This document shows, piece after piece, positions 1-33,043 of a DNA stretch of 33,043 nucleotides (positions are counted from its first letter, which is position 1; every line of letters starts with the position of its first letter). Location of the stretch: the NCBI GenBank assembly GCA_944387905.1, contig CALXGU010000001.1, forward strand, positions 1 through 33,043. Reading direction: 5' to 3'. A program made the translations under genes and the position numbers. Under the pieces are notes generated by a model. The model made no database searches. It had not been told where the DNA came from and worked only from the letters and a program-made list of their open reading frames with translations. The DNA is from an uncultured Clostridia bacterium (GTDB lineage: Bacteria > Bacillota > Clostridia > Oscillospirales > QAKW01).

Positions 1-1
1 A

Positions 2-490
2 GTCTATGCTCAGGTGCTTAATGTTAAATACCAAAACCCTGCTAATGATGTCGATGATAACCTTAAAGTCAATCTTAAATTCAAAAACGGAGTATGTGCT
101 CTCATTGAAGTGGGAACCTACAACATGATAACTCTTCCACGCTGGTATATATGCGGCGATAAGGGTACTATGAAAATAGATGACTGGGGCAGCGGCGCGG
201 ATATAGTCTATGCCAAAGATGTTGAAATGGTATGGGAAAACAGCATAATATACACTGCTGCAGGACCTACAAGAACAATGGCTCCCAGACCCAAGGAAAC
301 AGTAGAACAAAAGCATGTCGACATTGACGAAAAGACATCAGTTCATCTGTTTTACGAAAACGTGCTTGACGCTATCGACGGCAAGGCTGAAATCATTGTC
401 AAACCCAGCGAGGCTATGCGTTCCATGAAGGTCATGGAGGCCGCATTCAGATCCTCGGCTGAGGGTATTTGCGTAAAGGATGAAATTTAA
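2..490 (+). CDS. Gfo/Idh/MocA-family oxidoreductase, C-terminal part (5' end outside the window)
   Basis: The frame is open from the left edge (VYAQVLNVKYQ...) and ends at stop TAA 488-490. The C-terminal sequence ...VKPSEAMRSMKVMEAAFRSSAEG resembles this family's C-terminal domain. Confidence 0.55.
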   Translation, partial: VYAQVLNVKYQNPANDVDDNLKVNLKFKNGVCALIEVGTYNMITLPRWYICGDKGTMKIDDWGSGADIVYAKDVEMVWENSIIYTAAGPTRTMAPRPKETVEQKHVDIDEKTSVHLFYENVLDAIDGKAEIIVKPSEAMRSMKVMEAAFRSSAEGICVKDEI

Positions 491-1819
491 ATGGCTGATA
501 AAAACAACCATTCAGACGGAAAAGACACCCGTCAGATACCCAAAAAAAATATTACCGGAAGCTATCCGGGTGTTACCGGCACCTACCGGCCTCAGGCCAG
601 GCGTTCTGCAGCAAACGGTCCGACCGGCAGGCTTTCCGACAGTATTAAATCCGATAACCGGCAGTCAGAGCTCAAAAGCCAGTCAATAAAAGACAAATCA
701 AATCAGGCACCGCCAGCACAAACAAAAAAAGGTTTTGATTTCAAGCTCTGGTTTTCAAAAGAAAACAACCGTGCGTTTATTCGTCAGCTAAGATTTTACG
801 GGCTTATTGTTTTGGCGTCGCTGCTGCTGACATTCGGTATTATCAACATAAGCAACGATGTTTTTGCGTTTATAAAGCCGGATGAGAGCATAATCGTGAC
901 CATCGAGCAGGGCGTCAGCACCTCCGCTATAGCAAATTCGCTCAAAAAGGCGGGAGTAATTGACCATCCTCTGATTTTCAGGCTTTACAGCAAGCTGAAA
1001 AAGGCGGACGGAAAATATCAGTACGGAGATTATACTCTCAATTCCAACCTCGGTTATGATCAGATCATAAGCGCGCTCAAAAAGCCGTCGGTACAGGCGG
1101 AAACATTTACCGTGACAATCGAACCCGGCTCAACTCAGGACGATATCGTCGAGCTTTTTACAACAAACAAATATGCCTCGGCGGAAGAGCTTGACAACGC
1201 GCTTAACGAGTATGAATATGAGGACTTCGAGTTTGTATCCGAACTGCCTGAAAGACGGTGCAGACTTGAGGGCTATCTCCCGGGCGGTGAATATGAGTTC
1301 TATAAAGGTGAGAGCGCGGTATCCATGGTATCCAAAATGCTGACAAGATTTACCGAAACCATACTTACCGACGAAAACAAAACACTCATAGAAAATTCAG
1401 GTATGACACTTGATGACGTTATAACACTGTCGTCTCTTGTCTATGCCGAATGTGATGATTCGGGCGCTTACAAAGGCGCGGCCCGCGTACTCCTGAACCG
1501 TCTTGCCGATGACCAGGGCCTTCTGCAGCTGACCTGCACTATCAATTACGTTCTGCCTGCAAAAAAGAACGAATTTACTGCAGACGACAAAAAAACAGAC
1601 AGCGAATACAATACTTATATTTATGCCGGACTGCCGCCAGGTCCTGTCTGCAACCCGACCGCAGAAGCGGTAACAGCTGTTCTGTCGCCTGAGCAATCAG
1701 ACAATATGTATTTTGTCAGCGACAATGATAAAACATATTTTGCAAAGACACTCGAAGAGCACAATTCAAACTTAAATAAAGTATCTGCCTCAGCAAAAGG
1801 AACAGATACAATAAGATAA
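491..1819 (+). CDS. mltG: Endolytic murein transglycosylase MltG (YceG-like), with a ~100-aa basic low-complexity N-terminal tail and one TM segment
   Basis: 442-aa ORF whose ATG directly abuts the upstream stop. YceG-type motifs are present: TIEPGST, LSSLVYAE, LLNRL, YNTYIYAGLPPGPVCNP. TM segment is FYGLIVLASLLLTFGIINI. Confidence 0.85.
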   Translation: MADKNNHSDGKDTRQIPKKNITGSYPGVTGTYRPQARRSAANGPTGRLSDSIKSDNRQSELKSQSIKDKSNQAPPAQTKKGFDFKLWFSKENNRAFIRQLRFYGLIVLASLLLTFGIINISNDVFAFIKPDESIIVTIEQGVSTSAIANSLKKAGVIDHPLIFRLYSKLKKADGKYQYGDYTLNSNLGYDQIISALKKPSVQAETFTVTIEPGSTQDDIVELFTTNKYASAEELDNALNEYEYEDFEFVSELPERRCRLEGYLPGGEYEFYKGESAVSMVSKMLTRFTETILTDENKTLIENSGMTLDDVITLSSLVYAECDDSGAYKGAARVLLNRLADDQGLLQLTCTINYVLPAKKNEFTADDKKTDSEYNTYIYAGLPPGPVCNPTAEAVTAVLSPEQSDNMYFVSDNDKTYFAKTLEEHNSNLNKVSASAKGTDTIR

Positions 1820-1838
1820 TAAAAAACGTATCCCCGTT

Positions 1839-1881
1839 GGGAGACACTTCGTAAAGAAGTGTTCTCCCTTATTCATTTTTT
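1839..1881 (+). terminator. Intrinsic terminator of mltG
   Basis: GGGAGACACTTC (1839-1850) / loop GTAAA / GAAGTGTTCTCCC (1856-1868) gives a 12-bp stem with one bulge, followed by TTATTCATTTTTT. An A-tract at 1821-1826 lies upstream. Confidence 0.7.
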
Positions 1882-1890
1882 ATATAAAAA

Positions 1891-1920
1891 TTGACACTTT
1901 CTATTTGAAAGTGTCATAGT
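1891..1920 (+). promoter_or_regulatory. Candidate sigma-A promoter overlapped by a perfect palindrome (possible operator)
   Basis: Consensus -35 TTGACA at 1891-1896, 18-nt spacer, TGt-CATAGT extended -10-like element at 1912-1920. The palindrome TGACACTTTC-tattt-GAAAGTGTCA (1892-1916) spans the -35 to -10 interval. Confidence 0.4.
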
Positions 1921-1996
1921 GGGTTACGCACTTTCAAAATGTGCGTAACGGGAGTACATATTTTAAAATTAACCTATCTCAAATATAAGAATATTA

Positions 1997-2160
1997 AGTG
2001 ATATTGTGAGACAGGTCTCACAGTGATATTCTTTAGAATACCTCGCCTTTGGCGAGGTATTTCTAAAGAGTGATATTGAAACTTGTCGTTTCAGTGATAT
2101 TATATTCGCCCTTAAAACTCGCGAAGCGAATACAACTTGGGCTTTAGCCCAAATATCACT
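1997..2160. repeat. 9-nt motif AGTGATATT: four direct copies plus one inverted copy
   Basis: Exact direct copies at 1997-2005, 2022-2030, 2069-2077 and 2093-2101. The exact reverse complement AATATCACT is at 2152-2160. The three gaps between direct copies are each filled entirely by a different hairpin. Confidence 0.85.
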
Positions 2161-2226
2161 GCAAGCAATATAACTCGCCGACCCACAAAACCGTGGCTTT
2201 TGTGGGGTGAAAAGGCGAATATAACT

Positions 2227-2273
2227 GAGGCACACTTCCTTACGGAGTGTGCCTCTTCGGGATACGTTTTTTT
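2227..2273. terminator. Terminator-like hairpin downstream of the deoR-family gene (minus strand); also the likely 3' end of the plus-strand candidate RNA
   Basis: GAGGCACACT (2227-2236) pairs with AGTGTGCCTC (2246-2255). The T7 run at 2267-2273 sits 11 nt after the stem on the plus strand, and a moderately T-rich tract follows on the minus strand. It is homologous in inverted orientation to the mltG terminator module. Confidence 0.5.
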
Positions 2274-2325
2274 ATATCCAAAGTTCAAGCCGGTGTTTAT
2301 ACTGGCTTTCAGACCTTACCGACAT

Positions 2326-3096
2326 TCAATTCATGCCGGGCCATATTATTTCGCAGCCCGCGTCGCGCGCAGCTTCAGCGATATCCGTGTTTGGCACAGT
2401 GTCTGTGAGGATATAGTCAAGTCTGTCAAATCCGCATACAGCGCCCATACAGTCTCTGCCGAATTTACTGCTGTCGCAGAGTAATATACGGGTCGCGGAG
2501 TTTTCAAGCATTTTTCGCTTTATATGAGCCTGATCCCGGCTCGCCTCGGTAACGCCGCGCGTAAGCGAGATACCTGAGCAGGATATTATGCACAGATCGG
2601 CATAAAATCCCGATATATATTCAACAGCGTCCGTGCCCAGAGCGGCATCTGAATACCCGCTGACAGTGCCCGGACATATATACACCTTTACCGCTCCCTG
2701 CTGAGTTAGTTTCAGACAGTTGCGTATACCGTTTGTTATAACGGATACCGGACCGGCCGATATAAGGTACGGTATAACCGCACCGGCGCTCGAGCTGGAA
2801 TCAATAAAAACCGTCGTTTCCGGCCGCAGAAAATCACTTACCAGCCCCGCAATAACTCGTTTTTTCTGAACATTCTGCTTTTCCCGTATCATACCCGGAC
2901 TTTCAACTGCGCCGCCCTGAGGCAGAAACGCACCGCCGTGGCTGCGGCTGAGCACACCGCTCTTTTCAAGATCTATAAGATCACGCCTGATCGTCGCCTC
3001 CGATACATACAGGTTCTGAGCAAGCTCCTGCACTGTTACGCTTTTTTTTCGATGCAGCTCATCAGCTATTTTTTGCTGTCTCTCTTTTTTAAACAT
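2326..3096 (-). CDS. DeoR/GlpR-family transcriptional repressor
   Basis: 256 aa. N-terminal HTH is SVTVQELAQNLYVSEATIRRDLIDLEKSGVLSRSHGGA, followed by a C-terminal sugar-phosphate-binding DeoR-C-like domain. Its ATG overlaps the stop of the upstream gene (TAATG). Confidence 0.85.
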   Translation of the reverse strand: MFKKERQQKIADELHRKKSVTVQELAQNLYVSEATIRRDLIDLEKSGVLSRSHGGAFLPQGGAVESPGMIREKQNVQKKRVIAGLVSDFLRPETTVFIDSSSSAGAVIPYLISAGPVSVITNGIRNCLKLTQQGAVKVYICPGTVSGYSDAALGTDAVEYISGFYADLCIISCSGISLTRGVTEASRDQAHIKRKMLENSATRILLCDSSKFGRDCMGAVCGFDRLDYILTDTVPNTDIAEAARDAGCEIIWPGMN

Positions 3097-3971
3097 TATT
3101 TGTTATTGCTCCTTGTTGCCCGGTATTCATGCATATACCAAGGAATATCCGTCAAAATCACGTTGAAGCCTTTCTCCGCCAAAAAATCCCACGCCGCACC
3201 GGGGCTTTCAAGCACAGCGCGGTCGTCGTTATGCCATGCCGACACATTCCAGTCAGGGCCTATCATCTCGCTGCCCGTCAGACGTATATAATCCTTATTT
3301 TTGAGATATTCCAAAACTTTGTCGCTTATTATCTGATCCTGTTCTGTTCTGAACAGCAGCTCAAAGCCGGCAAGATTTATATCATATTTCTCAGCCGTGT
3401 ATATCTGCTCGGGAGTGCTTACTATCGCAAGATACGGAATATCAAATCCCGAAGCCTCAAGTTCCTGCATGAATCTTTCATTAAAAGAGGTCTTGAACAG
3501 AAATCTGTCGGTCATGCCGTACTTCTCTATCAGTTCAAGCGCTCCCGCCGAATATGAAAAATCCTCAAAATCCTTATCCCAGCAGCGGTCAAGGTTGAAA
3601 AGAGCATCGTCATCGGCAAACGCCTTGAGAAAATCCTCGAATCTGTCAAGCACGCGTCCGGTTTTTTTACCGTAGTAATTTCTTGTCTCAAGCATGTTTA
3701 TCTGCGTGTCGGTCATCGTCCGGCTGTTTAGTTTGACACCCAGATTCTGCTGCTCCGTGCCGTCATGGATACAGTAGTACTCCTTGCTGTCGTTTCGTAT
3801 AACGTCCATTTCCACCATGTCAGCGTGAAAAGCAAAACTGGCTTTGTACGCGTTTATCGTATTTTCCGTAAATGTTCCCATATGCGTACCGCGGTGCGCA
3901 GCAATCAAAAAGCCTTTTTCTTTTATTCTTTCTTTTATTCTCATATTTACCGCATCGTATTTATTTCTCAT
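3096..3971 (-). CDS. Glycerophosphodiester phosphodiesterase (GDPD) family protein
   Basis: GDPD signature LIAAHRG...ENT...ADMVEMDV. I chose the start at 3971 (MRNKYD) because AAAGGGGATAAGGAA precedes it. The longest ORF begins at 4016 but has no SD. Confidence 0.7.
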   Translation of the reverse strand: MRNKYDAVNMRIKERIKEKGFLIAAHRGTHMGTFTENTINAYKASFAFHADMVEMDVIRNDSKEYYCIHDGTEQQNLGVKLNSRTMTDTQINMLETRNYYGKKTGRVLDRFEDFLKAFADDDALFNLDRCWDKDFEDFSYSAGALELIEKYGMTDRFLFKTSFNERFMQELEASGFDIPYLAIVSTPEQIYTAEKYDINLAGFELLFRTEQDQIISDKVLEYLKNKDYIRLTGSEMIGPDWNVSAWHNDDRAVLESPGAAWDFLAEKGFNVILTDIPWYMHEYRATRSNNK

Positions 3972-4105
3972 TTCCTTATCCCCTTTATGTTTATTTATGT
4001 TTATATCATAGCTCATATTTGTTCATTTTGCAATAGAGTAAACAAATATAGACATTTTTTTATTTGTATGCTAAAATATAAAAAAACAAAACGGAGGAAA
4101 GACAC

Positions 4106-5365
4106 ATGGACAGCAGCATACTTAACGCATACGAGCTTGCCAAGCAGGCATATGCAAAAATCGGCGTCGACACCGACAGCGTTATCGAAAAGCTGAAAAA
4201 AGTCAAAATTTCAATAAACTGCTGGCAGGGCGATGATGTAAACGGTTTTCTTTTTAAAGATATCGCGCTTTCAGGCGGCATACAGACTACCGGCAACTAC
4301 CCGGGCAAAGCCACTACAGTTGAGCAGCTGCGCGCGGACATTGATATGGCGTTGTCTCTGATCCCGGGAAAACACAAGCTGAATCTGCATTCGATTTACG
4401 CAGACACAAACGAAAAGGTGGATCTGGACGAAATAGAGCCTTCGCACTATGCCGGCTGGGTGAGCTGGGCAAAAGAGCGCGGACTGGGTCTTGACTTTAA
4501 TCCGACATGCTTTTCACACCCCATGGCGGACAGCGGCTTTACTCTGTCAAGCGCGGATGACAAAACGCGCAGGTTCTGGATCGAGCACTGCAAGCGCTGC
4601 CGTGAGATAGCTGATTATTTCGGCCGCGAGCTGGGACAGAAGTGCGTTACCAACTTCTGGTTCCCGGACGGATACAAGGATATACCGGTCGACCGTCAGG
4701 CGCCCAGAGAGAGAATGAAGAGCGCACTTGACGAGGTGTTTGAAAAACAATATGACGCAAGATACAGCCTTGACGCGATAGAGAGCAAGGTATTCGGCAT
4801 CGGAGCGGAGAGCTACACTGTCATTTCAAATGAATTTGCCGTTGCATATGCGGTCGAGCACGGAAAGGCTTGCTGTCTTGACGCGGGACACTACCACCCC
4901 ACCGAGGTCATATCGGACAAGATACCGACAGTCCTGATGTTTACAGACGAGCTTCTGCTTCACGTCTCACGCCCGGTACGCTGGGACAGCGACCATGTGG
5001 TCATTCTTGATGACGAGCTGGTTGCTATTGCTCATTCGCTTGTACGCGGAGATCTTCTGGACAGAACCCATATCGGTCTGGATTTCTTTGACGCGTCAAT
5101 CAACAGAATAGCGGCCTGGACTATCGGCACAAGAAACATGATAAGAGCTCTGCTTTACGCGATGCTTGAGCCGACGGAAATGCTTAAAAAGACAGAGCTT
5201 GAGGGCGATTACACTTCACGGCTGGCTCTTACCGAGGAGTATAAGTCATACCCGTTCGGCGCTGTATGGGATTACTACTGTCAGCTGATGGACGTGCCTG
5301 TACGCGAAAACTGGCTTACCAAAGTAAAGGATTACGAAAAGAAAATTACAGAGGAGAGAAACTGA
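4106..5365 (+). CDS. rhaA: L-rhamnose isomerase
   Basis: 419 aa. N-terminus AYELAKQAYAKIGVDTDSVIEKLKKVKISINCWQGDDVNGF closely parallels E. coli RhaA (WELAKQRF...SMHCWQGDDVSGF). SD GGAGGA lies upstream. Confidence 0.92.
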   Translation: MDSSILNAYELAKQAYAKIGVDTDSVIEKLKKVKISINCWQGDDVNGFLFKDIALSGGIQTTGNYPGKATTVEQLRADIDMALSLIPGKHKLNLHSIYADTNEKVDLDEIEPSHYAGWVSWAKERGLGLDFNPTCFSHPMADSGFTLSSADDKTRRFWIEHCKRCREIADYFGRELGQKCVTNFWFPDGYKDIPVDRQAPRERMKSALDEVFEKQYDARYSLDAIESKVFGIGAESYTVISNEFAVAYAVEHGKACCLDAGHYHPTEVISDKIPTVLMFTDELLLHVSRPVRWDSDHVVILDDELVAIAHSLVRGDLLDRTHIGLDFFDASINRIAAWTIGTRNMIRALLYAMLEPTEMLKKTELEGDYTSRLALTEEYKSYPFGAVWDYYCQLMDVPVRENWLTKVKDYEKKITEERN

Positions 5366-6177
5366 TGAAAGATATAAAAACCGCACCGTTTTTAAAAGAA
5401 TTCTGCGCTCTTGCCTCTAATATGTACAGACTGGGCTGGGATGAGCGCAACGGAGGAAACATAAGCCTTAACATCGATGCCGATGAAGCTGCGCAGTATA
5501 TAGATCTCAGCGACGTCAAGCGCACATTTACCATTACATTTGATGCGTCCTATCTCGCAGGCCGGCTGTATCTTGTGACAGGCACCGGCAAATATTTCAA
5601 AAACGTGGAGAAAGACCCGGAAAACAATGTGGGTATTATACGTGTGGGAAAGGACGGCAAGACCATAGAGATACTGTGGGGCTACGAGGACGGAGGCCGT
5701 CCCACCAGCGAGCTGCCGGCGCATTTCATGATACATATCGAAAGACTTAAAGTCGATCCTAACCATAAAATAGTAATCCATACCCACTGCACCAATGTAA
5801 TCGCAATGACTTTTGTTCATTCTCTTGACGAAAAAGAGTTTACCAAAACACTGTGGTATATGATAACGGAATGTCTTGTGGTATTCCCGGACGGTATCGG
5901 AGTCTTGCCGTGGATGGTATGCGGAACCGATGAGATAGGTCTGGCAACCGCGGAGAAAATGAAGGACAGACGTCTTTGCGTCTGGGGAATGCACGGCATT
6001 TTCGGAACAGGTACATCGATAGACGAGGCGTTCGGGCTTATCGAAACCGTTGAAAAAGCGGCTGAGATTTACATGAAGATTTCAGACAAACCGATCCTGG
6101 CGCATATAACAGACAATCAGCTCAAAGACCTGGCAAAAGAATTCAAGCTCACTCCCAGAGCCGGGTATCTTGACTGA
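5365..6177 (+). CDS. rhaD: Rhamnulose-1-phosphate aldolase (class II aldolase)
   Basis: The start ATG overlaps the rhaA stop (TGATG). Motifs GWDERNGGN, PTSELPAHF and TECLVVFPDGIGVLPWMVCGTDEIGLATA match E. coli RhaD. The track ORF start at 5266 is an in-frame upstream extension. Confidence 0.9.
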   Translation: MKDIKTAPFLKEFCALASNMYRLGWDERNGGNISLNIDADEAAQYIDLSDVKRTFTITFDASYLAGRLYLVTGTGKYFKNVEKDPENNVGIIRVGKDGKTIEILWGYEDGGRPTSELPAHFMIHIERLKVDPNHKIVIHTHCTNVIAMTFVHSLDEKEFTKTLWYMITECLVVFPDGIGVLPWMVCGTDEIGLATAEKMKDRRLCVWGMHGIFGTGTSIDEAFGLIETVEKAAEIYMKISDKPILAHITDNQLKDLAKEFKLTPRAGYLD

Positions 6178-6221
6178 TCAGGTCATTTTTTAGCCGCCCT
6201 ACTTACTTGGAATAAAATCAT

Positions 6222-6260
6222 AAAAAAACAGACCTTTTTAAAAAGGTCTGTTTTGCTTTT
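6222..6260. terminator. Bidirectional intrinsic terminator after rhaD
   Basis: AAAACAGACCTTTTT / AAAAAGGTCTGTTTT is a perfect palindromic stem flanked by an A-run on the left and a T-run on the right. Confidence 0.7.
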
Positions 6261-6361
6261 TATCAGTCATTCGCGCAGTAAATGGTCTGTTTTGCTCTTT
6301 ATCAGTCATTCGCGCAGTAAATGGTCTGTTTTGCTCTTTATCAGTCATTCGCGCCGCGCTG
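6245..6361. repeat. Tandem repeat, 3 x 39 bp
   Basis: Units at 6245-6283, 6284-6322 and 6323-6361 (GGTCTGTTTTGCTCTTTATCAGTCATTCGCGCAGTAAAT). Unit 1 supplies the 3' arm of the rhaD terminator. Unit 3 diverges in its last ~8 nt. Confidence 0.9.
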
Positions 6362-6362
6362 T

Positions 6363-7007
6363 TTAAAAAGCAAACTCACAAATCCGGCATTTACCGCCTA
6401 AAGACTTGAAAATCTCTATAAAATCCGGATAGCGTTCAAAAAGCCCGTCTACATTTCGTATTGTGGTAGCTCCGTTCAAACAAGTAGACATAAGAATCAG
6501 CGCCATAGCCATATACGGATCATTTTTAGCGTTGAATACTGTATAGTCAAATTTACGCTGGTTCCAGATCCACAAATCATTTTCGTTATACTCGCATCTG
6601 ACGCCCAGAGCGCTTAGATTTTCCGTTATCAGACCGCGCAGCTGTCCGAAGCCCGAAAAACCGGTCACATGCGTCCTGCCCTTGGCAAACACCGCAAGCA
6701 GCGCCGTCACAGGCGCGATTTTGGGAAACCCCGAAATATCTATTTCACAGCCGCAAAGAGTATTTGCGCGTACATTCACGCTGTCTCCTCCGCGAGTTAT
6801 TTTGGCGCCGAACGAACGCAGGATATCCAGTACTATTTTCCCGTTCTGCTCGCTGGCCGCGTTCAGGTTCGTGCATATGACAGACGAGTCAAGCGCCGCC
6901 CTTGCAAAAAACATTCCGGCAAACGAATAGTCTCCGCCGTAATTCCCGATTCCCGGCGCGCAGAACTCACCGCGTATATTACTTTTTTCGATTTCTATAT
7001 CAGACAT
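6363..7007 (-). CDS. Half-size EPSP-synthase-like protein (C-terminal half of the AroA/MurA fold only), probably non-catalytic
   Basis: 214 aa. GDYSFAGMFFARAAL, PVTALLAVFAKGRT and NDPYMAMAL...YPDFIEIFKSLG align by eye to the AroA C-terminal half (GDxSSAxFF, DExPxxALLA, GDHRxxM, FPxFF). SD GGAGA lies upstream. No N-terminal half is encoded upstream. Confidence 0.6.
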   Translation of the reverse strand: MSDIEIEKSNIRGEFCAPGIGNYGGDYSFAGMFFARAALDSSVICTNLNAASEQNGKIVLDILRSFGAKITRGGDSVNVRANTLCGCEIDISGFPKIAPVTALLAVFAKGRTHVTGFSGFGQLRGLITENLSALGVRCEYNENDLWIWNQRKFDYTVFNAKNDPYMAMALILMSTCLNGATTIRNVDGLFERYPDFIEIFKSLGGKCRICEFAF

Positions 7008-7019
7008 GCTGTCTCCGTA

Positions 7020-7826
7020 TCAAAATCCACCGTCCAGAACAGATATAATAAATTCACTTACCTGCTGCTGCGTCACCTGCTCCGTTGACTCAAGCTCTGT
7101 ATATCTGTCATACAGCTTTCTGCTGTTTTCAGCGGTCTTTGCTATAAACTCGCTGTCCGGCAGCCACTGGTAGCCTTTGTCTTCTGAATAGGCGTCTTCG
7201 GCGGTATTTTTCTCATATATTTCAGTTATATATGCTCCGAATCTTTCAAGAATATTTTCCGGAGCAAAAAAATCGGCATTTTTAGTCTCAACAGCCGTCT
7301 TTGCCTTATCGTACTCTGCAAGGTACTCCTCCAGACTGCCGCAGGACAACGCCTCATAGGCGTTCTGCGCAAGAGTGACCATTCCCGCCATATCGATGCG
7401 CGGATACGCTGTCGTATAAATCGACAGAAGATATATCACCTCATCACCGTAGACCCAGGGCTGTGCCTCTATTATGTATTCCTCACCCTTTTTCATGTTT
7501 ATTCTGGACATAAAATACTCGGTCGTCCCGACACAGTAAAGCTTTGCCTGTCCCGTGGGAGTATAGCCGTCTATACTGCGTGTTATATCTACTGTATATA
7601 CGGTATATTCGGTTATGTCCAGATTATATTTTGTTATAAGCGCGTTTTCTGTGCTTATAGATTCGATGCTTCCGATAAATACATTTTTCTGCAGTTCTAA
7701 AGTATTTTCAAATCTTGTCGAAATTCCGGTATCGGTACCAACTATTTTCTGATCACCGGATTTTGTACATCCGGTACAAAACAGCACTATTATTACGGCA
7801 AGACAAATCAGTTTCTTTTTCATCAT
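7020..7826 (-). CDS. Hypothetical secreted protein, probable lipoprotein
   Basis: 268 aa. N-terminus MMKKKLICLAVIIVLFCTGCTKSG is a signal peptide with a lipobox-like TG|C. Its start overlaps the upstream stop (ATGA). Confidence 0.6.
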   Translation of the reverse strand: MMKKKLICLAVIIVLFCTGCTKSGDQKIVGTDTGISTRFENTLELQKNVFIGSIESISTENALITKYNLDITEYTVYTVDITRSIDGYTPTGQAKLYCVGTTEYFMSRINMKKGEEYIIEAQPWVYGDEVIYLLSIYTTAYPRIDMAGMVTLAQNAYEALSCGSLEEYLAEYDKAKTAVETKNADFFAPENILERFGAYITEIYEKNTAEDAYSEDKGYQWLPDSEFIAKTAENSRKLYDRYTELESTEQVTQQQVSEFIISVLDGGF

Positions 7827-9694
7827 TGCTCACCATTTTCACCGGTATCCCAGACCTGGTGTGTAGGATCTTTATCATCGGCATCCTGCGAAGGTCTCCA
7901 AACGCCGTGAGACGGCTGATCGCTGTCCGTGTCGGTATCGGTCGGCTGATCGCTGTTCGTGTCGGTATCGGTCGGCTGATCGCTGTCCGTATCGGTATCG
8001 GTCGGCTGATCGCTGTCCGTATCGGTATCGGTCGGCTGATCGCTGTCCGTGTCGGTATCGGTCGGCTGATCGCTGTCCGTATCGGTATCGGTCGGCTGAT
8101 CGCTGTCCGTGTCGGTATCGGTCGGACGCTCAACGTCAATGTCCGGGACGGCAATATCATCATCCATATCCGGCTCGGCGGGCTGCTCATTCTCATAAAC
8201 AGACGGGGAGTAAAGATCAACGATCTGTTTGAAATAAACGTCCTGTCTGTCATAAAAGCTCTGGAGCTTGAAATACATATCGGATATCTTGTCTGCAAAT
8301 TTAAACTGGTTTTCAGTTTCAATTTTATTCTTTATTGCCTCGGAAATACAGAACTGCGCAGAAAGATCAAGCTCAACGCCGGTATCTATAAGGTTTTTAT
8401 AAAAAACAGGGGTGGCATACTGATTTATCAGCATCGTATCGTTCAGACGGGCGATCTCCAGCATATCGCTGTAATCCGGCTTTATATAAACGCGAAGATA
8501 ATGCAGCGCCCACGAATCATAAGGATTTTCAACACGCAGAGTCATGCTGCTTATGTCAAACACATTCATATCCTGAGGCATTTCCAGCTTGAAAGTGGAT
8601 GTGGTCCCCAATTCAAAATCATCGGTCCCCAGGGTATCAAGCAGATAGCTCTGGGTAAAGCCTGAGTTGTCATCGGCGCTGAGAAATGTTACATCAAGGT
8701 AAATCCTGCCGTCATAATCAAGCGAATCCAGTTCCGGTATCTCAACGCCCTTTGTATAATAAGTAAGAATATCGTTTTGTATCTCGATATTTACTGTTTC
8801 TACATCCAGGTACAGATATTTTGCACCGTTGAGACCGAGCGAGTCGAGCGCATCAGACTTGAGCTGTGCATTTACAAGCTCAGACGCGCCTTTTTCGGCA
8901 AGCTCAAGATAATATGAGTAAATCTGTTTTGAACGGTTATATTTATTATTGGAGGAATGGACTATCTCCAAAGTGGACTGCTTTATCTCATTTTCACCGG
9001 AACCGAACACCGCAGTCTGCTGCCAGCTCTCACGGGCCAGCATCACAGTCTCGTTGCCGAGCAGGAAATACACGCGCGCCCAGCGGCAATACCAGCTGTC
9101 GTAGCTGTTATTGATATCGGGGAGTATCGCTATAGTATATTCTGTTATATCAAACGGCGTATATCCGAACGGAAGAATTATGGTAAAGGTATCGGTCATG
9201 CCGCTTTCAAAATTGTCGTAGTTGGAGTTATTGAGCGCAAACTCGGCTGTATTGCCGTCTGAAAATTTCAGTTTCAGATTCACATTGCCCCTGTCAAGAT
9301 CGACGCCTTTGGGGTTAATATAATTCTCATCGTCTGTTTTGAGCGTGACCTGGATACGGTTCGAAGAGCCCAGCGCGTACAGAGACTTAAGGTACCCGAC
9401 CGAATCATCGAATTCAGTCATGGTAAGTCTTTTGACGATTTTAGCGTCTGTATCAAAAAAAGCGTATGCGTATCTTGAAAAAAGCGAAACGGCCGCGCAC
9501 AGCAGTATAACCGCAAAAAGTGACACGCAGCCTGTAATGAACGGCACACTTTTTATAAAATCACGAAACTTTTTGCTTTTGAGAAAGTTTTTTGATTTTC
9601 TCAACGCGAATTTTATATTTATGACCAGCCATTTTTTCAGACGTTTTCTGTAAATCAGGTCATTTAATTTATCAATAAATCTTTTCAACAGCAT
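7823..9694 (-). CDS. Hypothetical single-pass membrane protein with two PLAT/LH2-like beta-sandwich repeats and a C-terminal acidic decapeptide array
   Basis: 623 aa. Basic N-terminus, then TM segment FITGCVSLFAVILLCAAVSLF. Two internally similar modules end ...DSWYCRWARVYFLL and ...DSWALHYLRVYIKP. The C-terminus carries 7 x PTDTDTDSDQ. SD AAAGGA lies upstream. The PLAT assignment is by motif pattern only. Confidence 0.6.
   Translation of the reverse strand: MLLKRFIDKLNDLIYRKRLKKWLVINIKFALRKSKNFLKSKKFRDFIKSVPFITGCVSLFAVILLCAAVSLFSRYAYAFFDTDAKIVKRLTMTEFDDSVGYLKSLYALGSSNRIQVTLKTDDENYINPKGVDLDRGNVNLKLKFSDGNTAEFALNNSNYDNFESGMTDTFTIILPFGYTPFDITEYTIAILPDINNSYDSWYCRWARVYFLLGNETVMLARESWQQTAVFGSGENEIKQSTLEIVHSSNNKYNRSKQIYSYYLELAEKGASELVNAQLKSDALDSLGLNGAKYLYLDVETVNIEIQNDILTYYTKGVEIPELDSLDYDGRIYLDVTFLSADDNSGFTQSYLLDTLGTDDFELGTTSTFKLEMPQDMNVFDISSMTLRVENPYDSWALHYLRVYIKPDYSDMLEIARLNDTMLINQYATPVFYKNLIDTGVELDLSAQFCISEAIKNKIETENQFKFADKISDMYFKLQSFYDRQDVYFKQIVDLYSPSVYENEQPAEPDMDDDIAVPDIDVERPTDTDTDSDQPTDTDTDSDQPTDTDTDSDQPTDTDTDSDQPTDTDTDSDQPTDTDTNSDQPTDTDTDSDQPSHGVWRPSQDADDKDPTHQVWDTGENGEQ
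7914..8123. repeat. Tandem repeat, 7 x 30 bp, in frame inside the CDS 7823-9694
   Basis: The unit GGCTGATCGCTGTCCGTGTCGGTATCGGTC repeats at exact 30-nt phase. Differences are G/A at one synonymous position and one C-to-T change giving D to N. Confidence 0.95.
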
Positions 9695-9837
9695 ATTTCC
9701 TTTCAGAGAAATAACAATACATTATAATTATATCATAAATAATTTGATTTTTAAATGTTTTTTTAAATTTAACATTTTTGTGAATAATGAAAAAATTATT
9801 GACAATAATATTTACGAGCCCAAAGGAGAGATGAAAA

Positions 9838-10062
9838 ATGATAGATAAGCTGGCGCTTACACTCGTGACCATCGGAGCTATCAACTGGGGCAGCGTCGGA
9901 CTGTTTAAGTTTGACATAGTGGGATTTATTTTCGGCGGTACCGACTCGCTTGTCAGCCGTATAATTTTCACACTCGTTGGCCTTGCGGGTCTGTGGACGA
10001 TTTCAATACTTTTCAAGAAAATCGTACCCGCGGATTCCGTTATTACCGAGAATCACGAATAA
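9838..10062 (+). CDS. DUF378-family small membrane protein
   Basis: 74 aa. LTLVTIGAINWGSVGLFKFDIVGFIFGG is the characteristic DUF378 motif. SD AAAGGAGAG lies upstream. Confidence 0.8.
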   Translation: MIDKLALTLVTIGAINWGSVGLFKFDIVGFIFGGTDSLVSRIIFTLVGLAGLWTISILFKKIVPADSVITENHE

Positions 10063-10096
10063 AAATCACGGCGGTTTGCCCGCCGTGATTTTTATT
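10061..10096. terminator. Bidirectional intrinsic terminator between the DUF378 gene and the ABC permease gene
   Basis: AAAAATCACGGCGG-tttg-CCCGCCGTGATTTTT is a GC-rich stem with flanking A and T runs. Confidence 0.75.
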
Positions 10097-10099
10097 TTG

Positions 10100-12790
10100 T
10101 CAATTATTTTCGTCTCGCAGAACGTCCATCGTGTTCTCCCGCCTGAGCCGTGACATGGAATAGACCATCGCTGAGAATACCACGGCAAATACGCTGAATA
10201 CCGATATGGCTATACTGTACCAGGGTATATAAAACTCGGTTATATATCCGTTTATTATCACTCCGTAAATCAAAAACGTTATGGCTATCGCCGCAGGAAT
10301 TCCTATCGCAAGTCCGCGCAGACCGCATATGATACACTCATAATTCATCATTTTATAAAAGCCTTTTCTTGTCATGCCCACCGATTTGAACATGGCAAGC
10401 TCGCGCCTGCGCATGAATATATTCATCGATACCGTATTAAATACATTGGTCATCGCTATAAGGGATATCAGTATTATGAAACCGTAGGCAAATACATTTA
10501 TTATAGTTATCAGATGTCTTTCACGCTCATACTGAGCGGCATAGTCGTACAGTCCCGATTTATCAGCGTTGATATCACTGAGTATGCGCGTCATGCTGTC
10601 ATAGCTTTTGCTGTGGTCGTCCGATAAAAACAGCATGTACGAGACTCCGCTTTCCATAAGCTCTTCGCCCGCGCTCTCAGGGTATATAAACGCAAGCTCG
10701 TCAAATACATAGTACGGATTTTTTTCCAGAAATCCCGCGATTTTAAGATCGGTTTTTTCCGACGCCTGCTGTATATCAATCTTAAGCATATCATCTTCGG
10801 TGACAGGCAGCTGCTCGTTATTTCCCATCACATCGGGGATATAATACGCCAATCCGTTCTTGACTGTATAAAAACTGTGCCCGTCGATTTGCTTCAGGTC
10901 ATAAACGCTCAGTGTATTTGTACTCATGATCTGCTGTTTGTTCAGGTATTCAAGCTTATACATTACAAGCTCTCCGTCATCATTGGGCTGATACATGGTG
11001 TAATTATCATAGACTATCGCGCCCGGATCGCTCATATCCACCTGTATACCGTTTTCTTGGGCAAGTTTTTTATACAAATCATCATCAATAAAATAATATG
11101 CCGGTGTTATCCTGTCAAGGTCCCCCGCATCATCGGATGACTGAGGCATACCGTTATACAATATACTGAGTGCACGGGCTGATACATATTCCCACTCAAC
11201 ATAATAGTTCATACCGTTATAGCGCGTGTACAGTATACTGTCTGTGACGTGCTCGGCCTGAGACAGCGCGTCATATACGGCACGGGTATCCTGAGAGTCT
11301 TGGTAGTTATATACGCTGTATCTCAGATCGTAATCGAGAGTATCGTCGTATGTGTTTGCAGAATCGGTGAGATATTTGCAGAATGACGACGCGGAAATAA
11401 ACAGCACCACGCTCACAAACAGCGAAAAGGTGGCGGCGCGGTAACGCTTTCTGTTGCGCTTGAAGTTTTTTGCAGCCACAAGCCCCTCAAAGCCAAAGAG
11501 CCGTCTTATTACAGGCGACATTCTGATCCTGACTTTTTTCACGCTGATATCGTTTGCGCTTGTCACCGCCTGCAGCGCAGGCACCCTTACGGCACGCACG
11601 GCCGGGACAAATGCGGAAATGAACGTCGTGACAACGCCGATGACCGCGGCTATCGCAAGCGCGGCGGGGGATATGACAAGCTTCAGTGCTATACCGCTGC
11701 CCACACTTAAAATATCTCCCAGAGATGTAAACGCTCCGGACAGAAAGTAAAACGTCAGCGCAATCCCCGCGCAGCCGGCAGCTATGCCTAACGGTACCGC
11801 GATAATGCACAGATACAACGCCTCGTAGTATACCGTGCGGCGTATCTGCTTGCCCGTGGCGCCTACAGACTTGAGTATCCCGAACTGACGCGTGCGCTCA
11901 CTTACCGATATTGAAAAGGAATTGTATATCAGCGCGACGGAGCCGAACATGATAAGCGCTACAAGTATTGCTCCCATCCCGAAAAACACGCGCATGGCGG
12001 CGGCATGACGGCTTATGCCGTAAAGCATCAATAGTTGCGTATTGGCCTTCGTGTTTTTGTACTCGGATATGTTTTCGTTTATAAAATCATAAGTATCCGA
12101 CGCGTTCTTGAGCTTATAAAACGCGTCATACGTCTGCGTATCCTCGCCCGTAGTAATACCTGTATATCCCGGGGCGCTGTACGGCTCTATCATGGTGTCA
12201 AAGCGCGAGTAAAATCCGACGACGGTATAAGTTTTGGTGACGCTTGTCACCAGCTTTTCATCTTCATCATACGCATCGTTCTGACCCAGTACGTCTTCGC
12301 CCTTCACACGCCTGCCGATATCAACGCTGAAGCTGTCGCCCAGCTTGTACTCCACGCTTCCGTTGGACGACAGGTGGAGCGGCAGTATTATCTCGCCGCT
12401 GTTTGACGGCAGTCTGCCGCTGCTCAGATGGATAGACACAAGCTTCGGCAGGTTTGTGGACATGCTGGTTATATACAGGTACGGCTTGTAAACATTTTGA
12501 GACCCGATATCTGCATACCCAATCTCTCCGAGCGTTTCTACCTGAGTTATTTTTTCGCGCTGTTCAAGACTTTTAAGCTGATCACTGTCAACACCCTGTG
12601 ACAGCGCGTGAAATCCTCCCACCTCATACTCTACGCCCTTTATAAGATACGAGCGCATACTCGCTATCGCCTCGGTCACCGCGGTAAACATCGCAACTGA
12701 CAGCACTATCCCAAGGATGGTGGCAAAGGTACGGGTCTTGTTTTTCATCAGCGAACGCAAAGTATATTTTCCCAGTATACTCACTTTCAA
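10100..12790 (-). CDS. ABC transporter permease with duplicated FtsX/MacB-type domains and large extracytoplasmic loops
   Basis: 896 aa. Two FtsX-like four-TM modules contain ...RTRQFGILKSVGATGKQI... and ...RRRELAMFKSVGMTRKGF.... The apparent TTG start overlaps the ATPase stop. Confidence 0.85.
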   Translation of the reverse strand: MKVSILGKYTLRSLMKNKTRTFATILGIVLSVAMFTAVTEAIASMRSYLIKGVEYEVGGFHALSQGVDSDQLKSLEQREKITQVETLGEIGYADIGSQNVYKPYLYITSMSTNLPKLVSIHLSSGRLPSNSGEIILPLHLSSNGSVEYKLGDSFSVDIGRRVKGEDVLGQNDAYDEDEKLVTSVTKTYTVVGFYSRFDTMIEPYSAPGYTGITTGEDTQTYDAFYKLKNASDTYDFINENISEYKNTKANTQLLMLYGISRHAAAMRVFFGMGAILVALIMFGSVALIYNSFSISVSERTRQFGILKSVGATGKQIRRTVYYEALYLCIIAVPLGIAAGCAGIALTFYFLSGAFTSLGDILSVGSGIALKLVISPAALAIAAVIGVVTTFISAFVPAVRAVRVPALQAVTSANDISVKKVRIRMSPVIRRLFGFEGLVAAKNFKRNRKRYRAATFSLFVSVVLFISASSFCKYLTDSANTYDDTLDYDLRYSVYNYQDSQDTRAVYDALSQAEHVTDSILYTRYNGMNYYVEWEYVSARALSILYNGMPQSSDDAGDLDRITPAYYFIDDDLYKKLAQENGIQVDMSDPGAIVYDNYTMYQPNDDGELVMYKLEYLNKQQIMSTNTLSVYDLKQIDGHSFYTVKNGLAYYIPDVMGNNEQLPVTEDDMLKIDIQQASEKTDLKIAGFLEKNPYYVFDELAFIYPESAGEELMESGVSYMLFLSDDHSKSYDSMTRILSDINADKSGLYDYAAQYERERHLITIINVFAYGFIILISLIAMTNVFNTVSMNIFMRRRELAMFKSVGMTRKGFYKMMNYECIICGLRGLAIGIPAAIAITFLIYGVIINGYITEFYIPWYSIAISVFSVFAVVFSAMVYSMSRLRRENTMDVLRDENN

Positions 12791-13473
12791 TACCCCCGTA
12801 CCCTGCTGTCGCGGGTTATTTTTCCGTCCTCGATAGATATTACCCGGTCTGCCTGAAGGGCGATATTTTCGTCATGCGTTATAACCACAAGAGTCTGGTT
12901 ATACTTTTTGTTTGACAGCTTCAAAAGCTCCACTATCTCCTGACTGTTCTTCGAGTCGAGATTTCCCGTAGGCTCGTCTGCAAGCACTACGGCAGGCGTA
13001 TTCATGAGCGCGCGGCCTATCGATACACGCTGCTGCTGACCGCCGGACAGCTGGTTGGGCAGATGTTTCTCCCTGCCGCGCAGGTTCAGTGTGTCCAGCA
13101 GATCGTCCAGGTAGTCGTTATTTACTCGCCTGCCGTCAAGCAGAACCGGCAGACACATGTTTTCAACCACATTCAGTATCGGTATAAGGTTATAAAACTG
13201 ATAAATAAGCCCGACATGGCGGCGTCTGAAAATAGCCAGCTGGTCTTCATTCTGGGCGTATATATCCTGACCGTCCATATAAATTTTACCTGAAGTCGGA
13301 CGGTCAACTCCGCCTATCATGTGCAAAAGCGTTGATTTACCGCTGCCGGAAGGACCGATGATCGACACAAACTCGCCTTTTTCTATGCTCAGCGACACTC
13401 CGTCAAGCGCGCGCACTTCGCCCTCGCCGCTTCCGTATATTTTTGTAAGATTTTCTATTCTGAGTATCTCCAT
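12787..13473 (-). CDS. ABC transporter ATP-binding protein (MacB/LolD-like)
   Basis: Walker A GPSGSGKST, signature LSGGQQQRV, Walker B VVLADEPT. I chose the start at 13473 (MEILRIENL) because AAGGAG lies 7 nt upstream. The track ORF starts 8 codons earlier. Confidence 0.9.
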   Translation of the reverse strand: MEILRIENLTKIYGSGEGEVRALDGVSLSIEKGEFVSIIGPSGSGKSTLLHMIGGVDRPTSGKIYMDGQDIYAQNEDQLAIFRRRHVGLIYQFYNLIPILNVVENMCLPVLLDGRRVNNDYLDDLLDTLNLRGREKHLPNQLSGGQQQRVSIGRALMNTPAVVLADEPTGNLDSKNSQEIVELLKLSNKKYNQTLVVITHDENIALQADRVISIEDGKITRDSRVRGY

Positions 13474-13559
13474 AAACCCACTCCTTTTTTTGCACATTAT
13501 ACAAAAGCATTATGACAATACGATGACGCGAAAATTACACTTTATTCACATAAATTATA

Positions 13560-13580
13560 AAGGCGGAATATATCCGCCTT
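13560..13580. terminator. Hairpin downstream of maa (weak terminator)
   Basis: AAGGCGGA-atata-TCCGCCTT has A/T-rich flanks on both sides but no long T-run. Confidence 0.4.
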
Positions 13581-13601
13581 TTATAAATTATCACCGCTGT
13601 C

Positions 13602-14204
13602 TCACAGCGTTATCTTTCTGTCTCTGAAATAATACATGCGGTCTCTCTCTCCGATGTCTCTGAGCACACGGCACGGATTTCCGACCGCTACGACATTTGC
13701 CGGGATATCCTTTGTGACAACACTTCCCGCGCCGATCACGGTATTGTCGCCTATAGTGACGCCCGGAAGTACTATCGCCCCCGCGCCCAGCCAGCAGTTG
13801 CTTCCGATATGTACAGGTGCGTTGAACTGCGCCGCCTTTAGCCTGAGCTCCGGCAGAACGGGGTGTGCGGCGGCAGCTATGATCACGTTCGGACCGATCA
13901 TTGTTGAAGATCCGATGTATATATGCGTGTCGTCCACAAGCGTAAGGTTGAAGTTGGCGTACACGTTATCTCCCAGGTGCACATGCTTTCCGCTCCAGTT
14001 GGCGTGCAGCGGCGGCTCTATATAGCAGTTTTCTCCGATCTGCGCGAACATTTCCTTCAGCAGCCGCCGGCGCTCCTGCTGCTGGGTCGGACGCGTCGAG
14101 TTGTAGTCATAAAGCTTTTCAAGGCATTTAAGCTGGCTCTCAACCAGCTTTTCGTCATTGCAGAAATAAATGTCGCCGTTATGCATTTTTTCTTCAACGG
14201 TCAT
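13602..14204 (-). CDS. maa: Maltose/galactoside O-acetyltransferase (left-handed beta-helix, hexapeptide repeats)
   Basis: N-terminal Mac domain (EKMHNGDIYFCNDEKLVESQLKCLEKLYDYN) followed by hexapeptide repeats (IGSNCWLGAGAIVLPGVTIGDNTVIGAGSVV). ATG at 14204 is preceded by AAGGAG. Confidence 0.8.
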   Translation of the reverse strand: MTVEEKMHNGDIYFCNDEKLVESQLKCLEKLYDYNSTRPTQQQERRRLLKEMFAQIGENCYIEPPLHANWSGKHVHLGDNVYANFNLTLVDDTHIYIGSSTMIGPNVIIAAAAHPVLPELRLKAAQFNAPVHIGSNCWLGAGAIVLPGVTIGDNTVIGAGSVVTKDIPANVVAVGNPCRVLRDIGERDRMYYFRDRKITL

Positions 14205-14218
14205 TGTACACACTCCTT

Positions 14219-14944
14219 TTAAAGTTCAAGAATAAGCCCCGGGCTTGCAGGATATACCGAAACGCTGTACTGCGGCGCGAACCGCGCAAGCGACTGTTCG
14301 GCGCTCGCCCTTGCAAGCAGAGGCGTATTATTGTTTTCACTCAGATGCGCAAGCACCGCGCGTCTCAGCCCAAAGCCGGCAAGCTCGGTTATGAATCCGG
14401 CGCAGTCGGAATTTGACAGATGGCCTCTGTCGGACATGATACGTGATTTAAGGGACGCGGAATAAAATCCGCCCTTAAGCATATCAATATCGTGATTGCT
14501 CTCCAGCATTATATTTTCGCAGCCGTAAAAAGCGCTGCGCATCGGCTGTGTGACAGTGCCTGTATCAGTCGCGATGCATATCGACTTTCCGGCACAGCTT
14601 ATCTTATATCCCACGCAGGGCACATCATGGCTGCACTCAAACGCCTGCACACAAAATTCACCGGTACATATCTGACCGTCGAAACGTTGGCACAGCATTA
14701 CATCCGTACCCGAATAGAACGGCGCGGACACTGCCCGGCGTATGACAGGCAGTCCCTTGATATGGTCGCTGTGACTGTGGGTTACAAACACCCCGCACAA
14801 GCTTTCAAGGCTTAGCCCCGCTTTGGCAAGCCCGCTTTTAAGTGTTTTCAAAGTCACGCCGCAGTCTACAAGGACCGCGGCGCCGTTATTCTCTATTACG
14901 GCAGCATTGGATTTACTGCCGGATGCAATAATTATCAGTTTCAA
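14219..14944 (-). CDS. MBL-fold metallo-hydrolase
   Basis: 241 aa with the HSHSDH zinc motif and an N-terminus typical of the family (IIASGSKSNAAV...VDCG). The apparent TTG start lies 1 nt after the upstream stop. Confidence 0.75.
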   Translation of the reverse strand: MKLIIIASGSKSNAAVIENNGAAVLVDCGVTLKTLKSGLAKAGLSLESLCGVFVTHSHSDHIKGLPVIRRAVSAPFYSGTDVMLCQRFDGQICTGEFCVQAFECSHDVPCVGYKISCAGKSICIATDTGTVTQPMRSAFYGCENIMLESNHDIDMLKGGFYSASLKSRIMSDRGHLSNSDCAGFITELAGFGLRRAVLAHLSENNNTPLLARASAEQSLARFAPQYSVSVYPASPGLILEL

Positions 14945-14945
14945 T

Positions 14946-17879
14946 TCAGAAGTTCGCCTTATAAATTATTTGCGCAAGCATCGCGCGGGTGACGGGTGTT
15001 CCGGGTTCAAATTTTCCGTTTCCCATACCGTTTATGATACCCGCCTTTTCAAGTGACGCCACTGCCTTTTTCGCATATTCGCTCACCGAGTCAAAATCAT
15101 CAAATCCGCTTTCTTCCGCCTGCGGCAGCCGGTCTTTATACATACGGTATACCATGGCGCACAGCTGCTGACGGGTCAACGCCTGATCCGGGGAAAACAG
15201 ATTTTCATCGGTGCCGTTTGTGATGCCCTGCTGATGCGCCCACGCTACTGCGCCTGAATAATAAAGTCCGCTCGCCACGTCTTCAAAGCCGGTTTCACCG
15301 TAGGCCGAGGTATCTATATCGGCAAGGCGGGCAAGTACTGTCACCGCCATTGCGCGTGTCAAAGTCTGAGTCGGCGCAAATGTATTTTCAGACACACCGC
15401 GCATCACAAGCTGAGAGGCGGAGTATTTTACAGCATCGGCATACCAGCTGCCGTACGCCACATCCGAAAAGCTTGCAGTATTGTCGTTATCCGACGCGGA
15501 AAACGTCTTTGTAAGCTTTTGCACGCCGTTGTCGCCCAGCGTCCTGACGGTTATATCTCCGCCGCTGAAGCTTATCAGCGTCGCGACTGTGCCGTCCTGC
15601 TCATACATACCGTTTACCGCGCTGACATAGTTCTGGTTATGGAACCCGGCATCGTTATACTCAGACTCTCCGCCGTGGCCGAACAGCGCAAGATCGGTGC
15701 CCAGGGTATTAAGTGTCATGCTGTATTTATAGCCCAGATAGTTATGTATCACCGGCGCGTGCGCAAGCGCAACCTTGTACTGAGCGTCTCCGTAAGACTG
15801 CTGTTCAAGCCAGAGCTGCTGCTTTTGACGTACCGTCTCAAAGCTGGCAAGTCCGTTGTACTCGCTTGAGCTGTCCGGAAACAGTCCCGCTGTATCAAGC
15901 ACAATAAGCGATACCGGACCGTACTGTACATACTCATAAAACTGACGCGTGGAGTTGCGGATAATTCTTGTCAGATACGGCGCGTACTCGCCGAGCGTCT
16001 CATTTTCGCCGCGCACAAACACAGCGGGGATCTTTCCGCCCGTAAGCATTCCGCAGTTGTACAGCAGACCGTTTATAACAGCACTGTCGTCCGCCGCATC
16101 GGATATTATGTTCCCGCCGAATACCACGACGTCATAGTCCTGTGCCGCCGCGCGTATTTTCGGTATCATGGAGCGGTCGGAGCCAAGATCCGATACCATC
16201 AGCATTTCTATCTCGCTCTGACCGTCATAACCGCTAAACTCGATATAGCCCGAGGTGACAAGCGCGCCTTTGTCCGAATTATACGCACCATGCCTGAATA
16301 TCTGCTGGGATATGACCTCATATTTATTGTTTTCCAGATATTTTTTCGGTATGCGCACGGCATGCAGGTTGGAGAGACAGCGAAGAGTTCCGCCCTCAGA
16401 ATCGGTAAAGCGCATTTCTTTGCCCTCATATATCAGATGCACCTCGCCCATAGAGTTCTGTCCCTCAGTGGTCGCCCACGCAACGGTATATGTATCGCCT
16501 GTATCGAATACAGTAGGCTTTGTTATAAATCCGAAATCCGCAGATGCGCCTTTCTGAGACTCCAAATCAGAGGATCCTTTGTCCGAGGATATTTCTATAA
16601 ACGCACTCTCGTCAGACGTATACATCTGCTCTGTATTTGCCGCAGACGCACCTTCGGCAGAACTGCCTACTGTTGTACCTGATACGGCTGCGGTCACAGT
16701 GCTCTGCTTGATATTCTGTCCTGCGGTCAGCTCATAATCAAGCATATCCTCACCGCTGTCAGACACGCCGTAGCAGGTGATCTGTCCGTCTTTCAGCAGC
16801 AGCTGGCTTATGTTAAAGCCTATATTATTTATATGCGACCCGTCCAGCATTATCGGGAAGTCGATGCAGTACTGTGAGTTATATCCGTCCGGCTCCCACA
16901 TTTGAATGGCGTGATAGTGCCCGGATACCAAAATATCGGTACCTATATCCGACAGGTTTTCGATCCAGTTAAAGCCGAAGTGATCTATTATATTAGGTCC
17001 ATGGCAGAACGCAATGCGATAGACCGGATCGCCCGTATAGCTGTCTATGGTATTGAGCCAGTCGTTTTCCTCTATGCGGTAGTTGTTATAGTCAACAAGC
17101 CCGGAGTATTCGGGATGCGTATCTATTTTATCCTCTCCGAAATCCAGAACGACAGATGACAGAGGTCCGTATTCAAAAGTAAAGTAAAACTCGCCCGTAC
17201 TTGAGGGGAGATACTGCAGAAGATATCCGGAAAATTCTCCGCGCGTCTCGTGGTTGCCGCGTGTATACACACAGGGCACGCTGCCGCCCGACAGCTGAGC
17301 CGCAGTGTCGAATATGCCTATTTCAGCATAATCCTTGTTCTGCATATCATTGCAGATATCGCCCAGCAGCATCACTATATCAGGACTTCCTCCCTTAAGA
17401 TGAGAAGCCGCGGCAAGTACTCCGGACATAATGCCGTTTGTGGGGGTGCGGTGCAGGTCAGACAAAGTCCAAATATTTATTTCCTCCTGTCCGTGATAAC
17501 CGACGAAACTGCGCGTGGTGGAACAGGACGCACCGTATTCAACGCTGTATGGCGTCCTCTTTGCAACGGCGACTGATGTTATCGTATACGCGCCCGCGCC
17601 GTCAAGATGATCGACCGGTACAGACACGGTGTGGATATAGTCGTCAGTGCGCACAACGCCTGCTTCTTCATCGTACACCCTGTACATATCTCCCTGATAT
17701 GTATATTCGACATAACCTGTTGAGTTTTTATCGGTAGACCAGACTATATTATATATGTCCCCGCATAAAAATACGGCAGGCTCTACTTCAATAGAAACGC
17801 TGTCCTGCGCAAAAGCCATGCCGGACAGCATTGTGACCGTCATGACAAGCGCCGTCAATACAGAGATACACTTTTTCAT
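14946..17879 (-). CDS. Secreted surface protein with two tandem calcineurin-like metallophosphoesterase modules and three C-terminal SLH domains
   Basis: 977 aa. Signal peptide is MKKCISVLTALVMTVTMLSGMAFA. GD...GNHE-type phosphoesterase motifs occur twice (LLGDICND...TRGNHE; VFGGNIISD...VRGENE). Three SLH repeats are present (FSDV..., FEDV..., FDDF... each with ...TRAM/TRQQ...). SD AAGGAG lies upstream. Confidence 0.8.
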   Translation of the reverse strand: MKKCISVLTALVMTVTMLSGMAFAQDSVSIEVEPAVFLCGDIYNIVWSTDKNSTGYVEYTYQGDMYRVYDEEAGVVRTDDYIHTVSVPVDHLDGAGAYTITSVAVAKRTPYSVEYGASCSTTRSFVGYHGQEEINIWTLSDLHRTPTNGIMSGVLAAASHLKGGSPDIVMLLGDICNDMQNKDYAEIGIFDTAAQLSGGSVPCVYTRGNHETRGEFSGYLLQYLPSSTGEFYFTFEYGPLSSVVLDFGEDKIDTHPEYSGLVDYNNYRIEENDWLNTIDSYTGDPVYRIAFCHGPNIIDHFGFNWIENLSDIGTDILVSGHYHAIQMWEPDGYNSQYCIDFPIMLDGSHINNIGFNISQLLLKDGQITCYGVSDSGEDMLDYELTAGQNIKQSTVTAAVSGTTVGSSAEGASAANTEQMYTSDESAFIEISSDKGSSDLESQKGASADFGFITKPTVFDTGDTYTVAWATTEGQNSMGEVHLIYEGKEMRFTDSEGGTLRCLSNLHAVRIPKKYLENNKYEVISQQIFRHGAYNSDKGALVTSGYIEFSGYDGQSEIEMLMVSDLGSDRSMIPKIRAAAQDYDVVVFGGNIISDAADDSAVINGLLYNCGMLTGGKIPAVFVRGENETLGEYAPYLTRIIRNSTRQFYEYVQYGPVSLIVLDTAGLFPDSSSEYNGLASFETVRQKQQLWLEQQSYGDAQYKVALAHAPVIHNYLGYKYSMTLNTLGTDLALFGHGGESEYNDAGFHNQNYVSAVNGMYEQDGTVATLISFSGGDITVRTLGDNGVQKLTKTFSASDNDNTASFSDVAYGSWYADAVKYSASQLVMRGVSENTFAPTQTLTRAMAVTVLARLADIDTSAYGETGFEDVASGLYYSGAVAWAHQQGITNGTDENLFSPDQALTRQQLCAMVYRMYKDRLPQAEESGFDDFDSVSEYAKKAVASLEKAGIINGMGNGKFEPGTPVTRAMLAQIIYKANF

Positions 17880-17942
17880 GCAACCGCTCCTTATAAGTAT
17901 TGATTATATTATATATTCCGCAGCTACTTAAGTCAACCACAT

Positions 17943-17977
17943 AAAAAAGAAAAAAGCACGCAGATAATGCGTGCTTT
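17943..17977 (-). terminator. Intrinsic terminator of the MATE gene
   Basis: On the minus strand AAGCACGCA-ttatc-TGCGTGCTT is followed by TTTTTTCTTTTTT. Confidence 0.75.
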
Positions 17978-17997
17978 GAGTAGGATGTTTATTGGGC

Positions 17998-18094
17998 GCG
18001 GCTCGGGTCAGGCGGTCTGCTCGGGGTCAGGCGTGCGGCTCGGGTCAGGCGGTCTGCTCGGGGTCAGGCGCGCGGCTCGGATCAGGCGGTCTGC
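17998..18094. repeat. Tandem repeat, about 2.6 x 37 bp (each unit made of two 18/19-bp sub-repeats GCTCGGG(G)TCAGGCG)
   Basis: Units begin at 17998, 18035 and 18072. The array spans the MATE stop codon at 18045-18047. Confidence 0.85.
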
Positions 18095-19430
18095 GGTATT
18101 TTGGATTTCTGACAACAACAGCGTAAACTATAATAAGCAGTATCGCAGCCGCAACCCAAGCAAACGGGCTTGCAAGACAAATGACATGATAACTGTGGCG
18201 GGCAGCGCCTATCATCGCAACCGCCCAGCGTGCCCCAAGCTCTGCAACTCCGCCCAAAAACGGCATGAGCGCATAGCCGATGCCCTGTAGCCCGTTGCGG
18301 AATATTATTACCACCGCAAGAGGTATCAAAAACAGCGACGCATTTTTTATGTACATATCCGCATAAGGCATAATAAGGGATATATCCTCTTGCACAAACA
18401 AGACCGTCATATACTTGCCGAAAAAATAAAAGATCGGTCCTATAACCACTATATAAATCAGTGCCATAGTCATAACGCTTTTGAAGCCGCGGCGGATACG
18501 ATAATACTGCTTTGCTCCGATATTCTGAGCGCAGTATATCATCATTGCCGTACCGAAGGCTATAAATACCTGCGCGCCTATCTGCTCTATTTCAGACGCG
18601 GCGGTATAGCCTGCAACCGCCAAATATTCAAATGGTATGAGGAAAGACTGAAGTATCATGCTGCCAATCGCCGTTAAGGAAAACTGCAGCGCCAATGAGC
18701 AGCCATGTTTGAGCTGATTGAGCATCAGACGCATGTCCGGTATAAAATCCTGTTTTTTCAAATGCAACTGCGGGACTTTATCTATTATATAGAAAAAGCA
18801 CAGCACCGACGACACAAGCTGTGATATGACAGTGGCATACGCCGCACCCTCCGTGCCCATGAGGATAAACTGTATAAACCATATATCAAGCAAAATATTG
18901 AGGAGTGTGGAAATTATAAGAAATACCAGCGGCGCACGGCTGTTGCCAAGCGCCCTGAGCACAGCGGCAAGCAAATTGTATGTAACCTGCGCAAAAAGTC
19001 CGGCGGATATTACGATGATATAGTCATAAGCATGATCATAGAAACTGTCATATATGTTCAGCATGGCAAGCATCGGTCTCACACCAATCACTGTCACAGC
19101 AGTCATTACCACGGTTATGACCGCCGACAATATAACGGCGCTGCCGACTGTTTTGCGCATGCCCTCAAGGTCATTGGCGCCGAACTTTTGAGCTGTTACA
19201 ACAGTAAAGCCCGAACACATACCATAAATTAGACCAAAAATCAAAAACAAGATCGTTCCTGTAAAGGTAACGCCCGTACGAGCTTCAAATCCCAGCGTAT
19301 AACCCACGATTGTGCTATCCACCGTATTATAAAACTGCTGTAAGATGTTTGCTATCAGTATCGGCAGGGCAAACCCAATAATTGACCTTGTCGGACTGCC
19401 ATTAGTCATGCTCTTAAACAATTTCAACAC
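18045..19430 (-). CDS. MATE-family efflux transporter
   Basis: 461 aa with 12 predicted hydrophobic segments and the family N-terminus ...IIGFALPILIANILQQFYNTVDSTIVG. The start is uncertain: GTG at 19430 or ATG at 19409. Confidence 0.85.
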   Translation of the reverse strand: MLKLFKSMTNGSPTRSIIGFALPILIANILQQFYNTVDSTIVGYTLGFEARTGVTFTGTILFLIFGLIYGMCSGFTVVTAQKFGANDLEGMRKTVGSAVILSAVITVVMTAVTVIGVRPMLAMLNIYDSFYDHAYDYIIVISAGLFAQVTYNLLAAVLRALGNSRAPLVFLIISTLLNILLDIWFIQFILMGTEGAAYATVISQLVSSVLCFFYIIDKVPQLHLKKQDFIPDMRLMLNQLKHGCSLALQFSLTAIGSMILQSFLIPFEYLAVAGYTAASEIEQIGAQVFIAFGTAMMIYCAQNIGAKQYYRIRRGFKSVMTMALIYIVVIGPIFYFFGKYMTVLFVQEDISLIMPYADMYIKNASLFLIPLAVVIIFRNGLQGIGYALMPFLGGVAELGARWAVAMIGAARHSYHVICLASPFAWVAAAILLIIVYAVVVRNPKYRRPPDPSRAPDPEQTA

Positions 19431-19515
19431 CTTCTTTGGCTTAATTGAAAAACAGATTATAATTCTGTTTTACGTTTTTTCAATAGTTTCTATCAACTTT
19501 TTCAAAACACTTATT

Positions 19516-19547
19516 AAAAACCGACCGTATTCAACGGCCGGGTTTTT
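19516..19547 (-). terminator. Intrinsic terminator of rny
   Basis: On the minus strand AAAACCCGGCCG-ttgaata-CGGTCGGTTTTT forms an imperfect stem followed by a T-run. Confidence 0.55.
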
Positions 19548-19554
19548 ACAGTAT

Positions 19555-21108
19555 TTATTTTGCGTAATCAATAGCACGGTTCTCACGTATCAGATGCACT
19601 TTGATCTGACCGGGATACTCGAGCTCATTTTCAATTTTCTGGCATATATCATGGGACAACAAAACAAGCTTGTCGTCCGATATCTGCTCGGGATTGACCA
19701 TTATGCGTATTTCACGTCCCGCCTGAATAGCGTACGTCTTTTCCACTCCGTCAAAGGAATTTGCGATTTCCTCAAGCTTTTCAAGACGCTTGATATAGTT
19801 TTCCAGATTTTCTCGGCGCGCGCCGGGACGTGCGGCGGAAATCGCGTCTGCCGCCTGTACGATCGCGGCGATATTGGTTCTTGTCTCAACATCACCGTGA
19901 TGCGCCTCGATAGCATGCACTACATCTTTTGATTCCTTATATTTTTTGGAAAGCTCTACGCCTATCTGGATATGCGAGCCCTCCATCTCAAAATCCACGC
20001 TCTTACCGATATCATGCAGCAATCCCGCTTTTTTCGCCAAAGCTACATCCTCGCCCATTTCTGATGCAATAATGCCGCTCAGCTGCGCAACCTCTATCGA
20101 GTGATTCAGTACGTTCTGACCGTAGCTGGTTCTGTATTTAAGCCGTCCCAGCAGCTTGATCATCTCAGGATGCAGACCGTGTACTCCTGTTTCAAATACC
20201 GCGCGTTCTCCCTCTTTTTTGATTGTAACTTCTAGATCGCGCTTTATTTTTTCTACCGTTTCCTCGATACGTGCCGGATGTATGCGTCCGTCAGAAATGA
20301 GCTTTTCAAGCGTAAGTCTTGCGACTTCACGCCGAATAGGGTCAAAACTGGACAGAGTTATCGCCTCGGGTGTATCGTCTATTATCAGATCGACGCCCGT
20401 TATAGTTTCAAGTGAACGGATATTGCGTCCCTCTCTGCCTATGATACGGCCTTTCATTTCATCGCTGGGCAGCGCCACGACAGACACCGTTGACTCAACG
20501 ACATGATCCGCCGCGCATTTCTGTATCGCAAGCGACAGCAGATTTCTGGCCTTTTCATCGGCGTTTTCAGCATAACGTGCTTCGTACTCTGTTATTTTTA
20601 CTGCATATTCATGCTGCAGCTGCTGCTCAAGCTCATTCAAAAGCTCAGCTTTTGCCGCCTCCGAAGTATATCCGGAAATGCGTTCAAGCACAGCTATCTG
20701 CGCGCGCTTCTGATCCTCCAGCTCGGCATTGAGCTGTTCTGTCTTTTTCAGCTTTTCATTAAGCTGTTCCTCTTTTTTGTCCAGGTTGTCATACTTTTTA
20801 TCGAGAGTTTCCTCTCTCTGCTGCAGTCGTTTTTCCTGTCTTGTCACCTCGACACGGCGCTCTTTTATCTCTCGCTCCTGCTCGGTACGCTCTTTATGCA
20901 GCTGTTCCTTGGCTTCGAGAATAGCTTCTTTTTTCTTCGTGTCGGCTGTTTTTATCGCCTCATTGATTATTCGTTTTGCTTCTTCATTTGCAGAACCTAT
21001 TTGTTTCTCAGATACAGATTTTCTGTAAAAAAATCCACATATAAAAGCAATAAATCCGGTAACAAGGGCACAGACGACTGCAATAATCACTACTGTAAGT
21101 GCAGTCAT
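19555..21108 (-). CDS. rny: Ribonuclease Y
   Basis: N-terminal TM segment, coiled-coil region rich in E/K/Q, KH domain ([12 protein letters not shown]), HD domain (LLHDIGK...HH). I chose the start at 21108 (MTALTVV), preceded by GGGAGGA. The track ORF starts 18 codons earlier. Confidence 0.92.
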
Positions 21109-21263
21109 ATTATCCTCCCTTTGTCTGAATTCAAATTCAGCATAGCTTTTAATATTATACATCTTTTACAAAAATGTGTCAAGCGGTGTAAGCATATTTA
21201 TTTGCCGCGTCAGTATTTTATCGGTTTATACGTTAAAAAACAGTAGTAAAAACTGAATTAGTA

Positions 21264-21272
21264 TGATATAAT
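21264..21272 (+). promoter_or_regulatory. Extended -10 element (TGATATAAT) upstream of uppP
   Basis: A TGnTATAAT match lies 31 nt before the uppP ATG. No good -35 was seen. Confidence 0.35.
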
Positions 21273-21302
21273 TATTATATATGCATTATTTCGGAGGAAA
21301 AT

Positions 21303-22139
21303 ATGACGATTTTAAGTTCTGTTATACTAGGTATAATTCAGGGCCTGGCTGAGTTTCTGCCTATTTCAAGCTCAGGTCACCTTGTGATTTTCAAAACATT
21401 TCTCCCCGGGCTCGAGGGACTTTCCTCTGATATGACTTTTGATATTTTGCTGCATTTGGGCACTCTTATTGCGGTTGTTGCCGTATACCGCAAAACCGTT
21501 GCCGCAATGATCGTTGATTTCTTTAAAATGCTAAAACAGATCTTTACCGGCAGATTTTCTTTTAAAAAGGCCACTAAGTACCAGCTTATGGATATTTATG
21601 TTATAATCGCGACTCTGCCGCTTGTGCTTGTCATTTTTGTAAACGATACTATCGAGGAAAAAATGACCGGACTTCTGCCTGTCGGGATTATGCTGCTTGT
21701 CACCGCCGCGCTGCTGTTTATAGCCGATCACAGCGTGCAGGGCAAAAAGGAAATCAAGGATATGACGCCGTTCCAGGCTGTTAAAATCGGACTGTTCCAG
21801 ATGATCGCCACACTCCCCGGTCTCTCGCGCAGCGGCTCGACCATCTCCGCGGCCGTCAATATGGGCTTTACCCGCCAGACCGCGGTCGAGTTTTCCTTTA
21901 TCCTGGGTATACCCGCGGTTATAGGCGCCAATATTCTCAACCTGAAAGACGTAATCGACACCGGTGTGGACAAATCGCTTATGCTTCCCTATATCATAGG
22001 GGTAGTGACAGCGGCGGTTTTCGGGGTCCTGGCGGTCAAACTGGTCCAGTATGTGACAAAAAAAGACAGATTCGGCTGGTTTGTATACTACTGTACCGCA
22101 GCTGGCGCCGCGGCAATAATACTCAGTTTTATAGTATGA
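21303..22139 (+). CDS. uppP: Undecaprenyl-diphosphate phosphatase
   Basis: 278 aa. BacA/UppP motifs GIIQGLAEFLPISSSGHL and LPGLSRSGSTI are present. SD GGAGGA lies upstream. Confidence 0.9.
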   Translation: MTILSSVILGIIQGLAEFLPISSSGHLVIFKTFLPGLEGLSSDMTFDILLHLGTLIAVVAVYRKTVAAMIVDFFKMLKQIFTGRFSFKKATKYQLMDIYVIIATLPLVLVIFVNDTIEEKMTGLLPVGIMLLVTAALLFIADHSVQGKKEIKDMTPFQAVKIGLFQMIATLPGLSRSGSTISAAVNMGFTRQTAVEFSFILGIPAVIGANILNLKDVIDTGVDKSLMLPYIIGVVTAAVFGVLAVKLVQYVTKKDRFGWFVYYCTAAGAAAIILSFIV

Positions 22140-22292
22140 TACGCGCCGGGACAGCTATTTACTGCCTGTCTTGGGCGATCGAATGACACTTTGAGCGCCG
22201 GAAATCCCTGTGCGGCGCTTAAATCAAGGGGATATCATAAACGGTCTGAATTTTCGCTGCGGCGCTGAGACCGGATTTACAAGGATGGAAAC

Positions 22293-24689
22293 ATGGCTGA
22301 CAAAAAAACAAAAAAGAAATCTGAAACCACTGTAAAAAAACCGATCCGCAGAGAAGTCATGGACAATGTGCTGTCTGTCATATTTTTCTCGCTGACTCTT
22401 TTGCTGTTGCTGTCGGTATACCATAATTTTCTTGCGGGCTTCGGAGCGCTTCTGCGCTCCGTGATGCGCGGTATATTCGGAAACGTTTCATATCTGCTGC
22501 CGGCGTTTACTCTGTGGCTGGGCATAGAGCTTGCAAGAGAGAGCAGACGCGTGCCTACGGTCACACGGCTGTGGACAGGCCTTGTGCTTGTCGTATCTCT
22601 GAGCGGAGTTTGCTATCTTTTTGAAAGCGGAGATTATTTCGGCAGCTTTTCTTTCTTTGAATTTTTCACAAAAGGCATACCGGACATGGTCAACCGCGCA
22701 GGCGGGATAGCCGGCGGTATCATCGCGTATCCGCTGATATGCCTGCTTACGAAAATCGGCTTTGCCATTATATTTATAACGCTGGCTCTGATTTGTACTC
22801 TTACGTTTTTTGACGTAACGCTTTATCAAATATGGAAAAAAATATGCTCGGCGTTCAGAAAGCCCCAAAAAGATCCGCAGGAGCCTCAAACCGTCAAGCC
22901 GAAAATAGAAACGCGCAAACGCAAAAACAAAATAGATATCTTTGTTGATGAGCAGGCAGACTGCACCGATCAGACCGAATACACCGAACAGAAAGACACG
23001 CAGACTGATCAGATATTTGTAAACGTCGACGATACAGACATGTCGGACGGTAAGCCTATACCGTTTTTTGTACATGACGATCTGAACCGGGACGAGTACA
23101 TAACCACAGCCGATATGGCTGTAAAAAACATCGCAAACAGCGGGGTTTTCGACGATACCGGCGCCAAACCGCCCAGGACCCGCAAATCCTATGCCGAACC
23201 GAGCGCACCTGAGACGGAGCCGGATTTCGGATATCAGTTTCCGCCCACGTCTCTGCTTGAGACGCCGCGGCAGACAGCCGGAATCTCCAAAACCGAACTG
23301 GATCAGACAGAGCAGAAGCTTATTCAGACTCTGCGGGATTTCGGTATAGACGCGACAATGGTCGGAGCGTCAGTCGGACCGATAGTCACTCGCTATGAAA
23401 TAGCTCCCAGCAAAGGTGTGCGCGTCTCCAAAATAACATCACTGTCCGACGATATTGCTCTGTCGCTTGCCGCTACCGCCATCAGGATCGAGGCGCCGAT
23501 ACCCGGCAAGGCCGCGGTAGGCATTGAGATACCCAACAAAAAGAAAAGCACTGTTTTTATAAAAGAACTGCTGGATTCCTCGGAATTCCTAAATTCCGAC
23601 AATCCTCTGACTGTTGCCCTGGGCAAGGATATCTCGGGCAATTTTGTGTTCGGGGATCTGTCCGACATGCCGCATCTTCTTGTCGCCGGCGCGACAGGCT
23701 CGGGCAAGTCGGTATGCATAAACGCAATACTGATTTCACTGCTGTACAAGGCATCCCCCGAGCAGCTGAAGCTTATACTTATCGATCCCAAGGTGGTTGA
23801 GCTGGAGGTCTACAATAAAATACCCCATCTCATTGTTCCCGTAGTCTCAAACCCAAAAAAGGCGGCGGGAGCTCTGCAGTGGGCGGTAAATGAGATGGAA
23901 CGCAGATATAATCTGTTTTTCAATGTCAACGTACGCAACGTAAACGGGTACAATTCCTATGCCAGAAAGCACCCGGATAAATGCGAGGCCGTGCCGCAGA
24001 TAGTGATAGTCATAGACGAGCTGGCAGATCTTATGATGGTCTGTGCCAAAGAGGTGGAGGACTATATAGTGCGGCTGTGTCAGAAAGCACGTGCGGCGGG
24101 GATATATCTGATCATAGCCACACAGCGTCCGTCTGTAAATGTCGTAACGGGGCTTATAAAAGCAAATGTTCCCTCACGTATAGCGTTTGCCGTGACGTCT
24201 CAGATCGACTCTCGGGTCATACTGGACGGTTCGGGAGCGGAAAAACTTCTGGGTAAAGGCGATATGCTGTTTAAAGGACGTACTATGAACTCGGCGCGGC
24301 GTATCCAGTGCTGCTTTGTAAGCGACAGGGAAGTTGAGTCTGTTGTCGAATATATAAAACGAAACTGCGGAACTGCCGAATATGACCAGTTTGCAAATGA
24401 GGCAATGGAAAACTATACAAATAAAGAAAGCTCCTCCGCTTCGGAGCGCGACTCGGCAGAAGATGTGGACGATATGTTCTGGCAGGCGGTACAGTTTGTA
24501 ATAGAAAGCCAGAAGGCCTCGACCTCAGTCCTGCAGCGTAAATTTTCGCTGGGCTATGCGAGAGCTGCGCGTATTATTGATACCATGGAAGAAAAGGGGA
24601 TCATCGGTCCGTATGAAGGCGCAAAACCCAGACAGGTTTTGATGACAATGGCCGAATTCCAGGAAACGATGGTCAAAAGAGACGACTGA
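22293..24689 (+). CDS. ftsK: DNA translocase FtsK/SpoIIIE
   Basis: 798 aa. N-terminal TM segments and a low-complexity linker. Motor domain has Walker A GATGSGKS and Walker B VIVIDELADL. The C-terminal gamma winged helix reads ASTSVLQRKFSLGYARAARIIDTMEEKGIIGP. Confidence 0.92.
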   Translation: MADKKTKKKSETTVKKPIRREVMDNVLSVIFFSLTLLLLLSVYHNFLAGFGALLRSVMRGIFGNVSYLLPAFTLWLGIELARESRRVPTVTRLWTGLVLVVSLSGVCYLFESGDYFGSFSFFEFFTKGIPDMVNRAGGIAGGIIAYPLICLLTKIGFAIIFITLALICTLTFFDVTLYQIWKKICSAFRKPQKDPQEPQTVKPKIETRKRKNKIDIFVDEQADCTDQTEYTEQKDTQTDQIFVNVDDTDMSDGKPIPFFVHDDLNRDEYITTADMAVKNIANSGVFDDTGAKPPRTRKSYAEPSAPETEPDFGYQFPPTSLLETPRQTAGISKTELDQTEQKLIQTLRDFGIDATMVGASVGPIVTRYEIAPSKGVRVSKITSLSDDIALSLAATAIRIEAPIPGKAAVGIEIPNKKKSTVFIKELLDSSEFLNSDNPLTVALGKDISGNFVFGDLSDMPHLLVAGATGSGKSVCINAILISLLYKASPEQLKLILIDPKVVELEVYNKIPHLIVPVVSNPKKAAGALQWAVNEMERRYNLFFNVNVRNVNGYNSYARKHPDKCEAVPQIVIVIDELADLMMVCAKEVEDYIVRLCQKARAAGIYLIIATQRPSVNVVTGLIKANVPSRIAFAVTSQIDSRVILDGSGAEKLLGKGDMLFKGRTMNSARRIQCCFVSDREVESVVEYIKRNCGTAEYDQFANEAMENYTNKESSSASERDSAEDVDDMFWQAVQFVIESQKASTSVLQRKFSLGYARAARIIDTMEEKGIIGPYEGAKPRQVLMTMAEFQETMVKRDD

Positions 24690-25366
24690 TGAAAAAAATA
24701 TTTATTCTCGAAGACGATGAGAGCATATCATCCATAATAGAATTCAACCTGAAGGCGGCGGGATTTGAAACCGCGACGGAATTTGACGGTCAAACGGCTC
24801 TGGAACGAATAAAAGCCGAAAATCCGGATCTTTTGCTTTTAGATATCATGCTGCCGTCAATGTCGGGGTTTGAAGTGCTCAAAAAGCTGCGCGGATTTTC
24901 AGACATGCCGGTAATTATCCTGAGCGCTCTGGACAGCGAGGAGGATAAGCTGGAGGGTCTGTCGCTCATGGCGGACGACTATGTCACAAAACCGTTTTCA
25001 GTAAACGAACTTATAGCGCGTATAAAAGTCAATCTCTCACGCTGTGAAAGAAAACCGGTACAGCAGACGCTTTACACCGTAGGCGATATCACTGTAAACG
25101 CGGATAAGATGACGGTACTGAAAAACGGAAGCGAAATTTCCGTCAGTAAAAAAGAGTACGAGATACTTATGCTGCTTATAAACAACCGCGGCAAGGTGGT
25201 GTCGCGCGAGGAGATACTGGAAAAAGTCTGGGGCTATAACGGATATCTGGGCGATCTGCATACAGTCGACGTCGCTATCGGCAGACTGCGCGCCAAGGTG
25301 GAGACTGTGCCGTCTGAGCCCTCTGTTATTCTGAGCCGCAGAGGCGCGGGCTATTTTGTGATATGA
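24689..25366 (+). CDS. OmpR/PhoB-family response regulator
   Basis: 225 aa. Receiver domain (DLLLLDIMLP, phospho-Asp context) plus a winged-helix output domain (...RGAGYFV). Its ATG overlaps the ftsK stop (TGATG). Confidence 0.9.
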   Translation: MKKIFILEDDESISSIIEFNLKAAGFETATEFDGQTALERIKAENPDLLLLDIMLPSMSGFEVLKKLRGFSDMPVIILSALDSEEDKLEGLSLMADDYVTKPFSVNELIARIKVNLSRCERKPVQQTLYTVGDITVNADKMTVLKNGSEISVSKKEYEILMLLINNRGKVVSREEILEKVWGYNGYLGDLHTVDVAIGRLRAKVETVPSEPSVILSRRGAGYFVI

Positions 25367-26754
25367 AAAAAATAAGTACAAAACTTAATCTTGCTATGCT
25401 GCTCGTGTCTTTTTCCGTTCTGGCATTTGTGGGAGCGGCGCTCATTTTTAATATCGTTCTCGGTTATTACCGAGATTTTGAAAACGCGATGACGCTCGTA
25501 TTTCAAAGCGAGAGATTTTACGATATCTGCCGCGATTTTGACGGGGATATACAGCCTGTCATAGATTATCTTGACGCGTCTGAAAACGTTTTGTGCCAAA
25601 ACTCTGAAAAAAATTATTATATCCTGAAGGACGGAAACATTATCAAAAGCTCGCATACCGGCGGTATCCTGAAAATGACCGATAACCTGAAACAGGTGCT
25701 GCAGGGCGGATACAGCTCTGACAGGGATATCACGTCTGACGCGCTTGATTTTGCTTTCAATATCGGAGACGGCTATACGGTATATGTCACGGATACGCGC
25801 CGTGAGCTGTTTTCACAGATACAGGATATCGCGCTGCTGTTTGCGCAGGCGCTGCTGTTGGGATTTGCTCTTGCCGCCGCGCTCGGATATATCATTTCAA
25901 AGCGGCTGACCGCATCTATAAAAAAACTGGAAAAAGGCGCAATGGATATGTCCCGCGGAAACTTTTCAGCCGTCGATATCAAAAGCCGGGACGAAATAGG
26001 CAATCTGTGCAGAGTGTTCAATGAGATGGGCAGTCAGATACAAAACGATTTTGATGAGTTTGAAAAAGCTGAGGCCGCTCAGCGCGAGTTTGTGGCAAAC
26101 GTATCACATGAGCTCAAGACTCCTCTTACTGTTATAAAAAGCTACAGTCAGACACTTCAAAAGATAAAGACAGACGAGACAACCCGAAATAAATTTTTGT
26201 CAACAATAGACAGTGAGACTGACCGCATGACGCATATCGTAAACCAGCTTCTGCATCTGTCAAAGCTCGAACAGCAGCCGGCAGTCAATGAAAATGTGGA
26301 TCTTTTTGAGCTGTGCTCCGATATAGCCGGCTCTCTCAGGATAGAGAGCGACAAAAAAGGCCTTTTTGTATATATAACAGGACAGTGCACCGTATATTCG
26401 GACAGGGAACTCATAAAGACAATAATATATAACCTTTTGTCAAACGCGATAAAATACAGCCGGCCCGGCGGAGACATAAACATAGTCGTAAAAGATACGC
26501 CTTTTGCGCAGGTGAGCGTAAAAGACAACGGCTGCGGAATATCGACTGAAGATATTCAGCATATCTTTGAGAGGTTTTACCGCGCCGACAAGGCTCGAAG
26601 CAGAAATACAGGCGGCACCGGACTGGGTCTTGCAATAGCCAAGCAGAGCGCCGATATGATAAATGCCAGGCTTACTGTCGATTCTGTACCGGGCAAGTAT
26701 TCGGAATTTACTCTTACATTCAACAGCGGGAGAAATAATACAACCGATGGATAA
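25363..26754 (+). CDS. Sensor histidine kinase (two TM segments, HAMP, HisKA, HATPase_c)
   Basis: 463 aa. H-box SHELKTPLT, N-box LLSNAIKY, G-boxes DNGCGI and GGTGLGLAI. The start overlaps the regulator stop (ATGA). Confidence 0.88.
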   Translation: MKKISTKLNLAMLLVSFSVLAFVGAALIFNIVLGYYRDFENAMTLVFQSERFYDICRDFDGDIQPVIDYLDASENVLCQNSEKNYYILKDGNIIKSSHTGGILKMTDNLKQVLQGGYSSDRDITSDALDFAFNIGDGYTVYVTDTRRELFSQIQDIALLFAQALLLGFALAAALGYIISKRLTASIKKLEKGAMDMSRGNFSAVDIKSRDEIGNLCRVFNEMGSQIQNDFDEFEKAEAAQREFVANVSHELKTPLTVIKSYSQTLQKIKTDETTRNKFLSTIDSETDRMTHIVNQLLHLSKLEQQPAVNENVDLFELCSDIAGSLRIESDKKGLFVYITGQCTVYSDRELIKTIIYNLLSNAIKYSRPGGDINIVVKDTPFAQVSVKDNGCGISTEDIQHIFERFYRADKARSRNTGGTGLGLAIAKQSADMINARLTVDSVPGKYSEFTLTFNSGRNNTTDG

Positions 26755-27220
26755 AAATATAACCTGCTTTTTTACGGGTCACAGAAACATACCGCATAAC
26801 AAAATCGAAAGAATAACCGCACAGGTCGAACGCGCTGTAAGAGTGCTGTACAGCCGAGGCTACAGAAGCTTTATCTGCGGCGGCGCTGTAGGCTTTGATC
26901 AGCTGTGCGCCGAGCTGATACTGCGCCTTAAATCCGAACTCAAAGATATTGAACTGCGCCTGATCCTGCCATGTCTGGATCAGGATAAATTCTTTACCGA
27001 AAAACAAAAGGAAAGCTACAGGAAAATACGCGCAGCCGCTGACAAGATCGACGTTCTGTATGAAAATTATACCCGCTCCTGCATGCTTGAACGCAACCGC
27101 AGAATGGCTGATGAAAGCTCGGTTTGCGTGGCATACTGTATAAAAGCTACGGGCGGCTCCGCCTATACGATCAGATACGCCGCAAAAAAACATATACTCA
27201 CATACCGGGTAGGACTGTGA
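26747..27220 (+). CDS. SLOG-family / DUF1273 (YpsA-like) protein
   Basis: 157 aa. ITCFFTGHRNIP...SFICGGAVGFDQLCAELIL is the YpsA/DUF1273 pattern. The ATG at 26747 overlaps the last codons of the kinase gene. The track ORF start at 26663 is an upstream extension. Confidence 0.7.
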   Translation: MDKNITCFFTGHRNIPHNKIERITAQVERAVRVLYSRGYRSFICGGAVGFDQLCAELILRLKSELKDIELRLILPCLDQDKFFTEKQKESYRKIRAAADKIDVLYENYTRSCMLERNRRMADESSVCVAYCIKATGGSAYTIRYAAKKHILTYRVGL

Positions 27221-27262
27221 CCGGTATTTTTGCCGGTTTCGGTACTCTGTGATTATATTCAG

Positions 27263-27305
27263 CTGAGACAAAAATCGATATGTTGATTTTTGTCTCAGTT
27301 TGTTG
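27263..27305 (+). terminator. Intrinsic terminator after the two-component/SLOG operon
   Basis: CTGAGACAAAAATC-gatatgtt-GATTTTTGTCTCAG is a perfect 14-bp stem followed by TTTGTTG. Confidence 0.7.
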
Positions 27306-27311
27306 TATAAT
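27283..27311 (+). promoter_or_regulatory. Candidate guaA promoter
   Basis: -35 TTGATT at 27283-27288, 17-nt spacer, consensus -10 TATAAT at 27306-27311. The -35 lies inside the preceding terminator's 3' arm. Confidence 0.45.
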
Positions 27312-27364
27312 TTATGTTGTTACAGTATTTAAGATAAATTTATATTGAGTTTGGAGGATAAAAA

Positions 27365-28345
27365 ATGGACAGCAACAAACGCCCTGAAAATATGGCAAGA
27401 ATAGACAGCATAGAGCTTGCTCAAAAGTTTATTTCGGAACAGACAGAACAGCTTTGCAATCAGGTCAAGGATAAAAAGGTTTTGCTCGCTCTGTCGGGAG
27501 GAGTTGACTCCTCCGTCGTGGCCGCACTGCTTATAAAAGCGATAGGCAAACAACTTGTATGCGTACATGTCAACCACGGTCTGCTCAGACAAGACGAGCC
27601 GGAACAGGTGATACGCGTTTTCAGGGATCAGATGGATGCCAACCTTATATATGTCGACGCCGTGGACCGATTTTTGAATAAGCTGGCAGGCGTGTCCGAT
27701 CCGGAACAGAAACGCAAGATAATAGGCGCTGAGTTTATCCGTGTATTTGAGGAAGAGGCAAGAAAGCTTGAGGGAATAGAGTTTCTTGCCCAGGGTACGA
27801 TATATCCGGATATACTTGAAAGCGACGGCGTAAAAGCGCATCATAATGTGGGAGGTCTGCCGGACGATCTGAAATTCAGTCTTGTCGAGCCGTTAAAGCT
27901 GTTGTTTAAAGATGAGGTACGGGTTGTAGGCAAGGCTTTAGGTCTTCCTGATTCTATGGTATACCGTCAGCCGTTCCCCGGTCCCGGACTGGGTGTGAGA
28001 TGTCTGGGCGCGATTACCAGAGACCGCCTTGAAGCAGTCCGCAAGTCTGACGCTATACTGCGAAAGGAGTTTGCGAAAAACGGTCTGGAAGGAAAAGTTT
28101 GGCAGTATTTTACCGTAGTGCCGGATTTTAAGTCTGTAGGTGTCAAAGACGGAAAACGCACATTCGCATATCCGGTCATAATACGCGCGGTCAATACTGT
28201 TGATGCCATGACCGCAACGGTTGAAAATATACCTTTTGATCTTCTCATGCATATTACAAACAGGATAACCTCTGAGGTGGAAAACGTCAACAGAGTCATG
28301 TATGATCTGACGCCTAAGCCCTGCGCCACTATAGAGTGGGAATAA
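27365..28345 (+). CDS. guaA: GMP synthase, ATP-pyrophosphatase plus dimerisation domains only (no glutamine amidotransferase domain)
   Basis: 326 aa. PP-loop SGGVDSSV, KRKIIG, AQGTIYPDILES, HHNVGGLP, FPGPGLGVR and C-terminus PKPCATIEWE are colinear with E. coli GuaA from roughly residue 200 to the end. SD GGAGGA lies upstream. Confidence 0.88.
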   Translation: MDSNKRPENMARIDSIELAQKFISEQTEQLCNQVKDKKVLLALSGGVDSSVVAALLIKAIGKQLVCVHVNHGLLRQDEPEQVIRVFRDQMDANLIYVDAVDRFLNKLAGVSDPEQKRKIIGAEFIRVFEEEARKLEGIEFLAQGTIYPDILESDGVKAHHNVGGLPDDLKFSLVEPLKLLFKDEVRVVGKALGLPDSMVYRQPFPGPGLGVRCLGAITRDRLEAVRKSDAILRKEFAKNGLEGKVWQYFTVVPDFKSVGVKDGKRTFAYPVIIRAVNTVDAMTATVENIPFDLLMHITNRITSEVENVNRVMYDLTPKPCATIEWE

Positions 28346-28404
28346 ATTGAAAAAGTCTGAAAACCCAGTAATAATGCGGGTTTGCGGCGTTCGAGCAAGT
28401 CTTT

Positions 28405-28423
28405 TGATAACAAATTGATAACA
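28405..28423 (+). repeat. 19-nt repeat TGATAACAAATTGATAACA (itself a TGATAACA doublet), copy 1
   Basis: 18/19 identical to 30418-30436 in direct orientation. Confidence 0.8.
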
Positions 28424-28501
28424 GTTGCATAAGAGCCATTATTCTTGTAATCCAGTGGTTTTATGGTTAGAGAATGATTGACAGGCGGTTGTGTAACAAA
28501 G

Positions 28502-28699
28502 CGTTCAGAGCCATACTCGGAAATATTGCATATTTCCTCGTTGTGGCGTATCCGCCAAATGAATGTATGCAAATATATGTTTATGAGTGCAAGCACTCAA
28601 CACATATATTCGCAACATTCGCTTGGCTCTGAACGAATCCATATTATAAACTAAGCCCTTAGCTGTGAGTATGAAACTCATGGCTAAGGGCTTTTTGTC
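28502..28699 (+). ncRNA. Candidate structured RNA (multi-branch fold plus own terminator) or oriT-like structured DNA; class unknown
   Basis: A 12-bp closing helix pairs 28502-28513 with 28624-28635. It encloses hairpins at 28519-28537 (8 bp), 28545-28556 (4 bp) and 28568-28614 (13 bp with one mismatch plus an inner 5-bp stem). A strong terminator follows. No plus-strand gene lies downstream. Confidence 0.3.
28653..28699 (+). terminator. Strong plus-strand intrinsic terminator with no protein gene upstream of it other than the distant guaA
   Basis: AAGCCCTTAGC (28653-28663) pairs with GCTAAGGGCTT (28683-28693), with an inner TGAGT/ACTCA extension, followed by TTTTTG. Confidence 0.75.
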
Positions 28700-28703
28700 G
28701 TCT

Positions 28704-29009
28704 TTATTTATCTGGTTTGAGTTGATCTTTGAACATTTCAACTAAAGCGTCACTAAGTTCCTGTGATGGCACTTTCGCCCATCTCTGTGTGGTATCGAAC
28801 TTTGGATAGTGGTAACGCCAGTTATCGTATTCTTCTTTACTGATTTCTTCGGAAGATAACTTGTCCGCCTGTTCTTTCCAAGCGTAGAGCATTTTCAGTA
28901 GTTCGTGAGCGTCTTTTCCTTTGTCCTTGCTGACTTTCAGGCAGACTTCTCCGTCTGCTTCGCTGACAGTCAGACCGTATAAATCTTCAAGGGTAAACAA
29001 AGTGTGCAT
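28704..29009 (-). CDS. Hypothetical protein (101 aa), mobile-element-associated context
   Basis: Intact ORF with plausible protein-like composition (…EEYDNWRYHYPKFDTTQRWAKVPSQELSDAL…). No SD or promoter space lies upstream because it abuts the tnpV fragment. I do not recognise a family. Confidence 0.45.
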   Translation of the reverse strand: MHTLFTLEDLYGLTVSEADGEVCLKVSKDKGKDAHELLKMLYAWKEQADKLSSEEISKEEYDNWRYHYPKFDTTQRWAKVPSQELSDALVEMFKDQLKPDK

Positions 29010-29013
29010 CAGT

Positions 29014-29238
29014 CCGATATATCTGAATCTGCTTACAAGTGGAAGGTTGAAAGATTATTTAGTGGATATAGAAGAACAGGCACAGGAACGCTTTGAAAGG
29101 ATTGTAGAGCAGATGAAACCGGCACATGGGATTACAGAACAGTTAAAGGAAGAAAATCAGATGGAATGGGTAGCGAGAATGAACAATATACAATCGTGTG
29201 CAAGGGAGATTGTGGATAAAGAAATGATTTATCAATAA
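29014..29238 (+). pseudogene. tnpV: 5'-truncated tnpV-like gene (transposon-encoded TnpV family)
   Basis: YLNLLTSGRLKDYLVDIEEQAQERFERIVEQMKPAHGITEQLKEENQMEWVARMNNIQSCAREIV matches, from memory, the C-terminal two thirds of TnpV proteins of clostridial and enterococcal transposons. The N-terminal ~50 aa are missing. Confidence 0.7.
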
Positions 29239-29364
29239 GGAAAGTGATATGGTGGAAAGCAAGTCTGAAAATAGCTTGCTTTTTACTTTACAATGTAGGT
29301 GGCTGACGTATATAATTACGATAAAGAGATAAATCTGAATTTGACAATACATTTGGAGGAAGTT

Positions 29365-30234
29365 ATGTATCAAGGAAAACTACGAATTACAAATATTTTA
29401 ATGCTTACACTGGCAGGTATTGTAAATGCTTTTGGTATCACTATTTTTTTAATGCCTGTAAATCTATATGATAGTGGCATTTCCGGAACGTCAATGCTCT
29501 TAGACAAATTAACACCGCAGTGTTTGACGCTGTCCATTTTCCTTGTTGTACTGAATATCCCTTTGTTTTTGTTTGGGTTAAAAAAGCAAGGATGGGTATT
29601 TACGGTATATGCTATCTATGCAGTTTGCATTTACTCCGTATGTGCTTGGTTAATAACTGATGTGCTTCCGATTGATGTAAGCTTCGCCTCTCCGTTAGCT
29701 GGAACGGATTTGCTTCTTTGTGCTCTGTTTGGGGGTGTAATTTCTGGTGTTGGAAGTGGTATAGCAATTCGTTATGGCGGAGCCATGGATGGTATCGAAG
29801 TAATGGCAGTGATTTTTGCAAAACGTCTTGGTATTACAGTAGGTACTTTTGTAATGATATACAATGTGTTACTTTATGTTGTGTGCGGTGTAGTGCTTAA
29901 CAGTTGGATTTTGCCACTATATTCCATTGTTACGTATGCAGCAGCATTAAAAACTATTGATTTTATTGTGGATGGTCTTGATAGGGCAAAATGTGCAGTT
30001 ATTATTACGGAACATCCACAAGAGATTTGTGAGAAACTATGTGAAATGTTTGGAAGCGGTATCACCTATTTGGAGGCAAAAGGCGGCTATTCCAACAAAG
30101 AAAAATCTATGATTTATTTTGTTGTCAATCGTTATCAGATTGTAAGATTGAAAGAAACCGTGCATGATATTGACCCTCTTGCGTATATAACAATTAGCGA
30201 AGTTGCAGATGTATTTCCAAGTAATAACAAGTAA
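29365..30234 (+). CDS. YitT-family membrane protein (DUF161 membrane domain plus C-terminal DUF2179)
   Basis: 289 aa from the ATG at 29365, preceded by GGAGGA. Multiple TM segments and a C-terminal soluble domain (...ITYLEAKGGYSNKEKSMIYFVVNRYQIVRLKETVHDIDPLAYITISEV). The track ORF start at 29299 is an upstream extension. Confidence 0.8.
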   Translation: MYQGKLRITNILMLTLAGIVNAFGITIFLMPVNLYDSGISGTSMLLDKLTPQCLTLSIFLVVLNIPLFLFGLKKQGWVFTVYAIYAVCIYSVCAWLITDVLPIDVSFASPLAGTDLLLCALFGGVISGVGSGIAIRYGGAMDGIEVMAVIFAKRLGITVGTFVMIYNVLLYVVCGVVLNSWILPLYSIVTYAAALKTIDFIVDGLDRAKCAVIITEHPQEICEKLCEMFGSGITYLEAKGGYSNKEKSMIYFVVNRYQIVRLKETVHDIDPLAYITISEVADVFPSNNK

Positions 30235-30405
30235 CTGAATAAAAAGTTGTTGCACACAGACAACTTTCAGTTTGTAGAGGAGAAGAGGGATAATGAAAGA
30301 TAAAAGTATTTTAATTAGTGAGAGGATTTACTGTTGATTTTCTAAGCAAAACCGCTTATAATTTGAGACGGAATATATTGCTATTATCCACAGTTGTAGA
30401 GCGAC

Positions 30406-30436
30406 TGTTATCAATCCTGATAACAAACTGATAACA
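30406..30436 (+). repeat. Inverted half-site TGTTATCA plus 19-nt repeat TGATAACAAACTGATAACA, copy 2
   Basis: 30418-30436 is 18/19 identical to 28405-28423. 30406-30413 is the reverse complement of the TGATAACA half-site. Confidence 0.8.
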
Positions 30437-30659
30437 TTAGTTCATATAGGCAGGATAATATGGATAAATCAAATAATCAAAAGAAATAGGAACACGACAA
30501 CAAATAATATCTAAACAAAATTGATTAGTAATTGTCGAGTGGGAATAAAGGTCAAGCTTTGCAGATACAGCATCTAATACTTTCTCTGCAGATAATGAAA
30601 AATATTTATGCCTATACAACTCATATTATTAATTCAAATTCATCCATTTATAAAATTTA

Positions 30660-30704
30660 AACCGAGTTCGGCTCTATAAATGAGTCGCACTCGGTTCTTT
30701 TTTA
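30660..30704 (+). terminator. Hairpin plus T-run just outside the 3' end of mcrC; better oriented for the plus strand
   Basis: AACCGAGT (30660-30667) pairs with ACTCGGTT (30689-30696) around a 21-nt loop, then CTTTTTTAC. The minus-strand flank is only A/T-rich. Confidence 0.45.
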
Positions 30705-30716
30705 CATTCTGCTCTT

Positions 30717-31769
30717 TTATTCGACAAGCAGAGGATCTGCAATTTTTGATAACTGCAATTTTATAGTGTCAAAATCGCAATTTAAATCAAGTGTTTTAAC
30801 ACTTATTTTATTGCCGCTCATCATATATTCATTATCAGGCTGTACTGATTCATCTGTGCGAGCATACAAAAGCAGTCCTGATACTTTTCCGCTGTTTTCT
30901 GTATCTTTGTTTTTTACATAAGTGAATATTTGATATAAGTTATGGGAATGAAGCGTTTGACTGTTGTATTGTGTAATGGTCTGCATCGTATGCGTATAAT
31001 ATTTGGCATCGATAATAAGCGTTTTTCCTTTATACGATAGCATAATATCAGTTTGCATTATCGGAAGCAATGTCGTTATGCCATCATCCGTTTGCCAGTC
31101 TATTTGTGATGCGTTTGCTGTTATCATCGGATATTCTTTACGATAATATTCAAGTATAAACCTTTCATACAAATGGCTCATTCTTTGATCATCAACAAAT
31201 TCCGCCAACTTATATTCACCTTGCTCTGTCGTCAGTAATAAACCTGAAAGCACGAACTGACAAATACTCAAAAGCATTCTGTAAGTCTGATTGTTTTTTG
31301 TAAAAAGAATCATATTCCAACGAATTAACATAGGATCGATTTCTGATACTCCTTCAAAAAACAACATTTCTTTTTTCAAAATATCCTTATACTCACTTTT
31401 GACTGCCGTTTTCCTTATTAGTAGCTGCGTTGTGGTTTTGATGATTTGATTGTATATGCTGTCTTCTGAAAGCTCGTCAAAGTTGCAAGAAAGCCGCTGC
31501 TGTTTTTGCAATCGGTTTACGATTGTACCCTGAATATCTAATTTGCCGCGCATAACAGTCAGGTTTTCATTCTTTTCAATATACTCGCGATGCAGACCTT
31601 GCTTCAACTGCTGTGCTATACCTTTTGATAAAATTGCGGCAAATAAATCGTGGATATTTTCAAATTTTTCAGAAGCAATTTCATCGTAATTTGATTGATT
31701 CAGCACTTGAAAAGCATAGGTGAGCATATAGTATATATTTTTTATTACTATGCTTTTATCTTTCGTCAT
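30717..31769 (-). CDS. mcrC: McrBC restriction system subunit McrC
   Basis: 351 aa from the ATG at 31769. N-terminus IKNIYYMLTYAF... and the C-terminal PD-(D/E)xK-like region (...LIIDAKYY...) are typical of McrC. The start overlaps the end of the mcrB remnant. Confidence 0.85.
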   Translation of the reverse strand: MTKDKSIVIKNIYYMLTYAFQVLNQSNYDEIASEKFENIHDLFAAILSKGIAQQLKQGLHREYIEKNENLTVMRGKLDIQGTIVNRLQKQQRLSCNFDELSEDSIYNQIIKTTTQLLIRKTAVKSEYKDILKKEMLFFEGVSEIDPMLIRWNMILFTKNNQTYRMLLSICQFVLSGLLLTTEQGEYKLAEFVDDQRMSHLYERFILEYYRKEYPMITANASQIDWQTDDGITTLLPIMQTDIMLSYKGKTLIIDAKYYTHTMQTITQYNSQTLHSHNLYQIFTYVKNKDTENSGKVSGLLLYARTDESVQPDNEYMMSGNKISVKTLDLNCDFDTIKLQLSKIADPLLVE

Positions 31770-32978
31770 CGCAAGCACCACGCAGCAAATTTGCCCAATG
31801 CTGAACTTTTTGAGGATCGTCAAACCAGTATTCATTCAACATAGGAATAATATCATAATTTATGACGTGATTTAACCAATTATCATTATCATGCTGACCG
31901 CAAAAATAGCTATGGCCTATGCAGAAACCTTTCCCTAATGATTTATCGGCAGCAATAGTCCTGTTCAATTCAGTAATAAGCTCAATAACAGAATCCAAAA
32001 TTTCACTATGACATCCTTTTTGATATCTCCTGAATACCTCAGAGTTGAAACCGGGTTCCATATCAACAAAACTGAATCTTCTGCGCAAAGCATAATCAAT
32101 CATAGCAAGACTTCTGTCGGCAGTATTCATCAATCCGATGAGCCAATTCATTCCTCAGCTTCCATACCCAATCGCCTTCCGTATTTGTATCGGCATTACG
32201 GCCCAGATATAAAACAGGCCACCACTTTGAGTTTTCTGAAGCTGGCGGCATAAGAGGGCAGTTCGTTTTTTCTGCTACTCTTTTAGCTAATTGAGTTGAT
32301 CCCATATTATAAAATTGTGAGGGTTCTCCGTATTTTACTGAAAGCTGTTTACAAGTAGCGGCTCCGCCGTAATCATAAAAGCTTTTCATGATTTTAAGAC
32401 CGGTTTCATTGAAAACTGAGGTATCGTTTAACAATGCAGTCCAATCCTCAGCAGATAAACCGGGCGTATAATCAGCAGGAAACCAATTGACGTCAGTTTG
32501 TTTTGCCTTCTGTGAATAAAATCTGCTAATATAAAAGCCGATATCAACGGTAAGTGTTTTGAAAGCGGAATCAGGATAACAGTTTTCATTCAACGATGAT
32601 TTAAGCATATCAATCAGTTCGCCATCCAAAGCTATACTGTCGCAAATTTCATTATATAAATCAAAGCTACCGATAATGTTTTCAGTATTATAACCTTTTT
32701 TCGGCACAAAATCACTTTCCAGCTGCTTGGCGACAGCACGAACTTCGGAATATTTATATATAATACTTGTCGGGATAGCGCAGCCATAAATATGTACTGA
32801 TAGAATTAGCGTTCTGATAATGTTGTTTCCACTCATCATTGCTGTATTGGGAGCGCATTTTTTCTGATTGGATCTGAAAAGAATCAAATCTATCACTTAA
32901 ATTTTTCGTTTCATCGAAAAGATCGATAAACATCATACGAGTCGCTTCCGGATCAGCTTCTGCAAATTGCTTTATCAT
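31756..32978 (-). pseudogene. mcrB: mcrB-like GTPase gene, inactivated by an internal deletion of the P-loop core and by a frameshift
   Basis: Three ORF pieces: 32978-32754, 32896-32096 and 32151-31756. The last carries NWLIGLMNTADRSLAMIDYALRRRFSFV (McrB NTADRS/RRRF motifs). No Walker A or B exists anywhere. The N-terminal-domain sequence ...GDWVWKLRNEL runs directly into the NTADRS segment. Confidence 0.75.
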
Positions 32979-33043
32979 ACCTTAAGGGTAATAATTCATT
33001 GAGGCGAGAAGATTATAAGTCTTATCCGTCGCTTGCAATTATT

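What the first reader, a model, noticed from the sequence alone, without database searches (positions are those of the whole stretch)
1821..2274. Two diverged inverted copies of one ~48-nt terminator module bracket the 450-bp insert (MITE-like architecture)
The segment 1821-1868 is AAAAAACGTATCCC..GGGAGACACTTCgtaaaGAAGTGTTCTCCC. The reverse complement of 2227-2273 is AAAAAAACGTATCCC..GAGGCACACTCCgtaagGAAGTGTGCCTC. The two share an exact 14-mer: AAAAAACGTATCCC at 1821-1834 and GGGATACGTTTTTT at 2259-2272. Their stem-loops are homologous, and the stem differences are compensatory (T-A in one copy, C-G in the other). So the whole hairpin-rich region is flanked by terminal inverted repeats that also look like terminators. 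Three readings fit. A non-autonomous mobile element may have inserted into or duplicated a bidirectional terminator. A genome-wide REP-like terminator family may exist. Or a long closing helix may form if mltG read-through transcribes both arms.
Basis: seen in the sequence. Interest (0 to 1): 0.6.

Follow-up and report, generated by a model that had tools for sequence, protein, structure and literature searches.

The report
Tiny mobile element splitting a terminator
The two inverted "terminator modules" are the halves of one ordinary gene terminator, split by a 417-bp gene-less mobile element with its own hairpin ends; it looks like a miniature, dependent relative of Tn4451-type mobilizable transposons that insert into terminator loops in gut Clostridia.

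Summary
The 14-mer AAAAAACGTATCCC occurs twice in the genome, inverted, at 1821 and 2259. The 14-mers are the two arms of the ancestral mltG/deoR bidirectional terminator. The closest relative keeps that terminator intact as an empty site.

A 417-bp element (1839-2255) sits at the loop apex, flanked by TT on each side. Its own ends are two inverted 29-30-nt hairpins, LH and RH. Between them lie:
- a MOBV-type transfer origin, identical in its core to the sequence upstream of many Mob_Pre relaxase genes;
- a two-armed AGTGATATT/hairpin ladder, which in sister copies passes Rfam's Gut-1 threshold.

The family is multi-copy: 40 of 50 genomes of the bacterial family carry it. About 30 copies sit in locus-specific terminators, and 28 of 33 have identical flanking dinucleotides. 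The same hairpin ends bound gene cassettes and 7-8-kb elements that encode TnpV, a Mob_Pre relaxase and a TnpX-like large serine recombinase.

Best reading: this is a non-autonomous MITE/CIME-like derivative of a Tn4451-like element family, moved in trans by a serine recombinase through a 2-bp crossover. LH and RH would also replace the split terminator. The recombinase step and the role of the ladder are inferred, not shown.

The parts
491..1819 (+). mltG/YceG-family gene. Its stop codon lies directly before the split terminator.
   Evidence: Pfam YceG, 231 bits; ORF list.
1821..1836 (.). Left arm of the ancestral bidirectional terminator (A-run + CGTATCCC + CG). This is host DNA, not part of the element.
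   Evidence: The same arm is present in the intact hairpin AAAAACGTATCCCG-TAT-TCGGGATACGTTTTT of the closest relative (L009 / G048:C6).
1837..1838 (.). Left copy of the flanking TT dinucleotide, the putative 2-bp crossover or duplication.
   Evidence: The same dinucleotide flanks both ends in 28 of 33 element copies, against a control frequency of 0.24 (p = 4e-13).
1839..1868 (+). LH, the left terminal hairpin of the element (GGGAGACACTTCGTAAAGAAGTGTTCTCCC, with one bulged T). With the T-rich tail at 1869-1883 it acts as a replacement terminator for mltG.
   Evidence: The hairpin is conserved at the left end of about 30 copies and of 7-8-kb autonomous elements. It folds at -21 kcal/mol.
1891..1949 (+). 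MOBV-type origin of transfer overlapping a promoter-like site.
- IR1: 1892-1901 / 1907-1916.
- Predicted nick: G1923/T1924 in ATAGTGGG/TTAC.
- Second hairpin: 1923-1934 / 1938-1949.
- CACTTTC repeated at 1895 and 1929.
- Promoter-like TTGACA-18-CATAGT: 1891-1920.
   Evidence: 33 of 36 nt are identical to the sequence 60 nt upstream of a Mob/Pre gene in a Tn4451-like unit. The same core lies upstream of more than 20 Mob_Pre genes and in L323. The layout matches the pMV158 oriT: IR1, then 8 nt, then the nick at G/T (PMC5863519). Promoter scan.
1950..1996 (+). Spacer homologous to the 5'UTR/RBS region of the relaxase gene of the autonomous elements (CCTATCTCAAA...AAGTGATA).
   Evidence: Comparison with L323 4960-5015 by eye. 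This is inferred homology, not aligned statistically.
1997..2101 (+). Left arm of the hairpin ladder. It has 4 x AGTGATATT (at 1997, 2022, 2069, 2093) separated by perfect mini-hairpins.
   Evidence: the repeat finder family D1. Weak Rfam Gut-1 hit of 30.9 bits.
2100..2152 (.). Central hairpins of the ladder (ATATTCGCC...GCGAATA and TTGGGCTTTAGCCCAA).
   Evidence: Inverted repeats I24 and the neighbouring palindrome. Conserved in sister copies.
2152..2226 (-). Right arm of the ladder. It reads AGTGATATT/AGTTATATT on the - strand (2152-2160, 2167-2175, 2218-2226). A copy-specific extra hairpin lies at 2176-2217.
   Evidence: Rfam Gut-1 hit of 24.2 bits on the - strand. The same arm in 7 sister copies reaches the Gut-1 gathering score, 50.9-60.5 bits. 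The extra hairpin is also seen in G040 copies.
2227..2255 (+). RH, the right terminal hairpin of the element (GAGGCACACTTCCTTACGGAGTGTGCCTC). It is an inverted relative of LH. On the - strand it faces the incoming deoR transcript.
   Evidence: Conserved at the right end of copies, cassettes and autonomous elements. It is 29/29 identical to the RH of L022. It folds at -27 kcal/mol.
2256..2257 (.). Right copy of the flanking TT dinucleotide.
2258..2273 (.). Right arm of the ancestral terminator (CGGGATACG + T-run). This is host DNA.
2326..3096 (-). DeoR-family regulator gene, convergent with mltG.
   Evidence: Pfam DeoRC + HTH_DeoR.

Best explanation
Window 1839-2255 is a 417-bp, gene-less, non-autonomous mobile element (MITE/CIME-like). 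It is inserted at the apex of the loop of the ancestral mltG/deoR bidirectional terminator.

The element's true ends are two inverted, palindromic 29-30-bp hairpins, LH and RH. The same ends bound gene cassettes and 7-8-kb integrative mobilizable elements. Those larger elements encode TnpV, a MOBV (Mob_Pre) relaxase and a TnpX-like large serine recombinase.

Proposed mechanism (inferred):
1. A serine recombinase supplied in trans joins RH and LH into a small circle whose joint reads RH-XX-LH.
2. It recombines this palindromic joint with another palindrome of the form A-run / short GC stem / loop / stem / T-run, which is an intrinsic terminator.
3. The exchange is across a 2-bp crossover at the dyad centre. 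This leaves the same dinucleotide (here TT) on both sides.

The element also carries the family's origin of transfer, so a relaxase in trans could mobilise it between cells. After insertion, LH (facing mltG) and RH (facing deoR) replace the terminator that was split, so the insertion costs the host little.

What is shown: the insertion, the boundaries, the family, the dinucleotide rule, the oriT homology, and the shared ends with recombinase-encoding elements.
What is inferred: catalysis by the serine recombinase, the circular intermediate, actual transfer, terminator activity of LH/RH, and any role of the Gut-1 ladder.

The stated confidence of 0.72 is for the whole statement. I put about 0.9 on the insertion and its boundaries, and about 0.65 on the serine recombinase as the catalyst.
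For: 1. Empty site. The closest relative (MltG 86% identical) has AAAAACGTATCCCG-TAT-TCGGGATACGTTTTT, one -18 kcal/mol hairpin, exactly where the window has arm-TT-[417 bp]-TT-arm. The joined window flanks align contiguously to G048:C6.
2. Second empty site. A 1.1-kb cassette with the same ends at G000:C117 has an empty site in G048: AAAAAAACAGCCC-TTG-GGGCTGTTTTTTT.
3. Multi-copy family. It is present in 40 of 50 genomes of the bacterial family, with up to 23 hits per genome. The best match, 96% identical over 345 bp, is in another genus. Contigs C36 and C118 break inside copies.
4. Locus-specific flanks. Flanks are complementary arms with A/T-runs. At least 6 non-A nt pair in 28 of 33 pairs, against 406 of 1052 mismatched-locus controls.
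5. Flanking dinucleotide. It is identical on both sides in 28 of 33 pairs (p = 3.7e-13). It is specific to each subfamily: TA, AA, TT, AT, GA or GT. Two insertions of a 99.8%-identical 8.2-kb element in different terminators both carry AA.
6. Autonomous members with the same ends.
   - L323 and L324 have both LH and RH. They encode TnpV (164 bits), Mob_Pre (141 bits) and a Resolvase+Recombinase+Zn_ribbon+DUF4368 protein.
   - Eisenbergiella porci has an LH-like left end and RH. For Ihubacter sp. only the RH end was found.
7. oriT. The core GAAAGTGTCATAGTGGGTTACGCACTTTC lies upstream of more than 20 Mob_Pre genes and of a Tn4451-like Mob/Pre gene. The layout matches pMV158.
8. Literature. The Tn4451 serine integrase recombines 2-bp identical sequences in its att sites, has low target specificity and is paired with a MobV relaxase (PMC5704250).
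9. Target profile. Across 27 sites it is a symmetric palindrome, with the T-run starting 7-10 nt from the dinucleotide and G-rich positions 2-4. It resembles the CCC-XX-GGG joint.
Against: - No recombinase, circle junction or transcript was observed for this copy.
- The window's own genome has only one DUF4368-type recombinase, 37% identical to the query, at a contig end and with no informative context.
- Across the 50 genomes, presence of such recombinases does not track element copy number. G004 has many copies and no hit; G039 has four hits and no copy.
- The window copy breaks the rule that the dinucleotide 5' of LH pairs with the dinucleotide 3' of it: it reads TT|LH|TT. I explain this by mosaicism. 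LH and the interior are of the AA-type, while RH and the flanks are of the TT-type. That explanation is post hoc.
- Why the LH palindrome should include the crossover dinucleotide is not explained by serine-recombinase chemistry.
- The hybrid L118, first taken as an autonomous member, is better read as an oriT x oriT recombinant.
Confidence: 0.72

Rival explanations
1. Single-strand (hairpin-guided) transposition. An HUH enzyme (an IS200/IS605-like Y1 transposase, a RAYT or the Mob_Pre relaxase itself) recognises LH and RH as folded ssDNA hairpins. It inserts the element into the single-stranded loop of an extruded terminator hairpin. The 2 nt 3' of LH would act as a guide that base-pairs with the target dinucleotide.
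For: - The dinucleotide 5' of LH is complementary to the dinucleotide just 3' of LH in 28 of about 30 copies. This resembles guide/target pairing at the hairpin foot in IS608; that comparison is from my own knowledge.
- Insertion is always at a loop apex.
- All hairpins are perfect palindromes with conserved bulges.
Against: - LH and RH are inverted relative to each other. They are not in the same orientation on one strand, as in IS200/IS605.
- The same dinucleotide appears on both sides, whereas that family leaves none.
- Cassettes lacking oriT have the same ends and insertion pattern, so the relaxase is not needed for insertion.
- No Y1 transposase was found inside any LH/RH-bounded element, whereas a serine recombinase was.
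Confidence: 0.12
2. An ordinary small-RNA gene. The region is a Gut-1-class ncRNA gene with its own promoter (1891-1920) and terminator hairpins. The inverted modules are simply the terminators of mltG, of the sRNA and of deoR. The multi-copy distribution reflects a gene family rather than mobility.
For: - There is a promoter-like TTGACA-18-TGn-CATAGT.
- Rfam Gut-1 is catalogued as an sRNA, and sister copies pass its threshold.
- Short arrays without LH or oriT exist next to PF05635 genes, so the ladder has a life outside the mobile element.
Against: - There is presence/absence at orthologous sites, with the host terminator restored.
- Split, locus-specific complementary flanks and matched dinucleotides are seen at about 30 sites.
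- The 'promoter' is the conserved oriT/Pmob of relaxase genes.
- Ladder stems show 822 Watson-Crick pairs and only 2 G-T pairs. This is unlike RNA-selected helices.
- The same ends carry protein-coding cargo.
- The element may well be transcribed, but that does not explain the architecture.
Confidence: 0.06
3. A classical DDE-transposase MITE (for example an IS630/Tc1-like or IS30-like element) that makes a 2-bp target-site duplication. LH and RH would be its terminal inverted repeats.
For: The element is small, non-coding, multi-copy, and has inverted ends and a 2-bp direct repeat. TA is among the commonest dinucleotides, at 5-6 sites.
Against: - Dinucleotides are not restricted to TA: AA, TT, AT, GA and GT also occur.
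- They are inherited by subfamily rather than drawn from each target.
- No DDE transposase was seen inside any element with these ends.
Confidence: 0.04
4. A local origin. The two modules arose by duplication and inversion of the mltG terminator, and the arms are kept because they form a functional long-range closing helix in read-through RNA.
For: The two arms are still perfectly complementary over 14 nt.
Against: The arms pre-exist as one short hairpin in the relative. LH and RH occur at over a hundred other loci in many genomes. The same split-arm pattern is seen around 1-8-kb cassettes, where an RNA closing helix is implausible.
Confidence: 0.02

Closest known systems
Tn4451/Tn4453 family of integrative mobilizable elements (TnpX large serine recombinase, TnpV, TnpZ = Mob/Pre relaxase, RS_A oriT)
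   Same: Autonomous relatives encode the same protein set: TnpV, Mob_Pre and a Resolvase+Recombinase+Zn-ribbon+DUF4368 protein. The window's oriT core is 33/36 identical to the site upstream of the Mob/Pre gene of a Tn4451-like unit. Elements are flanked by 2-bp identical sequences, as described for Tn4451 (PMC5704250).
   Different: - The window copy has no genes at all.
- The ends are 29-30-bp palindromic hairpins.
- The crossover dinucleotide varies by subfamily, rather than being the GA I recall for Tn4451.
- Targets are the loop apices of intrinsic terminators. I found no description of this for Tn4451 relatives in the searched literature.
CIMEs (cis-mobilizable elements: decayed ICE/IME that keep attL/attR) and bacterial MITEs such as Neisseria Correia elements
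   Same: The element is gene-less and keeps the ends of an autonomous element. It is multi-copy, intergenic and carries terminator- and promoter-like signals. The CIME definition is from PMC5704250; the Correia properties are from my own knowledge.
   Different: CIMEs are usually site-specific relics at one attB. This family is dispersed over dozens of different terminators and additionally keeps an oriT. Correia elements depend on a DDE-type mechanism with a TA duplication, which does not fit here.
Rfam Gut-1 RNA motif (RF01706)
   Same: The right arm of the ladder in seven sister copies scores 50.9-60.5 bits against a gathering score of 50. The window's arms give 30.9 and 24.2 bits.
   Different: Gut-1 models three hairpins on one strand as an sRNA. 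Here it is half of a two-armed palindromic ladder, embedded in a mobile DNA element or next to PF05635 genes. The stems show no G-U pairs. The window copy itself is below threshold.
oriT of pMV158 / MOBV1 plasmids
   Same: There is an IR1 hairpin, then 8 nt, then a G/T nick (ATAGTGGG/TTAC against ...TGTG/TTATAC). A direct repeat is shared by IR1-L and the downstream arm. The site overlaps the mob promoter.
   Different: The sequence outside the nick region differs. Nicking was not tested. In the window no relaxase gene follows.
Elements that target hairpins: IS1397/ISKpn1 in REP loops, IS1111-attC group, class C group II introns after terminators (own knowledge; PMC7923331 listed)
   Same: The insertion site is defined by a palindromic or hairpin structure rather than by a fixed sequence.
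   Different: The enzymes differ (DDE transposase, DEDD transposase, reverse transcriptase), and so do the positions. Group IIC introns insert after the terminator, not in the loop. None is reported to split terminator loops with a 2-bp repeat.

Membership tests
MITE / non-autonomous derivative of an autonomous element | Small, no coding capacity | tested here: met
   The element is 417 bp. Only chance ORFs cross it.
MITE / non-autonomous derivative of an autonomous element | Terminal inverted repeats shared with an autonomous element | tested here: met
   LH and RH are inverted relatives of each other. The same hairpins end the 8.2-kb L323/L324 element and, with an LH-like left end, the 7.4-kb L321 element.
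MITE / non-autonomous derivative of an autonomous element | Multiple dispersed copies and empty orthologous sites | tested here: met
   Present in 40 of 50 genomes. Empty sites were found for the window locus and for the C117 locus.
MITE / non-autonomous derivative of an autonomous element | Short direct repeat at both ends | tested here: met
   TT/TT here. The dinucleotides match in 28 of 33 pairs.
Tn4451-like serine-recombinase IME family | Encodes a large serine recombinase (TnpX-type, DUF4368) | tested here: not met
   There is no gene in the window element. The feature is met only by autonomous relatives with the same ends. The window copy is therefore a derivative, not a member in the strict sense.
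Tn4451-like serine-recombinase IME family | MOBV relaxase with cognate oriT (RS_A) | tested here: inconclusive
   An oriT sequence is present and homologous. There is no relaxase gene in the element, and nicking was not tested.
Tn4451-like serine-recombinase IME family | 2-bp identical sequences at attL and attR | tested here: met
   literature statement.
Tn4451-like serine-recombinase IME family | Excises as a circle whose joint resembles the target | not testable with these tools
The only indirect evidence is that the target profile resembles the CCC-XX-GGG joint.
Rfam Gut-1 (RF01706) | Covariance-model score at or above the gathering threshold (50 bits) | tested here: not met
   The window scores 30.9 and 24.2 bits. 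Seven homologous copies score 50.9-60.5 bits. The window copy is thus a diverged relative of true members.
REP/REPIN family | Free-standing extragenic palindromes or inverted pairs, spread by a RAYT | tested here: not met
   All ten hairpins in the genome are ends of 0.2-2.2-kb cassettes or are cut by contig ends. I did not search for a RAYT.
Intrinsic (rho-independent) terminator | GC-rich hairpin immediately followed by a U-tract | tested here: inconclusive
   LH is followed by UUAUUCAUUUUUU, and RH on the - strand by AGUUAUAUUCGCCUUUUC. The consensus scan did not call either hairpin. Activity was not tested.
MOBV1-type oriT | IR1 hairpin, nick 8 nt 3' of it at a G/T step, adjacent to a Mob_Pre gene | tested here: inconclusive
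   The geometry and the nick-region sequence match. Adjacency to Mob_Pre holds in more than 20 homologous loci but not in the window.

The most novel reading that the evidence does not exclude
The 417-bp element would be a complete, gene-less 'hitcher' made only of cis-acting parts:
- att hairpins for a trans-acting TnpX-like serine recombinase;
- a MOBV oriT for a trans-acting relaxase;
- the Gut-1 hairpin ladder as a DNA-level module, for example a single-strand origin or priming site, or a recombinase or four-helix-protein docking array.

A circle of about 420 nt could then excise, travel by conjugation as single-stranded DNA, be made double-stranded and re-enter a terminator loop in a new host. 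The Rfam Gut-1 motif would then not be an RNA gene. Intrinsic terminators would be a dedicated landing pad for a whole class of cassettes in gut Clostridia, including restriction-modification systems, regulators and transporters.
Probability: 0.2. Interest if true: 0.8.

Novelty: new variant of a known kind. Interest (0 to 1): 0.62.

Why it matters
- It explains a puzzling 450-bp hairpin-rich gap as a mobile element. It also shows that the terminator-like repeats seen in these genomes are element ends, not a REP family.
- It ties the orphan Gut-1 motif (in Rfam, function unknown) to a defined genetic context: miniature derivatives of Tn4451-like mobilizable elements.
- It suggests that a family of large serine recombinases uses intrinsic terminators as insertion sites. 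Terminators are abundant, palindromic and safe to split if the element brings its own.
- The same ends carry restriction-modification, regulator and transporter cassettes. The system may therefore act as a dispersed, integron-like cassette shuttle in Acutalibacteraceae/Oscillospiraceae of human and ruminant guts.
- Serine recombinases with relaxed, structure-like target choice are also of interest as tools.
- Autonomous members exist in cultured strains (Eisenbergiella porci, Ihubacter sp.), so the model is testable.

Tried and rejected
- Sequencing-run and read evidence for circle joints, empty sites or transcripts could not be obtained.
- REP/REPIN reading: rejected, because every hairpin is a paired cassette end.
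- Cargo as the mobilising enzyme: the cassettes in this genome carry an ECF-sigma-like protein and an XRE protein, with no recombinase. Other cargo is MATE-like, R-M, XRE and small ORFs.
- Phyletic link to DUF4368 recombinases: searching the L118 recombinase in the 50 family genomes found only homologues at 40% identity or less, with no correlation to copy number. The own-genome homologue sits at a contig end.
- L118 (LH + oriT + Mob_Pre + recombinase) looked like the autonomous parent. Comparison with 20 relaxase loci shows it is a hybrid joined at the nick site, so I did not use it as evidence for the ends.
- An automatic palindrome-extension script overran the boundaries and gave a false 3/31 dinucleotide match. 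I redid it with fixed offsets.
- A strict pattern search for LH/RH around the 80 relaxase loci found no pairs. A looser listing then revealed L306 and L321.
- Literature searches for terminator-loop-targeting elements and for Gut-1 found nothing relevant.
- The phage collection gave one weak hit to the ladder core only. I did not follow it.
Full report
**1. The observation**

The window is contig 1 of a 1.5-Mb, 199-contig, 78%-complete MAG with 42% G+C. The region 1820-2325 lies between two convergent genes:
- a YceG/MltG gene at 491-1819 (+);
- a DeoR-family gene at 2326-3096 (-).

AAAAAACGTATCCC occurs only at 1821 (+) and 2259 (-) in the whole assembly, against about 0.01 expected. The repeat finder reports the inverted arms 1819-1862 / 2232-2275 (44 nt, 70%) and 1815-1834 / 2259-2278 (20 nt, 90%). 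Both hairpins fold far better than shuffles.

**2. What the 14-mer is**

I fetched relatives of MltG. The closest is L009, an uncultured Clostridia MAG at 86% identity, which is G048 in the genome set. Between the same two genes it carries only TAAAAACGTATCCCG-TAT-TCGGGATACGTTTTTTATT. This is a single hairpin of -18 kcal/mol in either orientation, a bidirectional terminator.

The window reads ...AAAAAACGTATCCCCG-TT-[417 bp]-TT-CGGGATACGTTTTTTT. When I joined the window's two flanks, the 500-nt construct aligned contiguously to G048:C6. Two more distant congeners are also short here, with unrelated terminators.

The 14-mers are therefore the two arms of the target terminator. The insert is 1839-2255. 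It sits at the loop apex with TT on both sides.

**3. The insert's own ends and family**

The insert begins with LH (GGGAGACACTTCGTAAAGAAGTGTTCTCCC, 1839-1868). It ends with RH (GAGGCACACTTCCTTACGGAGTGTGCCTC, 2227-2255). RH is an inverted, compensatorily diverged relative of LH.

The whole insert is a repeat family:
- 40 of 50 genomes of the same bacterial family, in 4 genera, have matches, with up to 23 per genome.
- The best match, 96% over 345 bp, is in a different genus.

I read about 30 full-length copies and measured them with fixed boundaries. The flanks at each locus are complementary to each other but differ between loci. At least 6 non-A nt pair in 28 of 33 pairs, against 406 of 1052 when left and right flanks of different loci are paired. 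Outside the arms lie an A-run and a T-run. Each copy therefore splits a different intrinsic terminator.

The two nucleotides immediately outside LH and RH are identical in 28 of 33 pairs, against a control of 0.24 (p = 3.7e-13). They are AA, TT, TA, AT, GA or GT.

From 27 sites the target is a symmetric palindrome, roughly AAAAAA-N3-4-CCCN-WW-NGGG-N3-4-TTTTTT. The T-run starts 7-10 nt from the dinucleotide on both sides.

**4. The 'genome-wide terminator family' is made of element ends**

In the window's own genome the hairpin core occurs ten times. All occurrences are paired ends or are cut by contig ends:

| Location | Size | Content | Arms |
|---|---|---|---|
| C1 (the window) | 417 bp | oriT and ladder, no genes | AAAAAACGTATCCC / GGGATACGTTTTTT |
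| C187 | 210 bp | LH, oriT and RH, no ladder | no clear arm pairing |
| C2:11743-13929 | 2.2 kb | ECF-sigma-like protein | AAAAACGCCC / GGGCGTTTTT |
| C117:2677-3789 | 1.1 kb | XRE protein | AAAAAAACAGCC / GGCTGTTTTTTT, AA/AA |
| C118, C36 | truncated | copy cut by the contig end | not available |

The C117 cassette has its own empty site in G048: AAAAAAACAGCCC-TTG-GGGCTGTTTTTTT.

Elsewhere the same ends and split arms bound other cargo:
- a MATE-like transporter;
- restriction-modification pairs;
- XRE-plus-small-ORF sets.

An exact LH pattern hits more than 119 contigs among species representatives. These are mostly Acutalibacteraceae, Oscillospiraceae, Ruminococcaceae and unclassified Clostridia from human and ruminant guts.

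**5. The interior: transfer origin**

Positions 1891-1949 were noted by the first stage as an orphan promoter in a palindrome. A distant search of plasmids matched 1904-1939 at 33/36 to a site 60 nt upstream of a 'plasmid recombination protein' (Mob/Pre) gene. That gene is followed by TnpW and a DUF4368 recombinase, making a Tn4451-like unit.

The core GAAAGTGTCATAGTGGGTTACGCACTTTC recurs upstream of more than 20 Mob_Pre genes at 83-94% protein identity. It also occurs in cultured Ihubacter and Eisenbergiella.

The geometry equals that described for the pMV158 oriT (PMC5863519):
- an IR1 hairpin;
- a nick 8 nt downstream at a G/T step (ATAGTGGG/TTAC here, TGTG/TTATAC there);
- a direct repeat shared with the downstream arm;
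- overlap with the mob promoter.

I therefore read 1891-1949 as a MOBV oriT with a vestigial Pmob, and predict the nick at G1923/T1924. The spacer 1950-1996 resembles the relaxase 5'UTR/RBS of the autonomous elements. This fits an origin by internal deletion.

**6. The interior: the ladder**

From 1997 to 2226 there are four AGTGATATT motifs on the + strand and three AGTKATATT motifs on the - strand. They alternate with mini-hairpins around central hairpins.

Rfam gives only sub-threshold Gut-1 hits here: 30.9 and 24.2 bits against a gathering score of 50. Seven sister copies pass at 50.9-60.5 bits, always on the arm next to RH read on the - strand. Gut-1 is thus one half of this two-armed ladder.

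In 180 mini-hairpins from about 35 copies I counted 822 Watson-Crick pairs, 2 G-T, 2 A-C and 9 other mismatches. The absence of wobble pairs and of strand asymmetry argues for palindromes kept at the DNA level, or on both strands, rather than an RNA-only structure. Quasi-palindrome correction by template switching could also keep them perfect; that suggestion is inference from my own knowledge.

Short ladders without LH or oriT lie about 110 nt from PF05635 (23S_rRNA_IVP, Avd-like four-helix) genes in at least 10 loci. That family is in 37 of 50 genomes but not in this assembly. The ladder's function remains unknown.

**7. Who moves it**

A hairpin-core search in eight further genomes found two pairs 8166 bp apart. 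These are one 8.2-kb element, 99.8% identical, in two unrelated MAGs. It sits in opposite orientations in two different terminators (arms AAAGCAGAAGC / GCTTCTGCTTT and AAAAAAAGCACCC / GGGTGCTTTTTTT). Both insertions carry AA/AA, and both are bounded by LH and RH.

The element encodes:
- DUF6809;
- TnpV (164 bits);
- PadR, FtsW-like and VanZ proteins;
- Mob_Pre (141 bits), with the same oriT upstream;
- a Resolvase+Recombinase+Zn_ribbon+DUF4368 large serine recombinase.

Related elements occur in cultured strains. In Eisenbergiella porci WCA-389-WT-23B I found an LH-like left end, TnpV, oriT, Mob_Pre, a recombinase and RH. On the Ihubacter sp. rT4E-8 chromosome I found Mob_Pre, a recombinase, the right subterminal module and RH, but not the left end.

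This is the gene set of the Tn4451 family. According to PMC5704250, its serine integrase recombines 2-bp identical sequences in its att sites, needs no excisionase, has low target specificity and is paired with a MobV relaxase.

Three facts fit the rule that a serine recombinase's central dinucleotide must match between partners and is therefore inherited:
- The dinucleotides are subfamily-specific: six independent TA sites, six TT, three AT, two to three GA.
- The two independent AA insertions of the near-identical 8.2-kb element agree.
- The symmetric target resembles the CCC-XX-GGG joint.

I put about 0.65 on this enzyme being responsible, and about 0.9 on the insertion and boundaries.

**8. 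Oddities**

(a) The dinucleotide 5' of LH is complementary to the dinucleotide just 3' of LH in 28 of about 30 copies. Nothing similar holds at RH. Serine-recombinase chemistry does not require this. It could reflect palindrome correction after insertion, selection for a longer terminator stem, or a hairpin-guided single-strand mechanism (rival 1).

(b) The window copy is an exception, reading TT|LH|TT. It is also a mosaic:
- LH, oriT and the left ladder are 96-100% identical to the AA-type copy L015.
- RH is 29/29 identical to the TT-type copy L022 and only 23/29 to L015.

The simplest account is a TT-type insertion whose interior was later replaced by recombination with an incoming AA-type copy.

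(c) L118 joins a mini-element LH and 5' oriT half to an IME-type 3' oriT half at the predicted nick. It looks like oriT x oriT recombination.

**9. Consequences for the host**

After insertion, the mltG transcript meets LH (-21 kcal/mol) followed by UUAUUCAUUUUUU. The deoR transcript meets RH (-27 kcal/mol) followed by AGUUAUAUUCGCCUUUUC. The element therefore plausibly restores termination from both sides, which would make terminator loops safe landing sites. This is inferred and untested. The simple consensus scan did not call either hairpin.

**10. Limits**

- No transcript, circle or population data were available.
- The assembly is incomplete.
- DUF4368 recombinases in the 50 family genomes are at most 40% identical to the query and do not track copy number. 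Many copies may therefore be relics or depend on transient helpers.
- The library searches found no paper describing terminator-loop targeting by such elements, or any function for Gut-1. That is absence in the searched library only.
- Earlier AI notes of this scan had proposed terminator-loop insertion, an oriT and the four-helix-protein link for look-alike elements. I treated them as leads and re-derived each point from sequence.

Noticed in passing
L323 (G054:C32:14476-22674) and L324 (G055:C108): An 8.2-kb element is 99.8% identical in two unrelated gut MAGs, a Ruminococcus sp. faecal MAG and a dairy-cattle Clostridia MAG. It sits in different terminators and in opposite orientations, which points to very recent horizontal spread.
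   Followed up: yes
e.g. G021:C90:3090-3616, G030:C143:2772-3297, G035:C29:28683-29208, G040:C19:102400-102991: Short Gut-1 ladders without LH or oriT lie about 110 nt from divergently oriented PF05635 (23S rRNA IVP / Avd-like four-helix bundle) genes in at least 10 loci. The family is in 37 of 50 genomes but absent from this assembly.
   Followed up: partly
L118 / L243, about 1373-1500 on the reverse strand: This locus is a hybrid. A mini-element LH and the 5' half of oriT are joined at the predicted nick (GTGGG/TTAC) to the IME-type 3' half, followed by Mob_Pre and a serine recombinase. It suggests oriT x oriT recombination, the 'Pre' activity.
   Followed up: partly
L080 (G039:C10:15300-17600): At the terminator orthologous to the G000:C117 insertion site, another congener carries a 2.1-kb insert. 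Its ORFs look like a DNA methyltransferase and a partner gene, but I read them by eye only. It has no LH/RH hairpins, so the same terminator has been hit by a different element.
   Followed up: no
G000 contigs C36:1-60, C118:1-100, C187:583-792: Two contigs of this assembly begin or end inside copies of the element, so these repeats break the assembly. C187 holds a 210-bp copy with LH, oriT and RH but no ladder. Its left flank is part of a larger 1.2-kb composite in G048 (L023).
   Followed up: partly
Right ends of L128, L132, L169, L185, L306, L321, L323 and G000:C187: A conserved right subterminal module of about 75 nt lies just before RH in gene-carrying members: ...CGGCATAGCCAATAGCTATACCG-TTAACGAAATCAATTATTTAATTTTGATACAAGAGCCAC.... 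In ladder-type mini-elements the ladder takes its place.
   Followed up: no
Phage record MT835815.1, 5071-5159 (hit H13): A human-faecal phage contig matches the central part of the ladder (window 2091-2182) at 77% identity.
   Followed up: no

Follow-up and report, generated by a model that had tools for sequence, protein, structure and literature searches.

The array of short words and hairpins at 1997-2101 of the window (the whole 33,043-nt stretch of DNA from an uncultured Clostridia bacterium that was analysed) probably forms one arm, the right one, of the cis-acting core of a small mobile element, non-coding and non-autonomous, which targets terminator loops. The unit lies in the loop of the terminator between deoR and mltG, relatives of it are dispersed in the loops of unrelated terminators in many Oscillospirales genomes, in one case as a within-species polymorphism, and its hairpins and a long-range helix, P1, are maintained by compensatory changes.

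Four exact copies of the 9-mer AGTGATATT were confirmed on the + strand, at 1997, 2022, 2069 and 2093, and the gaps between them (16, 38 and 15 nt) were each found to be a hairpin, as the sequence-only reading of this DNA had claimed: GTGAGAC-AG-GTCTCAC (H7), a 17/18-nt stem with a single bulged T and a TTT loop (H6) and GAAAC-TTGTC-GTTTC (H5). With an inverted copy at 2152-2160 the window holds five matches to the word against 0.45 expected, a number reached by none of 100 shuffles. The location between convergent genes, of MltG and DeoR type, was also correct (Table 1). The described layout, with free hairpins and a conserved linker, is widely conserved in relatives, but about 7 nt of the word are unpaired and not 9, because the terminal bases of successive 9-mers pair: the last base of one pairs with the first base of the next, and T-A has changed jointly to G-C in 8 of 49 relatives. 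A platform presenting single-stranded sites and a DNA array for a sequence-specific binder are both possible readings of the 9-mers. The mirror-image arm, this pairing between successive words and the surrounding 423-nt block were missing from that earlier account, which described half of the feature.

Scanning the whole window against Rfam gave nothing at the gathering thresholds, but a relaxed scan pointed to Gut-1 (RF01706), an RNA motif described by Weinberg in 2010 (PMC2864571); the array belongs to this family, and the earlier statement that no RNA family with this motif had been described was wrong. The sequence-only reading was to fall if the segment matched a known repeat family with a trivial explanation: the match to the Gut-1 family was found, but the explanation is not trivial. 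The window copy scored 30.9 bits (1996-2105, +) and 24.2 bits (2125-2227, -), below the gathering cut-off of 50 bits; its score is lowered by large insertions in H1 and H6. Among 18 relatives, the left arm reached 52-74 bits in 12. A model of 49 relatives, the window excluded (R1), matched 1995-2103 (-) with 74.1 bits (E = 3.2e-11), and a model of 44 left arms, the window again excluded (R2), matched 2093-2226 (-) with 93.4 bits (E = 3.8e-19). Many of the 44 arms in R2 pass the Rfam cut-off, and through this model homology to accepted Gut-1 members was established. The layout agrees as well: the left arm of the window reads R1-H1-R2-H2-R3-H3-R4, with purine-UGA(A/U)AU words and three covarying hairpins. 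A weak model match at 13531-13638 was traced to an ordinary terminator.

What is shared with Gut-1 is thus four words of (A/G)UGA(A/U)AU type, three short GC-rich hairpins and homologous sequence. The Rfam model, however, is 77 nt long and covers the left arm only; the inverted right arm, P1 and the end hairpins lie outside the description, as do terminator insertion and dispersal, and the family is listed as an sRNA whereas the present data lean towards a mobile element acting at the DNA level. The seed alignment of Weinberg has GUGAUAUU members, and its flanks already contain AAUAUCAC arms (PMC2864571). In a literature search on the 9-mer, RF01706 and Gut-1, the 2010 paper was the only one found.

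The core, about 230 bp long, is dyad-symmetric: four word-hairpin modules, a centre, and four hairpin-inverted word modules. The inverted arm (2129-2226) contains four more copies of the word, one exact and three degenerate, which read AATACAACT, AATATCACT, AATATAACT and AATATAACT on the + strand and lie among four more hairpins. In an alignment of 49 homologous right arms from other genomes, 15 of the 16 predicted pairs are kept through double-sided changes, so these hairpins are not chance palindromes; the left-arm alignment shows such changes in 10 of 16 pairs, and those of H4 number 21, 22 and 4. The P1 pair between columns 5 and 102 is AU in 18 sequences, UA in 16, CG in 8, GU in 1 and UG in 1, and is thus formed in all 44; the helix is also kept, with different sequences, in word variants B, C and D. 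The homologue and covariation check suggested with the earlier reading therefore came out in favour of the word-hairpin design, which relatives retain via compensatory changes.

Words and stems evolve differently, the words being conserved base for base across bacterial families while the stems drift freely. Both arms share a mirror-image spectrum of variants (AGTTATATT/AATATAACT, AGTGGTATT/AATACCACT and AGTGTTATT/AATAACACT). Four different words (AGTGATATT, ATGAAAT, GTGATGT and TCGATAT) coexist in single genomes, and module order, the degenerate ninth word and P1 are all retained in the four word variants. Pairing of words between the arms (R4 with R5, R3 with R6 and so on) was considered and rejected as a demonstrated helix: the words are complementary in the four variants, yet within the main variant there is no in-register covariation, and R1 and R2 show a systematic T opposite C.

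Table 1 Features of the inserted unit and its host locus (window coordinates; a dot marks features without a strand)
Feature	Position	Strand	Details
YceG/MltG-family host gene	491-1819	+	Pfam PF02618, E = 1.7e-68
Host terminator, first half	1821-1834	.	A-tract 1821-1826; arm CGTATCCC 1827-1834, pairs with 2259-2266
Inserted non-coding unit, 423 nt	1835-2257	- (Rfam Gut-1 model orientation)	absent from all orthologous loci examined
End hairpin H9	1839-1868	+	GGGAGACACTTC-GTAAA-GAAGTGTTCTCCC, then TTATTCATTTTTT; conserved in L017 and L060
10-bp hairpin	1892-1916	.	TGACACTTTC-TATTT-GAAAGTGTCA; conserved in L017 and L060
12-bp tail hairpin	1923-1949	.	GTTACGCACTTT-CAA-AATGTGCGTAAC; inverted repeat I8; in L017, not L060
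Right arm of core	1997-2101	-	model R1 match and covariation
Right-arm words		-	R5 AATATCACT 2101-2093; R6 2077-2069; R7 2030-2022; R8 2005-1997
Right-arm hairpins		-	H5 2092-2078; H6 2068-2031 (enlarged); H7 2021-2006
P1 long-range helix, one strand	2102-2110		ATATTCGCC on +; pairs with 2214-2222 (GGCGAATAT)
Dyad centre of core	2111-2128	-	H4 CGC-TTC-GCG 2128-2120, then degenerate ninth word AGTTTTAAG 2119-2111
Left arm of core (Rfam Gut-1 motif proper)	2129-2226	-	model R2; Rfam Gut-1 24.2 bits
Left-arm words		-	R4 AGTTGTATT 2137-2129; R3 AGTGATATT 2160-2152; R2 AGTTATATT 2175-2167; R1 AGTTATATT 2226-2218
Left-arm hairpins		-	H3 2151-2138; H2 2166-2161; H1 2217-2176 with 30-nt nested hairpin
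End hairpin H0	2227-2255	-	GAGGCACACTCC-GTAA-GGAAGTGTGCCTC, then U-rich AGUUAUAUU
Host terminator, second half	2259-2273	.	arm GGGATACG 2259-2266; T-tract 2267-2273
DeoR-family regulator gene, convergent with mltG	2326-3096	-	Pfam PF00455, PF08220

The boundaries of the inserted unit were given by orthologous loci, retrieved through DeoR homologues (P0002-P0007). One of them, L240, whose DeoR is 86% identical to that of the window, aligns with positions 1-1834 at 85% and 2258-6177 at 81%; 1835-2257 are unmatched and L240 has 5 nt in their place. In L240 and L241 the intact hairpin, a bidirectional Rho-independent terminator shared by deoR and mltG, is AAAAAACGTATCCC-GTATTC-GGGATACGTTTTT, and the same arms lie 423 nt apart in the window, where the stop codon of mltG adjoins the A-tract of the split terminator. 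In L242 the loop is GAATAC, inverted relative to L240. Nine orthologous loci have deoR-mltG gaps of 38-149 nt without the element, and five of the nine (L243, L247-L250) represent lineages further away; the mltG-deoR gene order is common to the window and L240-L250, and a tenth locus without the element, L251, has a different downstream gene. The locus had been taken to stand by itself in a gap "where only terminators are needed"; it is instead half of the core of an insertion inside the terminator itself.

H9 is the likely replacement terminator of mltG and H0 that of deoR, and it is probable that the two, each followed by a T-rich stretch, have taken over termination for both host genes. The insertion would be tolerated because of this takeover. 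H9 is an inverted, diverged copy of H0 (repeat I1, 1819-1862 with 2232-2275, 44 nt, 70% complementary). H0 directly precedes R1 in nearly all loci, and H0 types recur behind unrelated upstream sequences. The hairpin at 1892-1916 reads both as a - strand terminator, followed by ATTTTTAT, and as TTGACA-N18-CATAGT on the + strand.

The composite of about 230 bp is present in some 65 copies among 120 loci from gut Oscillospirales genomes, several loci having two copies, and 59 strong left-arm matches were counted in 649 kb of these loci. Positions 1839-2179 of the window are 84% identical to L017, which has unrelated flanking genes, one of them apparently for an RluA-type pseudouridine synthase as judged from its translated ORF. 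Presence and absence were also observed within a species: L062 carries the element and L255-257 do not, in flanks that are 98-99% identical. The empty allele is GGCAGTCT-GCAA-AGACTGCC, and the filled allele has 311-313 nt within the GCAA loop. The signature of a split terminator (A-tract and arm, unit, complementary arm and T-tract) was found in 16 of 46 testable loci against 1.0 expected, with terminator arms that differ in every locus. Two marks of a MITE in the broad sense, presence or absence at orthologous sites with clean boundaries and multiple dispersed copies, were seen.

Larger versions of the element contain promoter-driven small accessory cargo genes, repeatedly one for a TIGR02436 four-helix-bundle protein. 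Larger units, with arms over 1 kb outside the core, were looked for without success. L097, in which two arrays are 3.4 kb apart, was considered as a transposon with cargo and rejected, as the "cargo" was housekeeping genes and the arrays were two solo left arms, each behind its own gene. Within 2.6 kb of the 65 copies there was no recurrent protein gene that could be an autonomous partner; the neighbour search yielded spurious ORFs across the repeats and, in four loci, the four-helix-bundle gene. The element is not a phage feature, because the sole viral-contig holder (L142) sits on a chromosomal-looking contig; nearly all of the 119 pattern matches on viral contigs were ordinary tandem repeats or chance matches. 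No relatives came out of a metagenome scan with DeoR.

Because searches in and around the units found no transposase, recombinase or reverse transcriptase, mobility is deduced only from its outcomes. Some observations speak against it. There are no clear terminal inverted repeats beyond H0 and H9 of one subfamily (the window, L017, L060, L069 and L113), in which they are about 70% alike, and the right ends of other subfamilies are unrelated. The conserved arrays are clustered near one end of the unit, whereas transposase sites usually lie at both. Across 16 junction pairs there was no consistent target-site duplication, a possible 2-bp AA overlap being seen in L062 only, and no conserved tetra- or pentanucleotide target was present at the left junction. 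Where an element lies directly behind a tRNA gene, the terminator before it is intact and split arms are absent.

The possibility that the unit is a functional structured RNA was considered next to the mobile element. It would be a stand-alone sRNA or the 3' trailer of an upstream gene or tRNA, hence a mobile sRNA gene or 3'-UTR module, whose identical unpaired words titrate or recruit an RNA-binding protein or pair with one another. Gut-1 was rated "certainly RNA" by the curators of Rfam and is classified as an sRNA with covariation by both Weinberg (PMC2864571) and Rfam. In nearly all loci the left arm has the same orientation as the gene or tRNA upstream, whose 3' end it faces (13 of 13 neighbouring tRNAs, most ORFs), and solo arrays lie between stop codon and terminator in L115, L015 and L036; both observations fit a transcribed 3'-UTR element and tell against the preferred reading. 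In the composite elements, however, the H0 terminator hairpin stands between the upstream gene and the array, and in the Rfam orientation there is no space for a promoter. Neither the family as a whole nor the set of word variants has a conserved promoter. A candidate sigma-70 promoter on the + strand at R5/H5 (TTGAAA-16-TGaTATTAT, 2076-2103) fits 40 of 62 elements and would give a transcript antisense to Gut-1, starting at P1 and ending at H0; by reading of the sequences it is absent in word variant C and weak in B and D. Since the word itself largely forces this promoter and it fails in variant C, it was kept only within the RNA explanation. A rightward promoter on the central TATAAT was discarded, having no usable -35 or TG element.

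The pairing statistics and the loops also bear on this question. G·U pairs are no commoner than A·C (27 against 27 and 8 against 8 in a hand tally of the pair-type column of the 49-arm alignment, small numbers that rest on simple inward pairing). Among 137 distinct right-arm hairpins GNA/GNRA loops occur 37 times on the - strand and never on the +; in the left arm they occur 75 times against 0 with the opposite strand polarity, making 112 against 0 for both arms. In each arm the GNA/GNNA loops, closed by C-G, are thus on the strand that runs 5' to 3' away from the dyad centre, and because this polarity is reversed at the centre, any one transcript would have favourable loops in at most one arm. 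Triloops outnumber tetraloops (87 against 25), although GNRA tetraloops are among the latter, and H2 (GCTTCGC, complementary to GCGAAGC) has just 2 bp and would be of marginal stability as RNA (mean -1.2 kcal/mol). GCGNAGC and GCGNNAGC form extraordinarily stable DNA hairpins, much less stable as RNA, and are found at single-strand initiation sites (PMC13037366). The outward-strand loops and the equality of G·U and A·C point to single-stranded DNA hairpins, and a functional RNA is, in our judgement, a distinctly less probable explanation, though one with a real claim.

Two further explanations appear unlikely. The 4 + 4 inverted 9-mers might be a double-stranded array of binding sites (iterons or operators) for a sequence-specific protein, acting as a roadblock or insulator at gene ends, as a regulator of a following promoter or as a nucleoid or topoisomerase site. 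The word sites, 16-25 bp apart in inverted symmetry, would suit such a protein, as would the mirrored spectrum of tolerated variants, the enrichment of the element behind tRNA and rRNA operons and, in one subfamily, a last word whose end is about 5 bp upstream of the -35 box of a conserved promoter pointing outwards. Duplex binding, however, gives no reason for dozens of compensatory changes in the spacers or for P1 pairing, four words per genome would need four proteins, and no regulator or Rep gene is linked within 2.6 kb, all of which makes this account improbable. Alternatively, the unit could be a passive selfish cassette of palindromes and terminators without any reader, spread by recombination or template switching between hairpin-forming terminators and neutral through its own terminators, its palindromy being kept by intrastrand templated repair and not by selection. 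Stems of near-perfect Watson-Crick pairing with equal G·U and A·C, the resemblance of each hairpin followed by AGUKAUAUU to a weak terminator, and the failure to find an enzyme are all in keeping with this, and the loop inversion between L240 and L242 shows that these palindromes do rearrange. It is nevertheless hard to reconcile with words conserved across families beside drifting stems, with absolute loop polarity and with module order, ninth word and P1 kept in four word variants, which together imply selection on specific sequence; we give it little credence.

The preferred reading, a mobile element with a structured core, was compared with known systems. REP/BIME elements are extragenic clusters of alternating hairpins that follow genes at their 3' ends, and they probably move in the form of hairpins of single-stranded DNA. 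The likeness lies in dozens of extragenic copies per genome and in clusters of hairpins that are terminator-like or tolerated. REPs conserve the palindrome and vary the linkers, however, whereas here the stems vary and the linkers are conserved, so the unit is not a REP; nor is there a RAYT or Y1 gene near the copies, and we know of no REP that inserts into terminator loops. IS200/IS605 elements and their miniature derivatives likewise have no terminal inverted repeats or clear target duplication, have subterminal hairpins and follow a logic of single-stranded DNA as substrate and target. A terminator-like hairpin at the upstream end of an IS blocks incoming transcription (PMC13548323), to which the end hairpin of the element may be likened. 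The element has no TnpA or TnpB gene, though, and its internal 4 + 4 word array has no counterpart there. IS1397 and ISKpn1, which target REP loops, and class C group II introns, which lie behind terminators, share the use of a DNA stem-loop as target. All of these bring an enzyme of their own, and the insertion point of group IIC introns lies beyond the hairpin and not in its loop; an Rfam scan of the window detected no intron domains.

The recombination sites attC of integrons and attP(+) of the CTX phage arise only through the folding of a single strand, in which short inverted boxes pair into a protein-binding duplex. The element resembles them in its conserved structure with free sequence, its inverted boxes and a strand choice by asymmetric features, but has no linked integrase, its recombination point is at the unit ends and not inside the word array, and pairing between the words of its arms has no covariation support in the main variant. 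Pneumococcal BOX elements are also modular, non-coding and dispersed between genes, with variable internal modules, stable folds and no known mobiliser; their sequences are unrelated, their modules are sequence-conserved, and to our knowledge no targeting of terminator loops has been described for them. Csr/Rsm RNAs present GGA mainly in hairpin loops and are transcribed from a regulated promoter to a terminator of their own. The display of a short motif in many copies on a multi-hairpin scaffold recalls the CsrB/RsmZ sponges, with which the earlier reading had compared the array, but the words lie between the hairpins, there is no GGA-type loop motif or family-wide promoter, G·U is as rare as A·C and the right-arm loops on the + strand are GNA/GNRA in none of 137 distinct hairpins, so a + strand sponge RNA has no support here. 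DNA mini-hairpins at the G4 origin, RSF1010 ssiA and N4 promoters are read on single-stranded DNA by primase or polymerase (PMC13037366). Their C-GNA-G and GCGNAGC hairpins, and signals on opposite strands facing away from a centre (ssiA/ssiB), are matched in the element, but those signals are parts of replicons, whereas the element is present in dozens of copies on chromosomes and is accompanied by no replication genes. An iteron-type origin likewise does not fit the chromosomal housekeeping context and the absence of a Rep gene within 2.6 kb. A DnaA box, Fur box, dif, arm-type site, C/D box and anti-Shine-Dalgarno sequence were also compared, with no adequate match.

A mechanism may be sketched from these data. 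That the core acts as folded single-stranded DNA rather than RNA and that its unpaired words are read by a trans-acting protein is plausible as a pair of statements, if somewhat short of an even chance. The words of about 7 nt would then be the recognition sites of a mobilisation or recombination protein acting in trans, whose target would likewise be a folded hairpin with an exposed loop, a single-strand mechanism that would resemble those of IS200/IS605, REP/RAYT, integron attC and CTX-phage attP by analogy. The four coexisting words are awkward for a single protein reader. More speculatively, and we hold this only tentatively, Gut-1 may not be an sRNA at all but the core, acting in cis, of mobile elements of gut Clostridia that target structures and form an undescribed class. 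Such elements would travel as folded single-stranded DNA and integrate into the exposed loops of intrinsic-terminator hairpins, their end hairpins rebuilding termination, and the recombination complex would be put together by the inverted arrays of words and the mini-hairpins with GNA caps, much as at attC or CTX-phage attP. The TIGR02436 family was originally described from within intervening sequences of 23S rRNA, insertions in helix loops in their own right. Its presence as cargo hints that one mechanism might lie behind insertions into terminator loops and into 23S rRNA helix loops.

Since 2010 Gut-1 has stood as an orphan motif, a "certain RNA" with neither function nor cultivated host. 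As published, the motif covers just half of a larger unit with dyad symmetry. This unit behaves as a mobile insertion repeatedly lodged in the loops of transcription terminators, and its base-pairing statistics resemble those of DNA hairpins more than RNA. No description of such a target choice by a non-coding element was found in the literature searched. If this reading is true, a family annotated as sRNA in gut metagenomes would have to be re-annotated as a repeat element, and terminator hairpins would come to be recognised, in abundant gut Firmicutes, as places where mobile DNA lands. The filled and empty alleles within a species would then offer a direct handle on the mobilising enzyme. 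Such insertions alter the 3' ends of genes and tRNA operons, and can bring with them outward promoters and small cargo genes.

The word AGTGATATT occurs on the + strand of the window at 1997, 2022, 2069 and 2093, as the sequence-only reading had it, with a fifth, inverted copy at 2152; five copies in the window, a number reached by no shuffle, compare with 0.45 expected. The gaps of 16, 38 and 15 nt between the + strand copies were each confirmed to be a hairpin, and the array does lie between two convergent genes, in the 506-nt gap separating YceG/MltG from a DeoR regulator, in bacterial chromosomal DNA carrying rhamnose-catabolism genes. Elsewhere the window contains tandem repeats at 6241-6354 (39 nt × 2.9, intergenic gap) and 7913-8125 (30 nt × 7.1, within ORF 7823-9694, a PLAT-domain protein) and 18/37-nt repeats near 18.0 kb (17996-18094). 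Over the final 4 kb (29000-33043) GC falls from ~0.47 to 0.32-0.38, and this segment may be foreign DNA.

When the window was scanned against Rfam at a relaxed threshold, the family Gut-1 (RF01706, cut-off 50 bits) was found, but both matches were below the cut-off: 30.9 bits over the array on the + strand, and 24.2 bits at 2125-2227 on the - strand. At the second match lies an array in mirror image, its words AATACAACT, AATATCACT, AATATAACT and AATATAACT alternating with four further hairpins. The array first noticed is half of a larger two-arm structure.

Relatives were sought in one genome per species as two 9-mer copies 12-40 nt apart, giving at least 120 loci. Among the matches listed, most loci came from gut Oscillospirales (Acutalibacteraceae, Oscillospiraceae, Ruminococcus), and the same composite as in the window, with its alternation of 9-mer and hairpin conserved, was present in at least about 65 of the 120. 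In the Rfam orientation, which is the window - strand, the strong hairpin H0 comes first, followed by the word R1 (AGTTHTATT), hairpin H1 (CGCC-loop-GGCG), R2, H2 (GCTTCGC), R3 (AGTGATATT), H3, R4, H4, a degenerate word AGTTTTnnG and then GGCGAATAN; R5 (AATATCACT), H5, R6, H6, R7, H7 and R8 complete the order. Of 18 relatives' loci tested, 12 had a left arm (R1-R4) that scored 52-74 bits against Gut-1, and in the seed alignment of Weinberg et al. the GUGAUAUU members have the AAUAUCAC arm in their unannotated flanks. Covariance models built from relatives only, with the window excluded, scored 74.1 bits for the original array, the right arm (E = 3e-11, - strand), and 93.4 bits for the left arm (E = 4e-19), with no further match in the window. 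The claim that no described RNA family has this motif therefore falls: judged by homology and architecture, the window element is a Gut-1 family member, though this copy fails the Rfam score cut-off. The Gut-1 paper (PMC2864571) says of the motif only that human gut sequences contain it, and no later papers on Gut-1 were found in the literature searched.

The structure of the array is real. In right arms (n = 49) double-sided changes preserve 15 of the 16 predicted pairs; in left arms (n = 44) 98.9% of cells are paired, against 84% after shuffling, with double-sided changes at 10 of 16 pairs. Each hairpin is closed by a pair between the final T of the word before it and the initial A of the word after it, and both switch to G-C together. 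In the long-range helix P1 the R1 tail and 5' arm of H1 pair with the GGCGAATAN preceding R5. At its first pair 18 sequences have A-U, 16 have U-A, 8 have C-G and 2 have G·U, and the same four bases are contested by P1 and H1. Three further word variants within the same genomes (ATGAAAT, GTGATGT and TCGATAT) keep the full plan, including a P1 of wholly different sequence, and word complementarity between the two arms holds in each variant. As the sequence-only reading had noted within the array, the linkers and not the stems are conserved in the family. Each sister element with one of these other words shares its genome with an AGTGATATT element no more than a few kb away, and that of L092 scores 74 bits to Gut-1.

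Coordinates of the flanking genes, end hairpins and sister elements
Feature	Position	Strand or side	Remark
YceG/MltG gene	491-1819	+	flanks array
H9	1839-1868	toward mltG	diverged inverted copy of H0; then UUAUUCAUUUUUU
H0	2227-2255	toward deoR	then AGUUAUAUU
DeoR regulator gene	2326-3096	-	convergent with YceG/MltG gene
Sister element, L092	1640-1830	-	
Sister element, L027	6430-6560	+	
Sister element, L074	4345-4524	+	

Window 1839-2179 is 84% identical to a copy at another locus (L017), which sits not between deoR and mltG but between an RluA-type pseudouridine synthase gene (so labelled from the translated ORF, not from a family search) and another gene. Orthologous loci were fetched via DeoR homologues (86%, 75%, 73% and 71% identity). 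The order deoR then convergent mltG is kept in nine of the ten loci recovered, most of them with rhaA and/or GDPD upstream and GFO downstream as far as the contig reaches; the element is absent from these nine gaps, which are just 38-149 nt long. The tenth locus (L251, DeoR 70% identity) is also without it, and its downstream gene is another one. At the end of the gap the closest relatives have a textbook bidirectional terminator, AAAAAACGTATCCC-GTATTC-GGGATACGTTTTT, whose A-tract, arms and T-tract recur in the window with 423 nt (1835-2257) in the position of the loop. The intact loop (L240 4838-4843) is GTATTC in two contigs and the reverse complement, GAATAC, in L242; this 6-nt loop is flipped between otherwise identical hairpins.

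A second site was found within one species (L062 versus L255-257), where the flanks are 98-99% identical: the empty allele reads GGCAGTCT-GCAA-AGACTGCC, and in the filled one 311-313 nt lie within the GCAA loop, 2 nt (AA) being ambiguous between the ends. Split-terminator flanks (an A-tract with an arm ≥8 nt long ahead of H0, matched 73-960 nt past the last word by the complementary arm with a T-tract) were present in 16 of 46 testable loci among the matches listed, against 1.0 expected with mismatched flanks. As the arms differ in every locus, they are those of host terminators. These outcomes show the unit to be a mobile, non-autonomous element inserting into the loops of terminator hairpins. 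Since the same types of H0 are found after upstream sequences that are unrelated to one another, H0 is part of the unit, and in the window it would, together with H9, take over from the disrupted host terminator; the same replacement has been proposed for terminator-like hairpins at IS200/IS605 element ends (PMC13548323).

In the window copy an extra 30-nt nested hairpin, CCCACAAAA...TTTTGTGGG, lies inside H1 (2176-2217), and H6 (2031-2068) is enlarged, as it comparably is in L070 and L087; the element's own hairpin loops seem to accept insertions. A ~23-nt conserved module, GTCTCATACCGTAACAAGCAGGG or its complement, occurs in several unit tails (L048 1500-1545, L075, L100, L108), facing either way with respect to the core.

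Cargo genes are present in units with the far arm 610-960 nt away, the cargo of L031 and L048 being a TIGR02436 four-helix-bundle protein, to which L048 adds a small membrane protein. There is no transposase in any unit and no recurrent protein near the 65 copies among the matches listed. The TIGR02436 gene (107.8 bits; L031, L048 704-1054, L013, L049) directly follows the element with its own TTGACA/TATAAT promoter, and in L031 and L048 lies inside the unit, between the split terminator arms. It was in 23S rRNA intervening sequences, likewise insertions in helix loops, that this protein family was originally described.

The neighbour upstream of R1 is nearly always co-oriented with the element among the matches listed. 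In at least 13 loci a tRNA gene, without exception co-directional, ends ~40 nt before R1 (in one case at an rRNA operon end). In most others the distance from an ORF stop to R1 is some tens of nt and no more than ~90, with the stop just in front of H0; the downstream gene has mixed orientation. Past the last word, the tRNA-linked subfamily (L019, L052, L058, L066, L077, L092) has a ribosome-binding site and a conserved outward promoter, TTGCAC-N17-TATACT, which drives different small genes and seems to travel with the element. A ~410-bp tandem duplication in L091 (880-1700) has the appearance of accretion at a tRNA gene, each copy comprising a tRNA 3' part (in the second a fragment only), terminator, full element, outward promoter and small-ORF start. 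In L097 two solo left-arm arrays (3713-3827 and 7283-7401), 3.4 kb apart and with mutually reverse-complementary hairpins, lie behind the 3' ends of two different genes, around housekeeping genes (nucleoside phosphorylases, amidohydrolase, pseudouridine synthase).

Among non-Watson-Crick cells A·C is as frequent as G·U, both over distinct hairpins (27 v. 27) and in the right-arm alignment (8 v. 8). GNA/GNRA loops of H1-H4 number 75 opposite Rfam's strand and 0 on it, and those of H5-H7 37 on Rfam's strand and 0 opposite. Loop composition is polar and the polarity reverses at the dyad centre, so the favourable loops of each arm fall on the AATATCACT-reading strand, 5'→3' away from the centre. 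Triloops outnumber tetraloops by 87 to 25, nearly all are C-G closed, and the sequence complementary to H2 is GCGAAGC. As DNA, GCGNAGC and GCGNNAGC have an exceptional stability, which is much lower in the RNA versions; SSB binds them only weakly, and single-strand initiation sites are marked by them (PMC13037366).

The A·C/G·U parity, the flipping polarity and the triloop excess argue against a single functional RNA strand. In favour of RNA are the curators' verdict on the motif, the orientation rule, which fits a transcribed element, the position of some solo arrays between a stop codon and a terminator, and a candidate promoter (window + strand, 2076-2103) that is fitted by 40 of 62 elements, though one of the word variants does not have it; on balance a functional RNA is unlikely. 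An array of binding sites in duplex DNA is less probable still, and equally little weight is given to a selfish palindrome without a reader. We tentatively favour, as a possibility falling somewhat short of probable, a core that would act in the form of folded single-stranded DNA, its stable mini-hairpins framing ~7-nt words to be read by a trans-acting protein, the insertion target being likewise recognised in folded-hairpin form.

Closest in mode of working would be the REP/BIME, IS200/IS605-type and attC-type hairpin elements, but unlike these the window element has conserved linkers rather than stems, is without an enzyme gene and targets a terminator loop. The orphan Rfam family Gut-1 is reinterpreted, and its choice of target is exposed and testable.
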